From a virus (taxonomy: Duplodnaviria; Heunggongvirae; Uroviricota; Caudoviricetes), in IMG/VR virus record IMGVR_UViG_2574180238_000003: 47,428 nucleotides of DNA. One strand, written 5' to 3'. Within the stretch, counting starts at the first letter, position 1, and the number at the start of each line of letters is the position of its first letter. A program made the position numbers and the translations under genes. The notes under the pieces are model-generated. The model was given only the letters and a program-made list of their open reading frames with translations. It ran no database searches and had not been told where the DNA came from. Shown one piece after another: positions 1 through 47,428 of this stretch.

Positions 1-1119
1 TCAAATAACCAACTTAACCCATTCCTGACCTCGGGTATCGTTATAGCGATCGGTGGTTGCCTGGACTTTATGTCCTAGTAAGGTTTTTGTATCGATACCC
101 TGTGCACGGTACAGCCGTTCAGATAGAGAGCGTTGTTCATGAAATGTGGGCGGTGTTTTTCCTGCTGGTGGAATTATTCCAGCCAGATCCCGCGCTTTGG
201 CAAAGTAGTCGCTCAGGTTGTCTTTACTCATCGGCTTTGGTTGTTTCTGGTGCCGACTATGGATTAGATATGGACTTAATATTCTGTCTCGGCATCCATC
301 AATAACGTCTTTTAACGTTATCCCAATGGCATCACAGCGTAGTGTAAGCGGTAACGCCAGACGCATTCCGGTTTTTCCCTGGGTGATATGCAAGTGTTCG
401 TTCCACACATCTGAAAAACGCATGTGGCAAATGTCATCACGGCGCTGACCAGTGACAATCGCAAGAAGCATTGCGTTACGGATAAAGTGTTTTTCCGGCG
501 TTGCGTTGTAAATTTTTTGCCAGTCTTCCAGGGCGAGCCTGGCTCTGGTTACTTTAGGGATCGGTTTACGGGTAGCCTCCGGAGGATTCCATCCAGGAGG
601 AACTTCCCCTGCATGTTGTGCTTCTTTATAAATATCAACCCATAATCCGCGATTTACTCTCGCTGTGCTGACCATGTCTTTATCCAGCCATTCATCCAGT
701 ATTAATGCAAAGTCTCTTACTTCCAGGTCTTTCAATGGGTGATTTCCCAGGCGGAAAACCAGGTATGCAGCCATTCGCGCCTTTTCTTTGTGGGTTGTAG
801 CTGCAATATCTCCATTTTTCAGTCGTGAGTCCTGTATTTTCAGATATCGATCAACCCATGCTTTTAATCTGATACCCCGACGTTTTGTTGCTGATGGACT
901 TTCATCAATTTTGCGCATGAAATATTCTGCTTCTGCTGCAGCTATTCGTTGATTAGCCGTGGAAGCGATTTTTTCTGCCTTGTCTTTGTCTGTTCCGAGT
1001 CCGTGAAATTTTCCAGTCACTGGATTTTTATACTGGTAGTAAACCTTGCCAGTTCTGCGATCAAACTTTTCGTAAAGACATGCTATGTCAGTGCTGTTTT
1101 TTCGTGGCCTCGGTGACAT
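1..1119 (-). CDS. int: Phage integrase (tyrosine recombinase)
   Basis: 372-aa ORF ending at window position 1. C-terminal half shows the tyrosine-recombinase layout (TGQRRDD arginine box, HEQR, LLGH, terminal Y in TDRY). Lies at the prophage left end overlapping xis, as in lambda. Confidence 0.9.
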   Translation of the reverse strand: MSPRPRKNSTDIACLYEKFDRRTGKVYYQYKNPVTGKFHGLGTDKDKAEKIASTANQRIAAAEAEYFMRKIDESPSATKRRGIRLKAWVDRYLKIQDSRLKNGDIAATTHKEKARMAAYLVFRLGNHPLKDLEVRDFALILDEWLDKDMVSTARVNRGLWVDIYKEAQHAGEVPPGWNPPEATRKPIPKVTRARLALEDWQKIYNATPEKHFIRNAMLLAIVTGQRRDDICHMRFSDVWNEHLHITQGKTGMRLALPLTLRCDAIGITLKDVIDGCRDRILSPYLIHSRHQKQPKPMSKDNLSDYFAKARDLAGIIPPAGKTPPTFHEQRSLSERLYRAQGIDTKTLLGHKVQATTDRYNDTRGQEWVKLVI

Positions 1120-1366
1120 GAGTTAAAATCTCCTTCAGTGCGTCATCATCGTCAGTATGAATTTCCGGCGCAATTCCTGTTTCACCAGGACCCACAAATA
1201 CTGCTCGGCGATCTATCAGCCAACGCCCACGGATTTTTTGTGGCCTTGGAACGATGTATCCCATTTTTCCGTATTTCACCAGGGTAGTGTTTGTTATTGG
1301 GAGACTGAACCGTTTAGGTTTCCACTCGTCGAGCGTTATCAGGTACTGTTCGCTCATGGCCATCAC
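1088..1366 (-). CDS. xis: Excisionase (Xis-like DNA-binding protein)
   Basis: 92-aa ORF immediately upstream of and overlapping the int start; small basic protein in the canonical xis position. Exact start Met among MMAM is uncertain. Confidence 0.7.
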   Translation of the reverse strand: MMAMSEQYLITLDEWKPKRFSLPITNTTLVKYGKMGYIVPRPQKIRGRWLIDRRAVFVGPGETGIAPEIHTDDDDALKEILTHVTEATKKQH

Positions 1367-1418
1367 TCCGGAATGCGCCAGTTGCAGAATAGCAACTACA
1401 ACTGGCGACGGTTGAACA

Positions 1419-3890
1419 TTAAAAATCAGCCTGACTCGGGATCAGTTTTTGCCAGATGGCTGAAACGTATTTTGCCTGGTAACGCGTATCGTGCAGGGCG
1501 TTATGGTGTTCACCTTCGAATGGAATAGTCGTTCTTGCGTCGAAATCCATCACCAGTCCCAGAGCAACCATCGTTCTTACATCGCGATCATTGGTGTAAC
1601 GCCACGGGCAGGGGATCCCCTGCCGTTCATATGAACGGCGTAAAATCACGTTGTCGAAAGTTGCACCGTTACCCCAGACCTGAACAAAAAATTCACCGGA
1701 GTTTTCGTCGATAAATTCCCGGAATTGCAGCAGTGCATCATCCAACGGGATTTCATCGGTCAGAATGGCGGATTGTGCTTCGCGTGACTGTTTCAGCCAC
1801 CACTTAATGGTGTCCCGTTCGATGACCCCGCCTGCGGTTTCCAGATCGATAGTTTTGCTGAATTCTGGCCCCATCTCTCCGGTTGCCGGATCAAAAAACT
1901 TACCGGCTATAGCGTTTATTGGCGCATCAGGATTTTTTCCCATTGTTTCAAGGTCAATCATCAGATGGTGCCACAACCTGCTGGTGGATGTGATTTCACG
2001 ATGACCGTTCACCTTAATTAAGGGATTTGCTGTCTCGCCAGTTTTATTATCGCTGGCGTGATACTGATCGCTGTCAGTGTTCTCCTTGTGCGGATCTTCA
2101 GTGCCTTCCATTTCCTCCGGAGCATTTTCCTGAACTTCAATCAGGCTCTCTCCATCGAATGTTTCCTGGTAGGTTGCGTCGCCCATCACCGCACCACAGT
2201 CAGGACAGTTGCCGCCACCGGTCTGACCGCATGCGGTGCAAACTTTCTCCACTTCCTGTTGCACTGCTGGTTCTGGTTGTTGCTCTTCTGGCCCGTTTTG
2301 TTGCGTATCCGGGCTGTTTTGTTCCGCTTCTGGCTCATTTTGTTTCACGCCGGGCTGATTCTGGCCCTCAGCGTTGCGACTCTGGATCCCTTTCACCCAT
2401 TTCGGATCATTAGGGTCGCTAATCCCTTCAACAAATTCACCACGTGATGCAGCAAGCAATTTATCGGCGTCAGGCTGGCTGATATTGGCTGCCTGCATAA
2501 TTTTGTTTACTTCGTCAGCGGTAACTTTTACCGGCTCTGGTTGTACGGAATCTTCAGCGGTATCTACATTTTGCGGTAAGCCCGTATATGTGCCATTTTT
2601 TCGGGCAAAATATTCCTCTTTTGAGATTTCGGTAGCGCCGGCAGCCAGCGCCTTGTCCAGACCAGAAAGTTTGTTTGCCCTGCCGTATTTTTCCTCGCCC
2701 TTATCGGTAAAGACGAAATAAAATGGTCCTTCACGCTCTACAGATGGTTCAGCTTCCACCAGGATTTCATTTTTTTGAGTATCGGATTCTGCCGTCTCCA
2801 CTGGAGCAGTTTGTGCTGCTGACGGCTGGAGAGTATCAGCAGAGCTCTGGTCTGTTTCTTCATGCTCAAACACGCCCTTTGTTGTCAGGTATTCGCTGAT
2901 ATATTTGTTCAGTGCAACGGGATCTTTGTGAATGTCGATCGGACGTTCACGGACAAGGCCAAAAATAGTCTGACGGTCATAGCCAAGTGCTTCGGGCTGT
3001 TTGCGCATTGATGCTGAGATACGCTTCCAGTCTTCGCGATCCTTGTCGATAACCTCATTTGTCGCCCAGCGATGGATGGTACCGTCAATATTTCCCGCAT
3101 TCACATCACCGGGCCAGAGGGCGCAGGCCAGCTCATTGTCGAGTGTTTTCCATGTCTGTTTGTATTCTCGGCGAACGGCAACAGTGACATCCCCGGTTTT
3201 TTCAGCAGAGTTTTCAGTGTTCTGTTGGTTTACTCTGGAACGGGCGATATCAACGACAGATGTGTATTTCCCGGTTTCCTTGCGTTCACCTTCGCGACGT
3301 TTTTTCCAGATGCGCATCTCTGCCTGAATTTCGGGCCATTTAGCAGCAGGCTTGCATTTATGCTTAACCCACCCGATGGCATGCAGCTTAAGCTCCGGAT
3401 ACATGGCGTTAACTTCTGGCATTTTCATCAACGCTTCAACGATATGGCCGTCGAATGTTGCCATGTCTTCCTGCAACAATTCCTGTGCGCTAATCACCAT
3501 ATCAACAGTGATGTTTTCACATGTGTCGAACTTAACCATGACGGCGTTCTGTACTTCAGGGGCCAGCTTGTCAAAGGTGACGTTCATCGGATCGGATTCA
3601 GTCTCGACCGGGACAAAGGAAGCAGACGCCTCATCCCAGCGGTTTTCCTGCATATATTCGGTATCCCAGGAATCGAGGGTAGGGCGGGGTATGCCGGGTT
3701 TATCCTCACAGACAATAAATTTATAAGCGCAGTCCTGAGCTGCCGGGAATTGCTCCAGAAATTGCCAGTGAAATTTTGCGCGTGCGCGACGCTCATCACC
3801 GGCTTCAATGGCAGTGGCCACCGCAACAGCGCTATCTTCTTTTATGGCCTGTTCATCAGGAATAGCCGCGCAAATAAAGATTTTACTCAT
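1419..3890 (-). CDS. Exodeoxyribonuclease VIII (RecE)-family protein with C-terminal DnaQ-like DEDDh 3'-5' exonuclease domain
   Basis: 823-aa ORF. Central Cys-rich segment (CTACGQTGGGNCPDCGAVMGDATYQETF) and the flanking KLLAASRGEFVEGISDPNDPKWVKGIQ segment resemble the RecE linker region as recalled. C-terminal ~200 aa carry DEDDh motifs read directly: MIDLETMG (DxE), WGNGATFDN, HNALHDTRY (Hx4D). Confidence 0.75.
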   Translation of the reverse strand: MSKIFICAAIPDEQAIKEDSAVAVATAIEAGDERRARAKFHWQFLEQFPAAQDCAYKFIVCEDKPGIPRPTLDSWDTEYMQENRWDEASASFVPVETESDPMNVTFDKLAPEVQNAVMVKFDTCENITVDMVISAQELLQEDMATFDGHIVEALMKMPEVNAMYPELKLHAIGWVKHKCKPAAKWPEIQAEMRIWKKRREGERKETGKYTSVVDIARSRVNQQNTENSAEKTGDVTVAVRREYKQTWKTLDNELACALWPGDVNAGNIDGTIHRWATNEVIDKDREDWKRISASMRKQPEALGYDRQTIFGLVRERPIDIHKDPVALNKYISEYLTTKGVFEHEETDQSSADTLQPSAAQTAPVETAESDTQKNEILVEAEPSVEREGPFYFVFTDKGEEKYGRANKLSGLDKALAAGATEISKEEYFARKNGTYTGLPQNVDTAEDSVQPEPVKVTADEVNKIMQAANISQPDADKLLAASRGEFVEGISDPNDPKWVKGIQSRNAEGQNQPGVKQNEPEAEQNSPDTQQNGPEEQQPEPAVQQEVEKVCTACGQTGGGNCPDCGAVMGDATYQETFDGESLIEVQENAPEEMEGTEDPHKENTDSDQYHASDNKTGETANPLIKVNGHREITSTSRLWHHLMIDLETMGKNPDAPINAIAGKFFDPATGEMGPEFSKTIDLETAGGVIERDTIKWWLKQSREAQSAILTDEIPLDDALLQFREFIDENSGEFFVQVWGNGATFDNVILRRSYERQGIPCPWRYTNDRDVRTMVALGLVMDFDARTTIPFEGEHHNALHDTRYQAKYVSAIWQKLIPSQADF

Positions 3891-3985
3891 TGTGTTTTAA
3901 CCTCATTACAGATTTCAGGGTGAACGAATCCCTGCCATTGCTGGAATTTTTAATCCGTTGGTATGGCGTTAATATGGCTGGAGGG

Positions 3986-4174
3986 TTATCCAGCCGGTGT
4001 TTCGTTATTCAGGTACAGCGATACTTTTTTTACCGGGAGGCATTCACCAGAAATTTTTTGCTCGTCTCTTGCCTGGAGGCAGGATTCTTTACTGGCATAA
4101 ATTCCGGTAATCACATTCTGTGATTCACCCGTTATAAGAAAAACCGTCATCACCAGTGCAAATGCTGAAGTCAT
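3986..4174 (-). CDS. Small membrane protein (N-terminal hydrophobic segment), function unknown
   Basis: 62-aa ORF directly downstream of the DicB-like gene with a 4-bp overlap, the position held by ydfD in Qin; hydrophobic N-terminus. Identity not recognised. Confidence 0.4.
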   Translation of the reverse strand: MTSAFALVMTVFLITGESQNVITGIYASKESCLQARDEQKISGECLPVKKVSLYLNNETPAG

Positions 4175-4359
4175 TGACGTTCTCCGAAAATACCAAGTTT
4201 AATAAGGGCAATTCGGGAAAGAATGGAATTATCATTGAGCAGATAAGGCTCATATTTCCGCATATTAATGGCATCCTCAGTAAACGCTTTATTACTGAGC
4301 AGAACACCAATATCAAAACAACCTTCAGACGTATTAACGTTTGGTAATAACGTTTCCAT
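4171..4359 (-). CDS. dicB: DicB-like cell-division inhibitor
   Basis: 62-aa ORF; N-terminus METLLPNVNTSEGCFDIGV...FTEDAIN closely matches the recalled E. coli DicB N-terminus; same length; lies just downstream of a DicF-like sRNA as in Qin. Confidence 0.7.
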   Translation of the reverse strand: METLLPNVNTSEGCFDIGVLLSNKAFTEDAINMRKYEPYLLNDNSILSRIALIKLGIFGERQ

Positions 4360-4534
4360 TATCGCGTCCTCAACAATGAATTTTGTGATGCCGTGCCTGG
4401 TGCCTCCAGGTGACGTTAACCAGTTAACAATTAACGCCGGATTGTTAGTTGATGTCTGTTACGCAAGTAAAAGACCGCTTGTTTTAACTGTTCCGCGTGC
4501 GCATGGCCGCATTCACCGCATCACAAAATTCACT

Positions 4535-4575
4535 TTAAAAAGAGCGGATATCCATTTCCGCCGAATCACCAGAAA
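4535..4575 (-). ncRNA. dicF: DicF-like small RNA with intrinsic terminator
   Basis: Minus-strand sequence tttctggtgattcggcggaaatggatatccgctcttttt: the 5' end matches the recalled DicF 5' end (UUUCUGGUGA), followed by a hairpin (gcgga/tccgc) and U-run. Downstream flank (uuuuuaaagugaauuuugugaug..gugaaugcggc..gcgcacgcggaacag) also matches the recalled dicF-dicB spacer. Ends are approximate. Confidence 0.55.
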
Positions 4576-4912
4576 AGTGATAACAGAGGTTGTTGTGGCT
4601 GGGGGGTCACTTAAGCGTATGGTCAACCTGACAACCCGGTGTCCTCAACGGGGGAAGGAATAACCCCGCCATACTTACCGCCGCGCTATTTCGCGGATTG
4701 CCACAACCGGAAACGCACGGTTGAAGAAATTTAACGACAAGCCTTATATGCAAAGGAATCTCGCCGTGCGCTTTCGTGTTATGCCCTGACTTTTCAGGGA
4801 TATATCCTTTCAGTAAACTGTCAGTGCCGGATTCTTATCCGTGTCCGGCGCACGACCACACGCTGTCACGAGAGGTCTCCATTCTCAACCAGTAACCTCA
4901 ATGGAGGATAAA

Positions 4913-5107
4913 ATGTCAGAGCAGGAGTTAAAACTTGGTGCATGTTATTGTGTTCTCAAGGAGCTGGTACACATGCTTCCATCTACTCAGTATCAACAGT
5001 TAGTTGGCAATTTAAATCAGCGAATCGAAGCTATGTTAAAATCTGATGGTTTTAATAACGTAGAAACGCTGATGCTAAAAAGATATCTTGATGGATTGAT
5101 CAGATAA
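4913..5107 (+). CDS. Hypothetical small protein (64 aa)
   Basis: ATG at 4913 preceded by GGAGGA (4901-4906); ORF MSEQELKLGACY...; convergent with the leftward operon and overlapping the 3' end of the 5075-5434 gene, so it may be spurious. Confidence 0.3.
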   Translation: MSEQELKLGACYCVLKELVHMLPSTQYQQLVGNLNQRIEAMLKSDGFNNVETLMLKRYLDGLIR

Positions 5108-5434
5108 CATTTTTTTACGGCGTTCATATTCGTTAATATTTATGAAGCCTGTTGCCAGAAGCAGTTCGTTAATTTCATGGTTGTTTGGCTGTTTCTGGCT
5201 CTTTGAACTGAGATCTTCCACTTCTTTTTCTGCAAATTGTTTTGCTGTATCCTCTGTGCCATGGATATTTAAAGCTGTATCTGAAAACAGCCCAGTAAAC
5301 GCATCGCGCACATTACGAGCCATATTATCAGTGTCTTTTTTTGTTACCGATTCCAATTCAAGTTCGTTCAGACGATGACGAAGTGTGTGTGCTGCAATCT
5401 CCTGGATTGAAGGCGGTAAATATTTAAATTCCAT
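5075..5434 (-). CDS. Hypothetical protein, first gene of leftward early operon
   Basis: ORF with internal start MEFKYLPP preceded by a GAGG Shine-Dalgarno; acidic, helical-looking protein; no family recognised. Confidence 0.5.
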   Translation of the reverse strand: MEFKYLPPSIQEIAAHTLRHRLNELELESVTKKDTDNMARNVRDAFTGLFSDTALNIHGTEDTAKQFAEKEVEDLSSKSQKQPNNHEINELLLATGFININEYERRKKMLSDQSIKISF

Positions 5435-5778
5435 CGTCAACCTCATCAGTCAGTGTTTCTTGCTAACCAGCGATGCGCGCCAGCTGCGGTTTTAAACGTT
5501 TTACTTTTGGTATACGTCATCACGGTGAAGGTGCCGTCCTAGTTAGGGAACACACCGCATACCAGAGATTCGTTGTTGCTAAGATTGAGCGTATCCATGT
5601 TGACCTCATTTCCCCTTAACGCCGGGGTAGCGGAACTAAAAACCTGCTGCGCTGTTATACAAAGTGTTCCCGCCGTCATGTTCATACGCCTCGGGCTGGC
5701 TACTTAACCCCTAATCACTGCCGGGTAACTCGAAGTATTGCCCGGTGTTCTGTGGGCGGGGTGGGTTGGTATGGGAGA

Positions 5779-5850
5779 ACTATAGGTAATGCCTAATTAA
5801 TTGTCAATAGGCTGCGCCTAATGTTTTTGACGAAAACCTAATAGGCGATG
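5779..5850 (-). promoter_or_regulatory. Leftward early promoter (PL-like) with repressor operator half-sites
   Basis: On the minus strand: TTGACA (5807-5802), 17-bp spacer, TATAGT (5784-5779). The gcctaat / attaggc motif recurs at 5791-5797, 5816-5822 and 5837-5846, the same motif as in the operators between the repressor and cro-like genes. Confidence 0.5.
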
Positions 5851-5917
5851 ATATGTGGAAGAGGTGATGGGGGGCTAGATAACGGGCTCTAGGAGGTTCC
5901 CATCAGACCATATAAGT

Positions 5918-6394
5918 TTAAGTTCCCGTTTTGGTGATGTTCTGGCTTTTCCGTTCTGATTCTTGATCTTTCAAATACTTACCTACCTTCATCTCCATTG
6001 TGGCAATGTAGGCGCGAACGTCATGATCAACCCAACCAGGTTCCGTGGCATTTGCTGATAAGAGAAAAGCCACAATGGCTCTTTTTTCATCAGAGGCGGC
6101 TTGATAAAGGCTGTTTATGTCTAAAAGTTCACTTTTTGTATCTGAAATGAGGGAGGTGGGTATGGGGTATTCGTTAAGCCCCCAATGCTCTGGGCCAACC
6201 ACATCAGAAAAGAAACGCCATAGCTCTGGAAGTTTATCTTTACTTATCGAACCTTTCTTAATCCAATCATAGATTGATGGTGGTTGGACTTTGAAGTGAC
6301 GCGCTACCTCCGCCTTTGATTTGACGGATCCTGATGCAATTTTTTTGTTAATGGCCTGCTCTATCGCTCGGCCTAAGTCTTTACCACTAAGCAT
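5918..6394 (-). CDS. Prophage repressor, RacR-like (XRE/CI-type HTH)
   Basis: 158-aa ORF divergent from a YdaS/YdaT-like pair; N-terminal HTH-like segment (SKAEVARHFKVQPPSIYDWIKKG); same length and context as Rac RacR. Confidence 0.7.
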   Translation of the reverse strand: MLSGKDLGRAIEQAINKKIASGSVKSKAEVARHFKVQPPSIYDWIKKGSISKDKLPELWRFFSDVVGPEHWGLNEYPIPTSLISDTKSELLDINSLYQAASDEKRAIVAFLLSANATEPGWVDHDVRAYIATMEMKVGKYLKDQESERKSQNITKTGT

Positions 6395-6519
6395 TGCTTA
6401 ATACTCTCCTATGCTCATTGCATTAGGCAATCCCTACTTCATTTGCGTTAGGCGACGCCTATTGACATTTGTATTAGGCGTCGCCTAATATTGTTTCGTG
6501 TTTTTTTGGAGTTCATTCG
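6395..6519. promoter_or_regulatory. Divergent promoter/operator region (OR-like) between repressor and cro-like gene
   Basis: Two 15-bp palindromes, ttaggcgacgcctat (6448-6462) and ttaggcgtcgcctaa (6474-6488), plus a half-site cattaggca (6421-6429); rightward promoter TTGACA (6462-6467) with TAATAT (6486-6491) overlapped by the second operator. Confidence 0.65.
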
Positions 6520-6843
6520 ATGAAAAAAGAGAACTATTCATTCAAACGAGCGTGTGCTGTTGTCGGTGGGCAATCTGCAATGGCTAGGCTTTTAGGTGTA
6601 TCACCTCCAAGCGTAAATCAATGGATCAAAGGTGTACGTCAGTTGCCTGCTGAGCGATGTCCAGCAATTGAACGTGCAACAAGAGGTGGTGTTCTGTGCG
6701 AAGAACTTCGTCCTGATGTTGACTGGTCATACTTACGACGCTCGTCATGCTATTCGCTGAATATGTTGATGAAGCAACCAAATGACGAAAACGAGCATAC
6801 CCGAAATATCAAGAGGCAAATGATTCATGAAAATCAGCCATGA
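6520..6843 (+). CDS. ydaS: YdaS-like Cro/CI-family HTH protein
   Basis: 107-aa ORF with HTH (QSAMARLLGVSPPSVNQWIKG); divergent from the repressor; followed by an overlapping YdaT-like gene, as in Rac. Confidence 0.7.
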   Translation: MKKENYSFKRACAVVGGQSAMARLLGVSPPSVNQWIKGVRQLPAERCPAIERATRGGVLCEELRPDVDWSYLRRSSCYSLNMLMKQPNDENEHTRNIKRQMIHENQP

Positions 6844-7252
6844 GCACATCCGCATGGCGATGAATGCCTGGGCGCATCCGGATGGCGAGAAAGTACCAAC
6901 TGCGAAGATTACCAAAGCGTATTTTGAACTGGGAATGACATTTCCGGAACTGTACGGCGACAGCCATCCGGAAGCCCTAGCTCGTAATACCCAGAAAATT
7001 TTCCGCTGGGTAGAGAAAGACACCCTTGATGCTGTTGAAAAAATTCAGGCGTTGTTACCAGCGATCGAAAAGGCAATGCCACCTTTGCTGGTGGCCCGAA
7101 TGCGCAGCCACAGTTCAGCCTATTTTCGGGAGCTGGTGGAGACGCGGGAACGACTGGTGAGAGACGCTGATGATTTTGTCGCAGTGGCGATTGCCGGTTT
7201 CAATCAGATGAACCGTGGTGGCCCGGCAGGAAATGCCGTGGTGATGCACTAA
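6827..7252 (+). CDS. ydaT: YdaT-like protein
   Basis: 141-aa ORF overlapping the end of the ydaS-like gene; size and context match Rac YdaT. Confidence 0.6.
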   Translation: MKISHEHIRMAMNAWAHPDGEKVPTAKITKAYFELGMTFPELYGDSHPEALARNTQKIFRWVEKDTLDAVEKIQALLPAIEKAMPPLLVARMRSHSSAYFRELVETRERLVRDADDFVAVAIAGFNQMNRGGPAGNAVVMH

Positions 7253-7260
7253 AAGCACGG

Positions 7261-7482
7261 ATGGCGTTAACAATGACGGAGGGGGCTGTGAATCTACCTG
7301 ATTTTTTTACTGTTCTTGCCTGTGGTATTGGTGGGGCTCTGGCCGGACATTTTATCGTGAATCTGTTCACCTGGTATCTCTTTGGTTTCAGGGATTACTT
7401 CACCCGATGGACTTTAAATTGTCTTCGTCGGTTCATTGGGCGCAAGCCTGATATGAGGATTTGGAAAGATGAAAAACGCTGA
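7261..7482 (+). CDS. Hypothetical small membrane protein
   Basis: 73-aa ORF with a hydrophobic core (FFTVLACGIGGALAGHFIVNLFTWYLFGF); no family recognised. Confidence 0.3.
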   Translation: MALTMTEGAVNLPDFFTVLACGIGGALAGHFIVNLFTWYLFGFRDYFTRWTLNCLRRFIGRKPDMRIWKDEKR

Positions 7483-7486
7483 TTGT

Positions 7487-7882
7487 TTATGGCATCGGGA
7501 GGCCGTTTTTCTCCCGATATCGCTCGATCTCTGCCTGAATTGCTGCAACAGCACACATGGAGTCGTACTGGATCAGTCTGAGATTTTCAATCGTGAATTT
7601 GTCTTCCTCCATCAGGTTGAGCATACGAAAGTATCGAAAGACGTAAACTTCTGGGCCGCTGACACCATACCCCTTTGCCTTCGATATGGTTTGGTGGAGC
7701 TCCCATTCTTTCAATGCGAGGGTGAGAGCCATTTCTCTTATTTTTGCTCTGGCTTCAGCAGCCCGGCGTTGCGCTTCAATGGTTCGTTCCGATTTGCGTT
7801 GCCAGGCACCATTAACCAGCGAAACCACGCCAGCAACACACGCACTCAACACAACGCTACTTGTGATAGTTGCAAAATCCAT
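7487..7882 (-). CDS. Hypothetical protein with N-terminal transmembrane segment
   Basis: 131-aa minus-strand ORF (N-terminal TM, then predicted coiled-coil) lying among plus-strand genes; protein-like composition, unlike the overlapping Cys-rich plus-strand ORF. Confidence 0.35.
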   Translation of the reverse strand: MDFATITSSVVLSACVAGVVSLVNGAWQRKSERTIEAQRRAAEARAKIREMALTLALKEWELHQTISKAKGYGVSGPEVYVFRYFRMLNLMEEDKFTIENLRLIQYDSMCAVAAIQAEIERYREKNGLPMP

Positions 7883-7961
7883 GTCGAACCTCCTCTGGTT
7901 CTGTTGATTAGTGAATCACAGATTATAACCAGAGGAAGGTTTGGCTCCAGACGAGGTGAAC

Positions 7962-9047
7962 ATGCGTGATTATGCAAAAGTTTCCCCGCGATTCTGGCTG
8001 GGAGAAACGGGGAGAGAACTTAGAAAGGCGGGTGCAGAAGCGCAAGTTGTTGCTTTTTACCTGATGACATCCCCTCACGCAAATATGTTGGGTTTGTATT
8101 ACCTGCCAGTTTTGTACCTTGCTCATGAATCCGGGCTTGGTCCGGAAGGGGCTTCGAAGGGGCTTAAAAGGGCTGTTGAAGCTGGTTTTTGTAGCTATGA
8201 CCATGATGCCGAGATGGTCTGGGTCCATGAAATGGCAGCCTGGCAGGTTGGGGAAACGTTGAAGCCTGGAGATAACCGTTGTGCAGGTGTCAGGAATGAG
8301 TATGCATCATTACCTGAAAACGCCTTTCTGTCAGCCTTTTACGACAGATATAAAACGGATTTCCATCTGGATGTGAGGCGGAATAATCGCCGGAATTCAG
8401 CAAGGGGCTTCGAAGAGGCTTTAAAGGGGCTTCTAAGCCAAGAACAGGAACAGGAGAAAGAACAGGATCAGGATAAAAATACTATGCTTCATGGCGAAAA
8501 AATCGCCACGAACCAGGCAGGGGATGTTCAGAACGTCAATCCTGGTCAGCCAGCAGGCACGACACCGGAAGCCGATTCGGGCGCTGTGCAGCAGGCGATG
8601 ACCGCAAGGCCGGAACAATCACACCAACTGCAGCAGCCTGAAGCCGATTCCGCCATTCAGCGGGAAGCCGATCAGGTAGTCCCGGAAAACACCGGGCAGC
8701 CTGTGGGACGAGTGGATTATCCGGATGTGTTCGAACAGGTCTGGCGGGAATACCCGTTGCGTGCCGGGGCAAACCCGAAGAAATCCGCTTTCAGTGCCTG
8801 GAAGGCCAGATTACGCGAGGGGGTGCCACCAGAGGCCATGCTGGATGGCGTGAGGCGTTACGCAAGATACTTGGCGACTACCGGGAAAACGGGAACGGAA
8901 TTTGTTCAGCGAGCGACGACGTTTTTTGGACCGGACCGGAATTTTGAAAACCCCTGGTTGCTCCCGGTAAGCGGCACGAACAACCAGCGTTGTGTGAATC
9001 ATGTTTCTGAACCGGATACCGAAATTCCGCCAGGCTTCAGGGGGTAA
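7962..9047 (+). CDS. Putative phage replication protein (YdaU/DUF1376-like N-terminal domain)
   Basis: ATG 7962 preceded by GAGGTG; N-terminal segment RFWLGETGRELRKAG...FYLMTSPHANMLGLYYLP, a low-complexity EQ-rich linker, and a Trp/Arg-rich C-terminal domain; in the replication-gene position after the immunity region. Family assignment is from memory. Confidence 0.5.
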   Translation: MRDYAKVSPRFWLGETGRELRKAGAEAQVVAFYLMTSPHANMLGLYYLPVLYLAHESGLGPEGASKGLKRAVEAGFCSYDHDAEMVWVHEMAAWQVGETLKPGDNRCAGVRNEYASLPENAFLSAFYDRYKTDFHLDVRRNNRRNSARGFEEALKGLLSQEQEQEKEQDQDKNTMLHGEKIATNQAGDVQNVNPGQPAGTTPEADSGAVQQAMTARPEQSHQLQQPEADSAIQREADQVVPENTGQPVGRVDYPDVFEQVWREYPLRAGANPKKSAFSAWKARLREGVPPEAMLDGVRRYARYLATTGKTGTEFVQRATTFFGPDRNFENPWLLPVSGTNNQRCVNHVSEPDTEIPPGFRG

Positions 9048-9087
9048 GTGTTTATTTCAGGTCATGAGGTAATTTTCAGGAGGGCTT

Positions 9088-9513
9088 GTGGCAAAAGTTT
9101 TTACACAAGAAGAGCGAGAAAAAATTAAAGGGCAGGTTGTTGAGCTAGTACGCCGGAGTGGGCGCGAGACGTTACGGCAACTGGAAGCCAAGACAGGTGC
9201 GACAAGATATCTGATGAGCGTTCTCGCCAGAGAGCTGGTTGCCAGTGGTGATGTATACAACTCTGGTTACGGGTTATTCCCGTCTGAACAGGCTCGTAAG
9301 GACTGGCAAAACGCCCGCAAAAAACTCTCAAGGGCAAAGCTGAAGAAAAAAACACCTGTGGTTGATCCGGACCTTATCTGGTCGTTACCAGACGGAGAAA
9401 TACGTCGTTATGACAGGCGTCAGAACATAATCTGTAGCGAGTGCCGGAAGAGCGAAGTTATGCAGCGCGTGCTGGCGTTTTATCAGGGGAATTTTCAGGA
9501 GGTGGTGCTGTGA
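9088..9513 (+). CDS. Hypothetical protein (possible winged-helix DNA-binding)
   Basis: 141-aa ORF with GTG start after GGAGGG; no family recognised. Confidence 0.45.
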   Translation: MAKVFTQEEREKIKGQVVELVRRSGRETLRQLEAKTGATRYLMSVLARELVASGDVYNSGYGLFPSEQARKDWQNARKKLSRAKLKKKTPVVDPDLIWSLPDGEIRRYDRRQNIICSECRKSEVMQRVLAFYQGNFQEVVL

Positions 9514-9570
9514 GTGAAATTAGCTATCAGGCTTCAATTGCCGCTGGCATTCGCATCAAAGGAGAGGAGC

Positions 9571-9927
9571 ATGGAAATAAAACCAGAAGATGAGTTAAGT
9601 AATATTGTTTTATTTCCGGTAAAAGAGGATGACCCACGTAATCAGGTTAATTTTCTTTATGAGCCATCGGAAAGGCCATATTGTCATCACGCCTCTGTCC
9701 GGGTTGACGAAAAAGAGCGTCAGGTCCGCTGTAAAATCTGCGGTGCAGTTGTGGAGCCATTTGACTGGATGCTCTCTGTTGCGAAAAGAGAAACCAGGCT
9801 GGCAGATGATGTAAAACTATTGCGCCTGGAGGAACAGGAAAGGCGAAAAAATATAGGAAAGCTAATTCAGATTGAGCGTAACGCGAAAGCGCGGATACGC
9901 AGAGCGACAAAATCCAGAACTGAATAA
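9571..9927 (+). CDS. Hypothetical protein with putative zinc-ribbon (CHH...CxxC)
   Basis: Internal ATG 9571 preceded by AAAGGAGAGGAG; Cys/His cluster YCHHASVRVDEKERQVRCKICG. Confidence 0.45.
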   Translation: MEIKPEDELSNIVLFPVKEDDPRNQVNFLYEPSERPYCHHASVRVDEKERQVRCKICGAVVEPFDWMLSVAKRETRLADDVKLLRLEEQERRKNIGKLIQIERNAKARIRRATKSRTE

Positions 9928-10021
9928 TTAAATTTAGCACTGCTAAAAATTAATCCTTAACCGGAGGGATTTCTGCACCCTCAGAACATCAGGAGACCGC
10001 CTGAAAGGGCGGTAATGAAAA

Positions 10022-10390
10022 ATGACTGAATTAACAAAAGAGCAATTAATCAAAGAAGCCAAATTAAAAATAGCGGTTGCGAAATGTTACCCTAATTCAG
10101 AGATGGCCAGGGTAGAGGGCGAGCTATTCAAAATTGCACTGGCATCGCTGGAAGCGGTTCCGGTGGCATGGCTGCATTCAGACAATGGCCTGGGTATTCC
10201 AGCAATAACCAGGAGTAAAAACGTTGCTGATAGTTGGTTATCAAAGGGCTGGTATGTTCAGCCGTTATATGTAGCCCAACCAGTACCGGTGGTGCCGGAT
10301 GCTCGTCCATCTTTAAATAATGGCATTGTCGGATTTGATGAAGGCTGGAATGCCTGCCGGGATGCCATGCTTAATGGAGATAAATCATGA
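10022..10390 (+). CDS. Hypothetical protein
   Basis: 122-aa ORF in the nin-like region; ATGA overlap with the next gene. Confidence 0.5.
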   Translation: MTELTKEQLIKEAKLKIAVAKCYPNSEMARVEGELFKIALASLEAVPVAWLHSDNGLGIPAITRSKNVADSWLSKGWYVQPLYVAQPVPVVPDARPSLNNGIVGFDEGWNACRDAMLNGDKS

Positions 10391-10869
10391 TTAATCGTAT
10401 CAAGCTGGAGCACATCCTCGAATATGCCAGGCAGCAGAAATGTATTGGGCAACTTTGTAAAATTCCACCAGGGGATATGGTTGAGATCATGGAAATAGCT
10501 ATGCGTCAGGCTGGCAACTTTCAGGTAATTCCTGATGACGGTCGCGAACAGTTCGAAGCGCTTATCAGGTTCTATGCGGATGATAAAAACCATGAAACAT
10601 TGTTGCTTCGTGCTAACGAAGGGATGAATTACCGGGATCCAAATGTGGATTTGGCGTGGATATCCTGGAAATCCAGCCGAGAGCACATATTGCCGGGAAA
10701 AAGCGACAATAATCCAGCATCAGGCGATCAGGTAAGTGAATTAACAATGTGGGTGAAGCGGTTATCTCATTCCTTAAAAAGCGTTAATAAATCAAGCAAA
10801 CTACCGGATAAAGCGATGGACTACCTGAAGCGAAACGGACTGATAAACGAGGAGGATATTTTACGATGA
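10387..10869 (+). CDS. Hypothetical protein
   Basis: 160-aa ORF translationally coupled to the upstream and downstream ORFs. Confidence 0.5.
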   Translation: MINRIKLEHILEYARQQKCIGQLCKIPPGDMVEIMEIAMRQAGNFQVIPDDGREQFEALIRFYADDKNHETLLLRANEGMNYRDPNVDLAWISWKSSREHILPGKSDNNPASGDQVSELTMWVKRLSHSLKSVNKSSKLPDKAMDYLKRNGLINEEDILR

Positions 10870-10949
10870 CCAGGCCTGAAGCGTTCATAACGGTAGGAAT
10901 AGCAATGGCGGTGGCGCTGGTGGTGTATTCGATTTGTCGCTGGGGATAA
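10866..10949 (+). CDS. Small hydrophobic peptide (27 aa)
   Basis: ATGA overlap with the upstream gene stop; MTRPEAFITVGIAMAVALVVYSICRWG is a single predicted transmembrane helix. Confidence 0.3.
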   Translation: MTRPEAFITVGIAMAVALVVYSICRWG

Positions 10950-11159
10950 AAACGGTTTGCGGGGAAAGAAGAGTTAAGTAGAATTGCTGCGGGTGCTTGA
11001 GGCTGTTTGCCTCGGGCATGCCGCCGTAAGGCAGACAGAGAAAAGCCCCAGTTAACATTACGCGTCTTGCAGGACGCTTAACATTAATCTGAGGCCCAAT
11101 CTATGCTTCACAAACGTAGGTTAGCCTCTTACGTGCCGAAAGGCAAGGAGAAGCAGGCT

Positions 11160-11315
11160 ATGAAGCAGCAAAAGGCGATGTTAATCGCCCTGATCGTCAT
11201 CTGTTTAACCGTCATAGTGACGGCACTGGTAACGAGGAAAGACCTCTGCGAGGTACGAATCCGAACCGGCCAGACGGAGGTTGCTGTCTTCGTAGACTAC
11301 GAATCTGAGAAGTAA
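11160..11315 (+). CDS. hokD: Hok/Gef-family type I toxin (HokD/RelF-like)
   Basis: MKQQKAMLIALIVICLTVIVTALVTRKDLCEVRIRTGQTEVAVF... matches the Hok family signature and recalled RelF/HokD; GC hairpin ggcgagggagaaatccctcgcc (11325-11346) just downstream, typical of hok mRNA 3' ends. Confidence 0.85.
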   Translation: MKQQKAMLIALIVICLTVIVTALVTRKDLCEVRIRTGQTEVAVFVDYESEK

Positions 11316-11393
11316 GAGTGACCAGGCGAGGGAGAAATCCCTCGCCACCTCTGATGTGTCAGGCATCCTCAACGCACCCGCACGTCCCCCGTT

Positions 11394-11756
11394 TTGGCAG
11401 ACTTTGTTTTTTCCTGGCATTCTGGTTTACAATTCGCACGTCAGCCTGAACAACTGGCACCTGCTGCGTCACCGGAGAACCCGATGGCGCAACATATAAA
11501 ATCCCACAATTCTGAAGTCGATCCGACCATTAAGCGGGGGCGGCGTTCACACGTATTTAAAACCGACTGGTTCCAGCATGACCTATGCACTGAAGAACAG
11601 GCCGAATGGCTGATCCAGTGTTACCGCAGGCGCGGATATGAGTTTGAGAAAGCCCTCAGCTTCGATCGTCGTCACTGGATAATCTCCGTCAGGCTCCCTT
11701 ATTCCGAACGCCCACCGCGTCCGTCCCGCACATTCCAGCAGCGCATCTGGAGGTAA
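11394..11756 (+). CDS. Hypothetical protein
   Basis: ORF between hok and the DUF968 gene; probable start at an internal Met (MAQHIKSHNSEV, 11484). Confidence 0.4.
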   Translation: MADFVFSWHSGLQFARQPEQLAPAASPENPMAQHIKSHNSEVDPTIKRGRRSHVFKTDWFQHDLCTEEQAEWLIQCYRRRGYEFEKALSFDRRHWIISVRLPYSERPPRPSRTFQQRIWR

Positions 11757-11757
11757 C

Positions 11758-12807
11758 GTGCGGGTATTACTTCGACCTGTTCTGGTACCGGAACTCGGTC
11801 TGGTTATCGTTAAGCCAGGCCGTGAATCAATGTCAGTATTCCATAACGGCAGAATATTGGTGGAGCCGGAACCGAAAAACATGCGCGGTCTGCCGTCCGG
11901 AGTCGTTCCTGCCGTTCGCCAGCCGCTGGCAGAGGATAAAACATTACTGCCATTTTTCAGCGATGAGCGGGTTATTCGTGCAGCAGGTGGTGCAGGTGCA
12001 CTGTCTGACTGGTTATTACGTCACGTGAAATCCTGCCAGTGGCCACACGGCGATTATCATCACAGCGAAACCGTCATTCACCGTTACGGTACCGGCGCGA
12101 TGGTGTTGTGTTGGCACTGTGACAACCAGCTGCGCGACCAGACATCAGAATCACTCGATCAACTTGCTCAGCAGAATCTGGTTGCCTGGATGATTGACGT
12201 CATCCGTCACGCAATAAGCGGTACGCAGGAGAGGGAGTTATCGCTGGCCGAATTATCCTGGTGGGCGGCCTGCAATCAGGTGGTGGATGCACTGCCTGAG
12301 GCAGTAGCGCGTCGTTCGCTGGGATTACCAGCGGAAAAAATCCGCTCCGTATACCGTGAGAGTGACATCGTACCGGGAGAACAGACAGCCATCAGCATAC
12401 TGAAGCAGCGCACAAAAAATATTGCGCTGCCACTTCACGTCCACCAGCAACAAAATCCACCACAGAAAAAAACGGTTGTCAGTATCGCTGTTGATCCGGA
12501 GTCTCCTGAATCGTTCATGAGGCGGCCTAAACGTCGCCGTTGGGTTAATGAGAAATACACGCGCTGGGTAAAGACACAGCCGTGTGCGTGTTGTGGTAAG
12601 CCAGCTGACGATCCGCATCACCTGATTGGTTATGGTCAGGGGGGAATGGGAACAAAGGCCCACGATATTTTCACGCTACCGTTGTGCCGGGAGCACCACA
12701 ACGAACTTCATGCAGACCCGCTGGAGTTTGAGAAAAAGTACGGCTCTCAGATTGAGTTAATTTTTCGTTTTCTTGATCACGCCTTTGCGACTGGCGTGCT
12801 CGGGTAA
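11758..12807 (+). CDS. YdfU-like DUF968 protein (Cys/His-rich C-terminal putative nuclease domain)
   Basis: 349-aa ORF; C-terminal CACCGKPADDPHHLIGYGQGGMGTKAHD...CREHHNELH cluster; same length and hok-adjacent context as Qin YdfU. Confidence 0.65.
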   Translation: MRVLLRPVLVPELGLVIVKPGRESMSVFHNGRILVEPEPKNMRGLPSGVVPAVRQPLAEDKTLLPFFSDERVIRAAGGAGALSDWLLRHVKSCQWPHGDYHHSETVIHRYGTGAMVLCWHCDNQLRDQTSESLDQLAQQNLVAWMIDVIRHAISGTQERELSLAELSWWAACNQVVDALPEAVARRSLGLPAEKIRSVYRESDIVPGEQTAISILKQRTKNIALPLHVHQQQNPPQKKTVVSIAVDPESPESFMRRPKRRRWVNEKYTRWVKTQPCACCGKPADDPHHLIGYGQGGMGTKAHDIFTLPLCREHHNELHADPLEFEKKYGSQIELIFRFLDHAFATGVLG

Positions 12808-12819
12808 AAGAGGTGACTG

Positions 12820-13179
12820 ATGCTCATAGATTTGGTTTTACCTTACCCGCCGACGGTGAACACTTACTGGCGTCGTCGTGGCAGCACATATTTTGTCTCA
12901 AAAGCCGGGGAGCGTTATCGCCGGGCAGTGGCGCTTATTGTTCGCCAGCAGCGGCTGAAATTAAGACTGTCCGGACGGCTGGCAATAAAAATTATTGCAG
13001 AGCCACCGGATAAGCGTCGTCGTGACCTGGACAATATTCTGAAAGCGCCGCTGGATGCGCTGACGCATGCGGGAATGTTAATGGACGATGAGCAGTTTGA
13101 TGAAATCAATATTGTACGTGGTCAGCCAGTATCTGGTGGACGGCTGGGTGTGAAGATTTACAAAATTGAGAGTGAGTGA
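12820..13179 (+). CDS. rusA: RusA Holliday-junction resolvase
   Basis: 119-aa ORF; LPYPPTVNTYWR... N-terminus and the DKRRRDLDN acidic motif match the RusA family; nin-region position upstream of Q. Confidence 0.85.
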   Translation: MLIDLVLPYPPTVNTYWRRRGSTYFVSKAGERYRRAVALIVRQQRLKLRLSGRLAIKIIAEPPDKRRRDLDNILKAPLDALTHAGMLMDDEQFDEINIVRGQPVSGGRLGVKIYKIESE

Positions 13180-13187
13180 GCGTAAAT

Positions 13188-13718
13188 ATGATATATCCGG
13201 AAATTACAGGCAAAAGCGGCGAACATTTACGCCTGAACACGCTGGAAGCAGTCTGGATCCAGGGGAAATTACGGATGTGGGGGCGGTGGTCGTATATCGG
13301 TGGGGGTAAATCCGGAAATATGTTTAACCGGTTACTGGTTTCGAAAAAACTGACGAAAACCGCAGTTAATGAGGTTTTACGCAGAATGAAGAAATCCGGG
13401 CTGGATAAACCGGAACTTGAGGCATTTTTTCGGGATATGACAAGAGGAAAGCAGAAGAGCTGGTTGTCACATTGTACAGACACAGAGGCGTTGATTATTG
13501 ATCGCGTTATCAGTGAGGTGCTTGGGGAATATCCCGGGCTAATCAATGTTCTCCGGCAAAGGTACGAAGGACGGGGAATGAGTAAGAGAAAAATGGCAGA
13601 ATGTTTAAATCGTACTCACCCGGAATGGTGCTTCAGCACATGTGAGAAACGTATTGCAGGTTGGTTAGCCGTGGCTGAACACATGCTTTATGTACCTATG
13701 CACGATTCATTTCGATAA
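13188..13718 (+). CDS. Late-gene antiterminator Q
   Basis: 176-aa ORF directly upstream of the late region (methylase, tRNAs, lysis genes), downstream of rusA; Cys/His-containing C-terminus; assigned mainly by position and size. Confidence 0.65.
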   Translation: MIYPEITGKSGEHLRLNTLEAVWIQGKLRMWGRWSYIGGGKSGNMFNRLLVSKKLTKTAVNEVLRRMKKSGLDKPELEAFFRDMTRGKQKSWLSHCTDTEALIIDRVISEVLGEYPGLINVLRQRYEGRGMSKRKMAECLNRTHPEWCFSTCEKRIAGWLAVAEHMLYVPMHDSFR

Positions 13719-13810
13719 AAAAAGCTTGCTTTTTTACGCAGAAACAGCTTGAATTCGTGTAAGCTTCGCAAAGCTGTATCGCGAGGCGAAACGCAAGTTT
13801 TTTCGCACAA

Positions 13811-13838
13811 GGAAGCCACCGGAAAGTGGTTTTTTTGT
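13811..13838 (+). terminator. Candidate intrinsic terminator downstream of Q (tR'-like)
   Basis: gccaccggaaagtgg hairpin followed by ttttttt; short stem, so weak. Confidence 0.35.
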
Positions 13839-13959
13839 GTCCGTAATATACAGCAGCGCAATAAATTCGCTGGTGGTTATTAATACCGTTCTTTCAGCTT
13901 GCTGGCTTTTTTGACAAGAGTTATTGGTGTGTCACGTTAACCGGAAAAGGGAAAAAGAC

Positions 13960-14157
13960 ATGCTGAAACAGCAGGATATGACAGAAACCGCCAGAGCAGT
14001 GTTTAATGAATTAAGCGTCACCGAACCGGCGACAGTCGGGGAGATTGCGCAGAATACTTACCTTTCACGCGAACGCTGCCAGTTAATACTGACCCAGCTT
14101 GTTATGGCGGGTCTGGCAGACTATCAGTTCGGTTGTTACAGACGCCTTCGGTCCTGA
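13960..14157 (+). CDS. Hypothetical small protein
   Basis: 66-aa ORF from an internal Met (MLKQQDMTETARAVF...), preceded by an AAGGGA purine-rich stretch. Confidence 0.4.
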   Translation: MLKQQDMTETARAVFNELSVTEPATVGEIAQNTYLSRERCQLILTQLVMAGLADYQFGCYRRLRS

Positions 14158-14307
14158 AGGCTTTTTTATTTGTGGTAAATGGGCGGCTGGTGGGTGTTAG
14201 GGGCACTCACCAGCCATCTGCTCATGCGTCCGGATCACAAGCAAACCTCAGGCCCACTGCTTTGCGCAAAAGCAGAATGAGCCTATCAGAGACAGGCTTA
14301 ATGATCC

Positions 14308-15366
14308 ATGTTTAATACTGTAAAAATATCCAGTTGTGAGTTGATCAACGCTGACTGCCTGGAATTTATCCGGTCGTTACCCGAAAATTCTGTTGACCTG
14401 ATAGTCACGGCCCCGCCGTACTTTAAAGTGAAGCCTGAGGGCTGGGATAACCAGTGGAAGGGCGACGATGATTACCTGAAATGGCTGGACCAGTGTCTGG
14501 CGCAGTTCTGGCGGGTGCTGAAACCTGCCGGAAGTCTTTACCTGTTCTGTGGCCATCGCCTGGCATCTGACATTGAAATCATGATGCGAGAACGCTTCAG
14601 TGTGCTGAACCATATTATCTGGGCGAAGCCGTCCGGACGCTGGAACGGGTGCAACAAGGAAAGCCTGAGGGCGTATTTCCCCGCCACAGAGCGCATTCTG
14701 TTCGCGGAACATTATCAGGGGCCGTATCGTCCGAAAGATGCCGGGTATGAGGCGAAGGGCAGGGCACTGAAACAGCATGTGATGGCACCGCTGATTGCTT
14801 ACTTTCGTGATGCGCGTGCTGCCCTGGGGATAACGGCAAAACAGATTGCTGATGCCACAGGAAAGAAAAACATGGTGTCGCACTGGTTCAGTGCCAGTCA
14901 GTGGCAGTTACCGAACGAAAGCGATTATCTGAAATTACAGGTGCTGTTTGCCCGGGTGGCAGAAGAGAAGCATCAGCGGGGTGAACTGGAAAAGCCCCAC
15001 CACCAGCTGCTGGAGACGTATACTTCACTGAACCGGCAGTATGCGGAACTGCAGAGTGAATATAAGCATCTGCGGCGGTATTTTGGCGTGACGGCGCAGG
15101 TGCCGTACACGGATGTGTGGACGCATAAACCGGTGCAGTACTATCCCGGGAAACATCCGTGCGAAAAACCGGCAGAAATGCTGCAGCAGATAATCAGCGC
15201 GAGCAGTCGTCCGGGTGACCTGGTTGCAGATTTTTTCATGGGGTCGGGTTCGACAGTCAAAGCCGCGATGGCGCTGGGGCGGCGTGCAACTGGCGTTGAG
15301 CTGGGGACTGAACGTTTTGAGCAGACGGTCAGAGAAGTTCAGGATTTAGTCAGTCAGAACGGATGA
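14308..15366 (+). CDS. Orphan DNA methyltransferase (beta-class amino-MTase)
   Basis: 352-aa ORF; catalytic TAPPY motif near the N-terminus and AdoMet-binding FMGSGST near the C-terminus (circularly permuted order typical of beta-class MTases); no adjacent restriction enzyme. Confidence 0.85.
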   Translation: MFNTVKISSCELINADCLEFIRSLPENSVDLIVTAPPYFKVKPEGWDNQWKGDDDYLKWLDQCLAQFWRVLKPAGSLYLFCGHRLASDIEIMMRERFSVLNHIIWAKPSGRWNGCNKESLRAYFPATERILFAEHYQGPYRPKDAGYEAKGRALKQHVMAPLIAYFRDARAALGITAKQIADATGKKNMVSHWFSASQWQLPNESDYLKLQVLFARVAEEKHQRGELEKPHHQLLETYTSLNRQYAELQSEYKHLRRYFGVTAQVPYTDVWTHKPVQYYPGKHPCEKPAEMLQQIISASSRPGDLVADFFMGSGSTVKAAMALGRRATGVELGTERFEQTVREVQDLVSQNG

Positions 15367-15406
15367 TATTGCAGGATTAGTTACGTACCGTTATTATCCT
15401 GCGCCC

Positions 15407-15482
15407 GGCCCTTTAGCTCAGTGGTGAGAGCGAGCGACTCATAATCGCCAGGTCGCTGGTTCAAATCCAGCAAGGGCCACCA
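15407..15482 (+). tRNA. tRNA with CAU anticodon (Ile2/lysidine-type, ileZ-like; Met not excluded)
   Basis: 76-nt cloverleaf: acceptor GGCCCTT/AAGGGCC, D-arm GCTC..GAGC, anticodon loop CTCATAA, T-loop GGTTCAAATCC, 3' ACCA encoded; close to recalled E. coli ileX. Confidence 0.85.
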
Positions 15483-15491
15483 TATCACATA

Positions 15492-15568
15492 CCGCCATTA
15501 GCTCATCGGGATAGAGCGCCAGCCTTCGAAGCTGGCTGCGCGGGGTTCGAGTCCTCGATGGCGGTCCA
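15492..15568 (+). tRNA. tRNA-Arg (anticodon UCG)
   Basis: 77-nt cloverleaf: acceptor CCGCCAT/ATGGCGG, anticodon stem CCAGC/GCTGG with loop CTTCGAA, T-arm CGGGG-TTCGAGT-CCTCG, 3' TCCA. Confidence 0.8.
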
Positions 15569-15846
15569 TTATCTGCATTATGCGTTGTTGGTTCTGATGA
15601 GTGAATCATTGTCTTTTGAGCAACAGGCTATCATATAAGATAGCCTCAGACTTCCTTGTTTATTCTCGCCGGATGCTTCGTAGATATTTGCAGGCATCTG
15701 TATGCAGGGGTATTATTGCGGCATATATCATCCGGAAAAATAAAAACTACATGCTGATCCGGAGATGATAGTTACAAGTCCTCCCGGATCCCGCATATTT
15801 ACTATATTTTATAGATAATTGTTCTTGTTAATATGGAGATGGATAA

Positions 15847-16275
15847 ATGTATTGCCGTGCTGTACCGGTTCTTGTTTTGATATTAGCCAGTCTGACAACT
15901 GGCTGCACAAAAGATGTATCGACAAATAATCATGATGCTTCTCTGTATCACTCAGATAAATTAATAAAGTCGCAAAATTTGAGCTCATCGGAACGTACCC
16001 CTGATGCCAGTGAAGAAATCCGGCAGTATGCCATTCAGGTCAGGAAAGCCATAGAAGAACAGTTAAAGGATGCGAGTAAGTATTCAGGAAAAGAGTGTTC
16101 ACTGAGAATGTATATGGCCCCGAATGGTCTTCTGCTACAGGTTAAAAGAGAAAGCGGTGATCCCGATTTATGTCGTGAAGCGATGAATGCAGTAAAGAAT
16201 GCTGATATACCATCACCACCGTCTTCAGGAGTATATAAAGCATTTAGAAATGGCGTGCTGGATTTTAAACTCTGA
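15847..16275 (+). CDS. Lipoprotein with TolA C-terminal domain (domain III)-like region
   Basis: Signal peptide plus lipobox LTTGC; C-terminal ~80 aa (IQVRKAIEEQLKDASKYSGKECSLRMYMAPNGLLLQVKRESGDPDLCREAMNAVKNADIPSPPSSGVYKAFRNGVLDFKL) align to recalled E. coli TolA domain III including the conserved Cys pair; AT-rich upstream flank. Confidence 0.7.
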   Translation: MYCRAVPVLVLILASLTTGCTKDVSTNNHDASLYHSDKLIKSQNLSSSERTPDASEEIRQYAIQVRKAIEEQLKDASKYSGKECSLRMYMAPNGLLLQVKRESGDPDLCREAMNAVKNADIPSPPSSGVYKAFRNGVLDFKL

Positions 16276-16334
16276 CAGGGGGAGAAGATTTTCTCCTGTC
16301 CTGATGATTTTGGGGCGCTGGAAAGATATTGTGC

Positions 16335-16590
16335 TGTGAAGTGTTAAATCCCTCACAATTCAGTAAGTTGACAGTTGCCTGTCAGACTGAGCATTTGTTA
16401 AAAAAATTTCGCATGGTGAATCCCCCTGTGCGGAGGGGCGACTGGTGAACGGTATGATCTCTTTGATGATCGTAAGCGAGAATACGCGGGTTTGGTGTCA
16501 CCGGGCTGAACTCACCGGGAGGCACCCGGCACCATGCTCATGGTGATACAGAAATGCGGCTTCAGCCCCTCTCCGGAGGGGCTTTCTTAT
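16335..16590 (+). repeat. Structured repeat unit 1 of 4 (candidate sRNA)
   Basis: Conserved blocks ttaaatccctcacaattcag, gcatggtgaatccccctgtgcggaggggc, caccgggaggcacccggcaccatgc, and terminator hairpin gcccctctccggaggggc with T-run. Confidence 0.6.
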
Positions 16591-16746
16591 GGACAAAAAA
16601 AGCCCGCGCTGGGAGACGCGGGCGGCAAGGAATAAACAATAAAACGTGAAGTAATACTTCAACTGGCGAATAATACCCGACAGTAATCACTCTGCGCAAT
16701 AGCGTGGCCTTTTTCGAATTGCGGGCTGTAGTCTCCCTTCTGCCGG

Positions 16747-16900
16747 GTGTCCTGGTTGCAGATTTCTTCATGGGGTAGGGTTCGGCAGTTAAAGCAGCGA
16801 TGGCGCTGGGGCGTCGTGCAACTGGCGTTGAGCTGGATACCGGGCGTTTTGAACAGACTGCGCAGGAAATCAGGGATGTATTTAGCGGGAGCGGTTTGCA
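16747..16900 (+). pseudogene. 3' fragment of a DNA methyltransferase gene (paralogous to 15216-15366), in-frame stop
   Basis: Nucleotide similarity to the 3' end of the intact methylase gene; translates as VLVADFFMG*GSAVKAAMALGRRATGVELDTGRFEQ... Confidence 0.7.
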
Positions 16901-16970
16901 GAAGTAATCTCCCAAAATGCCATTTTTGGAATATACTGGTATTAAGTCTTTTTGCTCAGGTTAATTCAAA

Positions 16971-17696
16971 ATGGATGTTGCCTGCTCTGTGGTCCTGATT
17001 CGCTATCCGATAGATATTTTTCTTGAAAAAGAAAAAGTTTCACTCGATGCCGGAAGTGTTATGCTTGTTGCCAGAAATATAAGAGGGCTTTTCTGTGCTT
17101 ATGCCGACAGAGTGAAAATGGCAGATATAAGTAACAGCGTCGTCAATCAGTATCTGGAAAGGGAGTGTGAACTGACGGAGTATACACCGACAAAAATGCC
17201 TCTTTATTTGATGTCTGATATTTACAATACGGAACTGGCGGAGGCTTTAATAACCCAGCATAGTGAATCCAGTGATACTTTGAAGGATTTCTCTGTTATA
17301 ACCGCATTTTCATGTATCTCCTTATTTGCAACAGACAGACGTCTGCCATTATTTTTGTCCGGTGCTGTAAATAATATCAGCTGTAAAGTAAGGGCTATAA
17401 TTCAGACCGACATATCGGCAGGCTGGATGCTTGGTGTGATTGCATTACAATTGCATATGAGCGAAAGCTTGTTGAAGCGAAAACTTAAGGATGAAGGTTA
17501 TAGCTTTAGTCGGTTGTTGCTGGAGGAGCGAATGCGTGTTGCTGTTAATCTTGTATGTTTCCAGCGAGAGTGTGGACAAGCGATAGCGGAAAAATGTGGT
17601 TACTCAAGTAAGTCCTACTTCATTTCTGTATTTCACCAGTATTATGGTGCACCACCTGAGAGCTATGCATATTTGCAGAAAGCAGACGTTATCTGA
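16971..17696 (+). CDS. AraC-family transcriptional regulator
   Basis: 241-aa ORF; C-terminal AraC-type dual HTH (GWMLGVIALQLHMSESLLKRKLKDEGYSFSRLLLEERMRVAVNLV...KCGYSSKSYFISVFHQYYGAPPESY); AT-rich gene in the accessory block. Confidence 0.8.
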   Translation: MDVACSVVLIRYPIDIFLEKEKVSLDAGSVMLVARNIRGLFCAYADRVKMADISNSVVNQYLERECELTEYTPTKMPLYLMSDIYNTELAEALITQHSESSDTLKDFSVITAFSCISLFATDRRLPLFLSGAVNNISCKVRAIIQTDISAGWMLGVIALQLHMSESLLKRKLKDEGYSFSRLLLEERMRVAVNLVCFQRECGQAIAEKCGYSSKSYFISVFHQYYGAPPESYAYLQKADVI

Positions 17697-17785
17697 TGTT
17701 TTTTCATCAGGCATATATTGATTGACTGTATTAGATATAGTCTGAATGTGTTCAGCATAAAAAGTTATAATCATTTGGTGTTTGC

Positions 17786-18064
17786 GTGAATATTGATGAG
17801 AAAATCAGATGTAGCCAACTGTTACAGCGTATTGAAGCCGTCAATGTGGAACGAACAAAGGTCTTCAGTCGTCTGACAGTTTTATTTTGTACCCCTGATC
17901 GACGTTCAGGTCAGGAGATGGTTCTTCTGGATGTAGATGCACTTCGGAACGTCTGTGAGGAGTTCACCGCGGCTAATTCGGAGTTACTGAGTCTTGTTCA
18001 GGAGTACAACAGAATTGCAGGTAGTAACGGTTTTGATGAAATCAAAATTATATCCCGTGGATAA
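17786..18064 (+). CDS. Hypothetical protein
   Basis: 92-aa ORF (GTG start, or ATG 17796) downstream of the AraC gene. Confidence 0.35.
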   Translation: MNIDEKIRCSQLLQRIEAVNVERTKVFSRLTVLFCTPDRRSGQEMVLLDVDALRNVCEEFTAANSELLSLVQEYNRIAGSNGFDEIKIISRG

Positions 18065-18304
18065 AACATATCCTGTATATTTATGTTGTTACATACAGGC
18101 GCTTTTAGTATCTGCCGCACGGCAGTTGTACTTCAGAATAAGATGCTTTTGTGACTGGTGGTGTTGTATCTGGGGTTAGCCAGTAGGCAGGTTCAGAGAG
18201 TCCGGTGGTAATTATGTGTATGCAGTGGTTGTTGCTGTACCGTGGGCAAGTTCTGGAACTGGCTTCGTCCATTGTAGATGATTGTTAGCTGGATATCAGT
18301 TACC

Positions 18305-18548
18305 TCATGGAAATGTTAAATGACTCACAATTCGGTTGATGGGCTATTGTCTGATCGATGGAAGTCTTGTAAAAACGAGCCAGCATAGTGAATCCCCCTG
18401 TGCGGAGGGGCGTCTGACATGGTCTCCATAGCGATGGTCACAATACGCAGATTCAGTAGTCAGGCTGAATCTACCGGGAGGCACCCGGCACTATGCTGCT
18501 TATGGTGTATACATAGCGATCGGCCCCTCTCCGGAGGGGCTTTTTTTG
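18305..18548 (+). repeat. Structured repeat unit 2 of 4
   Basis: Same block order as unit 1; long-range helix gcatagtg (18383-18390) / cactatgc (18489-18496) carries a compensatory base-pair change relative to unit 1; terminator gcccctctccggaggggc plus T7. Confidence 0.6.
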
Positions 18549-18564
18549 TGCGGGAAAAGGCTGT

Positions 18565-18806
18565 GTTGTTAAGTGTTAAATTCCTCACAGTTCAGATGGT
18601 TGATGCTTGCCTGTCTGAGGGGGCGTTGTTAAAAAAGTTCTGCATGGTGAATCCCCCTGAGCGGAGGGGCATATCAGCGCAGGTGTTTCTACTCTATCCT
18701 TTCTGTGCGGGTTCAGGTGCTGATACTGAACTCATCGGGAGGCACCCGGCATCATGCATATGGTTAACAGACACGTAGCGAAGCCCCTCTCCGGAGGGGC
18801 TTTTTT
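18565..18806 (+). repeat. Structured repeat unit 3 of 4
   Basis: Same blocks; helix gcatggtg / catcatgc (G-U wobble); terminator gcccctctccggaggggc plus T6. Confidence 0.6.
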
Positions 18807-18824
18807 ATGCAGGGAAAAGGCTGT

Positions 18825-19062
18825 GTTGTGAAATGTTAAATTCCTCACAATTCATGAGGTTGATGATTGTCTGATTGATGAGGAGTTTGTTAAAAAAAAC
18901 GGGCATGGTGAATCCCCCTGTGCGGAGGGGTGATATCGTATCATTTCCTGTGTGGCCGACTGATATCACGGACATTTGTTCACCGGGAGGCACCCGGCAC
19001 CATGCAGTATACAGAGATTAGGCATACATCCAGGCTCCTCATCGCAGGAGCCTTTTTACATG
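18825..19062 (+). repeat. Structured repeat unit 4 of 4
   Basis: Same blocks; helix gcatggtg / caccatgc; different terminator sequence (ggctcctcatcgcaggagcc plus T5) in the same position. Confidence 0.6.
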
Positions 19063-19291
19063 TAAAAAAAAAAACGCTCCTGGGAAGAGCGGTTGGCAAG
19101 GAAGCAAGGAATAAATAACAAAACGTGAAGTAATTTATTCAGCACCCTAATAATACCTTAGAGTAATCACATTGCGCAACTGTAAGGGCGTATTTCTTTT
19201 TTGCGGGCTGTTTTTCTGTGTGACTTTTGTGTTTCCGGAGGTCAGCCCGTGCCTTCTCTGACTCAGAACATTATCCCGGCCGGGAGGATTC

Positions 19292-21256
19292 ATGGCATTT
19301 AAACACTACGATGTGGTCAGGGCGGCATCGCCGTCAGACCTTGCTGAACGACTGACACAAAAACTGAAGGAGGGCTGGCAGCCATTTGGCAGTCCGGTGG
19401 CCATCACGCCTTATACCCTGATGCAGGCCATTGCGGCGGAAGGTGATGTCACCACACCAGTGGCGGTGACCGGTAATGAGGGTAAGGCGGTGGCTGTCAG
19501 TGCCACCAGCGACCCGGAGTATTACTTTGTTGTGGTTCTGGCAGGGCAGTCAAATGGCATGTCGTATGGTGAAGGTCTTCCGCTGCCGGAGACATATGAC
19601 CGTCCGGACCCGCGCATTAAGCAGCTGGCGCGCCGCAGTACGGTGACACCGGGCGGTGCAGCATGCAAATATAACGACATCATTCCGGCGGACCATTGTC
19701 TGCATGATGTGCAGGACATGAGCCGCCTTAACCATCCGAAAGCGGACCTGTCAAAGGGGCAGTACGGTACCGTGGGGCAGGGGCTGCATATCGCCAAAAA
19801 ACTGCTGCCGTTTATACCGGCGAATGCGGGTATTCTGCTGGTTCCGTGCTGTCGTGGGGGTTCAGCGTTCACCACCGGAGCTGATGGCACATACAGTGAC
19901 GCTGGCGGTGCCTCGGAGAATTCAGCGCGCTGGGGTGTGGACAAGCCGCTGTATAAGGACCTTATCGGTCGAACAAAAGCAGCACTGAAGAAGAACCCGA
20001 AAAATGTGCTGTTTGCCGTGGTGTGGATGCAGGGGGAATTTGATTTTGACGGCACGCCCGGAAATCACGCAGCACAGTTTGGTGCGCTGGTTGATAAATT
20101 CCGTGCAGACCTGGCGGATATGGCAGGCCAGTGCGTCAGTGGCTCTGCTGGCGGTGTTCCCTGGATATGCGGGGACACGACGTATTTCTGGAAGCAGAAG
20201 AACGAATCCACGTACCAGACGGTGTACGGCAGCTATAAAAACAAAACGGAAAAGAATATCCATTTCGTACCGTTCATGACGGATGAGAACGGGGTGAATG
20301 TGCCGACGAACAAACCGGAAGAAGACCCGGACATTCCGGGTATCGGGTATTACGGTTCGAAATGGCGTGACAGCTCAGCCCCCTGGACGTCACAGGACAG
20401 GGCGAGCCATTTCAGCACCTGGGCACGCCGGGGGATTATTTCCGACCGTCTGGCAACGGCGATTCTGGTGCACGCCGGGAGAACCGCTGAATTCATTACC
20501 GGAAAACAGCCTGATATGGTGAAGCCCACCGTACCTTCCGGTGAAGGTCCGGAGAGAGAGGCGGAAGCCCCGGTCAGTAACCGAACCCTGATGAGTCTGC
20601 TGGCATCCGGCGAAGACCTGGCATCACAGGGCTGGCGCTATTATCACAAACCGGCGGGCGGGGACAGTGTTAACAAAAACATTGCTGAAGCGGTGGTCAG
20701 TGATGCGGGGGCTACGGGAGGTAAGGCTCTGCAACTGAACAAACCGGAAAACCACATCTGGTTTCTGGAGCATGATGCAGCCGGACAGGGTGCGGAGTTA
20801 CTGAAGAAGGGCGGACGTGTGAGCGTACGGTTTAAGTTGCCGGGTTCACTGGTGCCGAATCAGTTTGCCCTGGGCATTTACTGGCAGTTGTCGTCCCTGC
20901 CGGAGGGGGTGACGCTGTCAGGAGAAGGTAACGATATGCTGATGTCTTTCTTCCTGCAGACGGATACGACGAACCTGAACGCGATGCATCACAGGAAGCC
21001 GAATGCGAAGCTGGATACATTCGGGGTCTTTGATAACGGATGGCACACGCTGGCTTTTGAGTTTGCCGGAAACAACAGCATTCAGGTGACACCAGTACTG
21101 GATGAGAAACGGGGAGCGGCGTTCACACTGGTGAAGTCACCGGCATCGGGGGCGGCGGACAAACTGCAACTGACCGATATATCAAAATCGGCGACGTATA
21201 CGCTGCTGATTGACAGCATTGCGGTGGAAGTGAACAGCACAGACACTGCGGCATGA
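19292..21256 (+). CDS. NanS-p-type sialate O-acetylesterase (SGNH/SASA hydrolase)
   Basis: 654-aa ORF; GQSN catalytic motif (VVVLAGQSNGMSYGEG); location between Q/tRNAs and the lysis cassette as in Stx-type lambdoid phages. Confidence 0.75.
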   Translation: MAFKHYDVVRAASPSDLAERLTQKLKEGWQPFGSPVAITPYTLMQAIAAEGDVTTPVAVTGNEGKAVAVSATSDPEYYFVVVLAGQSNGMSYGEGLPLPETYDRPDPRIKQLARRSTVTPGGAACKYNDIIPADHCLHDVQDMSRLNHPKADLSKGQYGTVGQGLHIAKKLLPFIPANAGILLVPCCRGGSAFTTGADGTYSDAGGASENSARWGVDKPLYKDLIGRTKAALKKNPKNVLFAVVWMQGEFDFDGTPGNHAAQFGALVDKFRADLADMAGQCVSGSAGGVPWICGDTTYFWKQKNESTYQTVYGSYKNKTEKNIHFVPFMTDENGVNVPTNKPEEDPDIPGIGYYGSKWRDSSAPWTSQDRASHFSTWARRGIISDRLATAILVHAGRTAEFITGKQPDMVKPTVPSGEGPEREAEAPVSNRTLMSLLASGEDLASQGWRYYHKPAGGDSVNKNIAEAVVSDAGATGGKALQLNKPENHIWFLEHDAAGQGAELLKKGGRVSVRFKLPGSLVPNQFALGIYWQLSSLPEGVTLSGEGNDMLMSFFLQTDTTNLNAMHHRKPNAKLDTFGVFDNGWHTLAFEFAGNNSIQVTPVLDEKRGAAFTLVKSPASGAADKLQLTDISKSATYTLLIDSIAVEVNSTDTAA

Positions 21257-21625
21257 TAAAAAAGCCGCCAGTTACCGGAATGGACTGGCGGGGGAGCTCT
21301 ATGGACACTCCAGAGAAACATTTTTGTACATGAATATTTTCAAATGAAAAATATTCTTATTGTCAATATGTGTCAGCGGTATTTGCGGGGCAAAAAAAAT
21401 CCACCAGTAAGCACAGGGAGAAATGCGTCATGCTTCTGGTGGAAATAGTACGGCTGTGAGGTTTTATTGTTATGCATGCCATAATTTTTCTACACAAAAG
21501 CGATTCTTAATGTCAACACGTTTGACAGGGAATTGTTGGGCACTCAGAGTAACTACACGAGGCTGTCAGTGGAGCACTGGCGGCCTTTTTCATGTTGTGA
21601 GCTTCCGGATTGCGGGAGACGGGGT

Positions 21626-21841
21626 ATGTACCAGATGGAAAAAATCACAACAGGTGTGTCATACACCACGTCAGCGGTGGGAACGGGCTACTGGTTCCTG
21701 CAGTTGCTGGACAGGGTTTCCCCGTCTCAGTGGGCGGCAATAGGCGTGCTGGGGAGTCTGCTGTTTGGTCTGCTGACGTACCTGACGAACCTGTATTTCA
21801 AAATCAGAGAGGACCGGCGTAAGGCGGCACGGGGAGAGTAA
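21626..21841 (+). CDS. Holin (class II, phage 21 S-like pinholin) with dual-start motif
   Basis: [71 protein letters not shown] closely matches recalled S21; two Met starts three codons apart. Confidence 0.85.
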
Positions 21842-21845
21842 GCTG

Positions 21846-22379
21846 ATGAGCAGGAAACTCCGCTATGGTTTATCGGCTGCCGTTCTGGCGCTGATTGCCG
21901 CAGGTGCTTCTGCGCCTGAAATCCTCGACCAGTTTCTGGATGAAAAGGAAGGCAACCACACCACGGCATACCGTGATGGTGCGGGTATCTGGACCATCTG
22001 CCGAGGTGCCATCATGGTGGATGGCAAGCCTGTTATTCCTGGCATGAAGCTGTCGAAGGGGAAATGCGACCGGGTTAACGCCATTGAGCGTGATAAGGCG
22101 CTGGCATGGGTGGCGAAAAACATCAAAGTGCCACTGACTGAACCCCAGAAAGCGGGTATTGCGTCATTCTGTCCTTACAACATTGGCCCGGGTAAGTGTT
22201 TCCCGTCGACGTTTTATAAGCGGCTTAATGCCGGTGATCGTAAAGGTGCCTGTGAGTCGATTCGCTGGTGGATTAAGGACGGTGGGCGTGATTGCCGCAC
22301 ACGTTCAAATAACTGCTACGGACAGGTTATTCGTCGTGACCAGGAAAGCGCATTAGCCTGTTGGGGGATAGATCAGTGA
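21846..22379 (+). CDS. SAR endolysin (T4-lysozyme family, GH24)
   Basis: 177-aa ORF; N-terminal signal-anchor-release segment ([15 protein letters not shown]) followed by an E..D..T lysozyme core ([20 protein letters not shown]). Confidence 0.85.
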
Positions 22380-22813
22380 GAAGAGTAGCCGCGATTATCT
22401 CCGCTCTGGTTATTTGCATCATCGTCTGCCTGTCATGGGCTGTTAATCATTACCGTGATAACGCCATTACCTATAAAGAACAGCGCGATAAAGCCAGGTA
22501 CATCATCGCTGACATGCAGAAGCGTCAACGTGATGTAGCAGAACTTGACGCCAGATACACAAAGGAGCTTGCTGATGCTAACGCGACTATCGAAAGTCTC
22601 CGTGCTGATGTTTCTGCTGGGCGTAAGCGCCTGCAAGTCGCCGCCACCTGTGCAAAGTCAACGACCGGAGCCAGCAGCATGGGCGATGGAGAAAGCCCAG
22701 GACTTACAGCAGATGCTGAACTCAATTATTACCGTCTCCGAAGTGGAATCGACAAGATAACCGCGCAGGTCAACTACCTGCAGGAGTACATCAGGACGCA
22801 GTGCTTAAAATAA
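22376..22813 (+). CDS. Rz (i-spanin)
   Basis: [34 protein letters not shown]... matches recalled lambda Rz; GTG start overlaps the endolysin stop. Confidence 0.85.
22575..22760 (+). CDS. Rz1 (o-spanin lipoprotein), embedded in Rz in the +1 frame
   Basis: Lipobox LGVSAC followed by a proline-rich segment ([13 protein letters not shown]), fully nested in Rz. Confidence 0.75.
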
Positions 22814-22850
22814 TTTTAATTTCACTGAAATTTAATACGTGACTTTCAGG

Positions 22851-22880
22851 AAAATGCCTCGCAGATGCGGGGCATTTTTG
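22851..22880 (+). terminator. Intrinsic terminator after lysis cassette
   Basis: atgcctcgc-agatg-cggggcat hairpin followed by ttttt. Confidence 0.6.
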
Positions 22881-23229
22881 TACAGGTATTTCACCGCGCA
22901 TCGCAGCGCACTCAACCACGTCGAACCAAACCCTTTGGAATGAGCCTTTGAGTAGTCAGTTAGTGCTGGTGAGCCTTGACGGGCTGATCTCCTATGCAGC
23001 AAAGGTTCATCTCAAAGTAAGGCGAACGCTATGACAAACCAAGATTCTATAGACCTATCTGATCTTCGTGGAATGGTCAGTTTTCCAGACAAAAGGTAAT
23101 CACCATAGTCGTATGGCTATGAATCTTGTTGCTGCAGATAAGCATTTTGTGATTGAAGTGGTCAAATCTCTCAAATGCAGTAAAATGCAGTGCGCTATAA
23201 TTCAATAACGGAGGGAGTAAGGAGAAGTC

Positions 23230-23850
23230 ATGAAAGATCAAGATGTTAGGTTCGCGGTGCATCATAAGCTTTTGAAAGAATCGCATTTAGATCCAGACTG
23301 CCTTGTGGTCGATGAATTTTCCATATCCCTTGGCGCCAGTAGAGCAGACATTGCTGTAATAAATGGTGTTATACACGGGTACGAGCTCAAAAGTGAATAT
23401 GACTCTTTGGAGCGTTTGCCTCTTCAAATCAAGCATTATTCTTCTGTAATGGACAAGGTTACTCTTGTCGTAGCTGAGAAACATCTTGAGGGAGCATTAA
23501 AGTTAATCCCAGGTTGGTGGGGCGTTAAAACGGTTTCTGTTGGGTCAAAAGGCGCCATTCTTATAAAGCACATGCGTGGAGAAAAGCTTAATCGAAACCA
23601 TGACACATTGATGCTCGCTCAATTGCTTTGGAAAGATGAATGTATCGACGTACTTGAACGATGGGGCTATTCCAAAGGAATCAAAAGCAAGCCCCGATTT
23701 GAGTTATGGAATATTATTGCGGAAAATATTCCAATAGCGAATCTCAGGCTTGAAGTCAGAACAGCCTTAAAGAAACGCGTAGGCTGGAAAGTTAAGGCTT
23801 GGCAGGCTGAGTCTGCGCCAACCAATAAAGCTGTCTCACGACTAACGTAA
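23230..23850 (+). CDS. Hypothetical protein with PD-(D/E)xK-like nuclease motif
   Basis: 206-aa ORF with a strong Shine-Dalgarno (GGAGGGAGTAAGGAGAAG before the ATG); putative active-site elements RADIAVINGVIHGYELKSE (D...ExK); AT-rich; convergent with and overlapping the next gene. Confidence 0.6.
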   Translation: MKDQDVRFAVHHKLLKESHLDPDCLVVDEFSISLGASRADIAVINGVIHGYELKSEYDSLERLPLQIKHYSSVMDKVTLVVAEKHLEGALKLIPGWWGVKTVSVGSKGAILIKHMRGEKLNRNHDTLMLAQLLWKDECIDVLERWGYSKGIKSKPRFELWNIIAENIPIANLRLEVRTALKKRVGWKVKAWQAESAPTNKAVSRLT

Positions 23851-24859
23851 TATGGTGCGTATGTGCAACTTTACGCCATTCTTTAGAGCCGCCAGATTTG
23901 TTAGCGCCTAATGATCTTTGGTAAATGTAATCATCCCCCCAACTAAATTTGGAGCCAAAGACTTGATACTCTGGCGAACTAACAAGGGTAGTACATAAGT
24001 TTTTAGTTTGGCCCCATCCATTTCCTTTAACTGCGGTACCTTTTACAAAGATCCATGAGGTATCGTTCGAATATCTCACTGAGACATACTGAGACATGAA
24101 GCGTGGGTCTACGCTCGTAATGGTAGAGCTAGCGGTGGGATAATCACTAAAACTTGGCGTTCTTCCATTGCTAAAATTCTGTACTACGTACATCCAAAGA
24201 TCGTATTCATGGCGCGGAATATGATGAACTTGATGTTGCGGTATCCCTGCCTGTGATGCCGGGTATGCGGTTGAAGATAAAATCAAGTTTCTCCACGGAG
24301 CTTGGCCTGATAATGTGTTGACCATGCTTAATGCTTGTTGTTTTAAACTATCAGTTGCGTTTTGAATATCTCCAAAATCAATGATTACATCAATTAAACT
24401 AGGATGAATATTTAAGTGGTTAACCAGACTTGTGAATTGGTGCCATGTCTGGGGGGTGATAGATATAGCGAGCCCATTGATTAAGTTGCGTTGAACAGCA
24501 TGTATATAGTTTGTTGAATATGTGGGAGAAACAACAGGGATAATTTCCTTACCATTTACTCTAGCATCTTGGATACACATATCTAGAGGATGATGGCGGC
24601 TCGAACCATGTTTATCTAAATATTTAACATCCAGCAAAACAGGACGATTGGCTTTCCAGGATGCCGCAAGGTTAATACCGAAGTCAGATAAGTAAGAACT
24701 CAAACTCTTCTTGTAGCATTCGTTTTCATAATCCCAGTCTATGTCTGGAATGGTAATGATCGGAGTAAAACCAGAGAGCGTAGTTTGATCTAAAAGCATC
24801 AGAGATTCATATTCAGCAGGCTTCCATTTCAGCTGTGGATAATATTGATGTTGACTCAT
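23792..24859 (-). CDS. Hypothetical protein (355 aa), partner of the PD-(D/E)xK-like gene
   Basis: Minus-strand ORF with an AAGGAG Shine-Dalgarno upstream; its 3' end overlaps the plus-strand gene by 59 bp; no recognisable motifs; AT-rich promoter region at 24860-25060. Confidence 0.6.
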   Translation of the reverse strand: MSQHQYYPQLKWKPAEYESLMLLDQTTLSGFTPIITIPDIDWDYENECYKKSLSSYLSDFGINLAASWKANRPVLLDVKYLDKHGSSRHHPLDMCIQDARVNGKEIIPVVSPTYSTNYIHAVQRNLINGLAISITPQTWHQFTSLVNHLNIHPSLIDVIIDFGDIQNATDSLKQQALSMVNTLSGQAPWRNLILSSTAYPASQAGIPQHQVHHIPRHEYDLWMYVVQNFSNGRTPSFSDYPTASSTITSVDPRFMSQYVSVRYSNDTSWIFVKGTAVKGNGWGQTKNLCTTLVSSPEYQVFGSKFSWGDDYIYQRSLGANKSGGSKEWRKVAHTHHITLVVRQLYWLAQTQPAKP

Positions 24860-25059
24860 TAAAACTCCTTAAAATCTTTACTTATTCTAAGTATAGTGTT
24901 ATAGCGTAACGCCAATTGTTTTTATACAATTGAAAACATTGGGAAAAGTTGAGCTATATCTAAATTTACAAAATTGGATGTTATAGAAATCGAGGTTTCA
25001 ACTAGGCATGGAACTGCAAAATTTTTAATGCCTGCACGCGAAAGTCGTTGGCGGGTCCT

Positions 25060-25263
25060 TTCCGGTGATCCAGACCGTTACGGGGCGGCGACCTCGCGGG
25101 GTTTCACTATTTATGAAAATTTTTCGGGAAAAAGCAGATCCGTTCTTCTTCTTTTTAACTGATTGATTATCAATAGAATATTAAAAATATAAAAGGATCT
25201 AACAAAGGCTGTTTTTGTCCGAAAATGCCATTTTCAGATCCTTTCTGGTTTCCAGAGGAGTGT
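25060..25263 (+). other. cos site (cosN/cosB), lambda-like
   Basis: ggggcggcgacctcgcggggtttcactatttatgaaaatttttcgg matches the recalled lambda left end (GGGCGGCGACCTCGCGGGTTTTCGCTATTTATGAAAATTTTCCGG); cohesive-end sequence at 25083-25094; immediately upstream of Nu1. Confidence 0.85.
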
Positions 25264-25812
25264 ATGAACGTCAATAAGAAAAAATTGGCCGATATTTTTG
25301 GCGTTGATGTCAGGACCATCACCGCCTGGCAGAGTCAGGGGTTACCACTAGTTTCTGGTGGAGGGAAAGGGACTGAATCAGTTTTTGATACAACTGCTGC
25401 CATTCAGTGGTATGCGCAGCGCGAAGCTGATATTGAAAACGAAAAACTCCGTAAAGAGGTCGAGGATTTGAGGGCTGCCAGCGAATCAGACCTTCAGCCC
25501 GGCACCATTGATTACGAACGTTACCGACTGACGAAGGCACAGGCAGATGCACAGGAACTGAAAAATGCCCGCGACAGTGGGCAGGTCATTGATACAGGGT
25601 TTTGCCTTTTTGCTCTGGGAAGACTGGCACAGGAGATCTCTGCCATTCTTGACTCCATTCCATTGTCCATGCAGAGACAGTTTCCGGCACTGACGCCCGC
25701 TATGCTTGATTTCCTGAAAACCGATATAGCAAAGGCGGCAAACCGATGCGCATCAACGGCAGAGAAGTTACCGGAGATGCTGGATGAATACCTCAGAGAA
25801 GCAGCTAAATAA
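25264..25812 (+). CDS. nu1: Terminase small subunit (Nu1)
   Basis: [29 protein letters not shown]...GGGKG matches recalled lambda Nu1 (MEVNKKQLADIFGASIRTIQNWQEQGMPV...). Confidence 0.9.
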
Positions 25813-27712
25813 CTTTGCTGTTGTTTGTGGAGTGGCACTTCGTGGGCTTTTACGCCCACTGCCTGTAACCACCGTTGAATGGGCCGATCAAAATTATTAT
25901 TTGCCCCCGGAGTCCTCTTATCTTGCCGGGCGGTGGAAGACGTTGCCCTTTCAGGTGGCAATAATGAACTGCATGGGTAATGACCGGATCCGCACAATTA
26001 ATCTTATAAAATCAGCTCGAGTCGGTTACACCAAAATGCTGATGGGCGTTATTGGTTACTTTATTGAGCATAAAAACCGTAACAGTCTTCTGTTTCAGCC
26101 TACGGATTCTGTCGCTGAAGATTTTATGAAGTCTCATGTGGAGTCAACATTACGGGATGTTCCCTGTCTGAAAATTCTTTCCCCCTGGCTGGGGCGTAAG
26201 CACCGGGATAACACACTGACATTAAAAAGATTCACGTCCCGTGTGGGGTTCTGGTGCCTGGGTGGTGCTGCCGCCAAAAACTACCGTGAAAAATCAGTGG
26301 ATGTGGTCTGCTATGACGAACTTTCCTCATTCGAGCCGGATGTCGAAAAAGAGGGCTCGCCAACCCTGCTGGGGGATAAGCGTATTGAGGGCTCGGTATG
26401 GCCAAAATCCATTCGCGGCTCGACGCCAAAAATAAAAGGCTCCTGCCAGATCGAAAAAGCGGCCAACGAGTCGGCACATTTCATGCGTTTTTATGTGCCC
26501 TGCCCGCACTGTGGGGAGGAGCAGTATCTGAAATTTGGCGATGAGTCCACGCCTTTTGGGCTTAAATGGGAGAAGGACAGTCCCGAAAGTGTTTTCTACC
26601 TCTGTGAACATCATGGCTGCGTGATCCATCAGTCTGAACTGGACCAGAGCAACGGGCGGTGGATCTGTGAAAACACGGGGATGTGGACCCGTGACGGTCT
26701 GACGTTTTTCAGCGCTGCGGGTAATGAAATTCCGCCGCCGCGCTCCATCACATTCCATATCTGGACGGCGTACAGTCCGTTCACCACCTGGGTACAGATA
26801 GTCTATTACTGGCTGGATGCACTGAAAGATCCCAACGGCCTGAAAACTTTTGTGAACACCACGCTGGGCGAGACCTGGGAAGAGGCCGTGGGCGAAAAAC
26901 TCGATCACCAGGTACTGATGGATAAGGTTGTGCGTTACACGGCGGCGGTGCCTGTCCGGGTGGTTTATCTGACGGCGGGCATTGACTCGCAGCGAAACCG
27001 TTTTGAGATGTATGTCTGGGGATGGGCTCCGGGAGAGGAAGCTTTTCTGGTGGATAAAATCATCATTATGGGGCGTCCCGATGAGGAAGAGACGCTGTTA
27101 CGTGTGGATGCGGCGATCAACAAAAAATACTGCCATGCAGATGGAACCGAAATGACCATTTCCCGTGTCTGCTGGGACACCGGGGGGATCGATGGTGAAA
27201 TTGTTTATCAGAGATCAAAAAAACACGGTGTTTTCCGGGTGCTGCCGGTAAAAGGCGCGTCTGTCTATGGCAAGCCGGTGATCACCATGCCAAAAACCCG
27301 CAATCAGCGGGGCGTGTATCTGTGTGAAGTGGGGACGGACACCGCAAAAGAAATTCTCTATGCCCGTATGAAAGCCGATCCCACGCCTGTGGATGAAGCC
27401 ACGTCGTATGCCATCCGTTTTCCTGATGATCCGGAGATTTTTTCGCAGACAGAGGCGCAGCAACTGGTCGCGGAAGAGCTTGTGGAGAAGTGGGAAAAAG
27501 GAAAGATGCGTCTGCTGTGGGATAACAAAAAGCGGCGTAACGAAGCGCTGGACTGCCTGGTGTATGCCTACGCGGCATTACGTGTGTCCGTGCAACGCTG
27601 GCAGCTTGATCTGGCTGTACTGGCAAAATCCCGGGAAGAAGAGACGACCCGGCCAACCCTGAAAGAACTGGCAGCGAAGCTGTCCGGAGGAGTGAATGGT
27701 TACAGTCGCTGA
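25784..27712 (+). CDS. A: Terminase large subunit (gpA)
   Basis: 642-aa ORF collinear with recalled lambda A ([35 protein letters not shown] Walker-like region, [17 protein letters not shown]). Confidence 0.9.
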
Positions 27713-27902
27713 ACTGCAGGCGCTGCGTCAGGCGCGCCTTGATTTATTAACCGGTAAACGGGTGGTGTCTGTCCAGAAAGATGGTCGCAGAATTGAATAT
27801 ACGGCGGCTTCTCTGGATGAGCTTAACCGGGCGATCAATGATGCGGAGTCGGTACTGGGGACAACCCGGCGTCGCCGTCGTCCGCTGGGAGTGAGGTTAT
27901 GA
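27696..27902 (+). CDS. W: Head-tail joining protein W
   Basis: 68 aa; LTGKRVVSVQKDGRRIEYTAASL matches recalled lambda W. Confidence 0.8.
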   Translation: MVTVAELQALRQARLDLLTGKRVVSVQKDGRRIEYTAASLDELNRAINDAESVLGTTRRRRRPLGVRL

Positions 27903-29491
27903 AACGAACGCCTGTCCTGATTGATGTGAACGGCGTTCCGCTTCGTGAGAGTCTCAGCTACAACGGGGGCGGTGCAGGATTTGGCGGGCAAATGGCTGAG
28001 TGGTTGCCACCGGCGCAGAGTGCCGATGCGGCCCTGCTGCCCGCGTTGCGTCTGGGGAATGCCCGGGCAGATGATCTGGTGCGCAATAACGGAATAGCGG
28101 CTAATGCGGTGGCTCTGCATAAGGATCACATTGTCGGGCATATGTTTCTGATCAGCTACCGTCCGAACTGGCGCTGGCTGGGGATGCGGGAGACCGCGGC
28201 AAAAAGCTTTGTCGATGAGGTGGAGGCGGCCTGGTCGGAATACGCCGAAGGGATGTTTGGCGAGATCGACGTGGAAGGAAAACGCACGTTCACGGAATTT
28301 ATCCGTGAAGGTGTGGGCGTTCATGCGTTTAACGGCGAAATCTTTGTGCAGCCGGTCTGGGATACGGAAACCACGCAGTTATTCCGTACGCGTTTTAAAG
28401 CCGTGAGTCCGAAACGGGTGGACACGCCTGGACACGGTATGGGGAACCGTTTTCTGCGGGCCGGTGTGGAGGTCGATCGATATGGCCGTGCCGTTGCGTA
28501 CCATATCTGTGAGGATGATTTTCCGTTCTCCGGGAGTGGACGATGGGAACGGATCCCGCGTGAACTTCCCACCGGGCGTCCGGCCATGCTGCATATTTTC
28601 GAGCCGGTGGAGGACGGGCAGACCCGTGGAGCCAATCAGTTTTACAGCGTCATGGAACGGCTGAAGATGCTGGATACGCTGCAGAACACGCAGCTGCAGA
28701 GCGCCATTGTGAAGGCGATGTATGCAGCGACGATTGAAAGTGAACTTGATACCGAAAAGGCCTTTGAATATATCGCGGGGGCACCGCAGGGTCAGCAGGA
28801 TAATCCGCTTATTAATATTCTGGAGAAGTTCTCCAGTTGGTATGACACGAATCATGTGACGCTGGGCGGTGTCAAAATTCCGCACCTTTTCCCCGGGGAT
28901 GATCTGAAACTGCAGACCGCACAGGATTCAGACAATGGATTTTCGGCACTTGAACAGGCGCTGCTGCGGTATATCGCCGCCGGTCTTGGCGTTTCCTACG
29001 AACAGTTGTCCCGTGATTACTCGAAGGTCAGTTATTCAAGTGCCCGCGCCTCCGCCAATGAGTCGTGGCGCTATTTTATGGGACGACGAAAATTTATTGC
29101 GGCCCGGCTGGCCACGCAGATGTTTTCCTGCTGGCTGGAAGAGGCACTTCTTCGGGGGATTATTCGTCCGCCACGGGCGCGTTTTGATTTTTATCAGGCG
29201 CGTTCAGCCTGGTCACGGGCAGAGTGGATTGGAGCCGGAAGAATGGTCATTGACGGGCTCAAGGAGGTCCAGGAATCAGTGATGCGCATTGAGGCCGGAC
29301 TGAGCACGTATGAGAAAGAGCTGGCGCTGATGGGTGAGGATTATCAGGACATTTTCCGCCAGCAGGTCAGGGAATCCGCAGAGCGGGAAAAAGCCGGACT
29401 CTCACGTCCGGTGTGGATAGCGCAGGCGTATCAGCAGCAGATAGCGGAGAGCCGCAGGCCGGAAGAGGAGACAACACCACGTGAGACGTAA
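27899..29491 (+). CDS. B: Portal protein (gpB)
   Basis: 530-aa ORF after W, collinear with lambda B as recalled. Confidence 0.85.
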   Translation: MKRTPVLIDVNGVPLRESLSYNGGGAGFGGQMAEWLPPAQSADAALLPALRLGNARADDLVRNNGIAANAVALHKDHIVGHMFLISYRPNWRWLGMRETAAKSFVDEVEAAWSEYAEGMFGEIDVEGKRTFTEFIREGVGVHAFNGEIFVQPVWDTETTQLFRTRFKAVSPKRVDTPGHGMGNRFLRAGVEVDRYGRAVAYHICEDDFPFSGSGRWERIPRELPTGRPAMLHIFEPVEDGQTRGANQFYSVMERLKMLDTLQNTQLQSAIVKAMYAATIESELDTEKAFEYIAGAPQGQQDNPLINILEKFSSWYDTNHVTLGGVKIPHLFPGDDLKLQTAQDSDNGFSALEQALLRYIAAGLGVSYEQLSRDYSKVSYSSARASANESWRYFMGRRKFIAARLATQMFSCWLEEALLRGIIRPPRARFDFYQARSAWSRAEWIGAGRMVIDGLKEVQESVMRIEAGLSTYEKELALMGEDYQDIFRQQVRESAEREKAGLSRPVWIAQAYQQQIAESRRPEEETTPRET

Positions 29492-30986
29492 TCTTTCACA
29501 CATTATTGCCGCAGCATTCAATGAACCGCTGCTTCTGGAGCCCGCCTATGCGCGGGTTTTCTTTTGCGCGCTCGGGCGCGAGATGGGGGCAGCAAGTCTT
29601 TCGTTACCACAACAGCAGGTACAGCTTGATGCTCCCGGGATGCTGGCTGAAACGGACGAGTACATGGCCGGAGGTAAACGACCGGCCCGTGTTTACCGGG
29701 TGGTGAACGGTATTGCGGTACTGCCGGTGACCGGCACGCTGGTGCACCGGCTGGGTGGTATGCGGCCATTTTCCGGAATGACAGGCTATGACGGCATTGT
29801 TGCCTGTCTTCAGCAGGCAATGGCGGACACCTCTGTCCGGGGCGTACTGCTGGATATTGACAGTCCGGGCGGGCAGGCCGCCGGTGCGTTTGACTGCGCT
29901 GACATGATTTACCGCCTCCGGCAGCAGAAGCCGGTCTGGGCACTGTGTAATGACACGGCCTGTTCTGCGGCCATGCTGCTGGCGTCGGCCTGCTCCCGAC
30001 GGCTGGTTACCCAGACATCCCGTATCGGCTCCATTGGCGTGATGATGGGCCATGTCAGCTATGCCGGTCATCTGGCGCAGGCCGGAGTGGATATCACGCT
30101 GATTTATGCCGGGGCGCATAAGGTGGATGGCAATCAGTTTGAAGCGTTGCCGTCAGAGGTTCGCCAGGACATGCAGCAGCGGATTGATGCGGCGCACCGG
30201 ATGTTTGCCGAAAAAGTGGCGATGTATACGGGGCTGTCTGTGGAAGCTGTCACGGGGACAGAGGCTGCCGTTTTTGAAGGTCAGTCCGGTATTGAGGCCG
30301 GGCTGGCGGATGAATTAATCAATGCGTCGGATGCCATCAGCGTGATGGCTGCGGCGCTGAACACACATGATACAGGAGGCACTATGCCGCAATTAACTGC
30401 AACGGAAGCCGCCGCGCAGGAGAACCAGCGAGTGATGGGGATCCTGACATGCCAGGAAGCGAAAGGACGTGAACAGCTTGCCACGATGCTGGCAGGACAA
30501 CAGGGCATGAGCGTTGAACAGGCCCGGGCGATTCTGGCCGCGGCAGCACCGCAGCAGCCGGTGGCATCCGCGCAGAGTGAAGCCGATCGCATTATGGCGT
30601 GTGAAGAAGCGAAAGGTCGTGAACAACTGGCGGCAACGCTGGCGGCGATGCCGGATATGACGGTGGAAAAAGCCCGCCCGATCCTGGCGGCTTCACCGCA
30701 GGCGGATGCCGGACCCTCACTCCGTGATCAGATTATGGCTCTGGATGAGGCAAAAGGGGCTGAGGCGCAGGCTGAAAAACTGGCGGCGTTTCCCGGAATG
30801 ACGGTGGAGGCTGCCCGCGACATTCTGTCCTCATCGCCGGATAAAGCAGAACCGGTTTCTGCATCCACAACCGCCATGTTTGAACGCATCATGGCGAACC
30901 ATTCACCGGCAGCCGTGCAGGGTGGCGTGTCACAGACGTCGGCAGACGGTGATGCGGACGTGAAAATGCTCATGGCCATGCCATGA
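29481..30986 (+). CDS. C: Head protease/scaffold C (S49-family) with Nu3-like C-terminal repeats
   Basis: N-terminal NEPLLLEPAYARVFFCAL and ClpP/S49-like core match recalled lambda C; the C-terminal third has three tandem ~38-aa repeats (CQEAKGREQLA..., CEEAKGREQLA..., LDEAKGAEAQA...). Confidence 0.8.
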   Translation: MRRNLSHIIAAAFNEPLLLEPAYARVFFCALGREMGAASLSLPQQQVQLDAPGMLAETDEYMAGGKRPARVYRVVNGIAVLPVTGTLVHRLGGMRPFSGMTGYDGIVACLQQAMADTSVRGVLLDIDSPGGQAAGAFDCADMIYRLRQQKPVWALCNDTACSAAMLLASACSRRLVTQTSRIGSIGVMMGHVSYAGHLAQAGVDITLIYAGAHKVDGNQFEALPSEVRQDMQQRIDAAHRMFAEKVAMYTGLSVEAVTGTEAAVFEGQSGIEAGLADELINASDAISVMAAALNTHDTGGTMPQLTATEAAAQENQRVMGILTCQEAKGREQLATMLAGQQGMSVEQARAILAAAAPQQPVASAQSEADRIMACEEAKGREQLAATLAAMPDMTVEKARPILAASPQADAGPSLRDQIMALDEAKGAEAQAEKLAAFPGMTVEAARDILSSSPDKAEPVSASTTAMFERIMANHSPAAVQGGVSQTSADGDADVKMLMAMP

Positions 30987-31022
30987 AGTCAGTGCTGACC
31001 ATCAATATGAGGTTTTTACAAT

Positions 31023-31370
31023 ATGGTAACGAAAACCATCACTGAACAACGTGCAGAAGTACGTATTTTTGCCGGTAATGATCCGGCTCATACCGCCACA
31101 GGCAGCAGCGGGATTTCTCAGGCAACACCGGCACTGACGCCCCTGATGCTGGATGAAGCCAGCGGGAAACTGGTGGTCTGGGACGGACAGAAAGCCGGTA
31201 GTGCGGCTGGCATACTGGTACTGCCGCTTGAAGGCACAGAGACGGTGCTGACGTATTACAAGTCGGGGACCTTTGCGACGGAGGCAATCCGCTGGCCTGA
31301 AAGTGTGGATGAACACAAAAAGGCCAACGCCTTTGCTGGCACAGCCCTGAGTCACGCGGCGCTGCCATAA
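31023..31370 (+). CDS. D: Head decoration protein D
   Basis: 115 aa; DPAHTAT...TPLMLD...YYKSGTF...FAGTA matches recalled lambda D. Confidence 0.85.
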   Translation: MVTKTITEQRAEVRIFAGNDPAHTATGSSGISQATPALTPLMLDEASGKLVVWDGQKAGSAAGILVLPLEGTETVLTYYKSGTFATEAIRWPESVDEHKKANAFAGTALSHAALP

Positions 31371-31427
31371 CACGTTATCAGGCCACCGCGTTGGCCTGAC
31401 TGATTTCTGAATGAAAGGAACTGATTT

Positions 31428-32456
31428 ATGGGATTGTTTACGACCCGCCAGTTACTCGGTTATACCGAACAAAAAGTGAAATTTCGTGCGCTGTTTCTGG
31501 AACTGTTTTTCCACCGTACGGTGAATTTCCACACCGAAGAGGTGATGCTGGACAAAATTACCGGAAAAACGCCGGTGGCAGCCTATGTCTCCCCGGTTGT
31601 TGAAGGAAAAGTGCTGCGTCATCGTGGTGGTGAAACCCGCGTGTTACGTCCGGGCTACGTCAAGCCGAAACACGAATTTAATTACCAGCAGGCGGTGGAG
31701 CGCCTTCCCGGTGAAGATCCGGCGCAGCTGAACGACCCGGCCTACCGTCGTCTGCGTATCATCACCGATAACCTCAAACAGGAAGAGCACGCCATTGTCC
31801 AGGTGGAAGAAATGCAGGCGGTGAATGCCGTACTGTATGGCAAATACACCATGGAAGGAGACCAGTTCGAGAAAATTGAGGTTGATTTTGGCAGATCGAC
31901 GAAGAATAACATCATACAGGGTAGCGGTAAGGAGTGGTCAAAACAGGACCGTGACACGTTCGACCCGACATATGATATCGACCTTTTCTGTGATCAGGCC
32001 AGCGGTCTTGTGAATATTGCCATCATGGACGGTACCGTCTGGCGTCTGCTGAATGGCTTTAAGCTGTTCCGCGAAAAACTGGATACCCGTCGCGGCTCAA
32101 ATTCACAACTCGAAACGGCAGTGAAAGACCTGGGGTCGGTGGTATCTTTCAAGGGGTATTACGGCGATCTGGCCATTGTGGTGGCGAAAACATCTTATGT
32201 GGCAGAGGACGGTACCGAAAAACGTTATCTTCCAGATGGCACGCTGGTCCTGGGAAATACGGCTGCTGAGGGCATCCGTTGCTATGGTGCCATTCAGGAT
32301 GCGCAGGCGTTGTCCGAAGGTGTGGTGGCCTCTTCCCGTTATCCGAAACACTGGATGACCGTGGGCGATCCGGCCCGTGAATTCACCATGACGCAGTCCG
32401 CGCCGCTGATGGTGCTGCCGGATCCGGATGAGTTTGTGGTGGTACAGGTGAAATAA
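31428..32456 (+). CDS. E: Major capsid protein E
   Basis: 342 aa; collinear with recalled lambda E (PGYVKPKHE, QVEEMQAV, KLDTRRGSNS, TGDPAREFTM). Confidence 0.9.
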   Translation: MGLFTTRQLLGYTEQKVKFRALFLELFFHRTVNFHTEEVMLDKITGKTPVAAYVSPVVEGKVLRHRGGETRVLRPGYVKPKHEFNYQQAVERLPGEDPAQLNDPAYRRLRIITDNLKQEEHAIVQVEEMQAVNAVLYGKYTMEGDQFEKIEVDFGRSTKNNIIQGSGKEWSKQDRDTFDPTYDIDLFCDQASGLVNIAIMDGTVWRLLNGFKLFREKLDTRRGSNSQLETAVKDLGSVVSFKGYYGDLAIVVAKTSYVAEDGTEKRYLPDGTLVLGNTAAEGIRCYGAIQDAQALSEGVVASSRYPKHWMTVGDPAREFTMTQSAPLMVLPDPDEFVVVQVK

Positions 32457-32508
32457 TCCGGGAGCGGGGGCGAAATGCCCCCGTGTCTTTTTTCACAGGG
32501 GGCTGGAT

Positions 32509-32877
32509 ATGGCAACAAAAGAAGAAAATCAGAAACGTCTTCGTGAACTGGCTGGCCTGCTGGGGCGCGAGGCGGATATGTCGGGGAGTGCAGCGGATAT
32601 CGCACAGCGTGTGGCAGAGTGGGAAGAGGAGGTTTGCGCATCGGAAAATGAAATCGCAGATGTTGATGATACCGTTTATGAGCAGGCATACAGGAACACC
32701 GGTGAGGATGCTTTCGGTATTCTGGAACGTATCAGGCTTCTGAAGTGTTTTTACCTGTGCGGTGTTGACGATGAAACAGGTGAGCCTGTTGAGCATGTTG
32801 ATGCTGGCAGAGTAATTCTGATGCCCCCCTCAGTGGCAAAAGACATGGTCAAGAGTGGAATGGCCGTTTATGCGTGA
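32509..32877 (+). CDS. DNA packaging protein FI
   Basis: 122-aa acidic protein in the FI position between E and FII. Confidence 0.6.
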   Translation: MATKEENQKRLRELAGLLGREADMSGSAADIAQRVAEWEEEVCASENEIADVDDTVYEQAYRNTGEDAFGILERIRLLKCFYLCGVDDETGEPVEHVDAGRVILMPPSVAKDMVKSGMAVYA

Positions 32878-33223
32878 TTTTCAGAATGCCTTCGATGCTG
32901 CCCTCGCCGGGGTGGACAGCACGATTGTTGAAGTGATGGGACTCTGTGCGCAGTTCACCTCGGGGGCACAGCGTGGCGGCGAAGTTCAGGGGGTTTTTGA
33001 CGATCCGGAGTCGCTGGGTTTTGCCGGTGGCGGGGTCCGTATTGAAGGAAGCAGCCCGTCATTATTTGTGCGGACGGATACGGTTCGGGCTGTGCGGCGT
33101 GGTGACACGCTGACCATTAACGGCGAGATGTTCTGGGTGGATCGTGTTTCTCCGGATGACGGGGGCAGCTGTTATCTCTGGCTCAACCGTGGGCAACCAC
33201 CCGCAGTTAACCGGCGACGATAA
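32870..33223 (+). CDS. Head-tail connector FII
   Basis: MRDFQNAFDAA...VFDDPE...GVRIEGSSPSLFVRTD...VDRVSPDDGGSCYLWL matches recalled lambda FII. Confidence 0.85.
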   Translation: MRDFQNAFDAALAGVDSTIVEVMGLCAQFTSGAQRGGEVQGVFDDPESLGFAGGGVRIEGSSPSLFVRTDTVRAVRRGDTLTINGEMFWVDRVSPDDGGSCYLWLNRGQPPAVNRRR

Positions 33224-33238
33224 ACGCAGGGTGAAATT

Positions 33239-33772
33239 ATGGCGATAAAAGGGCTTGATCAGGCGATTGAAAATCTGAGCCGGGTTCGTAAAAACGCCAT
33301 TCCTGCTGCTTCAGCAATGGCCATTAACCGCGTGGCCACAACGGCAATAAATCAGTCTGCGTCACAGGTTGCCCGTGAGACAAAGGTACGCCGGAAACTG
33401 GTAAAGGAACGCTCCAGACTGAAACGGGCCACGGTCAGAAATCCGAATGCAAAAATTATCGTTAACCGCGGTGATCTTCCAGTGATTAAGCTGGGGATCA
33501 GGATGCTGGGCCGTCGTCCGAACAGCATACTTAAAGCCGGTCAGCATCGGTATCAGCGGGCATTCATTCAGCGATTAAAAAACGGTCGCTGGCATGTCAT
33601 GCAGCGTGTGGCCGGGAAAAACCGTTACCCTATTGATGTGGTGAAAATCCCGATGGCGGCCCCACTGAAACAGGCGTTTGATGAGAATGTTGACCGTATC
33701 CGGCGTGAACGCCTGCCCGGAGAACTGGCATCCGCGCTGAAACAACAACTGAGGATTGCGATAAAACGATGA
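33239..33772 (+). CDS. Z: Tail component Z
   Basis: MAIKGLDQAIENLSR...RVAGKNRYPIDVVKIPMA... matches recalled lambda Z. Confidence 0.85.
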   Translation: MAIKGLDQAIENLSRVRKNAIPAASAMAINRVATTAINQSASQVARETKVRRKLVKERSRLKRATVRNPNAKIIVNRGDLPVIKLGIRMLGRRPNSILKAGQHRYQRAFIQRLKNGRWHVMQRVAGKNRYPIDVVKIPMAAPLKQAFDENVDRIRRERLPGELASALKQQLRIAIKR

Positions 33773-34164
33773 AACATACTGATATCCGTGCTGCAGTGCT
33801 GGATGCACTCGAGCAGCATGAACACGGGGCGACGCTGTTTGATGGTCGCCCTGTTGTTTTTGACGAAGAGGATTTTCCTGCGATCGCGGTTTATCTGACG
33901 GATGCAGAGTATACCGGTGAAGAGCTGGATGCAGATACCTGGCGGGCCACACTGCATATTGAGGTGTTTTTACCGGCACAGGTACCTGATTCGGAGCTCG
34001 ATCAGTGGATGGAAAGCCGGATTTATCCGGCGATGACTGCGATCCCGGCACTGGCAGGACTGATTACCACGATGGTTACGCAGGGCTATGAGTATCGTCG
34101 TGATGACGATATGGCGTTATGGAGCTCTGCGGATCTGACTTATTCCATTACATACGAGATGTGA
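33769..34164 (+). CDS. U: Tail terminator U
   Basis: 131-aa ORF between Z and V; lambda gene order. Confidence 0.75.
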
Positions 34165-34171
34165 GGACGAT

Positions 34172-34921
34172 ATGGCAACACCAAATCCCCTGGAGCCGGT
34201 AAAAGGTGCCGGTACCACTCTGTGGGTTTACAACGGCAAGGCTGATGCTTATGCAAACCCGTTGTCAGACGATGACTGGCAGCGACTGGCGAAGGTGAAG
34301 GATCTGACCCCCGGCGAGATGACGGCAGAATCCTACGATGATAACTATCTGGATGATGAGGATGCTGACTGGGTATCCACCGGGCAGGGGCAGAAATCTG
34401 CCGGTGACACCAGTTTTACGCTGGCCTGGAAGCCGGGTGAGAAAGGGCAGCGCGATTTGATTGCCTGGTTTGACAGCAGTGAGACACGGGCCTACAAAAT
34501 CCGTTTCCCGAACGGCACGGTGGATGTGTTCCGTGGCTGGGTGAGTGCTATTGGTAAAGCGGTGACCGCCAAAGAGGTGATCACCCGTACCGTGAAGATC
34601 ACCAATATCGGCCGTCCGTCGCTGGCGGAAGATCAGGGGGACATCACACCGGTCACCGGTATTACCGTGACGCCACCAACGGGCAATGTGGCAAAAGGTC
34701 AGAATATCACCCTGACCGTGGCTGTTCAGCCGGAAGGGGCGACGGATAAAACATTCCGTGCCACGTCGGCGAATCAGAATTTCGCCACCATTACCGTGAA
34801 GGGGAACACGATCACGGTGAAAGGTGTTGCGGCAGGGAAAGCACAGATCCCTGTGGTTACCGGCAATGGTGAGTTTGCGGCAGTGGCGGAAATTACCGTC
34901 ACGGATGGTGCAACGGGTTAA
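34172..34921 (+). CDS. V: Major tail protein V (with C-terminal Ig-like domain)
   Basis: 249 aa; C-terminal Big_2-like repeat region ([31 protein letters not shown]); position before G/GT. Confidence 0.85.
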
Positions 34922-34940
34922 GCTGAGGGAGTGATAAAGC

Positions 34941-35372
34941 ATGTTTCTGAAAACAGAACAATTTGAATATAACGGTGTGTCTGTCACGCTTTCTGAGCTG
35001 TCTGCGCTGCAGCGTATTGAGCATCTTGCCCTCCTGAAACGGCGGGCAGAAGAGGCTGAAGCCTGCGGTAACCGGCAGGTGAGCGTGGAGGACCTTGTCA
35101 GAACCGGGGCGTTTCTGGTGGCGATGTCCCTGTGGCATAACCATCCACAGAAAACGGCGTCACCGTCAATGAATGAGGCCGTGATGAAGATAGAGCAGGA
35201 AGTGCTCACCACCTGGCCTGCCGATGCCATTGCCCGGGCGGAAGACGTTGTGTTGTGCCTGTCCGGGATGATCGAAGCTGTTCGTCCGGATACTGATATC
35301 ACCGAAGTGGCGAAAAATAACGTGCTGACTGATGATGATTTTTCTGCGGGAAAGTCTTCGACGGCGAGCTGA
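34941..35372 (+). CDS. G: Tail assembly chaperone G
   Basis: MFLKTEQFEYNGVSVTLSELSALQRIEHLALLKRRAE... matches recalled lambda G; slippery heptamer G GGA AAG at 35348-35354. Confidence 0.85.
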   Translation: MFLKTEQFEYNGVSVTLSELSALQRIEHLALLKRRAEEAEACGNRQVSVEDLVRTGAFLVAMSLWHNHPQKTASPSMNEAVMKIEQEVLTTWPADAIARAEDVVLCLSGMIEAVRPDTDITEVAKNNVLTDDDFSAGKSSTAS

Positions 35373-35812
35373 ATTTTGCCCTCAGACTGGCGCGTGAGAT
35401 GGGGAGACCCGACTGGCGCGCCATGCTTGCCGGGATGACATCCACCGAATATGCCGACTGGCGACATTTTTACCGCACGCATTATTTTCACGATACCCAG
35501 CTGGATATGCATTTTTCCGGGCTGACGTACGCTGTACTCAGCCTGTTTTTTTGCGATCCGGATATGCATCCCTCTGATTTCAGTCTGCTTGTCCCCCGGC
35601 ATGAGGAAGCGCAGGTGGAGAGGCAGGATGAGGACAAAATGCTGATGCAGAAAGCGGCAGGACTTGCCGGAGGCGTCCGGTTCGGTGGGGACGGAGGGCG
35701 CGATATTTTATCGTCTGCGGATGTGGCGGATGTCATGGTGGATGATGCCGTATTAATGATGTCTTCAGCGGGGATTTCCGGAGGTGTGAGATATGTCCCA
35801 GCCGGTTGGTGA
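34941..35812 (+). CDS. Tail assembly chaperone G-T fusion (programmed -1 frameshift)
   Basis: Slip at GGGAAAG (35348-35354) into the -1 frame continues through the 35399-35812 ORF (RPDWRAMLAGMTSTEYADW...), matching recalled lambda gpGT. Confidence 0.75.
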
Positions 35813-38393
35813 TCTTGTTATTGACCTGAGTCTGGATGCGGTCCGTTTCGATGAGCAGATGAGCCGGGTAAGGCGTCATTTTTCCGGACTGGATACCGAC
35901 GCCAGAAAGACCGCCAGTGCTGTTGAGCAGGGGCTGAGCCGCCAGGCGCTGGCTGCACAAAAAGCCGGGATTTCCGTCGGGCAGTATAAAGCGGCCATGC
36001 GAACCCTGCCTGCACAGTTTACGGATATCGCCACGCAGCTTGCCGGTGGTCAGAATCCCTGGCTCATCCTGCTGCAACAGGGCGGTCAGGTGAAGGACTC
36101 CTTCGGCGGGATGATCCCCATGTTCCGGGGGCTTGCCGGTGCGATCAGCCTGCCGATGGTCGGGGTCACCTCGCTGGCGGTGGCGACCGGTGCGCTGGTG
36201 TACGCCTGGTACCAGGGGGATTCCACGCTTTCAGCGTTTAATAAAACCCTGGTTCTTTCCGGTAATCAGTCAGGACTGACGGCAGAGCGCATGCTGACGC
36301 TCTCCAGAGCCGGGCAGGCGGCAGGGCTGACGTTTAACCAGGCGGGAGAGTCACTGGCAGCCCTGGTCAGTGCCGGTGTGCGTGGTGGTGAACAGTTTGA
36401 TGCCATTAACCAGAGTGTCGCGCGTTTTGCGTCTGCCTCCGGTGTGGAGGTGGACAAGGTTGCAGAGGCTTTCGGAAAACTGACCACCGACCCGACGTCG
36501 GGGCTGACTGCGATGGCACGCCAGTTCCGCAACGTGACGGCGGAGCAGATTGCGTATGTTGCACAGCTGCAGCGTTCCGGAGACGAGGCCGGTGCCTTAC
36601 AGGCGGCGAACGATATCGCCACGAAAGGCTTTGATGACCAGACCCGCCGCCTGAAAGAGAACATGGGGACGCTGGAAACCTGGGCGGATAAAACAGGAAA
36701 GGCGTTCAAATCGATGTGGGATGCCATTCTGGATATCGGTCGTCCGGAATCTTCTGCGGACATGCTCGCCAGTGCGCAGAAGGCATTTGATGAAGCGGAT
36801 AAAAAATGGCAGTGGTACCAGAGCCGGAGCCTGCGCCACGGTAAAACCTCCTCTTTCCGGGCCAACCTTCAGGGTGCATGGGATGACCGGGAAAATGCCC
36901 GTCTGGGGCTGGCGGCGGCAACGCTGCAGTCGGATATGGAAAAAGCCGGTGAACTGGCGGCAAGGGACAGGGCTGAGCGTGAGGCGTCACAGCTGAAGTA
37001 TACCGGAGAGGCGCAGAAAGCGTATGAACGCCTGCTGTCGCCGCTGGAGAAATATACCGCCCGTCAGGAAGAACTGAACAGGGCCCTGAGAGACGGGAAA
37101 ATCCTGCAGGCGGATTACAACACGCTGATGGCGTCGGCGAAAAAGGATTATGAATCGACGCTGAAAAAACCGAAGTCGTCAGGTGCGAAGGTGTCTGCCG
37201 GTGAGCGCCAGGAAGACCGGGCACATGCTGCCCTGCTGGCGCTTGAAACCGAGCTCCGGACGCTGGAGAAGCACAGCGGTGCGAATGAGAAAATCAGCCA
37301 GCAGCGCCGTGATTTATGGAAGGCGGAAAGCCAGTATGCCGTGTTACATGAAAAGCTGCTTGTGGATGCACAGGCCGGACAGAAAAAATCACTTGCATTG
37401 CAGGAAAAATCCCTGCTGGTTCATGAGAAAGAAACGCTGGAGTACAAACGCCAGCTGGCTGAGCTGGGTGACAAGGTGGAGCACCAGAAACGCCTGAATG
37501 AGCTGGCACAGCAGGCGGTGCGGTTTGAAGAGCAACAGAGCGCGAAGCAGGCCGCCATCAGCGCAAAAGCCCGCGGTCTCACTGACCGTCAGGCGCAGCG
37601 GGAGTCTGAAGCGCAGCGTCTTCGTGACGTGTATGGCGATAATCCGCAGGCGCTGGCCCGGGTCACCGGGGCACTGAAACAGACATGGGCGGATGAAGAC
37701 ATGCTGCGCGGTGACTGGCTGGCCGGGCTGAAGTCCGGCTGGGGGGAGTGGGCGGAAAGTGCGACGGACAGTTTTTCGCAGGTTAAAAGTGCTGCCACGC
37801 AGACCTTTGACGGTATTGCACAGAATATGGCGGCGATGCTGACCGGTGCAGAGGCAGACTGGCGGGGATTCACCCGTTCGGTGCTGTCCATGATGACAGA
37901 AATCCTGCTTAAACAGGCCATGGTGGGCATTGTCGGGCGTATCGGCAGCGCCATTGGTGGTGCTTTCGGTGGTGGTGCATCTGCTTCCTCGGGGACGGCC
38001 ATTGAGGCTGCGGCGGCGAACTTCCATTTCGCGACCGGAGGATTTACGGGGACGGGCGGCAAATATGAGCCTGCGGGGATAGTTCACCGCGGGGAGTTTG
38101 TTTTCACGAAAGAGGCAACCAGCCGGATAGGTGTGGGGAATCTTTACCGTCTGATGCGCGGCTATGCGGAAGGTGGTTATGTGGGTGGTGCCGGAAGTCC
38201 GGCGCAGATGCGGCGGGCGGAAGGTATTAATTTTAATCAGAACAATCACGTGGTGATTCAGAACGACGGTATCAACGGACAGGCGGGGCCGCAGCTGATG
38301 AAGGCGGTGTATGACATGGCCCGCAAGGGGGCGCAGGATGAACTCCGGCTGCAGTTGCGTGATGGCGGTATGTTATCAGGGAGCGGGCGATGA
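35793..38393 (+). CDS. H: Tail tape measure protein H
   Basis: 866 aa; extensive collinearity with recalled lambda H (PVGDLVIDLSLDAVRFDEQM..., GISVGQYKAAMR..., C-terminal GGFTGTGGKYEPAGIVHRGEFVFTKEATSRIG). Confidence 0.9.
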   Translation: MSQPVGDLVIDLSLDAVRFDEQMSRVRRHFSGLDTDARKTASAVEQGLSRQALAAQKAGISVGQYKAAMRTLPAQFTDIATQLAGGQNPWLILLQQGGQVKDSFGGMIPMFRGLAGAISLPMVGVTSLAVATGALVYAWYQGDSTLSAFNKTLVLSGNQSGLTAERMLTLSRAGQAAGLTFNQAGESLAALVSAGVRGGEQFDAINQSVARFASASGVEVDKVAEAFGKLTTDPTSGLTAMARQFRNVTAEQIAYVAQLQRSGDEAGALQAANDIATKGFDDQTRRLKENMGTLETWADKTGKAFKSMWDAILDIGRPESSADMLASAQKAFDEADKKWQWYQSRSLRHGKTSSFRANLQGAWDDRENARLGLAAATLQSDMEKAGELAARDRAEREASQLKYTGEAQKAYERLLSPLEKYTARQEELNRALRDGKILQADYNTLMASAKKDYESTLKKPKSSGAKVSAGERQEDRAHAALLALETELRTLEKHSGANEKISQQRRDLWKAESQYAVLHEKLLVDAQAGQKKSLALQEKSLLVHEKETLEYKRQLAELGDKVEHQKRLNELAQQAVRFEEQQSAKQAAISAKARGLTDRQAQRESEAQRLRDVYGDNPQALARVTGALKQTWADEDMLRGDWLAGLKSGWGEWAESATDSFSQVKSAATQTFDGIAQNMAAMLTGAEADWRGFTRSVLSMMTEILLKQAMVGIVGRIGSAIGGAFGGGASASSGTAIEAAAANFHFATGGFTGTGGKYEPAGIVHRGEFVFTKEATSRIGVGNLYRLMRGYAEGGYVGGAGSPAQMRRAEGINFNQNNHVVIQNDGINGQAGPQLMKAVYDMARKGAQDELRLQLRDGGMLSGSGR

Positions 38394-38719
38394 AAACCTT
38401 TCGCTGGAAAGTGAAGCCGGATATGGAGGTGAACTCGCAGCCGTCGGTGCGTGAAGTGCGTTTTGGTGACGGGTACTCACAGCGTATGGCGGCAGGGCTG
38501 AATGCTGACCTGAAAACATACCGGGTGATGCTTTCCGTGAGCCGGGAGGAGGCCCGGCATCTGGAAGCGTTCCTGGCAGAGCACGGGGGCTGGAAGGCAT
38601 TTTTGTGGAAGCCACCCTATGCATACCGGCAGATAAAGGTGACCTGTGCCGGGTGGTCTGCGCGGGTCGGGATGTTGCGCGTTGAGTTCAGCGCGGAGTT
38701 TAAGCAGGTGGTGAACTGA
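38390..38719 (+). CDS. M: Tail tip protein M
   Basis: MKTFRWKVKPDMEVNSQPSVREVRFGDGYSQR... matches recalled lambda M. Confidence 0.9.
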   Translation: MKTFRWKVKPDMEVNSQPSVREVRFGDGYSQRMAAGLNADLKTYRVMLSVSREEARHLEAFLAEHGGWKAFLWKPPYAYRQIKVTCAGWSARVGMLRVEFSAEFKQVVN

Positions 38720-39417
38720 TGCAGGATATTCACGAAGAAAGCCTGAACGAGTCGGTTAAGTCAGAGCAGTCACCGCGGGTGGTGCTCTGGGAAATCGACC
38801 TGACGGTGCAGGGCGGTGAGCGGTATTTTTTCTGCAATGAGCTGAATGAAAAAGGGGAGCCGGTGACCTGGCAGGGGCGTGAATATCAGGCGTACCCGAT
38901 TGAGGGCAGCGGCTTTGAGATGAACGGAAAGGGCAGCAGTGCCCGCCCGTCGCTGACGGTGTCCAATCTTTTCAGCCTTGTCACCGGGATGGCGGAGGAT
39001 TTGCAGAGCCTGGTGGGTGCCACGGTGGTCCGCCGCCGGGTGTATGCGCGTTTTCTTGATGCGGTGAACTTTGTGGCGGGGAATCCGGAGGCAGACCCGG
39101 AGCAGGAGCTGACGGACCGGTGGGTGGTGGAGCAGTTATCAGCGCTGACGGCCATGACGGCCTCGTTTGTGCTGGCGACACCGACGGAGACGGACGGTGC
39201 GCTGTTTCCCGGTCGCATCATGCTGGCGAACACCTGTATGTGGGATTACCGGGGCGATGAATGCGGGTATAACGGTCCGGCAGTGGCGGATGAGTTCGAC
39301 AACCCCACCACGGATATCCGGAAGGACAGATGCAGTAAATGCATGCGCGGGTGTGAGATGCGCGGCATGGTGGCTAATTTCGGCGGTTTCCTTTCCATTA
39401 ATAAACTTTCGCAGTAA
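38719..39417 (+). CDS. L: Tail tip protein L
   Basis: 232 aa; collinear with recalled lambda L, including the C-terminal Cys cluster (CSKCMRGCEMRG). Confidence 0.9.
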   Translation: MQDIHEESLNESVKSEQSPRVVLWEIDLTVQGGERYFFCNELNEKGEPVTWQGREYQAYPIEGSGFEMNGKGSSARPSLTVSNLFSLVTGMAEDLQSLVGATVVRRRVYARFLDAVNFVAGNPEADPEQELTDRWVVEQLSALTAMTASFVLATPTETDGALFPGRIMLANTCMWDYRGDECGYNGPAVADEFDNPTTDIRKDRCSKCMRGCEMRGMVANFGGFLSINKLSQ

Positions 39418-39427
39418 ATCCCGTTTT

Positions 39428-40171
39428 ATGACACAGACTGAATCAGCGATTCTGGCGCATGCCCGGCGGTGTGCGCCAGCGGAGTCGTGCGGCTTCGTGA
39501 TAAGCACCCCGGAGGGCGAACGGTACCAGCCCTGCGTGAATATCTCCGCAGAGCCGGAGGCGTATTTTCGTATTGCACCGGAAGACTGGCTGCAGGCACA
39601 GATGCAGGGGGAGATTGTGGCGCTGGTCCACAGTCATCCCGGTGGACTGCCCTGGCTGAGCGAGGCGGACCGGCGGCTGCAGATAAAGAGTGCCCTGCCC
39701 TGGTGGCTGGTCTGCCGGGGTGACATTCACCGGTTCCGCTGTGTGCCGCACCTGACCGGACGGCGCTTTGAACACGGTGTGACGGACTGTTACACCCTGT
39801 TCCGGGATGCTTACCATCTGGCGGGGATAACGCTGCCGGATTTTGTGCGTGAGGATGACTGGTGGCGCAACGGTCAGAACCTGTACCTGGACAACCTGGC
39901 GGAAAACGGCTTTTACCGGGTGTCTCCGTCCCGTGCACAGGCAGGCGATATTCTGCTGTGCTGCTTTGGCGCATCGGTGCCGAATCATGCCGCCATTTAC
40001 TGTGGCAACGGTGAACTGCTTCACCATATACCTGAACAACTGAGTAAACGGGAGAGGTATTCAGAGAAATGGCAACGACGAACGCATTCTGTCTGGCGTC
40101 ACCGCCACTGGTCCGCATCTGCCTTCACGGGGATTTACAACGATTTGGTCGCCGCATCAGCCTGTATGTGA
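39428..40171 (+). CDS. K: Tail tip assembly protein K (NlpC/P60 plus MPN/JAB-like)
   Basis: Start ATG 39428 (MTQTESAILAHARRCAPAESCGFV...); HSHP motif and a downstream Cys/His region; matches recalled lambda K. Confidence 0.85.
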   Translation: MTQTESAILAHARRCAPAESCGFVISTPEGERYQPCVNISAEPEAYFRIAPEDWLQAQMQGEIVALVHSHPGGLPWLSEADRRLQIKSALPWWLVCRGDIHRFRCVPHLTGRRFEHGVTDCYTLFRDAYHLAGITLPDFVREDDWWRNGQNLYLDNLAENGFYRVSPSRAQAGDILLCCFGASVPNHAAIYCGNGELLHHIPEQLSKRERYSEKWQRRTHSVWRHRHWSASAFTGIYNDLVAASACM

Positions 40172-40749
40172 ACACGGCAGCGGAGGCCATCCGTGCCCTG
40201 TCGCTGCAGGTGCCGGGATTCCGCTGTCAGATGAACGAAGGCTGGTATCAGATACGTATTGCCGGTGAGGATACCGCGCCGGAGGCGGTGTATGCCCGTC
40301 TTCATGAACCGTTGAGCGGGAGGGCCGTGATTCATATTGTACCGAGGCTGGCAGGGGCCGGGGGAAATGGTGTTTTTCAGGTGGTGCTGGGGGCAGCAGC
40401 CATCGTGGGCTCTTTCTTCACCGCCGGCGCAACGATGGCGTTGTGGGGCGCAGCCCTGAGTGCCGGAGGGCTGACTGCCACCACGATGCTGTTCTCACTG
40501 GGTGCCAGCATGATACTGGGTGGTGTGGCCCAGATGCTGGCCCCGAAGGCAAAGACGCCGGAATACAAAAGTACGGATAACGGTAAACAGAACACGTATT
40601 TTTCGTCACTGGACAACATGATTGCCCAGGGTAACCCGATGCCGGTGCCTTACGGTGAAATGCTGGTTGGTTCACGACGGATATCCCAGGACATCAGCAC
40701 CCGTGATGAGGGCGGAGACGGGAAAGTGGTGGTTATCGGACGGGGATAA
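40069..40749 (+). CDS. I: Tail assembly protein I
   Basis: 226-aa ORF overlapping the K 3' end in the lambda I position; hydrophobic Gly/Ala-rich middle. Confidence 0.8.
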   Translation: MATTNAFCLASPPLVRICLHGDLQRFGRRISLYVNTAAEAIRALSLQVPGFRCQMNEGWYQIRIAGEDTAPEAVYARLHEPLSGRAVIHIVPRLAGAGGNGVFQVVLGAAAIVGSFFTAGATMALWGAALSAGGLTATTMLFSLGASMILGGVAQMLAPKAKTPEYKSTDNGKQNTYFSSLDNMIAQGNPMPVPYGEMLVGSRRISQDISTRDEGGDGKVVVIGRG

Positions 40750-41173
40750 AAATAAAAAAATCCCGCAGAGTTAGCGGAGCTGCGGGAAGAGATACGAAGA
40801 TTAACTGTAAGGAGTTATTATTATGTCACAGCAAAAAAAACGGTAACGCAGAGAAATTATAAGCGCCACTGGGATTTTGTGAAAATGTGAAGAATTTCAG
40901 AAATTTTCTGTTGCGGAGCTGAACTAAAAAACGCTCCCGCAATACACCTGGATATTAACGGGAGGAACGAATAGTCACCTTAAGGAGTTGCGATTAATTG
41001 CTTTTATTGACCGCAGGTAATCTACCCATCCGGCAAGGTTTCCTCCACGGGAATTTGCCGGAAATGTGAAGAATTTCAGAAATTTTATTCCGTCATGACA
41101 CAGGCCCCCTCCGGGGTGCCTGTCGTTTTCTGGCATAAACAGATTCAGACATCAGACAGGAGAGGGGGACAGA

Positions 41174-44100
41174 GTGGGTAAAGGGGGCGGCAAGGGGCAC
41201 ACACCGCGTGAGGCGAAGGACAATCTCAAATCAACGCAGATGATGAGCGTGATTGATGCCATTGGTGAGGGACCGGTGGAAGGTCCGGTGAAGGGACTGC
41301 AGAGTATTCTGGTGAACAAAACCCCGCTGACGGACACGGACGGTAATCCTGTGATACACGGTGTGACCGCCGTCTGGCGTGCCGGGGAGCAGGAGCAGAC
41401 ACCGCCGGAAGGCTTTGAGTCCTCCGGGGCGGAAACCGCACTGGGCGTGGAGGTGACGAAGGCAAAGCCGGTGACGCGCACCATCACGTCAGCGAACATT
41501 GACCGTCTGCGGGTCACCTTCGGGGTGCAGTCACTGGTGGAGACCACCTCAAAGGGTGACCGTAACCCCTCTTCTGTCCGCCTGCTGATTCAGCTTGAGC
41601 GTAACGGTAACTGGGTGACGGAGAAGGATATCACCATTAACGGCAAGACTACCTCGCAGTACCTGACGTCGGTGATTCTGAATAATCTCCCTGAGCGCCC
41701 CTTTAACATCCGGATGGTCAGGGAGACGGCGGACAGCACCACGGACCAGCTGCAGAACAGAACGCTGTGGTCGTCATACACCGAAATCATCGATGTGAAA
41801 CAGTGCTACCCGAACACGGCGATTGTGGGGCTGCAGGTGGATGCGGAGCAGTTTGGTGGCCAGCAGCTGACGGTGAACTACCATATCCGTGGTCGCATCA
41901 TCCAGGTGCCGTCAAACTATGACCCGGAAAAACGCACCTACAGCGGTATCTGGGACGGGAGTCTGAAACCGGCATACAGCAATAACCCGGCCTGGTGCCT
42001 GTGGGACATGCTGACCCACCCGCGCTACGGGATGGGAAAACGCCTGGGGGCCGCGGATGTGGACAAGTGGGCACTGTATGCCATCGGGCAGTACTGCGAC
42101 CAGACGGTCCCGGATGGTTTCGGAGGCACAGAGCCGCGGATGACCTTTAATGCGTACCTGTCACAGCAGCGTAAGGTGTGGGATGTCCTGGGGGATTTCT
42201 GCTCGGCGATGCGCTGTATGCCGGTATGGAACGGCCAGACGCTGACGTTCGTTCAGGACCGCCCGTCGGATGTGGTGTGGCCGTACACCAACAGCGATGT
42301 GGTGGTGGATGATAACGGCGTGGGGTTCCGCTACAGCTTCAGTGCCCTGAAGGACCGGCACACGGCGGTGGAGGTGAATTACACTGACCCGCAGAACGGC
42401 TGGCAGACTTCCACGGAACTGGTGGAAGACCCGGACGCCATCCTGCGCTACGGACGCAATCTGCTGAAGATGGATGCGTTTGGCTGTACCAGCCGCGGTC
42501 AGGCCCACCGTGCCGGACTGTGGGTGATAAAGACCGAACTGCTGGAAACGCAGACGGTGGATTTCACGCTCGGGTCACAGGGGCTGCGGCACACACCCGG
42601 TGACATCATTGAAATCTGTGATAACGACTACGCCGGGACCCTGACCGGCGGACGCATCCTGTCCATGGATGCCGCCAGTCGCACCCTGACGCTGGACCGT
42701 GAGGTGACACTGCCGGAGACAGGTACATCGACGGTGAACCTGATTAACGGCAGCGGTAAGCCGGTGCGCGTGGACATCACTGCACACCCCGCCCCTGACC
42801 GGATACAGGTCAGCGTCCTGCCTGATGGCGTGGCAACATACGGTGTGTGGGGACTCTCCCTGCCGTCACTGCGTCGTCGCCTGTTCCGCTGTGTTTCCAT
42901 CCGGGAAAACACGGACGGCACCTTTGCCATCACGGCAGTGCAGCACGTACCGGAAAAAGAAGCCATTGTGGATAACGGAGCCCGCTTTGAGCCGCTGTCC
43001 GGTTCACTGAACAGCGTCATCCCGCCGGCAGTGCAGCACCTCACGGTGGAGGTGAGTGCCTCAGACGGCCAGTATCTGGCGCTGGCGAAATGGGACACGC
43101 CGCGGGTGGTGAAGGGCGTGCGCTTCAGTCTGCGCCTGACCAGTGGCAGTGGTGAAAACAGCCGCCTGGTGACCACCGCCATCACTGCCGACACGGAGCA
43201 CCGTTTCAGTGGCCTGCCTCTGGGGGAATACACCCTGACGGTCAGGGCGATAAACAGCTACGGCCAGCAGGGCGAACCTGCCACCACCACGTTCCGGATT
43301 AACGCCCCGGCAGCACCGGACAGCATTGAGCTGACGCCGGGGTATTATCAGATAACAGCAGTACCGGTGCTGGCGGTGTATGACCCGACGGTACAGTATG
43401 AATTCTGGTTCTCAGAAAAACGCATCACGGACACGGCACAGGTGGAAATCTCTGCCCGTTATCTGGGGACAGGCAGCCAGTGGAGTGTCTCCGGCCCGCA
43501 CATTAAGCCGGGGAGGGATTTCTGGTTTTATGTGCGCAGCGTCAACCTGGTGGGGAAATCTGCGTTTGTGGAAGCCAGTGGCCGGGCGAGCAATGATGCG
43601 GAAGGGTATCTGGACTTTTTCAGAGGAGAAATCGGGAAGACACATCTGGCACAGGGGATGTGGGAGCTGATTGATAACAGCCAGCTTGACGATGAGATGG
43701 CGGAGATGAAGACCACCATCACCGAAACCCGCAATGAAATCACGCAGACGGTCAGTAAAACTCTGGAAGACCAGAGTGCCACCATACAGCAGATACAGCG
43801 GGTGCAGACAGACACAAATAACGACCTGGCTGCGCTGTACATGCTGAAGGTGCAGAAAACAAAAAACGGCATTCCGTATGTTGCCGGTATAGGTGCGGGG
43901 ATTGAGGATGCTGATGGCCAGCCCCTGAGCAATATACTGCTGCAGGCGGACCGTATCGCGATGATTAACCCGGAGAACGGCAACACCACGCCGCTGTTTG
44001 TGGCGCAGGGGAATCAGCTGTTCATGAACGATGTGTTCCTGAAGCGGTTGTTTGCAGTGAGCATCACCTCGTCCGGCAATCCCCCGACGTTCTCCCTGAC

Positions 44101-44641
44101 GCCGGAGGGCAGGCTGACGGCCCGCAATGCGGACATCAGCGGACATATCAGTGCGAACTCGGGCACGCTCAATAATGTCGTGATAGCGGAGAACTGTACG
44201 ATAAATGGCACGCTGAAAGCGGAGAACATTATTGGTGATCTTGTGAAATGTGCAGGGGTGGCTTTTCCGGTGGATGGTAGTTACCTTGCGAACGGTACAC
44301 GAACGCTGACGGTGTATGACGATCACAGCTTTGACCGGCAGATTATAATCCCGCCGATAATCTATGTCGGGTCAAAACAGGAATCCCGCACCAGTAATGA
44401 CATCTGGACAGAGTGCTTCCTGCATGTTGATCAGAACGGACGCCGGATTTATTCAGGCAGGTCAGTGACAGAGCCGGGAATTTTCAGCGGGATCATCGAT
44501 ATGCCAGCCGGTCATGGTCATATCACCCTGAGTTTTACCGTAAGTTCACGACGTCAGAACGGGAGTTTTGGCAGTTCACGTATCAGTAACCTTCAGGCGA
44601 TAGTGGTGAAGAAAAACAGCGCGGGGATCAGTATCCGCTGA
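41174..44641 (+). CDS. J: Central tail fibre / host-specificity protein J
   Basis: 1155 aa, GTG start; N-terminus [21 protein letters not shown]... and long stretches are collinear with recalled lambda J; the extreme C-terminus diverges. Confidence 0.9.
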
Positions 44642-44839
44642 ACATCGCGCCCCGGGATTGCCGGAAGGAGACAAAAACCGTACAGTATGCGCGGGTGCCT
44701 TTGGCTGATGGCCGGAGGGAACACCTGAAGGCCGGATGTGAAAAGGCCCCGGGCAAACATTCATGTTTAACCCGAGGCCTGACCATTCATCCTAAGCAAG
44801 TGAAAGGTTAGCGCCTCTCCGTAAAAGGAGCAAGCGTTT

Positions 44840-44980
44840 ATGTCGCAAAAACCGTTAAAAACCACCGTGATTTGTATCACGGTAGTGCTCATTATCTGGA
44901 TCACCCACAGTTCACTGTGCGAGTTCCGGTTCCGGATAGCGGGCGCGGAGATTGCGGCGTTCTTACAGTGTAAGCAGTAA
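44840..44980 (+). CDS. Hok/Gef-family-like small toxin (46 aa)
   Basis: AAGGAG RBS 9 nt upstream; MSQKPLKTTVICITVVLIIWITHSSLCEFRFRIAGAEIAAFLQCKQ has a TM helix then the SLCE-(I/F)R...E(V/I)AAF signature; GC hairpin ggcgggggg-agaata-ccccccgcc downstream. Confidence 0.6.
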   Translation: MSQKPLKTTVICITVVLIIWITHSSLCEFRFRIAGAEIAAFLQCKQ

Positions 44981-45072
44981 GAAACCGTGGCGGGGGAGAA
45001 TACCCCCCGCCGACCGGTTGCTGAGGGTGGTCAGCCGGATGGCACCGTTTTAACACCAACAAACCACAAATA

Positions 45073-45108
45073 TTACCGCAGGCCGGGAAACCGGTACTGC
45101 GGTTTTTT
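45073..45108 (+). terminator. Intrinsic terminator
   Basis: accgcaggccgggaaaccggtactgcggt compound hairpin followed by ttttttt. Confidence 0.6.
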
Positions 45109-45122
45109 TATGGGGGAAATCC

Positions 45123-46523
45123 ATGACAGTCAGAATATCGGGTGTGCTGAAGGATGGTACGGGAAAAGCGGTACCGGGATGCACGATAGAGCTGAAAGCG
45201 CGCCGCACAACGGAGACGGTGATTGTCACCACGGTGGCGTATGGTCAGCCGGGGGAAACCGGCAGTTACAGTATGGATGTTGAGCCGGGGTTGTACCGGG
45301 TGACGCTGAACACGGAAGGGTACGCGCCGTCATATGTGGGTGACATTCTGGTGAAGGCGGATTCTGCACCGGGAACGCTGAATAAATTTCTGATGGACCT
45401 GGAGGACGCACAGTATTACCCGAAAGCCCTTGCAGAGCTGGAAGCGGTGGCAGCGGAAATCCTGAAACGTGCAGAAGCGTCAGCGGCCAGTGCGGAGGAG
45501 GCAAAAAAACGGGCAGAGAATGCGCGGGGACCGAAGGGGGATAAGGGGGACACCGGGCCGCAGGGTATTCCCGGGCCAAAAGGCGATACCGGCGAGCGGG
45601 GGCCAAAGGGTGAGCGTGGTGAGACAGGACCACAGGGGCTTCAGGGTGTGAAAGGTGAACGGGGAGAGAAGGGCGAAAAAGGCGAGCCGGGAGGGCCGGA
45701 TGCGACGACGGCACAGAAGGGAATTGTGCAGTTAAGCAGCGCAACGGACAGTGATGATGAAACGAAGGCAGCCACCCCGAAAGCGGTGAAAGCGGCAATG
45801 GACAAAGCGGACGGATGCCTGGAGAAAGCGAAAAACGGTGACGATATCCCGGATAAGGTGAAGTTTCTGAACACCGTGGGAGCAGCCAGAGTATACGGGC
45901 GGGACATTCATACGGAGACCGGTGAATGGACCACGAGTGAGTTTGTGGCCTGGCTGAAAGAAAAGGGGGCATTTGACCAGCCTTACTGGATGATGAAGGC
46001 ATCACTGCTTGCGGAATTTAATAAGGTCATCACGGATGTCGGACCGGGAAAACTCAATCTGGGAGGCTGCGCCATTGAGGTGATGGGGACGTATAACGCA
46101 GCCATAGTCCGGGTCACCATCGGCGAATACGGTGGCGATGGTTTTCTGAACGGCACGGTCTGTACCTGTACAGTTTACGGAGACACACAACGTTTTCACT
46201 GGCGGGGGGATTACAGCACAAAAAACAAGCCCACAACAGCAAGCCTGACAGTAAATGGCTGGGAGCGTGATGAAGTAACCGGTCGTTTGCGGCAATGGGG
46301 CAGTATTGAGGTAAGTGAGGATGATGGTAAGCTTATGACACAACACTCTATCCGTTTTCCTGTCGCTTTTCCGGTTGCTGCTCTGAATGCTCAGGTGTCT
46401 GCAGTGGGAGACCCCAACGTCATTAAGATGTATACCCTGTCGAATCCGTCATTAGTGTCTGTGACTCTGATAACAGTCAGGGGATGCTACGGCAAGTTTT
46501 CATGGGAAGCGATCGGATACTGA
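45123..46523 (+). CDS. Side tail fibre protein (Stf-like) with collagen-like G-X-Y repeats
   Basis: N-terminus [28 protein letters not shown] matches recalled lambda Stf ([17 protein letters not shown]...); [10 protein letters not shown]...AATPKAVK conserved; 19 consecutive G-X-Y triplets ([13 protein letters not shown]...). Confidence 0.85.
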
Positions 46524-46532
46524 GGGCATTGT

Positions 46533-46757
46533 ATGGAACAGTATGTTTTTTCACCGTCAGAGAATATGTTTTATCCCCTGTCCCTGCGGCCGGTTTATGA
46601 GGCAGCAGGGCGCTGGCCGGAAGACGGTATTGTGGTGGATTATGTGGTGTATAAAGTCTTTGCAGCGGATGCTGCACCGGCAGGTATGAAGCGGGGCGTC
46701 GGTGCGGAAAAAATGCCGGTCTGGGTGCCGGTATCGGAGGAGGGCACGGAAACATGA
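46533..46757 (+). CDS. Hypothetical protein downstream of tail fibre
   Basis: 74-aa ORF, ATGA-coupled to the next gene. Confidence 0.4.
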   Translation: MEQYVFSPSENMFYPLSLRPVYEAAGRWPEDGIVVDYVVYKVFAADAAPAGMKRGVGAEKMPVWVPVSEEGTET

Positions 46758-47428
46758 TGCATATCAGAAATTTTTCGTATTACACCCCGGCGGAGCCGGA
46801 TGTTGCAGGCGCGATGTACCTGAAGTCTGAGGATGGTCAGGACTGGTATGAGTGTCAGGCGTTGTTTTCGCCGGAGACGCTGAAGGTGGTGTATGACAGC
46901 CGGGGTGTGATTACGGGATACGGTAAGGAGACTGCCTTGTTGTGGCCGGTGAACCAGAGTGTGGCAGAAGTGCCGGATACCCCGGAGAGCCGGAAAATTG
47001 ACCTGAGCGGGCGCTGGGGCTTTGACGGGGAGAAAATCACGGACCTGCTGACCGCGGAGAAAGCGCGCGGGATGAAGGGCGATGAAATTAACGCCTGGCG
47101 TAATGCGATGGAAGCGGCGAACTACACGTTTGAGCACAATGGGCGTAAATGGGACTACGGGAAGTCAACGCAGACGCGTCTTGAGCCGTCGGTGGCTGCA
47201 GCGAAAGCGGGGAAACTGCCGGAGGCGTTTTTCTGGACGGATGCGGAAAACAATGATGTGCCGGTGACAGCAGAAGAGCTTATTGCGCTGAGTGAAGCGG
47301 CAGAGCAGGCGATGTTCACTAAAGGGATGGAAATCCACATTCGCCAGCGCACCATGAAGAAGGACCTGGAATCGCTGAGCAGTGCGGATGAGATCCTGGC
47401 ATACAGGGTTGGCTGGGCACAGGAATAA
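46754..47428 (+). CDS. Putative tail fibre assembly/chaperone protein
   Basis: 224-aa ORF immediately after stf, ending with a stop at the window edge; assignment by position only. Confidence 0.4.
   Translation: MMHIRNFSYYTPAEPDVAGAMYLKSEDGQDWYECQALFSPETLKVVYDSRGVITGYGKETALLWPVNQSVAEVPDTPESRKIDLSGRWGFDGEKITDLLTAEKARGMKGDEINAWRNAMEAANYTFEHNGRKWDYGKSTQTRLEPSVAAAKAGKLPEAFFWTDAENNDVPVTAEELIALSEAAEQAMFTKGMEIHIRQRTMKKDLESLSSADEILAYRVGWAQE

What the first reader, a model, noticed from the sequence alone, without database searches (positions are those of the whole stretch)
1419..3890. RecE-family exonuclease with a DnaQ-like DEDDh domain instead of the RecE PD-(D/E)xK domain, and no adjacent recT/bet
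The 823-aa protein shares the RecE-like central region (zinc-ribbon segment C-x2-C...C-x2-C and the KLLAASRGEF...KWVKGIQ block), but its C-terminal domain shows 3'-5' exonuclease DEDDh motifs (MIDLETMG; WGNGATFDN; HNALHDTRY) rather than a lambda-Exo/RecE-type 5'-3' nuclease. No single-strand annealing protein gene (recT, bet, erf) lies between xis and dicB. A 3'-5' DEDDh exonuclease would not produce the 3' overhangs needed for classical Red/RecET recombination, so the function of this early-left gene may differ (for example anti-defence or processing).
Basis: partly seen in the sequence, partly recalled or inferred. Interest (0 to 1): 0.55.

Follow-up and report, generated by a model that had tools for sequence, protein, structure and literature searches.

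The report
Prophage RecE-like protein with 3'-5' exonuclease
This is an intact copy of a very common E. coli prophage gene: a RecE-like scaffold that ends in a T4 DexA-type 3'-5' exonuclease instead of RecE's 5'-3' nuclease and never has an annealing-protein partner; the kind is already catalogued, but what it does is untested.

Summary
Window 1419-3890 (-) is an intact 823-aa ORF. Residues ~273-625 resemble RecE, including the KLLAASRGEF block and a Cys4 zinc ribbon. Residues 641-813 are a full-length Pfam Rv2179c-like DEDDh exonuclease domain, whose only solved relative by sequence is T4 DexA. There is no PD-(D/E)XK domain and no annealing protein anywhere in the 47-kb prophage.

It is not new. 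NCBI names it "exonuclease" or "3'-5' exonuclease". The N-terminus belongs to Pfam YdfE_N/YdfE_C, and the K-12 Qin pseudogene ydfE is its IS2-truncated remnant. DNA of the DEDDh tail occurs in 75% of complete E. coli genomes. Zheng et al. 2025 described DnaQ-like nucleases in lambdoid Rec modules and a nuclease-only, Chi-rich class typified by phage Tritos (87% identical here).

What I add:
- The gene is under purifying selection, with invariant catalytic residues.
- 0 of 124 loci with the DEDDh tail carry an annealing gene, against 33 of 36 loci with the RecE-nuclease tail.
- The scaffold is a mosaic platform that also carries a Rad52-fold annealing domain in other prophages.
- This prophage has 11 Chi sites and no Gam.

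The likely function is a 3'-5' DNA exonuclease made in the lytic cycle. Its biological role is inferred, not shown.

The parts
1419..3890 (-). 823-aa gene for the YdfE/RecE-scaffold DEDDh exonuclease (PGAP: WP_032223156.1 'exonuclease')
   Evidence: ORF list. It is 100% identical to E. coli HY220605. Full-length match to PHROG 2082. An intact ORF of at least 799 codons is present in all 80 IMG/VR loci. dN/dS is 0.13-0.34.
3279..3890 (-). N-terminal alpha/beta domain, aa 1-204 (Pfam YdfE_N in close homologues)
2871..3152 (-). Helical domain, aa 247-340 (probably Pfam YdfE_C; first part of 'module B', which is also found in RecE)
   Evidence: AF2 helices 247-338 have pLDDT 84-95. PF27432 = YdfE_C; which residues it covers was not shown to me. 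Module B is shared across the family.
2586..2735 (-). Small beta-hairpin/helix domain, aa 386-435, with the invariant GPFY...GRANK motif
   Evidence: AF2 pLDDT is 74-85. G388, P389, F390, Y391, R404, A405 and K407 are invariant in 77 sequences.
2007..2483 (-). Acidic, low-complexity linker ('module C', aa ~470-628) shared with RecE; it is the segment of shared homology at which modules are exchanged
   Evidence: It is about 75% nucleotide-identical to K-12 recE over nt 1425-1874 of the gene, and 85% identical to RecE_N+DEDDh chimeras from nt 1419 to the end. BLASTP. Composition.
2196..2240 (-). Cys4 zinc-ribbon motif: C551, C554, C562, C565
   Evidence: Invariant in 66 alleles. Conserved in K-12 RecE.
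1452..1970 (-). DexA/Rv2179c-family DEDDh 3'-5' exonuclease domain, aa 641-813. Catalytic candidates are D646, E648, D746, H796 and D801.
   Evidence: Pfam PF16473, E 7e-61. PDB sequence hits go only to 8KEL/8KEN, which are T4 DexA: E 9e-6 for the single sequence and 3e-14 for a profile. The five residues are invariant in 66 alleles. dN/dS is 0.13.
1088..1366 (-). Excisionase, immediately downstream of the exonuclease gene
   Evidence: PGAP annotation.
1..1119 (-). Integrase; the prophage is inserted next to potC
   Evidence: PGAP annotation.
3986..4174 (-). DUF1482 (YdfD-like) gene, immediately upstream
   Evidence: Pfam PF07358. The order dicB-DUF1482-exonuclease holds in 79 of 80 loci.
4171..4359 (-). 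dicB
   Evidence: Pfam PF05358, E 1e-35.
5779..5807 (-). pL-like leftward promoter (TTGACA-17-TATAGT). It is the only strong leftward consensus site upstream of the exonuclease gene.
   Evidence: Consensus scan, 11 of 12 positions matched; no promoter-like site between it and the exonuclease. This is an inference, not a measurement.
164..22271 (.). 11 Chi sites (GCTGGTGG), 8 on the + strand, all in the int-to-lysis half of the prophage
   Evidence: 11 found against 2.0 +/- 1.5 expected; 0 of 100 shuffles reach 11.

Best explanation
The gene encodes a functional modular protein of lambdoid-prophage early-left operons. It is the full-length form of the K-12 Qin pseudogene ydfE.

Architecture:
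- an N-terminal scaffold of unknown fold and function (YdfE_N and YdfE_C domains plus a small beta domain);
- an acidic, probably disordered linker with a Cys4 zinc ribbon, shared with RecE;
- a C-terminal DEDDh exonuclease of the T4 DexA / Rv2179c family.

The protein is one product of module shuffling at a fixed junction. In relatives, the same scaffold carries one of four tails: RecE's PD-(D/E)XK 5'-3' nuclease (then always with recT), a Rad52-fold annealing domain, a short helical tail, or this DEDDh domain.

Most likely the protein is made from the leftward early promoter after induction or infection. It would act as a metal-dependent 3'-5' exonuclease on DNA 3' ends, brought by the scaffold to the same, still unknown, site or partner as the RecE nuclease and the annealing tails.

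It is not a Red/RecET-type recombinase. The phage has no annealing protein and no RecBCD inhibitor but is rich in Chi sites. It therefore probably depends on host RecBCD and RecA for recombination-dependent replication.

Shown here: the architecture, intact catalytic residues, purifying selection, the junction, the absence of partner genes, and the Chi enrichment.
Inferred: enzyme activity and polarity, DNA rather than RNA as the substrate, the timing of expression, and what the 3' trimming achieves.
For: - Domain calls: PF16473 over its full length, E 7e-61. The only solved relative by sequence is T4 DexA, a 3'-5' DNA exonuclease (PMC12153337).
- D646, E648, D746, H796 and D801 are invariant in 66 unique alleles.
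- dN/dS is 0.13 for the DEDDh domain and 0.13-0.34 for the other modules. An intact ORF is present in all 80 IMG/VR loci.
- The similarity to RecE ends at aa 625 (RecE 591), and the same junction is used in RecE_N+DEDDh chimeras.
- Partner genes: 0 of 80 plus 0 of 44 DEDDh loci have RecT, Bet, Exo or Gam nearby; 33 of 36 loci with the PD-(D/E)XK tail have recT.
- Among 54 cluster representatives, tails are DEDDh 8, PD-(D/E)XK 12, Rad52-like 17, short 6, and each tail type occurs with both N-terminal types.
- The gene occupies the Rec-module slot, last before xis-int, with one pL-like promoter upstream.
- There are 11 Chi sites against 2 expected, and no Gam, annealing protein or SSB.
- This matches the 'Tritos' class of PMC12315714 (nuclease only, no anti-RecBCD, Chi-rich). 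Tritos carries an 87% identical gene in the same context.
Against: - No biochemical or genetic data exist for this protein.
- The Pfam family is named after an exoribonuclease, so RNA cannot be excluded as the substrate.
- In E. coli, 3'-5' DNA exonucleases usually inhibit recombination (noted in PMC12315714). A pro-recombination role would therefore be unusual.
- Expression from pL is inferred from a consensus scan.
- The gene is retained in 75% of E. coli genomes, often in several copies. That could instead point to a benefit for the host.
Confidence: 0.55

Rival explanations
1. It is a prophage-encoded defence nuclease of the HREX (EcD) type. A DexA-like exonuclease would degrade the modified (5hmC) DNA of superinfecting T-even phages and so protect the lysogen.
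For: - A standalone E. coli DexA homologue, EcD, degrades 5hmC DNA and protects against T4 when expressed from a plasmid (PMC12153337).
- Our domain belongs to the same DexA family.
- The gene is kept under purifying selection in 75% of E. coli genomes, many of them in defective prophages.
- It lies next to dicB.
- The equivalent of DexA D169 (D782) is conserved.
Against: - No promoter-like site lies between the pL-like site and the gene. It is the last gene of the repressed early-left operon.
- There is no PADLOC hit.
- The equivalent of DexA W152, the 5hmC-stacking residue, is T in this allele and Y in most alleles.
- The D90-to-A change said to define EcD is absent: D718 is invariant.
- EcD is a standalone protein that starts at the exonuclease motif (MIDTET), whereas this is an 823-aa fusion.
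Confidence: 0.15
2. It is an RNA-directed or anti-defence exonuclease. As a 3'-5' exo(ribo)nuclease like Rv2179c, it would degrade host or defence-system nucleic acids, such as RNAs, retron or DRT cDNA, or linear signalling oligonucleotides, during lytic growth.
For: - The Pfam family is named for the M. tuberculosis 3'-5' exoribonuclease Rv2179c, and NCBI names many copies '3'-5' exoribonuclease'.
- The gene is expressed early and has no recombination partner.
Against: - Profile and single-sequence searches of PDB sequences return only T4 DexA, a DNase, and not Rv2179c.
- The same scaffold otherwise carries DNA-recombination modules: the RecE nuclease and a Rad52-fold annealase.
- No defence-system target is indicated by any result.
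Confidence: 0.15
3. It is a canonical RecE-type recombination exonuclease whose annealing partner is simply encoded elsewhere or was missed.
For: - Older annotations call it 'exodeoxyribonuclease VIII'.
- It shares the central region with RecE.
Against: - There is no PD-(D/E)XK domain, and the RecE equivalog model scores 249 bits against a cut-off of 1269.
- No annealing protein is found in the whole 47-kb prophage by tblastn, Pfam, PHROG or PGAP, nor in 124 related loci.
Confidence: 0.02
4. It is a decaying remnant with no function, like ydfE in K-12.
For: K-12 Qin ydfE is an IS2-truncated pseudogene of this family. Many host prophages are defective.
Against: - An intact ORF of at least 799 codons is present in all 80 IMG/VR loci, and 73 of the 79 extracted genes are exactly 823 codons.
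- dN/dS is 0.13-0.34, with dS of about 0.4-0.6.
- The catalytic and zinc-binding residues are invariant.
Confidence: 0.03

Closest known systems
RecE (exonuclease VIII) of the Rac prophage, E. coli K-12
   Same: - Same slot in the early-left operon, before xis-int.
- Shared helical 'B' module and acidic zinc-ribbon linker: aa 273-625 align with RecE 288-591, and identity is far higher in the linker (aa ~463-625) than in the rest of the alignment (38% over the whole).
- Same position for the junction with the catalytic domain.
   Different: - The C-terminal domain is DEDDh (3'-5') and not PD-(D/E)XK (5'-3').
- The first ~250 aa are the YdfE type and not the RecE N-terminus (PF06630).
- No recT, ralR or rcbA lies downstream.
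- It fails the NCBIfam RecE equivalog.
T4 DexA (exonuclease A; PDB 8KEL/8KEN) and its standalone E. coli homologue EcD ('HREX', PMC12153337)
   Same: Same DEDDh family. DexA is the only solved structure found by sequence (E 3e-14 with a profile). The catalytic motifs are conserved.
   Different: - Identity to T4-type DexA is about 27%.
- The domain is fused behind a 640-aa scaffold.
- The equivalent of DexA W152 is not conserved (T or Y).
- D90 is retained, unlike in EcD.
- The role is unknown.
'Tritos-type' nuclease-only Rec module and the DnaQ-like nucleases of lambdoid phages (Zheng, Casjens, Davidson, Amundsen, Smith 2025, PMC12315714)
   Same: - The gene is 87% identical to that of phage Tritos, in the same int-xis-exonuclease-ydfD-dicB context.
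- There is no annealing protein, SSB or anti-RecBCD gene.
- Chi sites number 8 on the top strand and 3 on the bottom, inside the published range of 21/6 to 7/2.
   Different: Nothing essential differs. The paper's supplementary tables were not available to me, so I could not see whether its authors typed the Tritos nuclease as RecE-like or DnaQ-like.
YdfE (K-12 Qin prophage pseudogene; Pfam YdfE_N/YdfE_C)
   Same: It is 89% identical over aa 1-255, with the same dicB-ydfD-ydfE order.
   Different: K-12 ydfE is cut by IS2 and lacks everything after aa ~255, including the exonuclease domain.
Rv2179c (M. tuberculosis 3'-5' exoribonuclease), the founder of PF16473
   Same: The Pfam family match covers the whole model.
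   Different: No match to it was returned from PDB sequences at E <= 1. It is a standalone bacterial RNase, not a phage fusion protein.

Membership tests
RecE / exodeoxyribonuclease VIII (NCBIfam NF007259 equivalog) | Whole-protein score at or above the curated cut-off (1269 bits) | tested here: not met
   249 bits. Only aa 453-625 match model positions 446-602 of 877.
RecE / exodeoxyribonuclease VIII | C-terminal PD-(D/E)XK (RecB-type) 5'-3' nuclease domain | tested here: not met
   BLASTP and tblastn with RecE 592-866 find nothing in the protein or the window. The C-terminus is PF16473 instead.
RecE / exodeoxyribonuclease VIII | Cognate annealing protein gene (recT) directly downstream | tested here: not met
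   xis follows after 52 nt. There is no RecT in the window. 0 of 124 DEDDh loci have one, against 33 of 36 RecE-nuclease loci.
RecE / exodeoxyribonuclease VIII | Central region with the KLLAASRGEF block and Cys4 zinc ribbon | tested here: met
   aa 463-625 align with RecE 443-591 at high identity; the four cysteines are conserved.
DEDDh exonucleases, Rv2179c-like (Pfam PF16473) | Pfam gathering threshold and full-length domain coverage | tested here: met
   205 bits against 27; positions 1-177 of 177; E 7e-61.
DEDDh exonucleases, Rv2179c-like (Pfam PF16473) | Five catalytic residues: D, E (Exo I), D (Exo II), H-x4-D (Exo III) | tested here: met
   D646, E648, D746, H796 and D801 are all invariant in 66 alleles. 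Motifs I and II align with those of DexA.
DEDDh exonucleases, Rv2179c-like (Pfam PF16473) | 3'-5' exonuclease activity, and its substrate (DNA or RNA) | not testable with these tools
   This needs an enzyme assay.
HREX defence exonuclease (EcD type, PMC12153337) | Loss of the DexA tetramer residue (D90 to A) together with conserved 5hmC-recognition residues (W152, D169) | tested here: not met
   The D90 equivalent, D718, is invariant. The W152 equivalent is T766 here and Y in 51 of 66 alleles. The D169 equivalent, D782, is conserved. The alignment is at about 27% identity, so the residue mapping is approximate.
HREX defence exonuclease (EcD type, PMC12153337) | Protection against T4 and selective cleavage of 5hmC DNA | not testable with these tools
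PADLOC v2 has no model that matches.
YdfE_N / YdfE_C protein family (Pfam PF27430, PF27432) | Match to both Pfam models | tested here: inconclusive
   The models are absent from the local Pfam copy. They are precomputed on homologues that are 86-94% identical and named. The protein is 89% identical to K-12 ydfE. Membership is very likely but was not scored directly.
Tritos-type Rec module (PMC12315714: nuclease only, no annealing protein, SSB or anti-RecBCD; Chi-rich) | Nuclease present; annealing protein, SSB and anti-RecBCD genes absent; at least four top-strand Chi sites | tested here: met
   (8 Chi on the + strand, 3 on the - strand). The gene and its context match phage Tritos. Anti-RecBCD types other than lambda Gam were screened only through PGAP, Pfam and PHROG annotation.

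The most novel reading that the evidence does not exclude
The YdfE/RecE scaffold is a general delivery platform. It tethers interchangeable DNA-end modules (a 5'-3' nuclease, a 3'-5' nuclease, or a Rad52-type annealase) to one host or phage target. On this reading, the DEDDh version, the commonest in E. coli, defines a distinct early phage function. That function would work with the host RecBCD-Chi-RecA pathway, or against a host system, rather than through Red/RecET-type annealing. It would be a third kind of lambdoid 'Rec module' logic with opposite nuclease polarity.
Probability: 0.2. Interest if true: 0.6.

Novelty: already known. Interest (0 to 1): 0.35.

Why it matters
DNA of the DEDDh tail is present in about 75% of complete E. 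coli genomes, often in several copies. That is about four times as many places as canonical recE. Older annotations still call the gene 'exonuclease VIII', which implies the wrong polarity and the wrong pathway.

The function of the RecE N-terminal region is a long-standing gap. Seeing that the same scaffold carries nucleases of either polarity, or an annealase, gives a concrete handle: find what the scaffold binds.

For recombineering and for models of prophage evolution, these very common prophages should not be counted as RecET-like recombination-proficient elements.

Tried and rejected
1. Literature searches for Rv2179c plus prophage, for RecE/DEDDh and for YdfE gave nothing functional. 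One search was wasted because word-start matching turned 'RecE' into 'receptor'.
2. An ISG20-like bacterial exonuclease preprint (PMC13344964) concerns short, unrelated DEDDh proteins and was set aside.
3. EcD's sequence could not be retrieved. Only its primers are given, and they show that it starts MIDTET. The direct comparison is therefore missing.
6. Rfam found no DicF, and BLAST shows that the DicF core is missing here.
7. The supplementary tables of PMC12315714 are not held.
8. PADLOC gave no hit for the exonuclease.
Full report
**1.

Window 1419-3890 (-) is a single 823-aa ORF.

- Pfam finds one domain: PF16473, the Rv2179c-like 3'-5' exoribonuclease domain. It covers aa 641-813 and the whole model, with E 7e-61.
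- The NCBIfam RecE equivalog matches only aa 453-625. It scores 249 bits against a cut-off of 1269.
- BLASTP against K-12 RecE aligns aa 273-625 with RecE 288-591. The alignment includes the KLLAASRGEF...KWVKGIQ block and the CxxC-x7-CxxC motif. It stops where the RecE nuclease domain begins.

**2. Where the window comes from**

The window is a lambdoid prophage inserted beside potC. It is 100% identical to E. coli HY220605.

The gene order is int, xis, exonuclease, DUF1482 (YdfD-like), dicB, several small ORFs, then a RacR-type repressor. This is the arrangement of the K-12 Qin dicB operon.

K-12 ydfE is an IS2-truncated pseudogene. It is 89% identical to aa 1-255 of this protein. Close homologues carry the new Pfam families PF27430 and PF27432, named YdfE_N and YdfE_C.

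NCBI names the protein 'exonuclease', '3'-5' exonuclease' or '3'-5' exoribonuclease'. Older phage records call it exonuclease VIII.

**3. No annealing partner, here or elsewhere**

In this window:
- tblastn with RecT, Bet, lambda Exo and Gam finds nothing.
- Pfam, PHROG and PGAP show no annealing protein, SSB or anti-RecBCD gene.
- The 'Beta_protein' gene at 23792-24859 is PF14350 and matches PADLOC PD-Lambda-2_C. I did not treat it as an annealing-protein gene: tblastn with lambda Bet finds nothing there.

In related loci:

| Loci (IMG/VR) | Tail type | Annealing or related gene nearby |
|---|---|---|
| 80, same protein type | DEDDh | 0 with RecT, Bet, Exo, Gam or the Rad52-like tail; 79 have dicB-DUF1482-exonuclease |
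| 36 of 80 seeded with a RecE_N+DEDDh chimera | PD-(D/E)XK | 33 have recT directly downstream |
| 44 of the same 80 | DEDDh | 0 have recT |

The pairing is therefore strict. The RecE nuclease comes with recT, and the DEDDh tail comes with none.

**4. The gene is functional**

- An ORF of at least 799 codons is open in all 80 loci. Of the 79 genes extracted, 73 are exactly 823 codons.
- D646, E648, D746, H796 and D801, and the four zinc-ribbon cysteines, are invariant in 66 unique alleles.
- Pairwise dN/dS against alleles about 85% identical is 0.13 (aa 1-250), 0.22 (251-460), 0.34 (461-628) and 0.13 (DEDDh).

**5. Which exonuclease family**

Among solved structures, only T4 DexA (8KEL/8KEN) is found by sequence. 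E is 9e-6 for the single sequence and 3e-14 for a profile. Rv2179c is not returned.

DexA is a 3'-5' DNA exonuclease. A standalone E. coli homologue, EcD, cleaves 5hmC DNA and protects against T4 (PMC12153337).

In our protein the residue mapping is as follows:

| DexA residue | Equivalent here |
|---|---|
| W152 | T766 in this allele, Y in most alleles |
| D169 | D782, conserved |
| D90 | D718, retained |

The signature proposed for EcD is therefore not met. The mapping is approximate because identity is only about 27%.

Homologous standalone domains are common in phages, with 1189 records matched. One is a 190-aa gene (56% identical) that sits next to int in phage Eeyore.

**6. A mosaic family**

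A full HMMER search with aa 1-630 found only 243 clusters. I dissected the 54 long representatives. They have:

- two alternative N-termini: the YdfE type, as here, or the K-12 RecE type (PF06630);
- a shared helical module;
- the shared zinc-ribbon linker;
- one of four tails: DEDDh (8), PD-(D/E)XK (12), a ~300-aa third tail (17), or a short helical tail (6). The remaining 11 were unassigned.

Each tail type occurs with both N-termini.

At the DNA level, the linker is the segment shared by this gene, K-12 recE and the chimeras. This explains the fixed junction.

So the same scaffold carries a 5'-3' nuclease, a 3'-5' nuclease, or an annealing domain.

The scaffold itself was modelled by AF2 for aa 1-470, with mean pLDDT 77. 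It has three folded parts: aa 1-204, 247-340 and 386-435. It has no informative match in the PDB.

**7. Genome context**

The window has 11 Chi sites against 2.0 +/- 1.5 expected. Eight are on the + strand, and all lie in the int-to-lysis half. With cos just upstream of the small terminase gene (about 25.2 kb), that half is the right half of the virion map.

Zheng et al. 2025 (PMC12315714) reported three relevant things:
- Some RecE relatives lack a nuclease domain.
- A 'Tritos' class has a nuclease only, no anti-RecBCD gene, and many top-strand Chi sites.

They propose that such phages rely on host RecBCD. Tritos is our best phage match, at 87% identity in the same context.

**8. Expression**

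The only strong leftward consensus promoter is at 5807-5779. No promoter-like site lies between it and the exonuclease gene. By analogy with the dicB operon, the gene is probably repressed in lysogens. This is an inference.

**9. Prevalence**

DNA of the DEDDh tail occurs in 4075 of 5426 complete E. coli genomes, at 8059 places. DNA of the RecE nuclease domain occurs in 1736 genomes, at 1827 places.

**10. Verdict**

The feature is an already catalogued and recently discussed kind, and this copy is an ordinary member. What remains open is the biological role. The best-supported reading is a DexA-like 3'-5' DNA exonuclease made in the lytic cycle and delivered by the RecE/YdfE scaffold. A defence role and an RNA or anti-defence role are less likely rivals.

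Noticed in passing
[not shown]
   Followed up: partly
window 7487-7882 (-): A 131-aa ORF between the immunity region and the replication genes matches the PADLOC model PD-Lambda-6 over its full length (E 9e-90).
   Followed up: no
window 23230-23850 (+) and 23792-24859 (-): A convergent, low-GC gene pair lies between the lysis genes and the terminase. PGAP names one 'sce7726 family' (PADLOC 'cll'). The other is a Pfam Beta_protein (PF14350) that matches PADLOC PD-Lambda-2_C. This is a likely defence moron. I did not count the 'beta family protein' as an annealing protein: tblastn with lambda Bet finds nothing there.
   Followed up: partly
window 164-22271: There are 11 Chi sites (8 on +, 3 on -) against 2 expected, all in the int-to-lysis half. 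One (1980-1987) lies inside the exonuclease gene. This fits the Chi-rich, Gam-less lambdoid class of PMC12315714.
   Followed up: yes
window 4548-4565 (region 4359-4854): The K-12 ydfC-dicB intergenic region is conserved here at about 82%. The stretch that holds the DicF sRNA core is reduced to about 18 nt, and Rfam finds no DicF. DicF therefore appears to be deleted or disrupted in this prophage, although phage Tritos has it annotated.
   Followed up: partly
L171:6079-6999 (E. coli K-12 Qin prophage): The K-12 pseudogene ydfE is the IS2-truncated N-terminus of this exonuclease family (89% identity over aa 1-255). K-12 has therefore lost the DEDDh domain.
   Followed up: yes
L090:4998-5570 (Escherichia phage Eeyore): A standalone 190-aa DEDDh exonuclease, 56% identical to our domain, sits two genes upstream of the integrase gene and directly after a gene annotated queuine tRNA-ribosyltransferase. 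No annealing protein is annotated nearby. So the 'exonuclease next to int' position is kept even without the scaffold.
   Followed up: partly
window 10991-11165 (+); also a Hok/Gef gene near 44.6-44.8 kb (PGAP) and a hokD gene annotated just upstream of the sok match: A sok antitoxin RNA (Rfam RF01794, 116 bits) and two Hok/Gef family genes are present in the one prophage.
   Followed up: no
window ~15407-15568 (+): PGAP annotates tRNA-Ile and tRNA-Arg genes just after a DNA methyltransferase gene in the late-regulatory region.
   Followed up: no
E. coli genome collection: DNA of the DEDDh tail is found at 8059 places in 4075 of 5426 genomes. DNA of the canonical RecE nuclease domain is found at 1827 places in 1736 genomes. 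The 'non-RecE' version is by far the commoner in E. coli.
   Followed up: yes

What the first reader, a model, noticed from the sequence alone, without database searches (positions are those of the whole stretch)
3986..4600. DicF-like sRNA plus DicB-like inhibitor: a host cell-division control module in the leftward early operon
The minus strand around 4535-4575 carries a DicF-like sequence with its own terminator hairpin, followed by a DicB-like ORF (4171-4359) and a small membrane protein (3986-4174). In E. coli Qin, DicF represses ftsZ translation and DicB inhibits septation through MinC, and DicB also protects against some phages by inhibiting ManYZ. Their presence under the prophage repressor suggests induction-coupled division arrest or superinfection exclusion.
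Basis: partly seen in the sequence, partly recalled or inferred. Interest (0 to 1): 0.45.

Follow-up and report, generated by a model that had tools for sequence, protein, structure and literature searches.

The report
dicB–ydfD cassette with truncated DicF
This E. coli prophage carries the well-known DicB cell-division inhibitor and a YdfD-like lysis protein under a repressor-controlled early promoter, but its "DicF" is a shortened allele that has lost the part of the RNA known to silence ftsZ, so the module is ordinary apart from that overlooked variant.

Summary
All three features are at the stated coordinates. dicB (4359-4171, minus) is a full-length DicB: Pfam 121 bits, NCBIfam 112 bits, and the same protein as in O157:H7 EDL933. 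The 62-aa neighbour (4174-3986) is a DUF1482 protein, 47% identical to the K-12 lysis protein YdfD.

The DicF-like sequence (4575-4537) sits exactly where dicF lies in Qin, inside near-identical flanks. It keeps only the first 10 nt (UUUCUGGUGA) and a terminator. The canonical 3' stem-loop is replaced by a 6-bp hairpin, so the RNA is 34 nt rather than 53.

Rfam's DicF model does not detect it, even at E<=10 on an 81-nt slice. K-12 and ATCC 25922 controls each score 76.7 bits.

Published mutagenesis places ftsZ and manX pairing in the 3' region, which is absent here. Predicted binding to ftsZ, manX, pykA and xylR is no better than for shuffled RNAs.

The short allele recurs in about 438 of 5426 complete E. 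coli genomes and in E. albertii.

A strong promoter (5807-5779) overlaps two operator-like palindromes. The same motif occurs three times between racR and ydaS, which supports repressor control.

Verdict: a known dicB cassette. Division arrest probably rests on DicB alone, and the DicF claim is only partly right.

The parts
5918..6394 (-). racR-type prophage repressor (CI analogue)
   Evidence: NCBIfam NF049929 RacR equivalog, 245.7 bits against a cutoff of 200. PGAP names the identical locus racR in HY220605.
6423..6488 (.). Three operator-like palindromes (TTAGGCnnnGCCTAA, 25-26 bp apart) between racR and ydaS, overlapping the rightward promoter TTGACA-18-TAATAT (6462-6491)
   Evidence: sites at 6423-6437, 6448-6462 and 6474-6488 with 0-2 mismatches. 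Promoter.
5779..5807 (-). Leftward early promoter, the equivalent of dicBp/PL (TTGACA-17-TATAGT, 11 of 12 matches)
5782..5821 (.). Two operator-like palindromes (5782-5796, 5807-5821) covering the -10 and -35 hexamers of the leftward promoter
   Evidence: all five sites with <=2 mismatches in the 47-kb window lie in this cluster or the 6423-6488 cluster. Also.
4592..4707 (-). Conserved upstream leader with a long-range stem (GUUGUGGC 4707-4700 / GCCACAAC 4599-4592). Candidate RNase III site of the DicF precursor.
   Evidence: Fold. The K-12 partner GCUGCAAC keeps pairing through two G.U wobbles (alignment). The position matches the ~137 nt upstream cut that gives the 190-nt species (PMC10448788). 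Assignment as an RNase III site is inferred.
4537..4575 (-). Short dicF allele: UUUCUGGUGAUUC, then hairpin GGCGGA-AAUGGAUA-UCCGCU, then UUUUU (34 nt plus U tail)
   Evidence: Alignments. Terminator scan. Fold at -8.5 kcal/mol. No Rfam DicF hit. Recurrence.
4380..4529 (-). Structured dicF-dicB spacer, closed by a 12-15 bp stem that ends about 10 nt before the dicB Shine-Dalgarno sequence
   Evidence: -52.4 kcal/mol, z = -4.3, 0 of 200 shuffles as stable. The ends are identical in K-12. Weak STnc100-like match at 25.3 bits.
4171..4359 (-). dicB, 62-aa cell-division inhibitor
   Evidence: Pfam 121.4 bits, NCBIfam 112.2 bits, 65% identity to K-12 DicB over 55 aa. In the 99.9%-identical HY220605 locus the product is RefSeq WP_000449168.1, the accession also annotated in EDL933.
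3986..4174 (-). ydfD-like gene (DUF1482), start overlapping the dicB stop. Hydrophobic N-terminus.
   Evidence: Pfam PF07358 59.7 bits, phrog_1092 117 bits, 47% identity to K-12 YdfD 'lysis protein'.

Best explanation
The locus is a Qin-type dicB-ydfD host-takeover cassette in the leftward early operon of a Rac-immunity (RacR/YdaS/YdaT) lambdoid prophage of E. coli. When RacR leaves its operators, transcription from the promoter at 5807-5779 runs leftward. It passes decayed ydfA-like genes, a conserved structured leader, the short dicF-like terminator and a structured spacer, then enters dicB, ydfD-like, exo, xis and int. By homology, DicB binds MinC and takes it to the septal ring through ZipA, which blocks division. 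Through the same MinC interaction it also shuts ManYZ, the inner-membrane entry route of lambda-like phages. The YdfD homolog is a potential lysis factor acting as an IspG inhibitor. The 'DicF' here is a 34-nt allele. It keeps the first 10 nt and a weaker intrinsic terminator but has lost the 3' stem-loop that pairs with ftsZ and manX. It most likely acts as a partial terminator and processing site that meters read-through into dicB, with at most residual 5'-seed activity. It is unlikely to be an ftsZ antisense RNA. Shown here: sequence identities, family memberships, the missing domain, the promoter and operator motifs, and the recurrence of the allele. Inferred: transcription, RacR control, processing, and all protein activities.
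For: DicB and DUF1482 family matches come, and identities to the K-12 proteins. Gene order matches K-12 Qin and EDL933. Alignment shows the 5' 10 nt intact and the 3' stem-loop replaced. Rfam DicF is negative with positive controls at 76.7 bits, and eight other short-allele loci are also negative. The literature places ftsZ and manX pairing in the 3' region of DicF and xylR pairing in the 5' end. Cofold binding energies for the canonical RNA are ftsZ -15.1, xylR -15.4 and manX -20.2 kcal/mol. For the short allele they are -5.7, -8.0 and -6.5 kcal/mol, all within the range of shuffled sequences. The hairpin plus U-run is a terminator-like site at -8.5 kcal/mol, against -15.9 for the canonical one. 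Promoter and operator palindromes come, and RacR equivalog status. In K-12, transcripts either end at dicF or read through to ydfD. DicB's MinC, ZipA and ManYZ mechanism is described in PMC6832061 and the YdfD-IspG link in PMC8835842.
Against: There are no expression data for this locus. The 7 bp left of the xylR pairing (nt 4-10) could still support weak regulation. The C-terminal half of this DicB allele differs from the K-12 protein that was tested experimentally, so MinC binding is assumed rather than shown. Two upstream genes of the operon are decayed, and an opposite-strand gene (4913-5107) converges on the transcript. Both could lower expression. RacR binding to the palindromes is inferred only from their distribution.
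Confidence: 0.7

Rival explanations
1. One reading: the element is a working DicF that represses ftsZ translation alongside DicB.
For: It occupies the orthologous position, has the identical 5' decamer and has its own terminator.
Against: The 3' region that pairs with the ftsZ ribosome-binding site is absent, including the CUCCG complement of the Shine-Dalgarno sequence at nt 32-36. Predicted ftsZ binding is -5.7 kcal/mol, weaker than the shuffled mean of -9.7. Rfam is negative.
Confidence: 0.06
2. The short allele is a functional trans-acting sRNA with a changed target set. On this view it is a 'seed-only' DicF that keeps some 5'-end targets or gains new ones and has been uncoupled from ftsZ and manX. 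It would be one of at least three alleles with interchangeable 3' domains.
For: The allele is present in about 438 of 5426 complete E. coli genomes and in E. albertii, in different flank backgrounds. A third allele with yet another loop exists. The upstream processing leader is conserved. A hairpin plus U tail is the usual Hfq-binding module (general knowledge). Seven base pairs of the xylR site remain.
Against: Predicted binding to all four validated targets is within the shuffle range. Variation in the hairpin is slight and includes one change that breaks a pair (L098), so there is no covariation support. A 13-nt free 5' end is short. No transcript evidence was found in the searchable literature.
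Confidence: 0.25
3. The whole leftward cassette is a decaying, effectively silent remnant, and the short dicF is a neutral scar left by recombination.
For: The ydfA-like gene has an internal stop, the phrog_2151 gene is truncated, and an opposite-strand gene is inserted. The terminator is weak.
Against: dicB, ydfD-like, exo, xis and int are all intact ORFs with full-length profile matches. The promoter matches 11 of 12 consensus positions and carries paired operators. The same dicB/ydfD proteins are conserved unchanged in distant strains.
Confidence: 0.12

Closest known systems
dicBF operon of the Qin cryptic prophage, E. coli K-12 (ydfABC-dicF-dicB-ydfDE)
   Same: Same gene order, and near-identical non-coding flanks around dicF and upstream of dicB. 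DicB and YdfD are homologs. The operon lies downstream of the immunity repressor and is driven by a repressor-controlled promoter.
   Different: dicF is 34 nt rather than 53 and lacks the ftsZ/manX-pairing stem-loop. DicB is only 65% identical, with a divergent C-terminal half, and YdfD only 47%. The repressor is RacR-type, not DicA. The ydfA-C equivalents are decayed or replaced. The prophage still has exo, xis and int.
Prophage copy in E. coli O157:H7 EDL933 (NZ_CP008957, about 2.802 Mb) and in 400-plus other E. coli genomes
   Same: It carries the same short dicF allele (97.9% identity over 96 nt). Its DicB (WP_000449168.1) and DUF1482 protein (WP_000199485.1) carry the same RefSeq accessions as in HY220605, whose locus is 99.9% identical to the window. 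The exonuclease gene downstream is also the same.
   Different: EDL933 has CCGCC rather than CCGCU in the 3' arm, giving a G-C closing pair instead of G.U. Its immunity region is LexA/CI-type rather than RacR. No ncRNA is annotated there.
Kil-type division inhibitors of other lambdoid early-left operons (lambda Kil, Rac KilR)
   Same: They are functional analogues: small early-left-operon products that block FtsZ-ring function on derepression (general knowledge).
   Different: The proteins are unrelated. DicB works through MinC and ZipA rather than directly on FtsZ.

Membership tests
DicF sRNA (Rfam RF00039) | Scores at or above the family gathering threshold (48 bits) with the covariance model | tested here: not met
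   No hit at gathering, at E<=10 in 1.1 kb or at E<=10 in 81 nt. Controls in K-12 and ATCC 25922 score 76.7 bits. Eight other short-allele loci are also negative.
DicF sRNA (Rfam RF00039) | Orthologous position, between the upstream ydf genes and dicB and inside the conserved leader and spacer | tested here: met
   Alignments A1 and A2. Flanks are near-identical for more than 100 nt on both sides, and dicB starts 216 nt downstream.
DicF sRNA (Rfam RF00039) | Single-stranded 5' seed UUUCUGGUGACGUU, used for xylR and pykA | tested here: inconclusive
   The first 10 nt are identical and nt 11-14 differ. xylR pairing falls from 11 bp to 7 bp and from -15.4 to -8.0 kcal/mol, and 23% of shuffles bind as well.
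DicF sRNA (Rfam RF00039) | 3' stem-loop carrying the ftsZ RBS-complementary and manX-complementary residues | tested here: not met
   17+2 nt are deleted and the loop is replaced. The role of the 3' region comes from PMC5069750 and PMC5861419. Predicted ftsZ and manX binding is no better than for shuffles.
DicF sRNA (Rfam RF00039) | Rho-independent terminator forming the 3' end | tested here: met
   A 6-bp stem with 4 G-C pairs followed by CUUUUU. Energy is -8.5 kcal/mol against -15.9 for the canonical hairpin.
DicF sRNA (Rfam RF00039) | [quoted passage not shown] | not testable with these tools
   Only the conserved upstream stem and the near-identical cleavage context can be shown.
DicB (Pfam PF05358 / NCBIfam NF049927) | Full-length profile match above the curated cutoffs, about 62 aa | tested here: met
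   121.4 bits against a cutoff of 27, over 1-62/62. 112.2 bits against a cutoff of 100.
DicB (Pfam PF05358 / NCBIfam NF049927) | Binds MinC and acts through ZipA to block septation, and inhibits ManYZ | not testable with these tools
   Known for K-12 DicB (PMC6832061). This allele is 65% identical, and the differences are concentrated in the C-terminal half.
YdfD / DUF1482 (Pfam PF07358) | Profile match above cutoff and homology to K-12 YdfD | tested here: met
   59.7 bits against a cutoff of 25. 47% identity over 62 aa, E = 1e-20.
YdfD / DUF1482 (Pfam PF07358) | Causes lysis by inhibiting IspG | not testable with these tools
   Reported for K-12 YdfD only (PMC8835842).
RacR repressor (NCBIfam NF049929) | Equivalog-level profile match, divergent from ydaS/ydaT, with repeated operators in the intergenic region | tested here: met
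   245.7 bits against a cutoff of 200. YdaS and YdaT Pfam matches. Three palindromes in the intergenic region.

The most novel reading that the evidence does not exclude
DicF may not be a single sRNA but a modular family. On this reading a conserved 5' seed and processing leader are joined to interchangeable 3' stem-loops: the canonical 53-nt form, a 56-nt form with a different loop, and this 34-nt 'seed-only' form. The short allele would then be an expressed, Hfq-bound sRNA with a target set uncoupled from ftsZ and manX. It would be an unrecognised extra dicF-like regulator in about 8% of E. coli genomes, including O157:H7, and invisible to Rfam-based annotation.
Probability: 0.2. Interest if true: 0.5.

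Novelty: new variant of a known kind. Interest (0 to 1): 0.3.

Why it matters
The cassette itself is textbook prophage biology. The useful correction concerns annotation transfer. A dicB operon does not always carry an ftsZ-silencing DicF. A recurrent short allele, and a third allele, escape the Rfam model and lack the residues that were shown experimentally to pair with ftsZ and manX. Counts of 'dicF copies', for example in EHEC, and functional inferences drawn from synteny may therefore be off. If the short allele is expressed, it is a natural separation-of-function variant for studying which DicF effects come from the 5' seed and which from the 3' domain. It could also show how terminator strength tunes expression of the toxic dicB gene.

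Tried and rejected
- RNAduplex-style pairing without intramolecular structure was not discriminating, because it produced long artificial duplexes. I replaced it with cofold energy differences and shuffles. Even there the canonical DicF-ftsZ value is not separated from shuffles, so the argument about ftsZ rests mainly on the physical absence of the published pairing region.
- The genome contigs pattern scan gave one Actinomycetota MAG hit (L005). It lies in an unrelated GC-rich context and is a chance match.
- ORFs overlapping the element, 4513-4626 (-, 37 aa) and 4268-4663 (+, 131 aa), have no PHROG match. I treat them as spurious.
- The short allele is not a simple deletion of the canonical sequence, because its loop AAUGGAUA has no counterpart there.
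- Two papers are not held: Melson & Kendall 2019 (four EHEC dicF copies) and Faubladier & Bouche 1994 (dicF-like sequences). I therefore could not establish whether the short allele was ever described or counted. Full-text searches for 'dicF-like' and for DicF with 'truncated' and 'O157' found nothing relevant.
- The isolated-phage collection holds no close relative of this 1-kb region. The best match is 87% identical.

Full report
**What is there**

On the minus strand the window reads as follows.

| Feature | Coordinates |
|---|---|
| racR-type repressor | 6394-5918 |
| Strong sigma-70-like promoter | 5807-5779 |
| ydfA-like DUF1391 remnant and truncated phrog_2151 gene | 5598-5075 |
| Conserved non-coding leader | 4900-4576 |
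| DicF-like element | 4575-4537 |
| Structured spacer | 4529-4380 |
| dicB | 4359-4171 |
| DUF1482 gene | 4174-3986 |
| 823-aa exonuclease | 3890-1419 |
| Excisionase and integrase | 1366-1 |

The 1-kb region is 99.9% identical to a prophage next to potC in E. coli HY220605. Parts of it occur in 4643 of 5426 complete E. coli genomes.

**The two proteins**

ORF 4359-4171 is a full-length DicB.
- Pfam PF05358 scores 121.4 bits over 1-62/62.
- NCBIfam NF049927 scores 112.2 bits against a cutoff of 100.
- It is 65% identical to K-12 DicB, with the differences concentrated in the C-terminal half.
- In the 99.9%-identical HY220605 locus the product is WP_000449168.1, the accession also annotated in O157:H7 EDL933.

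ORF 4174-3986 is DUF1482 at 59.7 bits. It is 47% identical to K-12 YdfD, which is annotated as a lysis protein and reported to inhibit IspG (PMC8835842).

The 'small membrane protein' can be named more precisely as a YdfD homolog.

**The DicF-like element**

Alignment with K-12 Qin and ATCC 25922, and with HY220605, EDL933 and E. albertii, shows that 4575-4537 is the positional ortholog of dicF. The flanks are nearly invariant for more than 100 nt on each side.

The RNA itself differs.
- Canonical: UUUCUGGUGACGUUUGGCGGUAUCAGUUUUACUCCGUGACUGCUCUGCCGCCC(U5)
- Window: UUUCUGGUGA--UUCGGCGGAAAUGGAUAU-----------------CCGCUC(U5)

Ten 5' nucleotides and the base of the terminator are kept. Nineteen nucleotides are missing and the loop is unrelated. 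The product would be 34 nt plus a U tail. Its hairpin is a 6-bp stem with an 8-nt loop at -8.5 kcal/mol, against -15.9 for the canonical one.

Rfam's DicF model finds nothing in three searches: the whole window at gathering, 1.1 kb at E<=10 and 81 nt at E<=10. The same model gives 76.7 bits on the K-12 and ATCC 25922 loci. Eight further short-allele loci are also negative.

**Does it still work like DicF?**

Balasubramanian et al. (PMC5069750) showed by mutation and compensatory mutation that the 3' region of DicF pairs with the ftsZ ribosome-binding site. The 5' end pairs with xylR. Azam and Vanderpool (PMC5861419) placed manX pairing in the 3' end as well. That 3' region is what is missing here, including the CUCCG that complements the ftsZ Shine-Dalgarno sequence.

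Cofold binding energies in kcal/mol:

| Target | Canonical | Short allele |
|---|---|---|
| ftsZ | -15.1 | -5.7 |
| xylR | -15.4 | -8.0 |
| manX | -20.2 | -6.5 |
| pykA | -11.5 | -6.1 |

Every short-allele value lies within the distribution for shuffled RNAs. Only 7 bp of the xylR duplex remain.

One caveat applies. The energy test does not separate even canonical DicF-ftsZ from shuffles. The ftsZ conclusion therefore rests mainly on the absence of the mapped residues.

**Is the short allele real and recurrent?**

Yes.
- A 96-nt query centred on it is matched full-length at 95-99% identity in about 438 of 5426 complete E. coli genomes, EDL933 among them.
- The canonical form is in 3974 genomes.
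- An exact-pattern scan of one genome per species found it in E. albertii NBRC 107761, there with K-12-like upstream flanks.
- dicB follows the short allele in 5 of 7 loci long enough to judge.

Variation inside the short hairpin is slight: G.U versus G-C at the closing pair, one C-to-U change that keeps a wobble, one G-to-A change that breaks a pair, and one loop change. It gives no covariation evidence for or against function.

**Regulation and processing context**

The leftward promoter TTGACA-17-TATAGT is overlapped by two 15-bp palindromes of the form TTAGGCnnnGCCTAA, at 5782-5796 and 5807-5821. Three more, spaced 25-26 bp apart, lie between racR and ydaS (6423-6488). No other site with <=2 mismatches exists in the 47-kb window.

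The repressor is a RacR equivalog at 245.7 bits. RacR is the CI analogue of Rac-type prophages and has multiple operators in that intergenic region (PMC11879457).

Upstream of the element, a long-range stem (4707-4700 with 4599-4592) sits about where RNase III cuts the K-12 precursor (PMC10448788). The cluster of substitutions upstream of dicF preserves this stem, turning two G.U wobbles in K-12 into Watson-Crick pairs.

Downstream, the 150-nt spacer folds into a very stable structure (-52.4 kcal/mol, z = -4.3) that ends just before the dicB ribosome-binding site.

In K-12, transcripts either stop at dicF or read through to ydfD. Here the weaker hairpin should allow more read-through. That point is an inference.

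**Most likely mechanism**

On derepression, a leftward transcript delivers DicB. By homology, DicB blocks septation through MinC and ZipA, and inhibits ManYZ through the same MinC interaction (PMC6832061). The transcript also delivers a YdfD-like lysis factor, followed by the recombination and excision genes.

The short dicF element acts chiefly as an attenuator and processing site. ftsZ antisense control is probably lost, so any division arrest rests on DicB.

**Comparison and novelty**

The cassette is a member of the known dicBF operon family. The proteins are already in RefSeq under their proper names.

The short dicF allele fails the family's covariance model and lacks a defining functional domain. 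It should therefore not be filed as DicF proper. It is best described as a truncated variant.

I found no description of it in the searchable literature.

Overall this is an ordinary, already-understood module with one modestly interesting, testable twist.

Noticed in passing
window 16382-16594 and 18354-19063 (+): Four copies of the Rfam family STnc100 (119-172 bits) lie in the late region, three of them in tandem with a ~260-bp period. Each ends in a strong GCCCCUCUCCGGAGGGGC-U terminator. Their role here is unknown.
   Followed up: no
window 4382-4530 (-): The dicF-dicB spacer gives a weak sub-threshold STnc100 match (25.3 bits, E = 0.0033). It shares the closing stem and the CACCnGGAGGCACCnGGCAC hairpin with those late-region elements. 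This hints at a common structured RNA module, possibly an RNase III substrate.
   Followed up: partly
IMG/VR loci L017 and L118: A third dicF allele of 56 nt has a canonical 5' 20 nt but a different loop (GGCGGCAUCUGUUUGCCCAUGAACUGAUGUCCGCC) and is followed by dicB. Rfam DicF misses it at gathering, and its predicted ftsZ and manX pairing is lost while xylR pairing is kept.
   Followed up: partly
window 4913-5107 (+): A conserved 64-aa phage gene (phrog_4987, 164.6 bits, full length) lies on the opposite strand inside the leftward operon. It converges on, and overlaps, the end of a truncated phrog_2151 gene (5446-5075), which matches only the first 112 of 212 profile positions. The ydfA-like DUF1391 gene upstream has an internal stop.
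   Followed up: partly
window 10991-11165 (+): A sok antitoxin RNA (115.8 bits) indicates a hok/sok module in the prophage. The same element is present in several short-allele loci: L004, L025, L034 and L091.
   Followed up: no
window 15407-15565 (+): Two adjacent tRNA genes sit upstream of the late region.
   Followed up: no
window 4606 (minus-strand GTGACCCCCC): One base differs from every one of the 5426 complete E. coli genomes in the 96 nt around the element. The best match is 99.0%, and HY220605 has GTGACACCCC. This is probably a private SNP in the leader.
   Followed up: no

Follow-up and report, generated by a model that had tools for sequence, protein, structure and literature searches.

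The divergent region around the repressor gene racR in the analysed DNA (IMG/VR virus record IMGVR_UViG_2574180238_000003; 47,428 nt, the whole of which is here called the window) very probably constitutes the immunity switch of a lambdoid E. coli prophage of the Rac type, built from twin promoter-operator cassettes directed outwards from the repressor gene. The same operator sequence occurs on either side of racR, the two units forming a 23-nt inverted repeat with 87% complementarity, and each operator cluster overlaps an outward sigma-70 promoter, of which the right one (PR, equivalent to PydaST) is known to be active in K-12 and the left one (PL) is predicted. The right cluster comprises three good sites and a weak one, the left cluster two sites and a doubtful half-site. 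A common design was found on both sides: the distal operator abuts the −35 hexamer, and the proximal operator fills the promoter spacer and overlaps the −10 hexamer. On near-identical DNA of K-12, protection of the right side by RacR in footprinting, the start of PydaST and derepression of both operons have been shown; for the window, we infer binding of RacR at the left operators (OL), activity of PL, cooperativity and any looping between OL and the right operators (OR). A preliminary description of the region, made from its sequence, had compared it to lambda OL/OR with Rac-type proteins, and this layout was borne out by the shared operator, by the overlap of both clusters with outward promoters and by the conservation of the left cassette across genera.

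The assignment of the repressor to RacR, and with it the earlier designation as a Rac-type immunity region, was supported by a match to the NCBIfam RacR equivalog model NF049929 (245.7 bits at a cut-off of 200), by 94% identity to K-12 RacR (b1356) and by the agreement of the operators and PydaST with those footprinted in K-12. Residues 1-80 are identical in the two proteins, and the same binding specificity is therefore expected. The domain search returned no Peptidase_S24 match for RacR; an S24 domain is present in relatives from Achromobacter, Pigmentiphaga and a Pseudomonas phage, and in the betaproteobacterial relatives the shared N-terminal domain is fused to Peptidase_S24, with the operators on both sides unchanged. 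A search for a solved structure of RacR found none.

For K-12, a single ydaS-ydaT promoter (TTGACA/TAATAT) and three racR promoters have been mapped, PydaST was abolished by mutation of the −10 hexamer TAATAT, and DNase I footprints of RacR were obtained over the racR-ydaS spacer, the PydaST region being protected at the lowest concentration (PMC9638921). The same study, in which PracR3 was mapped, derived the operator consensus (T/A)TAGGC-n3-GCCTA(T/A) and placed one operator over the racR ATG (PMC9638921). Binding of RacR in K-12 was also demonstrated by EMSA and ChIP, with three repeats noted (PMC5700373), and four RacR operators, a YdaT-box and a reverse promoter PracR4, an analogue of lambda PRE, have been described (PMC11879457). 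The spacer of the window (125 bp) is 92% identical to that of K-12 and retains all half-sites and promoter hexamers, the operator differences between the two being confined to the N3 spacers (Table 1). The 13-bp core of O1 and its right-hand flank (TAGGCGTCGCCTAAT) are the same in K-12, and the first base of the perfect 17-mer is A here and G in K-12. At the position of the weak operator over the racR start codon, a better match (TAGGCAATGCTTA) was found in other genera. Judged from its sequence, the right half of the region is a further copy of the characterised K-12 element and adds nothing new. The two 15-mer palindromes noted previously between the divergent repressor and ydaS genes, overlapping the rightward promoter, were recovered exactly as described, and an inverted-repeat scan gave 100% complementarity between the arms 6448-6461 and 6475-6488. 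Likewise, the proposed control of ydaS-ydaT by the repressor is in line with right operators and a PydaST promoter that coincide with the elements characterised in K-12 by footprinting and promoter mapping (PMC9638921).

Table 1. Coordinates of genes, promoter elements and operators of the predicted switch and of the predicted left operon in the window.
Feature	Position	Strand	Sequence	Remark
Predicted PL operon	1419-5685	-		Followed by xis and int
Exonuclease gene	1419-3890	-		In predicted PL operon
DUF1482 gene	3986-4174	-		In predicted PL operon
dicB	4171-4359	-		NCBIfam DicB, 112 bits (cut-off 100)
phrog_2151 ORF	5075-5446	-		In predicted PL operon
ydaG/ydaF-like remnants	5539-5685	-		In predicted PL operon
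Predicted PL −10	5784-5779	-	TATAGT	Same position in K-12; TAATAT/TACTAT in other genera
Putative OL1	5783-5795		TAGGTAATGCCTA	One mismatch; in PL spacer, overlapping −10; identical in K-12
Predicted PL −35	5807-5802	-	TTGACA	17-nt spacer to −10
Putative OL2	5808-5820		TAGGCTGCGCCTA	Perfect core; abuts PL −35
Lone half-site	5842-5846		TAGGC	34 bp from OL2; might be a third, weak site, uncertain
racR	5918-6394	-		158-aa repressor, CI analogue
Weak operator	6388-6400		TAAGCATTGCTTA	Two-mismatch match over racR start codon; identical in K-12
Counterpart of leaderless PracR3, −10	6403-6408	-	GAGAGT	GAGAAT in K-12 (by alignment)
Right operator	6424-6436		TAGGCAATCCCTA	One mismatch; in racR promoter region; identical in K-12
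15-mer palindrome	6448-6462		TTAGGCGACGCCTAT	
Right operator O2	6449-6461		TAGGCGACGCCTA	Abuts PR −35; K-12 differs only in N3 spacer (ACA)
PR (PydaST) −35	6462-6467	+	TTGACA	Same hexamer as mapped K-12 promoter
15-mer palindrome	6474-6488		TTAGGCGTCGCCTAA	Extends to perfect 17-mer, 6473-6489
Right operator O1	6475-6487		TAGGCGTCGCCTA	Inside perfect 17-mer 6473-6489; overlaps PR −10
PR (PydaST) −10	6486-6491	+	TAATAT	18-nt spacer; 10/12 match together with −35
ydaS	6520-6843	+		Cro analogue; 86% identical to K-12 YdaS
YdaT-box	6820-6837		ATGATTCATGAAAATCAG	Spans ydaT start codon; 17 of 18 bases as in footprinted K-12 box
ydaT	6827-7252	+		CII analogue, CP-933P allele; only 31% identical to K-12 YdaT

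The whole window was searched for the palindromic core TAGGC-N3-GCCTA. Five matches with no more than one mismatch were obtained in the 47,428 bp versus 0.86 ± 1.04 in shuffled sequences, and none of 100 shuffles contained five. The matches start at positions 5783, 5808, 6424, 6449 and 6475, with none elsewhere in the window, and all of them adjoin the repressor ORF, two on its left and three on its right; allowing two mismatches added the site at the racR ATG and one stray match at 28986. The bare 7-mer GCCTAAT was not enriched in the window (7 matches versus 4.6 expected), and the signal thus resides in the full palindrome and its clustering. On the left side, three half-sites had been described; the sequence instead contains a pair of full operators at a distance of 25 bp and a lone TAGGC, which is degenerate in K-12 (TAGGT) and is not conserved across genera. 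Both left sites and the PL hexamers are also present in K-12, the only difference being the N3 spacer of OL2 (TAT in K-12, TGC here), and a putative site at the position of OL1 is kept in eight genera and a Klebsiella phage. Neighbouring operators are spaced by 25-26 bp, and the distance between the left and right clusters is 641 bp both here and in K-12; with 616-654 bp in other genera, helical phasing of this distance is not maintained.

The leftward promoter motif proposed earlier, TTGACA and TATAGT separated by 17 nt on the minus strand, was found by the promoter scan as the best match within positions 5400-6900 (11/12), and no other promoter-like site was detected in positions 1-5800 (0 versus 7.6 expected). 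The order of elements in the cassette is O2, the −35 hexamer TTGAC(A), 6-7 nt, and O1 overlapping the −10 hexamer. On the minus strand, no intrinsic terminator was detected from the racR stop codon to position 5820. Three features speak against the twin-cassette switch: OL has two sites and the doubtful half-site in place of the three sites of lambda, OL1, the site over the −10 hexamer, carries a mismatch, and one terminator-like hairpin lies on the minus strand at 4562-4543, between PL and dicB.

The conservation of the left cassette was analysed in 14 RacR-type repressor loci taken from the window, K-12, species-representative genomes and phage records, representing Escherichia coli, E. ruysiae, Mixta, Morganella, Proteus, Achromobacter, Pigmentiphaga and Klebsiella phage KpF5, with one E. 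coli phage locus being K-12-like. Paired sites exactly 25 bp apart were found downstream of the repressor gene in 13 of the 14 loci; the sole exception is Klebsiella sp. R390, in which the right promoter is decayed too. None of 2000 shuffled 2.7-kb segments contained such a pair. When anchored on the distal site, the left cassettes follow the pattern ATTAGGCnnnGCCTA-TTGACA-n6-TTAGGCnnnnCCTA-(A)TAT, amid flanks that cannot be aligned (mean top-base fraction 0.85 in the cassette versus 0.49 in the flanks). All aligned PL cassettes agree in the first five bases of the −35 hexamer, TTGAC, and the sixth base is A except in Proteus (TTGACT). OL follows the repressor stop codon at distances of between about 75 bp and 1.4 kb: in KpF5, a gene with an HSDR_N domain followed by an intrinsic terminator lies between the repressor gene and OL, and in Pigmentiphaga extra ORFs are found at this place. 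The left pair thus appears to behave as a separate unit, and the intervening cargo recalls the arrangement cI-rexAB-t_imm-OL of lambda. Covariation between left and right operators was considered as a further line of evidence and dropped, as the half-site is the same in every usable homologue and only conservation can be read from the set. At the locus of Pseudomonas phage D14H, whose helix-turn-helix is diverged, no clear repeated motif was seen.

Among 5426 complete E. coli genomes, 1086 carry the left cassette, and in the 25 matches listed no annotation lies under it. In the searched Rac literature, no description, binding assay or promoter assay of operators or a promoter downstream of racR was found: the terms 'ydaG' and 'ydaF' are absent from PMC9638921 and PMC11879457, an operator or promoter downstream of racR is not mentioned in PMC6765115, PMC11014345 or bioRxiv 10.64898/2026.09.06.749655, and searches on Rac OL/PL, sbcA and genome-wide RacR binding yielded nothing useful. 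The RacR regulon has been described as lacking detailed characterisation (PMC11014345). The left cassette is therefore best regarded as a modest, apparently undescribed detail of a known system, which fits the expected lambdoid pattern.

The gene calls for the left operon were taken from the PGAP annotation of the chromosome of E. coli HY220605, which is 99.9% identical over positions 5400-7300 of the window. In this strain a lambdoid prophage is located beside potC, with the order int, xis, exonuclease gene, DUF1482 gene, dicB, ydaF/G-like remnants, racR, ydaS, ydaT and replication genes. Upstream of dicB, no Rfam match to the DicF sRNA was obtained at the gathering threshold. In K-12, the corresponding leftward genes respond to RacR: upon its depletion, transcripts of ydaG, ydaF, kilR, ydaE, racC, recET, xisR and intR rose 40-70-fold or more, and ralR was likewise raised (PMC6765115, PMC11014345, bioRxiv 10.64898/2026.09.06.749655). 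In these studies RacR was lowered either by C protein or by CRISPRi directed at the racR promoter or the 5′ end of the ORF, and in the CRISPRi experiments the racR transcripts decreased 11- to 20-fold as the leftward genes increased. Due to this opposite behaviour, transcription that reads through from the racR promoters cannot supply the leftward genes, and since they are derepressed although racR transcription is blocked, a RacR-repressed promoter is required downstream of the racR 5′ end. From its sequence, PL is the only strong candidate for this promoter. The derepression in K-12 could be partly indirect, via YdaS, YdaT or excision of the prophage. Moreover, work from the Sen laboratory ascribed the silencing of kil to a Rho-dependent terminator within racR, t_rac, that acts on transcripts reading through from the racR promoter (PMC4150792). 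PL need not be the sole route of control of the leftward genes, given t_rac, and the lack of an intrinsic terminator after racR in the window is explained by Rho-dependent termination of read-through at t_rac. A role of OL-bound RacR as a roadblock against racR read-through was also considered and rejected as unnecessary in view of the published t_rac (PMC4150792).

Three other readings of the left sites were weighed against a RacR-repressed PL. That they are auxiliary operators only, looping to the right operators in the manner of the lambda OL-OR octamer and lacking a working leftward promoter, is very unlikely. The cluster distance of 641 bp here and in K-12, the octamerisation of PaaR2 from CP-933P and the unusual silence of PydaST in vivo would suit such a loop; yet pure looping sites have no need of the TTGAC(A) hexamer and the good −10 hexamer which stand in fixed register in every genus, and the leftward genes are derepressed upon loss of RacR. 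Looping is in any case compatible with the twin-cassette switch rather than exclusive of it. Highly improbable is the proposal that the leftward genes are expressed solely by racR read-through held off by Rho at t_rac, with the left palindromes being functionless relics of a duplication. It would be consistent with the terminator inside racR that guards cells from kil expression (PMC4150792) and with the minus strand being free of intrinsic terminators down to position 5820, but the increase of ydaG, kilR and recET under CRISPRi, which cuts the racR transcripts 11- to 20-fold, is the opposite of what read-through predicts, and relics would not remain conserved across genera amid unalignable flanks. 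The possibility that the palindromes are chance matches or hairpins of transcription terminators is negligible. The terminator scan did flag 5808-5820 and 6471-6491 as plus-strand hairpins with T-rich tails; these tails do not lie on the strand from which a racR terminator would be read and are absent in other genera, on which grounds the terminator reading was discarded. Chance is countered by the shuffled sequences and by the conservation across genera, and in K-12 RacR leaves footprints on the sites to the right.

On the right side, the alternative is that ydaS-ydaT form a toxin module and that RacR merely keeps two toxins off, which we consider unlikely. This reading draws on the Pfam family names YdaS_toxin and YdaT_toxin and on the essentiality of racR in K-12, which is owed to expression of ydaS-ydaT (PMC5700373, PMC5700377). 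Against it stands the fact that both proteins are DNA-binding regulators which are now regarded as Cro and CII analogues rather than toxins (PMC5917428, PMC8630535, PMC11879457). In the window, the ydaS product matches both the Pfam family YdaS_toxin (PF15943; 4e-30) and P22_Cro (1e-8); YdaT matches PF06254 at 9e-10 and the PDB entries 3C4R (E=6e-86) and 8BT1 (E=3e-79), and is classified in PHROGs as 'CII-like transcriptional activator'. The literature on K-12 is divided on intrinsic toxicity of YdaS and YdaT, and for YdaT of the CP-933P type, to which the window protein belongs, toxicity was not detected in published work. The earlier suggestion that the pair may act as a toxic early module here is weak, the two proteins being Cro and CII analogues and the YdaT allele being of a type reported as non-toxic. 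The obvious harmful gene under predicted PL control is dicB.

For the switch with twin cassettes, the following mode of action is proposed. RacR, as the CI analogue, would recognise TAGGC-N3-GCCTA, presumably as a dimer, and when bound at O1 and O2 would occlude RNA polymerase at PR and PL, so that both early operons would be silent in the lysogen. PR (6449-6491) drives ydaS, ydaT and the replication genes, and PL (5779-5820) would drive the ydaG/F-like genes, dicB, the exonuclease gene, xis and int. Autoregulation would be provided by the two further right-hand sites (6424 and 6388), which cover the promoters and the start codon of racR. When RacR drops, YdaS (Cro-like) and YdaT (CII-like) would take over, as suggested by the K-12 work, in which YdaT acts via the YdaT-box and the reverse promoter.

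The left cassette gives a concrete location for the promoter whose repression by RacR is needed to keep the early-left operon silent, an operon with a division inhibitor (dicB here, kilR in K-12), RecET-type recombination genes, xis and int. A RacR-controlled PL, if true, would directly account for the 40-70-fold derepression, whereas the t_rac view (PMC4150792) invokes Rho termination of read-through alone. The cassette also allows prophages of a common type to be annotated by a simple rule and hints at which prophages share immunity. We give an even chance to the broader proposition that PL/OL supplies the half of the RacR regulon that was missing, directly controlling kilR/dicB, recET and xis-int, and that the RacR-type DNA-binding domain and the duplicated cassette form a portable unit extending from Enterobacterales to Betaproteobacteria. 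If this holds, about one in five complete E. coli genomes contains a RacR-repressed promoter that has escaped annotation, and the classical derepression of recET in Rac would be explained. The unit would then have been joined, with unchanged specificity, to a non-cleavable Rac-type tail in some cases and to an S24 autocleavage domain in others, and homoimmunity and cross-regulation would extend to prophages from different genera.

The region shares with lambda a repressor gene placed between two operator clusters that each overlap an outward early promoter, the Cro and CII analogues on the right, and the division inhibitor, recombination genes, xis and int on the left, as well as, in relatives of the window, cargo between the repressor gene and OL. 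Neighbouring sites are about 2.4 helical turns apart in both; in lambda OR, the centres of adjacent operators are 24 and 23 bp apart. In contrast to lambda, there is no sequence similarity, the operator core measures 13 bp (17 bp in lambda), the sites of OL number two instead of three, and RacR lacks the S24 autocleavage domain. Additionally, YdaS was reported not to repress racR in K-12 (PMC9638921), unlike the lambda pattern. The prophage CP-933P of O157:H7 has the same layout of a repressor gene and divergent ydaS-ydaT genes, and its YdaT is nearly the same protein (PMC8630535, PMC9986795). In CP-933P, an experimentally active PL with operators is located beyond the repressor operon (PMC8630535). 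It differs in its repressor PaaR2 and its operator repeats GTTTAGTAA, which are unrelated to RacR and TAGGC-N3-GCCTA, in a toxin-antitoxin pair behind the repressor gene and in its YdaS, which is 26% identical to Rac YdaS.

The closest relative among the characterised systems is K-12 Rac (PMC9638921, PMC11879457, PMC5700373), with which the window shares RacR, YdaS, the spacer and the operators at the identities given above and in Table 1, the PydaST hexamers, the site at the racR ATG, the left cassette and the YdaT-box. It differs in that YdaT is another allele, dicB takes the place of kilR and sieB is absent from the left operon, and the window-type prophage, beside potC, looks much more complete than the cryptic Rac of K-12. 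The −35 hexamer of the reverse promoter PracR4 is CTGACG here versus TTGACG in K-12, and the sequence changes from Rac-like to CP-933P-like directly past the YdaT-box.

In the ydaS-ydaT region the sequence is Rac-like until about 20 nt inside ydaT and resembles CP-933P from there on (window 6820-6860), so that the YdaT-box, the motif at 6820-6837, is also the site of a mosaic junction. The same YdaT-box has been kept in the window and in K-12 despite YdaT proteins of only 31% identity, which agrees with published work in which the two alleles cross-activate. Within ydaS lies the equivalent of PracR4, the PRE analogue among the K-12 promoters, which points in the reverse direction; its -10 hexamer is unchanged, and its -35 hexamer reads CTGACG instead of TTGACG.

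In the early-left operon, dicB occupies the position held by kilR in the Rac prophage of K-12, and an Rfam search detected no DicF sRNA near it. No sigma-70 promoter-like site was found on either strand of window 1-5800, compared with 7.6 +/- 2.6 in shuffled sequences, which fits a single long operon dependent on PL, the predicted left promoter. At the RecE position, the 823-aa protein annotated as 'exonuclease' has an Rv2179c-like 3'-5' exoribonuclease domain at its C-terminus (Pfam 7e-61).

Features of the window and of the compared RacR-type loci
Feature	Locus	Position	Strand	Remarks
'Exonuclease', 823 aa	window	1419-3890	minus	RecE position; PGAP label 'exonuclease' only
dicB	window	4171-4359	minus	early-left operon; NCBIfam 112 bits
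Terminator-like hairpin	window	4562-4543	minus	upstream of dicB
PracR4 counterpart, -10 TACGCT	window	6610-6615	reverse	inside ydaS; plus-strand AGCGTA
PracR4 counterpart, -35 CTGACG	window	6637-6642	reverse	inside ydaS; plus-strand CGTCAG
131-aa ORF, phrog_36733	window	7487-7882	minus	unknown function; between ydaT and replication gene
sok/hokD module	window	10991-11165		
tRNA-Met and tRNA-Arg	window	15407-15568		
HSDR_N-domain protein, 384 aa	L002, Klebsiella phage KpF5	2649-3803		between repressor gene and OL
Intrinsic terminator	L002	about 3830-3860		CCCGCTTATGCGGGATTTTTTT; after HSDR_N-domain gene, before OL
RacR-type/Peptidase_S24 fusion	L003, Pseudomonas phage D14H	2001-2852		
RacR-type/Peptidase_S24 fusion	L013, Achromobacter	2501-3598		
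RacR-type/Peptidase_S24 fusion	L014, Pigmentiphaga	2501-3406		

Among the compared loci, three carry the RacR-type N-terminal DNA-binding domain fused to a LexA-like Peptidase_S24 domain, and in the two betaproteobacterial ones (L013 and L014) TAGGC-N3-GCCTA sites flank the repressor on both sides. The HSDR_N-domain gene of KpF5 and the terminator behind it hold the same position as rexAB and t_imm of lambda, and by this analogy the gene may be a defence gene expressed in the lysogen. In Klebsiella sp. R390 the right promoter (L012 2435-2500) has TTTTAT in place of its lost -35 and the left operator pair is absent within 2.4 kb; the switch seems to be decaying at this locus. The 5.2-kb contig JARKOR010000130.1, binned as 'Candidatus Nanosynbacter', encodes a RacR 94% identical to that of the window and has operators of the E. 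coli type; its most likely source is E. coli, the contig having been assigned to this MAG by a binning error.

Elsewhere in the window, the sRNA family STnc100 is represented by four copies, three of them in tandem (16382-16594 and 18354-19063). The phrog_36733 ORF runs opposite to the early-right operon and may be a cargo gene.

Follow-up and report, generated by a model that had tools for sequence, protein, structure and literature searches.

An apparently intact hokW-sokW-type toxin-antitoxin cassette in a lambdoid prophage of Escherichia coli

The hok/sok locus (parB) of plasmid R1 is the paradigm of a family of type I toxin-antitoxin cassettes. Its elements stand in the order tac, ucb, SD-mok, dcb, a mok frame overlapping hok, 3' stem-loop and fbi, and an antisense RNA, Sok, is encoded in cis over the mok initiation region. 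In R1, mok and hok are in different frames. The R1 hok mRNA has been described in closed, metastable and open states, and mutations in its 3' stem abolish toxicity (PMC9841398). A closer relative of the locus treated here is hokW-sokW, known from the Stx2 phage 933W and from the Sakai prophage Sp5. HokW of Sp5 is toxic and arrests growth, and sokW, transcribed from its own promoter, neutralizes it, partly via RNase III and Hfq (PMC8621323). After treatment with mitomycin C the sokW RNA is gone and HokW is found in the inner membrane in a RecA-dependent manner, while deletion of the Sp5 locus postpones growth arrest by ~40 minutes and lowers phage release by half (PMC8621323). Here we present a description of a cassette of this family in a stretch of viral DNA of 47,428 nucleotides (IMG/VR record IMGVR_UViG_2574180238_000003), called the window below, together with a comparison with its homologues.

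The cassette extends over about 10957-11381 on the plus strand, from the promoter through fbi. Judged by its sequence, it is very probably an intact type I toxin-antitoxin cassette that belongs to the hok/sok family and, within it, to the hokW-sokW (prophage hokD-like) subgroup, with R1/Sp5-type regulation, in a lambdoid E. coli prophage. The original prediction, made from the letters alone, had proposed a hok/sok-type locus at 10950-11350; the cassette is there, but the proposed 3' limit falls short, leaving fbi (11367-11379) outside. The interpretation as hok/sok-type is borne out by the closest homologue, hokW-sokW of Sp5/933W, which has an identical toxin and 93% DNA identity and for which a toxic Hok and an antisense Sok have been established experimentally. 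The Pfam and PHROG matches, the identity to HokW and the Rfam match (all given below) together exclude chance. Element set and order are those of R1 hok/sok, as are the cis-antisense Sok over the mok initiation region and the three predicted folding states; the R1 toxin, however, is only ~44% identical to the HokW-type toxin (the figure given for HokW, PMC8621323), and its carrier is a plasmid rather than a prophage.

The window starts with the integrase gene of a lambdoid prophage that is inserted beside potC in E. coli. The chromosome of E. coli HY220605, a yak isolate, is 100% identical over the query, and the toxin gene carries the RefSeq name hokD there. The cassette is flanked by the replication-region genes on one side and by a nin-type block of DUF968, RusA and DUF1133 genes on the other, and is on the strand of these early-right genes; its predicted placement in a nin-like region is thus correct, and the position before these genes is usual in related phages. 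It had also been described as lying in an intergenic island, which agrees with the RefSeq annotation of the identical genome, where no genes are listed at 10870-11159 and 11316-11483. Farther upstream, the same annotation (RefSeq/PGAP) labels 10022-10384 (+) as a pseudogene, 'valyl-tRNA synthetase, incomplete'; an intact ORF of 122 aa at 10022-10390 has no Pfam match, and the label is probably an annotation artefact.

Several other features of the prophage were recorded. Two tRNA genes (15407-15479 and 15492-15565, +; tRNA-Ile and tRNA-Arg in RefSeq) lie downstream of a DNA methyltransferase gene. In Stx phages the toxin genes follow the equivalent tRNA position; no stx genes are annotated by RefSeq in the window prophage. 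The Rfam sRNA family STnc100 is represented by four copies scoring 119-172 bits (16382-16594, 18354-18549, 18614-18812 and 18874-19063, +), three of them in a head-to-tail array, spaced by ~260 nt, that follows the tRNA genes and precedes a SASA esterase gene and the lysis genes. Between the lysis cassette and the terminase, two genes whose 3' ends overlap (23227-23847, +, and 23792-24856, -) encode proteins that RefSeq assigns to the 'sce7726 family' and the 'beta family'. They match the PADLOC models 'cll' (E 1e-31) and 'PD-Lambda-2_C' / 'beta' (E 6e-32 and 4e-10), which makes the pair a candidate prophage-borne anti-phage defence system.

The hok toxin gene (11160-11315, +) encodes 51 aa and has its own Shine-Dalgarno (SD) sequence (AGGAG, 11146-11150). 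The ORF had been assigned to the Hok family, and it is real: the protein matches Pfam HOK_GEF (PF01848) with an E value of 4.3e-23 (81 bits, cutoff 22) and PHROG 251, 'MokW-like host killing', with an E value of 1e-32, and it is identical to HokW of 933W. Its score against the NCBIfam Hok subfamily NF007279 was 53.6, below the curated cutoff of 73. At the DNA level, the coding sequence differs from that of 933W at three positions, all synonymous. The SD-hok region (11147-11159) is invariant among 42 distinct phage copies. The sequence TACGAA (11298-11303), which contains the Tyr47 codon of hok within CUACGAA, is invariant in 18 of 18 aligned homologues. A survey of Hok proteins reported A-to-I editing of the hokC, hokD and hokE mRNAs by TadA, with Tyr recoded as Cys at the corresponding position (bioRxiv 10.1101/2025.08.07.668861); by analogy, editing of the same type is plausible at Tyr47 of the window hok.

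The in-frame upstream extension noticed in the first reading corresponds to mok (modulation of killing), a frame of 70 codons (11103-11315, +) that is the counterpart of the annotated mokW of 933W. Because it is in frame with hok, the window Mok (70 aa) would be an N-terminally extended Hok. The mok SD sequence, GAGG (11091-11094, +), is situated 8 nt upstream of the mok ATG. Among 66 phage-derived copies (65 viral loci and the window), the SD is kept in all and the ATG in 65, while the surrounding sequence varies. The frame is shared with hok in the window and 933W copies and in loci of the hokC type; a 1-nt indel (GGTCAAGG versus GG-CAAGG) in five other homologues (L012, L013, L020, L024 and L025; L numbers denote individual loci of the comparative set) puts mok out of frame with hok. 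Since the mok frame differs among homologues, the sequence of the Mok peptide appears to matter little, and the indel fits the view that the translation of mok counts, not its product.

The putative hok/mok promoter (10957-10984, +), read from the sequence, consists of a -35 hexamer TTGCGG (10957-10962), a 16-nt spacer and a -10 hexamer TAGAAT (10979-10984). Homologues have a -10-like hexamer (TAGAAT, TATAAT, TACAAT or TAAGAT) at the same distance from a conserved GGGTGC. A consensus-based promoter scan listed neither this promoter nor that of Sok, because each has a weak -35 or -10 hexamer, the hok promoter a weak -35. The single match of the promoter/terminator scan (11078-11107, +) falls within the region of the Sok hairpin and was disregarded, as one match is no more than chance would give (0.9 expected). 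Directly upstream of the promoter, an unannotated ORF encodes a hydrophobic peptide of 27 aa (MTRPEAFITVGIAMAVALVVYSICRWG, 10866-10949, +), the ATG of which overlaps the stop codon of the gene before it (ATGA). It has no match in Pfam, NCBIfam or PHROGs. A close version (MTWPEAFANVGTVMAVVLVVYSICRWR) precedes hokW in 933W, and in 20 of 80 viral loci the block of homology around hok starts at ~10863-10866, where this ORF begins; its product may be a small membrane protein carried along with the cassette.

The predicted full-length hok (mok-hok) mRNA is placed at 10991-11381 (+), about 391 nt, by the start of the Rfam match, the pairing of its ends and the limit of homology, each end to within 1-2 nt. 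The comparison with the Rfam hok/sok models suggested in the original prediction yielded a full-length match of the leader (10991-11165) to RF01794 'sok' (115.8 bits, gathering score 59, E 9e-26). The model, whose structure comprises a tac-ucb stem and an SD-mok/dcb hairpin, matches the hok-sense strand; as the match ends at the hok AUG and the model is one of the hok leader, it was rejected as a locator of the antisense gene. At a permissive threshold, Rfam yielded no minus-strand family, and a match to a Caenorhabditis snoRNA (19.9 bits, gathering score 70) was considered noise. A long untranslated leader had been proposed for 10950-11160. A leader of this kind is present, but it begins at about 10991, the putative promoter being within 10950-10990, and its last 57 nt are translated as part of mok.

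Within the mRNA, the translational activator element tac (GGGUGCUUGAGG, 10991-11002, +) pairs with fbi in the fold of the full-length RNA and with ucb in the Rfam consensus structure; it is nearly invariant (0.007 differences per site among the 42 distinct phage copies). It is followed by a 5' leader hairpin (CUGUUUGCCU.../...AGGCAGACAG, 11003-11039, +; consensus helix 2), in which three of nine pairs are changed on both sides among the homologues and compensatory changes are seen relative to 933W. The ucb element, or anti-SD of mok (AAGCCCCAG, 11043-11051, +), has two partners: the mok SD region (11089-11095) when the fold is closed, and tac when it is open. The open fold is the one accessible to Sok, and in it the mok SD pairs with dcb (GCCUC, 11124-11128, +); the Rfam consensus structure shows this element bound to GAGGC.

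Downstream of hok, the strong stem-loop noticed in the first reading (11325-11346, +) is confirmed as a 9-bp helix (GGCGAGGGA/UCCCUCGCC) with a GAAA loop. It is part of the minimum-free-energy fold, and compensatory changes are found in homologues: as consensus helix 16 it has two pairs changed on both sides, with A-U to G-C swaps relative to 933W. It is presumed to be the end, and the protector, of the processed (truncated) mRNA. The fold-back inhibitory element fbi (CCUCAACGCACCC; CCUCAA-C-GCACCC, the complement of tac; 11367-11379, +) pairs with tac in both the minimum-free-energy and the consensus folds. The terminator scan found no intrinsic terminator downstream of fbi. Several chromosomal homologues have a GC hairpin and a T-run after fbi; the functional 933W locus likewise has no terminator there.

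Folding of the full-length RNA (10991-11381) gave a minimum-free-energy structure of -164.1 kcal/mol (z -7.6 relative to shuffled sequences), in which the 5' and 3' ends are paired through tac and fbi and the mok SD is paired to GCCCCAG in ucb. In nascent fragments, tac folds onto the sequence directly downstream, forming a 5' metastable hairpin. The minimum-free-energy fold of the isolated leader consists of the tac-ucb stem and the SD-mok/dcb hairpin and thus equals the Rfam consensus structure; the SD-mok/dcb pairing arises by itself once tac-ucb is imposed. With fbi in place, the open tac-ucb form can be imposed at a cost of 10.5 kcal/mol; without the last 31 nt of the RNA, the cost falls to 2.4 kcal/mol. 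Even so, the minimum-free-energy fold of the RNA truncated in silico is the closed/metastable form, 2.4 kcal/mol below the published open form. A switch between closed, metastable and open states is therefore regarded as compatible with the sequence and not as demonstrated, its support being the energy gap.

For the comparative analysis, 47 loci were drawn from a one-genome-per-species collection, and 18 intact mRNAs (from Escherichia, Shigella, Kluyvera, Citrobacter, Pantoea and others) were aligned. RNAalifold recovered the tac/fbi helix, the hairpins of the 5' end and of Sok, the 3' stem-loop, and long-range helices in which the SD and AUG of hok are buried. Across the 101 consensus pairs, 97.5% of cells are canonical, as compared with 36-48% when the partners are slid by 1-3 columns, and 21 pairs are changed on both sides. 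In the shuffle control, 0 of 500 reached any of five covariation measures; this control overstates significance because the sequences are related, a weakness from which the slid-partner control is free. The tac/fbi helix (helix 1) is paired in 99.5% of cells and is mostly invariant, with one covarying pair (GC:10, GU:7, AU:1); the Pantoea locus L037 has a double change in it (GGGCGC with GCGCCC) that is masked by an alignment gap. E. coli-type hok (~89-94% nucleotide identity) was also encountered on very short contigs of unrelated genera, assigned to Acinetobacter idrijaensis (L014, 275-nt) and Xanthomonas pisi (L022, 431-nt), and in a phage record assigned to Actinobacillus (H2, vB_Apl-pPE4). 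These copies seem to reflect contamination or wrongly labelled hosts, not a true host range.

An antisense gene had been expected on the minus strand within 11040-11160. Transfer of the sokW misc_RNA of 933W (offset +8403, in a stretch that aligns without gaps) places the predicted Sok RNA gene, about 71 nt long, inside this interval at 11111→11041 (11041-11111, -). The predicted RNA has a single-stranded 5' tail of about 14 nt, followed by a long interrupted hairpin and an end of GGGGC-UUUUCUCU with a U-run (-30 kcal/mol, z -4.7); it is complementary to ucb (the anti-SD), to the mok SD (GAGG, 11091-11094) and to the mok AUG. Its promoter (11118-11146, -) has a -35 hexamer TTGCCT (plus-strand positions 11141-11146), a 17-nt spacer and a -10 hexamer TAACCT (plus-strand positions 11118-11123), with a start at about 11111; both hexamers and the spacer are identical to those of 933W/Sp5. 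In Sp5, mutation of the Sok -10 hexamer from TAGGTTAG to CCGGCTCG (the 'pro-less' construct of Takada et al., primers YO-421/422) abolished the antitoxin activity against HokW (PMC8621323). The -10 hexamer of the window copy is exactly the sequence replaced in that construct.

The cassette and hokW-sokW of 933W/Sp5 share, in addition to the toxin and the Sok promoter hexamers, tac, fbi, both SDs and the in-frame 70-codon mok. The 93% DNA identity extends over 10904-11381, with no gaps between Sok and hok. Of the seven substitutions in the 71 nt of the Sok region, four affect the 5' tail and the target of that tail. Mok differs at three residues (LHKR against LNTC), a 2-nt insertion follows the stop codon, and the changes in the 5' hairpin and the 3' stem-loop are compensated. 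The cassettes also differ in their surroundings: that of 933W is near the right end of the genome, beside L0136 and L0134 (genes of that phage), whereas that of the window, on the early-right strand, has the replication genes and the DUF968/RusA genes as its neighbours.

Despite the shared RefSeq name, and a homologous hok coding sequence and 3' UTR including fbi, hokD (relF) of the K-12 Qin prophage is organized differently. The K-12-type copy in the comparative set (L008) follows relB-relE and aligns only to 11145-11382 of the window (95% identity); the whole leader, with tac, Sok and the mok start, has therefore been lost from it, whereas the window copy is complete. The C-termini differ as well, the window Hok reading FVDYESEK and HokD reading FTAYEPEE. 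Chromosomal loci of the hokC/gef type (L016-L019 and L023) have the same mRNA architecture, the same tac and fbi sequences and an in-frame mok; their Hok proteins, however, are 78-80% identical, their Sok hairpin has lost its apical 18 nt, and the loci are not in prophages.

The limits of the cassette as a unit were examined in 80 IMG/VR viral loci encoding the same or nearly the same Hok. The block of homology around hok has its right end at 11379-11383 in 59 of the 80, and its left end falls into three clusters, at 10866, 10943-10949 or 10971-10983. As these boundaries coincide with promoter and fbi, the conserved block consists of the promoter and the full-length mRNA, with fbi as the right limit. 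The DUF968 gene (11739 onward in the window) is common to about half of the viral loci, which makes the nin-region site typical; the intervening spacer is not shared.

Sequence variation is concentrated in the target of the Sok 5' tail (11097-11111, +), which comprises the spacer between the mok SD and AUG and the first mok codons. Among the 42 distinct phage copies, the mean pairwise difference per site is 0.356 there, as compared with 0.085 in the Sok hairpin, 0.046 in the hok coding sequence, 0.034 in fbi and 0.007 in tac. The 15-nt segment exists in 16 distinct versions in these 42 mRNAs, and the wider stretch 11086-11126 in 19 variants among the 66 phage-derived copies; the window allele of the target is rare (2 of 66 copies). 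In one genome of Shigella flexneri, three intact copies (L004, L009 and L011) are all unlike in this target. By eye, a YUNR (U-turn) motif is seen in the Sok target loop in most of the 11086-11126 variants, including that of the window (UUCA), though not in all. We tentatively propose, from the concentration of variation and the differences among co-resident copies, that 11097-11111 may be a specificity-determining hypervariable region, such that each Sok would control its own hok only and copies in co-resident prophages would not cross-protect. Alternatively, the variability may reflect relaxed constraint on the N-terminus of Mok.

The following course of events is proposed on the basis of the sequence, its predicted folding and the homology with hok/sok of R1 and hokW-sokW of Sp5. 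The weak promoter (-10 TAGAAT) would give a stable mRNA of ~390 nt, starting near 10991, in which tac pairs with fbi (11367-11379); in this closed form the mok SD (11091-11094) would be bound by ucb (11045-11051), and neither ribosomes nor Sok could act. Slow trimming of the 3' end to the stem-loop at 11325-11346 would remove fbi, allow tac to pair with ucb and release the mok SD into the SD/dcb hairpin. As long as the prophage is kept, the short-lived Sok (~71 nt), made from its own promoter, would bind via its 5' tail to the mok translation-initiation region; the pairing would block translation of mok, and hence the coupled translation of hok, and the duplex would be cut by RNase III. Once the supply of Sok ends, mok and hok would be translated, and the 51-aa Hok would enter the inner membrane and depolarize or kill the cell. 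In this copy, transcription reading through from the induced prophage would oppose the Sok promoter, given that the cassette is on the early-right strand.

The window locus might instead be a decayed, non-functional relic, as most hok loci of E. coli K-12 are, with an intact ORF in an unregulated or unexpressed locus that confers no phenotype. The chromosomal hokA, hokB and hokC loci showed no post-segregational killing in past tests (bioRxiv 10.1101/2025.08.07.668861), and decayed homologues occur in the comparative set: L007 is without tac, L015 is interrupted past the 3' stem, and the K-12-type relBE-hokD locus L008 retains only its 3' part. The lack of a terminator after fbi in the scan can be counted on the same side, but the closest relative, which has the same architecture and is also terminator-less after fbi, is functional (PMC8621323). 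In the window copy, moreover, all canonical elements are present and mutually compatible, and the Sok promoter hexamers, both SDs and both ATGs are intact, so that decay is a very improbable account of it.

With regard to the role of an intact cassette, it most likely aids the killing and lysis of the host cell at prophage induction, as shown for Sp5, and/or stabilizes the prophage; the sequence as such favours no single role. The same module could serve mainly for addiction, with post-segregational killing once a cell has lost or excised the prophage and lysis help being secondary. This is the role known from R1, the paradigm of the family (PMC9841398), and hok genes are about fourfold enriched in prophages (bioRxiv 10.1101/2025.08.07.668861); against it, the only phenotype measured for the nearest homologue is an earlier growth arrest and a twofold greater phage release after induction, and deletion of that homologue left uninduced growth unchanged (PMC8621323). 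A mainly addictive function seems rather doubtful. Phage exclusion is also a possible role of the cassette, and a function mainly in abortive-infection defence would follow if a lytic phage that shuts off host transcription depleted Sok and so released Hok. R1 hok-sok excludes T4 (reviewed in PMC10305079), and the same prophage carries the candidate defence pair at 23227-24856. No PADLOC model matches Hok, however, and the survey of Hok proteins found no enrichment of hok beside defence systems (bioRxiv 10.1101/2025.08.07.668861), which leaves defence as the main function a less supported and quite unlikely alternative to killing at induction or prophage stabilization.

The kind of cassette (hokW-sokW/hokD-type), and essentially the element itself, were already known, and with respect to mechanism the locus teaches nothing new. 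The gain is in annotation: in RefSeq, the 100%-identical genome has the 51-aa CDS ('hokD') as the sole entry for this locus and omits mok, the Sok RNA and the ~390-nt regulatory mRNA, all of which can now be placed to the nucleotide. Sequence related to the cassette is found in 4727 of 5426 complete E. coli genomes, with a median of 2 and a maximum of 10 related places per locus-bearing genome. If the target of the Sok tail sets the specificity of each copy, this would explain the coexistence of several hok/sok prophage copies in one cell.

Follow-up and report, generated by a model that had tools for sequence, protein, structure and literature searches.

A methylase remnant at a probably illegitimate junction between two late-region layouts in a lambda-like E. 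coli prophage

Introduction

In Stx-type phages, the accessory ("moron") region between Q/pR' and the lysis genes carries a methylase gene, the ileZ-argN-argO tRNA genes, stxAB, an sRNA, and nanS-p. The locus described here has the same backbone order, with its cargo in the slot that stx occupies in those phages, and Stx2 phages match its methylase, tRNAs, sRNA unit, and nanS-p at 92 to 95%. It differs from the Stx phages in that it lacks stx and carries instead a lipoprotein with a TolA domain and, behind a methylase remnant, a second set of cargo (an AraC gene, ORF92, and three more sRNA units).

Two further systems bear on this locus. In lambdoid mosaics, illegitimate recombination creates the joints, which relaxed homologous recombination afterwards reshuffles (Martinsohn et al. 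2008, PMC2327257; De Paepe et al. 2014, PMC3945230), and lambdoid recombinases act on sequences that have diverged by up to 22% (PMC2327257; see also PMC3945230). The STnc100/PasD family of prophage sRNAs, in turn, sits upstream of sialate esterase genes (Zhu, Shabalina, and Storz, bioRxiv 2026, doi 10.64898/2026.05.13.724894). Here, we analyzed a 47,428-nucleotide stretch of Caudoviricetes DNA (IMG/VR record IMGVR_UViG_2574180238_000003; "the window"), in which an earlier note had pointed out a duplicated methylase 3' end.

Results

Gene order and STnc100 units

The locus extends from position 14308 to position 21256 of the window (Table 1). The resident methylase is annotated as a DNA-methyltransferase in near-identical genomes, and the tRNA with the CAT anticodon is assigned to Met by ARAGORN and to Ile by PGAP. 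The AraC-family regulator is 58% identical to an AraC-like protein of an O157:H7 prophage; a consensus scan of positions 16600 to 16970 for a promoter of its gene, such as the remnant might supply if its DNA had a regulatory role (for instance as the AraC leader), gave no site on the + strand. Together with ORF92, the AraC gene forms an indel, as three composites (L006, L008, and L013; "composite" denotes a locus with the junction described below) share the junction and jump directly from 16940 to 18220.

Table 1. Features of the locus (positions in the window)
Feature	Position	Strand	Evidence or remark
Resident intact N6/N4 DNA methyltransferase, 352 aa	14308..15366	+	ORF; Pfam PF01555, E=1.6e-42
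Repeat copy 1	15211..15326	+	inside resident methylase, motif DxFxGSGST region
Two phage tRNAs, anticodon CAT and Arg-TCG	15407..15568	+	
Lipoprotein with TolA C-terminal domain, arrangement A cargo	15847..16275	+	PF06519, E=5.7e-23; phrog_5772
STnc100 sRNA unit 1 and terminator, arrangement A	16382..16594	+	RF02076, 172.4 bits; terminator 16564-16583
Trailer 1, truncated	16595..16744	+	72 nt longer in arrangement A loci, reaching the nanS-p ATG
Junction, putatively illegitimate	16743..16746	+	breakpoint between 16744 and 16745
Methylase 3' remnant	16743..16907	+	last 54 codons, apparently of another allele; 165 bases; TAA 16905-16907
Repeat copy 2	16743-16858	+	inside methylase remnant
AraC and ORF92 module	16941..18219	+	indel
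AraC-family regulator, 241 aa, arrangement B cargo	16971..17696	+	Pfam HTH_18, HTH_AraC
STnc100 units 2 to 4	18354-18549, 18614-18812, 18874-19063	+	Rfam, 119.5-141.3 bits
Trailer 2, complete, runs into nanS-p	19064..19291	+	alignments
nanS-p type sialate O-acetylesterase	19292..21256	+	DUF1737, SASA, DUF6645; annotation

What the earlier note had called repeat units are four copies of STnc100 (Rfam RF02076), which score 119.5 to 172.4 bits (gathering score, 47), span model positions 1 to 206, and are pairwise 66 to 72% identical. They are members of the STnc100/PasD family (doi 10.64898/2026.05.13.724894) and lie in the position typical of it, upstream of an esterase gene. The unit-plus-trailer block at 16335-16745, reported as duplicated at 18825-19230, is identical to it in 67.6% of the alignment columns and 81.6% of the aligned positions; the two blocks are homologous but old. 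Positions 16600 to 16754 are matched at about 92% in more than 1000 genomes.

A remnant of a second methylase allele

By global alignment, the two repeat copies are identical at 103 of 116 positions (88.8%), and a repeat search pairs 15211-15362 with 16743-16894 at 80%. This similarity of the remnant to the resident gene is far above chance and constitutes a 116-nt direct repeat whose copies lie 1532 nt apart, with the resident copy upstream. Beyond the repeat, the tails (15327-15366 and 16859-16907) are only 54% identical by the same method. The recurrence of the methylase 3' end at high identity therefore holds for the first 116 nt, with limits a few bases from those first proposed, and fails for the tails.

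The reading frame of the remnant is PGVLVADFFMG*GSAVKAAMALGRRATGVELDTGRFEQTAQEIRDVFSGSGLQK*, in which the in-frame TAG, seen previously, occupies 16776-16778 and the final 50 nt or so encode a C-terminal tail unlike that of the resident gene. The translation is 96% identical to the C-termini of E. coli methylases bearing PF01555, which places the fragment in the N6/N4 DNA methyltransferase family (Pfam PF01555). Its frame is disrupted: only the last 54 codons are present, trailer DNA lies upstream of them, and the TAG interrupts them. Because the allele and its C-terminal tail differ from those of the resident gene, the remnant appears to be the 3' end of another methylase allele and not, as had been supposed, a duplicate of the resident 3' end. 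The remnant-type sequence is GGTTCGGCAGTTAAAGCAGCG; an intact counterpart would read TCG instead of TAG and carry the arrangement B tail. Two variants that seemed specific to the remnant (TTC and GCAGCG) are present in other intact alleles too.

Between two composite lineages, about 9 of the 165 remnant positions differ, compared with about 3.9% in the flanks, which would fit neutral decay, although the sample is small and confounded by gene conversion; at position 16750, one lineage has T and the other G. Most likely, the remnant DNA has no function of its own. RefSeq/PGAP already labels the same fragment a pseudogene ([quoted passage not shown]), for example at C6W75_RS13055 (NZ_CP027462) and JFX52_RS28340 (NZ_CP075697). 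These entries concern the same sequence and are silent on the junction, the parental layouts, and the later exchanges.

The junction

Trailer homology to the arrangement A loci L003, L005, and L020 breaks off at 16744, at ...CTTCTGCC, and methylase homology begins at 16743-16745. Across the breakpoint, arrangement A continues from CTTCTGCC into ATTGTCCTG, while the methylase reads GCAGTCGTCC before it and GGGTGACCTG after it. The dinucleotide CC (16743-16744) is the sole overlap of the two parents; an imperfect match, TGTCCTG, lies 2 to 3 nt downstream of the joint and is confined to arrangement A and the window-type remnant. Each parental homology thus ends abruptly at one point, with microhomology limited to CC, and no longer stretch is common to both parents at this left joint.

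The view that a methylase remnant marks a mosaic junction is borne out by these alignments. The accompanying proposal was that homologous recombination at the methylase 3' end had united two arrangements and left the remnant over. The methylase copies do share 116 nt at 88.8%, which is sufficient for phage recombinases that tolerate 22% divergence (PMC2327257), and homology-driven exchanges do happen at this repeat patch. However, a crossover in the shared 116 nt yields an intact chimeric gene with no remnant, as is seen in strain SMBL and the loci L017 and L018, and the left edge of the remnant adjoins trailer DNA, with which it overlaps by 2 nt and shares no flanking similarity. Since in-register homologous exchange would leave no remnant, we reject this route as highly improbable.

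Of 5426 complete E. coli genomes, 88 carry the junction, AraC being present in 79 of these, and this recurrence rules out an assembly artefact. Because two diverged composite lineages, one having AraC and the other lacking it, share both this junction and the TAG, the junction would have a single origin; the sequences are most readily explained by one illegitimate join that was then inherited. Among deposited phage genomes, the composite is absent, with a best coverage of 44% of 14300-19300.

The two layouts apart from each other

The suggestion of two alternative arrangements fared better, since both occur separately. Strain G1/2 and about 30 other complete genomes carry arrangement A (methylase, two tRNAs, lipoprotein, one STnc100 unit, trailer, and nanS-p) uninterrupted, and in G1/2 this includes the stretch from the lipoprotein to nanS-p. 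An intact methylase with the B tail stands directly before the same AraC gene in strain SMBL, in the IMG/VR loci L017 and L018, and in a draft contig, L026. Among complete genomes, composites outnumber such SMBL-type loci 88 to 1.

A pristine B parent, that is, an intact methylase with the remnant-specific variants, is absent from the 5426 E. coli genomes, in which the best match is 92.1% over 114 nt. In IMG/VR, all 10 matches of an exact 26-mer scan are composites; among the matches listed in a scan of GTDB species representatives, there are only distant relatives (50 to 76% amino acid identity); and a search of 5.8 billion proteins returned only short partial proteins at contig ends and a 67-aa junction ORF. 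Because such a methylase was found nowhere searched, the existence of the B parent is inferred.

Two further readings were considered. The order of the elements (methylase end, unit and trailer, methylase end, units and trailer) resembles the outcome of an internal tandem duplication that spanned the methylase 3' end, the unit, and the trailer, after which the copies diverged and the AraC module was inserted. Yet the halves are only 67 to 89% identical to each other, while each is 91 to 99% identical to separate loci elsewhere, and a tandem duplication would keep trailer 1 whole, whereas it is truncated. A duplication within one phage is therefore hardly credible and was rejected, because each half resembles loci elsewhere far more closely than it resembles its counterpart.

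Integrative elements at tRNA genes bring a replacement 3' end. In the same manner, a tRNA-lipoprotein-sRNA cassette could have inserted site specifically at the methylase 3' end and brought a new 3' end with it. The geometry fits, in that the incoming copy would restore the gene and the displaced 3' end would lie at the far side. However, no integrase or recombinase gene lies in or beside the block (none between 15367 and 19291), and the repeats are 88.8% identical rather than sharing an identical core. In addition, the block ends on the right in a truncated trailer, which in arrangement A phages continues into nanS-p, so that the supposed cassette is no more than an ordinary piece of the phage late region. 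Comparisons of E. coli genomes did not show the 1.5-kb block at the same methylase codon in unrelated alleles or phages. We rejected this reading as well, its chance being minimal.

Later exchanges at the repeat

The SMBL-type loci record a different kind of event. SMBL has the resident allele of the window, identical over 14943-15281, upstream of the crossover zone. Farther downstream, SMBL and the window differ at six positions within 16750-16796 (the first 47 nt of the remnant in which differences occur) and at only seven over the next 1645 nt, a clustering with a P value of about 1e-4 in a scan-statistic simulation. The crossover is placed between 16797 and 16843. The methylase of loci with an intact methylase followed by AraC is thus a chimera with a crossover inside the repeat, and these loci are for that reason not pristine parents.

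We also weighed the opposite order, in which arrangement B in its true ancestral form is an SMBL-type locus that gave rise to the composite, and the differences in the 5' part of the remnant are later decay. Such loci do exist, their downstream DNA is 99.6 to 99.8% identical to that of the composites, and both the TAG and the change at 16750 could plausibly have arisen by mutation after the join. Against this order stand the concentration of differences in the first 47 nt, the presence of three synonymous changes among the six, a pattern expected of allelic differences and not of decay, the ratio of 88 to 1 in favor of composites, and the B tail of L026, which is attached to yet another methylase allele. 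We regard this order as unlikely, though less so than the other alternatives, and SMBL-type loci may well have arisen from the composite instead of preceding it.

The pattern in SMBL, L017, L018, and L026 fits a secondary loss of the tRNA-lipoprotein-sRNA block. SMBL-type loci could equally stem from an ordinary in-register exchange in which a B-type phage recombined with one bearing the common allele, with no composite stage. Direct descent of the SMBL-type methylase from the resident allele of a composite is unproved, as the best composite match of its 5' parts is only 98.4%. The pairing in L026 suggests that the B tail has been rejoined repeatedly.

In a draft genome, L025, the same left junction is present, and the remnant carries the common intact-type allele (Z563-like) to about 16849, followed by the B tail; the patch yields the 67-aa ORF mentioned above. 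Judged by this pattern, the L025 remnant has apparently undergone patch conversion. Shared sequence at the crossover was seen only for secondary events, namely the SMBL-type crossover and the L025 conversion patch. Three natural states are seen: the composite, the same locus after patch conversion, and the resolved form. It is conceivable, if doubtful, that the remnant and the resident methylase 3' end act as a 116-nt homeologous "handle" for the repeated loss and, via other prophages, regain of the 1.5-kb tRNA-lipoprotein-sRNA cassette, always restoring an intact chimeric methylase.

Discussion

We consider it quite probable that 16743-16907 is the dead 3' end of a second methylase allele, the scar of one nonhomologous join between two lambdoid late-region layouts, and that homology-driven exchange followed. 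Layout A (methylase, tRNA with anticodon CAT, tRNA-Arg, TolA-like lipoprotein, one STnc100 unit, trailer, and nanS-p) would have suffered a break 72 nt ahead of the nanS-p start codon. Layout B (methylase whose C-terminal tail is distinct, possibly AraC and ORF92, STnc100 units, trailer, and nanS-p) would have been broken about 54 codons before the methylase stop. With only CC in common, the broken ends would then have been joined into a hybrid retaining both cargo sets and one intact methylase. This presumably happened once, by unequal crossover of two co-resident phage genomes or by deletion across tandem prophages; the order of events and the enzymology are what we infer from the sequences, the breakpoint, the separate layouts, and the chimeric patterns. 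After the join, the remnant would have gained the TAG and other changes. Because it is an 89% direct repeat of the resident gene (116 nt), it would still take part in homology-driven exchange with intact methylase alleles.

The remnant is an ordinary scar of phage mosaicism in a lambda-like E. coli prophage, and no new mechanism or gene function is revealed. Its junction locates to the base the fusion of two cargo sets in a non-Stx lambdoid prophage, one with the TolA-domain lipoprotein and tRNAs and the other with a Psr-like AraC regulator and extra STnc100 sRNAs. As a clean lineage marker (88 of 5426 complete genomes), it has modest practical value. The hosts of the prophage are mainly bovine or STEC-type E. 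coli. The locus offers a natural example of two-step mosaicism, in which a rare illegitimate join creates a new layout and relaxed homologous recombination subsequently converts or deletes parts of it. If the handle reading is true, the locus would also provide a small natural model in which homeologous cargo turnover in resident prophages could be measured.

With respect to the STnc100/PasD family, the copy number at this locus (1 + 3) would come from the fusion of the two layouts. The closest parallel is found in the "novel joints" of lambdoid phages (PMC2327257; PMC3945230). As in these, ancestry switches abruptly with almost no shared sequence at the joint, both parental layouts circulate in related prophages, and homeologous exchange later makes use of an adjoining patch of about 89% identity. 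Unlike the usual lambdoid mosaic joints, however, the joint described here lies inside a gene and is out of register, and it has therefore left a gene fragment and a doubled cargo region rather than a module swap.

The fused accessory region

In the window, a lambdoid prophage of E. coli, the integrase gene (1-1119) is followed by Cro-, RusA- and Q-type genes and then by a late accessory region. An earlier note had taken a repeated methylase 3' end in this region as a mosaic junction; that fragment (the remnant) does mark the fusion of two cargo arrangements, and the breakpoint can be placed at base level.

Features of the late accessory region, in order
Feature	Coordinates	Details
Small TrmB-like ORF		First in the region
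N6/N4 DNA methyltransferase (resident methylase)	14308-15366	352 aa; PF01555
tRNA (CAT)	15407-15482	Between methylase and lipoprotein gene; Met per ARAGORN, Ile (ileZ-like) per PGAP
tRNA-Arg (TCG)		Between methylase and lipoprotein gene
Lipoprotein	15847-16275	142 aa; TolA C-terminal domain (PF06519, E=5.7e-23); lipobox LTTGC
STnc100 sRNA unit 1	16382-16594	
Trailer 1	16595-16744	150 nt
Remnant	16743-16907	
AraC-family gene	16971-17696	
ORF92	17786-18064	phrog_2873, no assigned function in PHROGs
STnc100 unit 2	18354-18549	
STnc100 unit 3	18614-18812	
STnc100 unit 4	18874-19063	
Trailer 2	19064-19291	
nanS-p type esterase	19292-21256	

The lipoprotein is named "cell envelope integrity protein TolA" by PGAP and falls in phrog_5772, which has no assigned function; conceivably, it could divert filamentous phages or Tol-dependent colicins as a decoy in the periplasm.

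The remnant comes from another methylase allele

Positions 15211-15326 and 16743-16858 are identical at 103 of 116 sites (88.8%), and beyond these 116 nt the tails are of unequal length and 54% identical (overall, 77.6-80%). Because the tails diverge and the high identity spans only 116 nt, the remnant was not copied recently from the resident gene. It represents the final 54 codons of a different allele, whose C-terminal tail is distinct, and not the duplicate of the resident 3' end that had been proposed. It translates as PGVLVADFFMG*GSAVKAAMALGRRATGVELDTGRFEQTAQEIRDVFSGSGLQK*, with the in-frame TAG noted earlier at 16776-16778 and the natural stop at 16905-16907. The unit-plus-trailer blocks, also described as duplicated, are homologous but old (67.6% of columns matching).

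Most probably the remnant does nothing itself, since it lacks about 298 codons, is interrupted by a stop, no longer encodes the aspartate of the motif (GAC to GTC in the window, GAC to GGC in strain STEC2018-607, locus L006) and varies freely between lineages. PGAP already labels it a pseudogene in RefSeq genomes, and a consensus scan found no promoter for the AraC gene inside it.

The joint is illegitimate

The window was aligned with loci in which the same trailer leads straight to nanS-p, namely, those of O157:H7 86-24 (L003), VR50 (L005), and G1/2 (L020). Trailer homology with these loci reaches ...GCGGGCTGTAGTCTCCCTTCTGCC, the last matching base being 16744. Past this breakpoint, the three loci continue with ATTGTCCTGTAACTTCCGG... 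(72 nt to the esterase ATG) and the window continues with GGGTGTCCTGGTTGCAG..., which is methylase sequence. In intact methylases, ...GCAGTCGTCC stands directly before GGGTGACCTGG; set against the trailer end, the parents therefore have only "CC" in common at the joint. Such a joint is illegitimate and out of register, not the result of the homologous recombination suggested earlier; homologous exchange within the 116 nt would give one chimeric gene and no fragment. Its origin would be either an unequal illegitimate recombination of two co-resident lambdoid genomes or a deletion that spanned tandem prophages.

Both proposed arrangements exist independently. In G1/2 the first (methylase, two tRNAs, lipoprotein, one STnc100 unit, trailer, nanS-p) forms one uninterrupted stretch, and a synthetic junction query of this type found it as a single-piece match at about 91% in some 30 complete genomes. 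A methylase with the remnant-type tail directly followed by the same AraC gene occurs in exactly 1 of 5,426 complete genomes, strain SMBL; L017 and L018 (both from IMG/VR) and the draft contig L026 are further examples. The composite junction is present in 88 complete genomes, 79 of them with the AraC gene. AraC and ORF92 form a 1,279-nt indel (module 16941-18219), missing from composites L006, L008, and L013; the complete genomes without it, such as L006, retain both the joint and the TAG unchanged. That breakpoint and TAG are identical in two lineages, with and without AraC, which differ by about 4%, argues for a single old event.

Exchange after the join

Relative to the remnant region of the window, SMBL shows six differences in 16750-16796, against just seven over the next 1,645 nt, a clustering with P of ~1e-4 by scan-statistic simulation. 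At all six sites it has the base of the window's resident methylase, and over 14943-15281 the two do not differ. Its methylase is therefore chimeric, of the "common allele" up to 16796 (remnant coordinates) and of the "remnant allele" at least from 16843 onward, with a crossover within the 116-nt repeat. L017 and L018 share this pattern, and L026 joins the remnant-type tail to yet another allele. This is most simply read as the outcome of a crossover between the paired direct repeats of one composite, which would have deleted a 1,532-nt block holding the tRNAs, lipoprotein, unit, and trailer. The same product may also stem from a common-allele phage that exchanged DNA in register with a lost parent of the second arrangement; the SMBL-type methylase 5' parts match the closest composite at no more than 98.4%. 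Searches of E. coli genomes, IMG/VR, and the protein collection gave no intact methylase with the variants of the remnant, and none was among the matches listed from species-representative genomes.

A second sign of continuing exchange at the remnant is L025, a contig of draft genome GCA_000647455.1 and a composite with the same left joint as the window. Between the joint and about 16849, its remnant has the sequence of a common, Z563-like allele of the intact type, and then comes the remnant-type tail; this is a gene-conversion patch that incidentally removed the TAG. This type was found in no complete genome, the best full-length match there being the window type (95.9%). A GTG-initiated frame in trailer 1 crosses the junction; it spans 24 aa in the window (16705-16778), ended by the TAG, and in L025 (1386-1589) it is called as a 67-aa ORF, P0009. 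This protein starts MAFFELRAVVSLLPG, which is trailer 1 translated from GTG 16705, and runs stop-free into methylase sequence.

Homology, then, acts after the join, and the loci that look like a parent of the second arrangement ("parent B") are recombinant too. These later exchanges would have used phage or host homologous recombination; in lambdoid phages, such recombination proceeds even at 22% divergence (PMC2327257; see also PMC3945230). A tentative, and rather unlikely, idea is that the repeat pair serves repeatedly as a handle by which the tRNA-lipoprotein-sRNA block is lost or exchanged.

No Red-beta, RecT, or Erf recombinase was found among ten ORFs scanned, all within 1-13718. Adjoining the integrase gene, an 823-aa protein (1419-3890, minus strand) carries a C-terminal Rv2179c-like 3'-5' exonuclease domain. 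In the early-right region, a sok antitoxin RNA (10991-11165; RF01794, 115.8 bits) indicates a hok/sok-type module.

The AraC module and sRNA units

The AraC-family regulator shares 58% identity with an AraC-like protein from an O157:H7 prophage. There the gene takes the place of the methylase, close to a PerC/Pch gene, as has been described for PsrA/PsrB (PMC10877973). The four STnc100 (PasD-related) sRNA genes each have their own terminator and are mutually only 66-72% identical; this is no recent array but a set of paralogues that have diverged or of copies gained separately. Each trailer holds a minus-strand terminator-like hairpin (16602-16623 and 19075-19091) just past the plus-strand sRNA terminator, and the two together are a bidirectional stop. 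Terminator-like sites in the region number 12, against 3.4 expected. In L026, an SMBL-type draft contig, the stretch from the AraC gene to nanS-p contains an IS element with an rve-family transposase (1792-3020) that replaces or interrupts the sRNA units.

Comparison with Stx2 phages

The remnant locus is a typical lambdoid mosaic joint with a gene-fragment scar, in a cargo region of the Stx-phage type. Stx2 phages have the methylase, tRNAs, unit, and esterase in common with the window at 92-95%, and stxAB is found in the slot held here by the lipoprotein gene. Stx2 phages and O157 prophages carry three tRNAs (Ile, Arg, Arg) instead of two.

Follow-up and report, generated by a model that had tools for sequence, protein, structure and literature searches.

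Related Systems

Two orphan adenine DNA/RNA methylases, M.EcoGI and M.EcoGII, have been characterized from prophages of E. coli O104:H4 C227-11 (PMC5778455). Neither recognizes a sequence motif; both are unexpressed in the lysogen, which shows no methylation signal, and both are toxic under constitutive expression (PMC5778455). They have the architecture of the beta class, with motif IV at the N-terminus, a central TRD and a C-terminal FxGxG motif, and protection against restriction during lytic growth is the accepted inference for the family. Other phage-borne enzymes, namely Hia5, Nme1821 and Hin1523 of Mu-like prophages and the Mom protein of phage Mu, likewise modify adenines broadly and thereby shield phage DNA against many restriction enzymes. 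However, the former three belong to the alpha class with its reversed motif order and show no close sequence kinship to the methylase described here, whereas Mom makes a different modification.

The tRNA genes ileZ, argN and, in part of the phages, argO beside the stx slot are a well-known trait of Stx phages. A literature search found no paper naming the three together, and the names rest on GenBank annotations. In Stx-converting prophages, stxA/stxB lie between these tRNAs and the esterase/lysis genes, i.e., in the interval from Q to lysis, and are silent in lysogens. In Stx2a_1447 (AP012536), the methylase is followed by ileZ, argN, a full argO and stx2AB. A 933W-like Stx2a prophage (O104:H4 FDAARGOS_348) has the same three-tRNA cluster immediately 5′ of stx2a, in the interval from Q to the SASA esterase; of the methylase, a 114-nt 3′ relic is all that is left there. 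The Stx2e phage phiP27 shows the order orf65, methylase, ileZ; it has kept ileZ and argO, has lost argN and carries stx2e.

Overview of the Locus

The locus compared here with these systems occupies positions 14308-15568 of the window, meaning the whole stretch of 47,428 nucleotides that was analyzed. It is quite probably a standard late-region accessory module of Stx-type lambdoid phages residing in a stx-negative E. coli prophage, with an intact methylase whose D35A change is most likely an artefact. The cassette is one already known, a non-specific adenine methylase of the M.EcoGII family followed by the phage tRNAs ileZ and argN, and its sole oddity is a broken catalytic motif, most likely a sequencing error. 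The features of the locus and its surroundings are:

13176..13718, + strand: Q-like late antiterminator gene of the DUF1133 type (Pfam PF06576, E=1.4e-110; weaker match to PF06530 Phage_antitermQ)
13719..13867, + strand: Q-type-specific region, presumed late promoter/qut segment, not common to Stx phages with other Q genes
13868..15589, + strand: mobile late-region module comprising orf65, methylase, ileZ, argN and the first 8 nt of argO, delimited by nucleotide matches to Stx2 phages
13960..14157, + strand: conserved 65-aa ORF (orf65), always 5′ of the methylase (PHROG 331, E=2.5e-37, no assigned function)
14144..14171, + strand: intrinsic terminator between orf65 and methylase (terminator scan)
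14308..15366, + strand: orphan beta-class N6-adenine DNA methyltransferase of the M.EcoGI/M.EcoGII family (ATG start, 352 aa)
14411..14411, + strand: single base C, A in all relatives (GAC -> GCC, Asp35 -> Ala)
15407..15482, + strand: tRNA-Ile2, anticodon CAU, phage ileZ, reading AUA (ARAGORN; Rfam 72.5 bits)
15492..15568, + strand: tRNA-Arg, anticodon UCG, phage argN (ARAGORN; Rfam 55.1 bits)
15582..15589, + strand: first 8 nt of argO, GCGTTGTT, in register 13 nt past argN (alignment with Stx2a_1447)
15590..16352, + strand: cargo segment in the stx2AB slot, 39% GC (break in the similarity to Stx2a_1447, which runs up to 15589 and again from 16353)
15847-16275, + strand: lipoprotein-like ORF with a TolA C-terminal domain, within the cargo (PF06519 TolA, E=5.7e-23)
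16382..16594, + strand: STnc100 sRNA copy, right border of the cargo slot (Rfam RF02076, 172 bits)
16743..16894, + strand: 3′ fragment of a second methylase allele, pseudogene (direct repeat with 15211-15362, 80% identity)

The Q-like gene also matches PHROG 753 ("anti-termination protein Q-like") with E=4.9e-75. For the near-identical copy of this gene in E. coli HY220605, the start annotated at NCBI corresponds to window position 13188.

A methyltransferase followed by a tRNA(CAU)/tRNA-Arg(UCG) pair had been described here in the initial annotation, and the ORF, the PF01555 match and the concordant ARAGORN and Rfam calls agree with this. ARAGORN returned exactly the coordinates proposed for the two tRNAs, 15407-15482 (CAT) and 15492-15568 (TCG). 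Their placement where Stx phages have ileZ-argN-argO upstream of stx was likewise correct, as the same module precedes stx2 in those phages. The position "immediately after Q" needs qualification: the cassette does lie downstream of Q, but the methylase start comes approximately 590 nt after the Q stop (13718). In between are the Q-specific region with its terminator-like hairpin (13816-13836), the 65-aa ORF and the intrinsic terminator.

Over positions 13868-15589, the module is 96-98% identical at the nucleotide level to Stx2a and Stx2d phages and to 1720a-02, and 87% identical to phiP27, a value that also holds for the protein. Matches to the module were obtained in 292 phage records, mostly of Stx2 converting phages, all of which end at window position 15589 (query position 2414). 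In 5,426 complete E. coli genomes, a 61-mer of the methylase occurs in about 1,500, the argN junction in 813 and the truncated-argO junction of the window in 122. Annotations of HY220605, Stx2a_1447, 1720a-02, phiP27 and Ec-U3 all place the conserved 65-aa ORF 5′ of the methylase.

The Methylase

The methylase matches Pfam PF01555 (N6_N4_Mtase) over profile positions 1-219 of 221 with E=1.6e-42 and 146 bits, the cut-off of the model being 26.7 bits. Its motifs follow the order IV, TRD, I, with xPPY at residues 35-38 (14410-14421) and FMGSG at residues 310-314 (~15235-15249), and an insertion of about 100 aa separates the two halves of the PF01555 profile. Relatives in the PDB include the RsrI, CcrM, MboIIA and DpnA methylases. 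Like M.EcoGI and M.EcoGII, the enzyme is prophage-borne, orphan and of beta-class architecture, and it is about 94% identical to M.EcoGII over the full length. The identical residues number 327 of 349, a figure that may underestimate the true identity, as the reference was the machine-read supplement of PMC11551740 with visible reading errors. M.EcoGII has 349 aa and ends in ...DLIV, whereas the window methylase has 352 aa and ends in ...DLVSQNG. Identity to the enzymes of Stx2a_1447 and 1720a-02 reaches 97-98% (98% for 1720a-02), and both of these read TDPPY. The 1720a-02 enzyme was named "very similar" in the paper describing M.EcoGII (Murray et al. 2018, PMC5778455). Judged by these comparisons, the window methylase is an ortholog of M.EcoGII.

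A PADLOC scan of the neighbours of the methylase revealed no restriction partner; they are the Q-like antiterminator, the 65-aa ORF, the tRNAs and the TolA-like ORF. This is in accordance with the initial annotation, in which the methyltransferase was said to have no adjacent restriction gene. By analogy to its relatives, the enzyme would methylate adenines of replicating phage DNA without sequence preference, and the packaged genomes would thereby be protected in the next host from many restriction systems that are sensitive to m6A.

The Deviating Base at 14411

The catalytic motif IV of beta-class methylases is (D/N/S)-P-P-(Y/F/W) (PMC7544214). As sequenced, the window methylase reads A-P-P-Y, which lies outside this pattern, whereas M.EcoGII has DPPY at this place; the APPY reading is probably an artefact, as the deviating base carries an Illumina error signature. 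If real, D35A would be expected to kill the enzyme, since the change from DPPY to APPY abolishes activity in the three phage non-specific adenine methylases Hia5, Nme1821 and Hin1523. The reading of D35A as a real inactivating mutation is weakened by the context of the single-nucleotide differences.

In the 5,426 complete E. coli genomes, the 61-mer of the window around 14411 matches at 1,909 places, none of them exactly. Its version repaired to A, on the other hand, matches at >=99% in 1,146 records. On the reverse strand, the base is a T->G change that follows GGCGGG. Of the 22 SNPs that separate the window from HY220605, six are T->G changes right after a G-run, while 0.18 would be expected (P=4e-8). 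In a second draft contig (L011) that bears the GCC codon, other differences show the same T->G signature. It matches a published Illumina error at GGC motifs, where the wrong call repeats the base before it, T->G being the preferred change. Base 14411 is also the sole difference between the methylase gene of the window and the HY220605 copy. A literature search for the sequencing platform of the source assembly found nothing. From the error signature together with the absence from complete genomes, it follows that base 14411 is probably an artefact and the true motif DPPY. The C is thus most likely a sequence-specific Illumina base-call error in the source draft assembly, and the real enzyme is probably intact.

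The alternative that D35A is real, so that a dead M.EcoGII-type protein is kept as an intact ORF here and in two prophages with diverged alleles, carries a small but real chance. The window does read GCC at codon 35, the exact APPY protein is on record in GCA_000627945.1, and two IMG/VR contigs whose alleles are 93.6-94.6% identical have the same GCC codon in full-length ORFs, which could mean a recurrent change. That such a change would be natural and selectively kept in all three alleles, which are 94-95% identical, yielding catalytically dead M.EcoGII-type proteins, appears rather unlikely. Two ways of accounting for a dead copy may be considered, both within the same small chance as a real D35A: inactivation may have relieved the toxicity of leaky expression, in line with the toxicity of constitutively expressed M.EcoGII, or the protein may have a non-catalytic role, e.g., as a dead dimer partner in polylysogens. 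Beta-class methylases are thought to work as dimers with a division of labour, and up to 5 copies of the gene occur per genome. However, not one of the approximately 1,900 gene copies from complete genomes reads APPY, the T->G type of change seen after GGCGGG recurs in 5-6 further differences of this draft assembly and in others of the L011 contig, and nothing else in the gene points to decay.

The Two tRNAs and Codon Usage

Both tRNA genes score well above the gathering score of the Rfam tRNA model (29). None of the SNPs between the window and HY220605 falls inside either gene, and HY220605 carries NCBI annotations of tRNA-Ile and tRNA-Arg at these places. The nearest K-12 relative of ileZ is ileX (~88% identical, same anticodon loop). 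The pairs 4:69 and 5:68 of ileZ are C4:G69 and C5:G68, as in ileX. In metT they are U4:A69 and A5:U68, and the initiator metZ is different throughout. E. coli TilS uses the pairs 4:69 and 5:68 as identity pairs (PMC11947777). The CAU tRNA is thus, by its identity pairs, a tRNA-Ile2 rather than a tRNA-Met. Relative to ileX, ileZ has A:C instead of G:U at position 27:43 and a compensated 6:67 change in the acceptor stem; it is 100% identical to the copy of Stx2a_1447. The argN gene differs from that of Stx2a_1447 at three bases (3/77) with the cloverleaf preserved, and its minimum-energy fold is the cloverleaf. After lysidine modification by the host TilS, ileZ would add capacity for decoding AUA, and argN would supply a UCG anticodon that is absent from E. 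coli, for CGA and, by wobble, probably also for CGG.

Codon usage was compared with a K-12 sample of 14,363 codons by Fisher tests. AUA was enriched 2.9x in the early genes, 3.9x in the cargo and 1.7x in the late genes (p=0.013). CGA reached 1.2x in the late genes, which is not significant (p=0.43), and CGG 3x. CGA and CGG taken together were at 1.9-2.6x and AGA plus AGG at 3.8-9x. Overall, AUA, CGA and CGG occur in prophage genes at about 1.2-4 times the frequency of the K-12 sample. Of the two rare codons for which the late genes were to be checked according to the initial annotation, AUA is thus enriched, but CGA is not. Codon use supports the rationale for the tRNAs only partly. Since CGA is not enriched in the late structural genes and AUA only modestly so, demand for the tRNAs is weak when they are presumably made. 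Moreover, argO was lost despite a 4-9x enrichment of AGA/AGG, and therefore at least one tRNA is dispensable.

The argO Remnant and the Cargo Slot

Compared to Stx2a_1447, the window shows the tRNAs at the same position, with the same flanking methylase and the same spacers (9 nt between ileZ and argN; 13 nt after argN). In contrast to the full argO and subsequent stx2AB of that phage, argO is cut after 8 nt in the window and the TolA-like lipoprotein gene takes the place of stx2AB. The window hence carries a two-tRNA derivative of the three-tRNA cluster of Stx phages. PhiP27 also has two tRNAs, but kept argO where the window kept argN, and the full methylase gene of the window corresponds to a mere relic in the 933W-like prophage.

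Searches past argN with ARAGORN and permissive Rfam settings called no tRNA. The segment 15590-15660 was considered as a decayed argO and rejected, as no tRNA was called in it and its fold is not a cloverleaf. A weak similarity to the anticodon arm of argO past 15589 was not significant either, with 106 of 2,000 shuffles scoring as well. Of argO, the first 8 nt alone are secure. A check of the tRNA calls of the kind suggested in the initial annotation consequently confirms both tRNAs, with the addition that argO is truncated after 8 nt and not simply absent.

In place of the toxin genes, which lie between the tRNAs and the esterase/lysis genes in Stx-converting prophages, the slot of the window holds the TolA-like ORF. 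A tblastn search with Stx2A and Stx2B yielded nothing better than E=0.5, in agreement with the earlier statement that no toxin gene follows. At the right border, the region of the STnc100 copy is 89.6% identical to that downstream of stx2B, and the Stx2a_1447 equivalent follows stx2B. The fragment at 16743..16894, which in HY220605 bears the annotation of a partial DNA methyltransferase pseudogene, is a second-allele methylase fragment and a scar of module exchange. Recombination in this lineage would have cut the module 8 nt into argO and placed the TolA-like lipoprotein gene in the position of stx2AB.

Expression of the Module

The Q-type-specific region ends in a tR′-like hairpin (13816-13829) followed by a run of seven T (13830-13836), and a hairpin with T-run is present at the same position in all four phages aligned. 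From its position and this common layout, the segment 13719..13867 presumably functions as late promoter and qut site. The intrinsic terminator further downstream has a 7-bp stem GCCTTCG/TGAAGGC (14144-14161), followed by the T-run TTTTTTATTT. A scan for sigma-70-like promoters on the + strand of 13100-15687 found no candidate, neither for the methylase and the tRNAs nor for PR′, the late promoter, and PR′ is tentatively placed only by position and the common architecture of hairpin and T-run.

With two terminators upstream and no recognisable promoter of its own, the module is most likely silent in the lysogen. It would be read only after induction, by Q-modified RNA polymerase passing the terminators. 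The tRNAs begin 40 nt past the methylase stop with no promoter-like site between, and they are therefore presumably made from the same transcript, from which the host RNases P and E would cut ileZ and argN.

Possible Roles of the Module

The initial annotation had offered an anti-restriction or an epigenetic role for the methylase. The former is in line with what is accepted for the M.EcoGI/M.EcoGII family, whereas regulation of host or prophage genes in the lysogen is highly improbable. Orphan methylases such as Dam and CcrM can act as regulators (introduction of PMC5778455), and the window methylase is an orphan, too. Nevertheless, lysogens show no methylation signal of M.EcoGI or M.EcoGII, these enzymes lack a motif and their expression is deleterious, and the gene of the window lies behind two terminators with no promoter-like site. 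Because the family is silent in lysogens and methylates without a motif, comparing the lysogen with the cured strain by SMRT would give a negative result even for a functional enzyme, and such a methylome comparison is the wrong test for it.

It could also be argued that the module has no function under selection and is a passive hitch-hiker from recombination with Stx-type phages. The truncation of argO and the reduction of a second methylase copy to a fragment fit this, and 933W-like Stx2a prophages retain the methylase relic only, so that parts of the module are dispensable. Still, the methylase ORF is intact, as are both tRNAs, and all three hardly vary over hundreds of genomes; the identity of ileZ to the Stx2a_1447 copy, its compensated 6:67 change and the structure-preserving differences in argN speak against decay, and the module has become distributed over phages that differ in their Q genes and cargo. 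We regard passive carriage as improbable. For the tRNAs in particular, the weak late-gene demand for CGA and the modest one for AUA would fit a role mainly as spares against host defences or toxins that target tRNAs, such as anticodon nucleases or tRNA-Arg cleavage of the colicin D type, rather than codon matching. For other phages, tRNAs that escape anticodon nucleases have been described. However, the close resemblance of ileZ to the host ileX, including the same anticodon loop, offers no obvious escape from a nuclease cutting ileX, early and cargo genes show a clear excess of AUA and AGR/CGR codons, and no nuclease against these tRNAs is known in the examined context. Retention of the tRNAs mainly as spares is accordingly improbable.

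Implications

As a discovery the locus carries little weight, given that the M.EcoGII family has been characterized and is sold as a reagent and that the tRNAs are an established feature of Stx phages. The apparent active-site mutation is a cautionary case of the Illumina T->G error after G-runs falling into a functional motif. Should D35A nevertheless be true, the proteins concerned may represent detoxified forms, or else serve in a beta-class dimer as adenine "readers" or non-catalytic partners, analogous to METTL14 or MTA9. The presence of the methylase-tRNA cassette together with the stx slot in stx-negative prophages, where the slot takes up other cargo, bears on the origin of Stx phages by recombination.

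Position and Borders of the Block Downstream of Q

The window contains a complete lambdoid prophage with int, xis, exo, repressor, replication, Q, lysis, terminase, head and tail genes, and its first 25 kb are 99.9% identical to the prophage of the E. coli genome HY220605. The initial annotation had described an orphan methyltransferase and a tRNA pair immediately after Q and had proposed a tRNA search as a check. All three genes were recovered at the coordinates claimed, the open reading frame matching PF01555 and both tRNAs being called by ARAGORN as well as by Rfam:

14308-15366, + strand, DNA methylase ORF of 352 aa (PF01555, E=1.6e-42)
15407-15482, + strand, tRNA(CAU), ileZ (ARAGORN; Rfam 72.5 bits)
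15492-15568, + strand, tRNA-Arg(UCG), argN (ARAGORN; Rfam 55.1 bits)

The neighbouring genes include no nuclease-like partner, in agreement with the description as an orphan, and stx sequence is absent, as had been stated. The methylase does lie downstream of Q, though not strictly "immediately": about 590 nt separate the two, comprising a segment specific to the Q type, in which a terminator-like hairpin lies, as well as a conserved 65-aa ORF and an evident intrinsic terminator.

The stretch 13868-15589 has counterparts with 96-98% identity in many converting phages of the Stx2a, Stx2c and Stx2d types and in phage 1720a-02, and one with 87% identity in phiP27. In these records the block is annotated as hypothetical protein, DNA methylase, ileZ and argN, followed by argO and stx2AB; the suggested parallel to the tRNA placement in Stx phages is borne out by ileZ-argN of this same block. 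In different phages it is attached to different Q genes; similarity starts past each Q's own downstream segment of ~125-150 nt, which ends in a hairpin and T-run in all four aligned phages. At the right border, identity with the Stx phage Stx2a_1447 stops at 15589, 8 nt into argO, and restarts at 16353, at an STnc100 copy that comes after stx2B in the Stx phage; 15590-16352 therefore replaces the rest of argO plus stx2AB. Only the first 8 nt of argO are securely recognisable, and no tRNA was called past 15568, permissive settings included.

A junction of argN to cargo like the one in the window was found in 122 of 5,426 complete E. coli genomes, and argN is followed by argO in ~690 others of this set. 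The arrangement is already known and common among sequenced E. coli. In every respect tested the locus belongs to known kinds (M.EcoGII-family orphan methylase, ileZ, argN); with its argO cut short and no stx gene, it is neither a three-tRNA cluster nor part of an Stx phage. Two remnants, namely the 3′ piece of another methylase allele directly ahead of the AraC-like gene and a 114-nt relic that is all of the methylase left before ileZ in the 933W-like Stx2a prophage of O104:H4 (positions 3224-3337 of comparison record L133), are scars of repeated module exchange at this site.

Cargo Slot and Other Accessory Genes

The following features were annotated in the slot and elsewhere in the prophage:

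10991-11165, + strand, sok antisense RNA with hokD-type toxin gene (116 bits; early region)
15847-16275, + strand, lipoprotein-like ORF with TolA C-terminal domain, within 15590-16352 (PHROG 5772; AT-rich, 39% GC)
16382-16594, 18354-18549, 18614-18812 and 18874-19063, + strand, four copies of STnc100 sRNA (119-172 bits)
16743-16894, + strand, 152-nt 3′ fragment of the second methylase allele (80% identity to 15211-15362)
16971-17696, + strand, AraC-family regulator (best match YdeO/GadX, below family cut-offs; PHROG 1450)
17786-18064, + strand, 92-aa ORF after the AraC-family regulator (PHROG 2873)
23230-23850, + strand, and 23792-24859, - strand, gene pair annotated in HY220605 as "sce7726 family" and "beta family protein"

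The TolA-domain gene fills the stx2AB slot exactly, with truncated argO to its left and an STnc100 copy to its right. Speculatively, a TolA domain III placed in the periplasm could decoy colicins or filamentous phages, or it could loosen the outer membrane. The AraC-family regulator, which presumably resembles the prophage Psr/PatE acid-resistance regulators of EHEC, and the 92-aa ORF are AT-rich and very AUA-rich. The last three STnc100 copies stand in tandem at ~260-nt spacing just upstream of a SASA esterase (nanS-p-like) gene at 19292-21256; STnc100 has been tied to PasD sRNAs and esterase genes in a 2026 preprint. The genes at 23230-24859, convergent and slightly overlapping, lie between the lysis cassette and the terminase genes, match the PADLOC models "cll" (2e-31) and PD-Lambda-2_C/"beta" (4e-32), and are a candidate anti-phage defence pair carried as accessory cargo. 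In a related prophage a second Hok/Gef gene is annotated between J and the tail-fibre genes (window ~44.6-44.75 kb), and the HY220605 annotation lists a truncated "valyl-tRNA synthetase" pseudogene at a position matching ~10022-10384.

The Two tRNAs and Codon Usage

ARAGORN labels the CAU tRNA as Met from its anticodon only; this label was rejected, as the best alignment is with K-12 ileX. Both have C4:G69 and C5:G68; in metT, the elongator, these pairs are U4:A69 and A5:U68, and the initiator tRNA differs throughout. The pairs 4:69 and 5:68 are used by E. coli TilS for lysidine identity (PMC11947777). Relative to ileX, a change at position 6 is offset by a compensating change at 67. The gene is annotated as tRNA-Ile in HY220605 (NCBI) and as ileZ in GenBank records.

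The sequence of argN folds into a cloverleaf with anticodon UCG. E. coli decodes CGA with an inosine-containing ICG tRNA and CGG with a minor CCG tRNA; since it is not known to have a UCG isoacceptor, argN should decode CGA directly and CGG by wobble.

Codon frequencies relative to 40 K-12 genes (14,363 codons)
AUA: early 2.9x; cargo 3.9x; late structural 1.7x (p=0.013)
CGA: early 3.2x; cargo 2.0x (p=0.09); late structural 1.2x (p=0.43)
CGG: early 2.3x; cargo 1.9x; late structural 3.0x (p=4e-13)
AGA+AGG: early 9.2x; cargo 8.6x; late structural 3.8x

The proposal that the tRNAs serve rare codons held for AUA and for CGA and CGG combined; for CGA in the late genes taken alone it did not hold. 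The heaviest users of AUA are the AT-rich cargo genes beside the tRNAs (AraC-like 33, TolA-like 28 per 1000 codons). In the structural genes (21846-47428) CGG reaches 15.6 per 1000 codons, three times the K-12 sample, with no enrichment of CGA. Should argN contribute to late translation, the relevant codon may be CGG, not CGA. That argO was lost in spite of heavy AGA/AGG use shows single tRNAs of the set to be dispensable.

Catalytic Site of the Methylase

The methylase has a beta-class layout: residues 35-38 form motif IV, an insertion occupies the centre, and FMGSG lies close to the C-terminus. Its identity is 98% to the enzyme of phage 1720a-02, named a very similar homolog in the M.EcoGII paper (PMC5778455), and 94% to M.EcoGII itself, as compared with a machine-read copy of the sequence printed in the supplement of PMC11551740. 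Motif IV reads T-A-P-P-Y, and T-D-P-P-Y in the Stx-phage, 1720a-02, phiP27 and M.EcoGII proteins, a difference of one base (C for A at 14411; D35A). Because the D-to-A exchange in DPPY killed activity when made in three other non-specific adenine methylases of phages (PMC3299994), the sequence taken at face value would encode a dead enzyme.

The exact protein is on record in a single public contig, JJLY01000027.1 of draft assembly GCA_000627945.1, and over 7 kb this contig is 100% identical to the window. The 61-mer around codon 35 matches 1,909 places in the 5,426 complete E. coli genomes, none of them exactly; with the A restored, it matches 1,146 records at ≥99%. On the reverse strand the change reads GGCGGG[T->G], and T->G directly after a G run accounts for six of the 22 SNPs between window and HY220605 in the first 25 kb (4605, 14411, 19858, 20381, 21293 and 25101), where 0.18 would be expected by chance (P=4e-8). 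A seventh SNP (20662) is A->G after GGCGGGCGG. The context of 14411 fits the published Illumina sequence-specific error, with GGC in the upstream 10 bases, a miscall copying the preceding base and T->G favoured (PMC3141275). The G-run SNPs look like systematic GGC-motif errors of this kind in the draft assembly, and other coding changes in the window may likewise be artefacts.

The same GCC (APPY) codon in place of GAC occurs in two further IMG/VR contigs, IMGVR_UViG_2579778702_000004 and IMGVR_UViG_2619619126_000010, both with 349-aa alleles of M.EcoGII length that are 93.6-94.6% identical to the window. That D35A is real is rather unlikely, and a real, recurrent catalytic-dead M.EcoGII allele slightly less likely again. 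Between the second contig and Ec-U3, the complete genome closest to it, there are more T->G differences after G runs. Together with the missing 61-mer, the excess of G-run SNPs and the match to the Illumina pattern, this makes D35A, as far as sequence comparison goes, quite probably an assembly artefact.

Expression and Function of the Module

No sigma-70-like site was found on the + strand from Q to beyond the tRNAs, the methylase is preceded by two terminators, and just 40 nt lie between its stop codon and ileZ. On these grounds the module would most likely ride on the Q-antiterminated late transcript, as stx does in Stx phages, and the tRNAs would be cut out of it. The tR'-like hairpin after Q differs at base 13825, reading CCACCGGAAAGTGG in the window and CCACCGGAAGGTGG in HY220605; as the window's base removes the fifth stem pair, this first terminator before the module is weakened.

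That the tRNAs are spares against tRNA-cleaving defences, or that the module is a passive hitch-hiker, we consider improbable to the same degree. A role of the methylase as epigenetic regulator in the lysogen, one of two suggested initially, is very improbable: M.EcoGII and M.EcoGI are prophage-borne orphans that are silent in the lysogen and harmful under constitutive expression (PMC5778455). Because the family is silent there, the proposed SMRT comparison of lysogen and cured strain would be negative even with a working enzyme.

M.EcoGII and M.EcoGI methylate adenine in any sequence context, and the authors suggest that both are switched on when the prophage launches a new infection (PMC5778455). 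Given these properties, the window methylase would most likely serve late, Q-dependent hypermethylation of progeny DNA and thereby broad protection against restriction.
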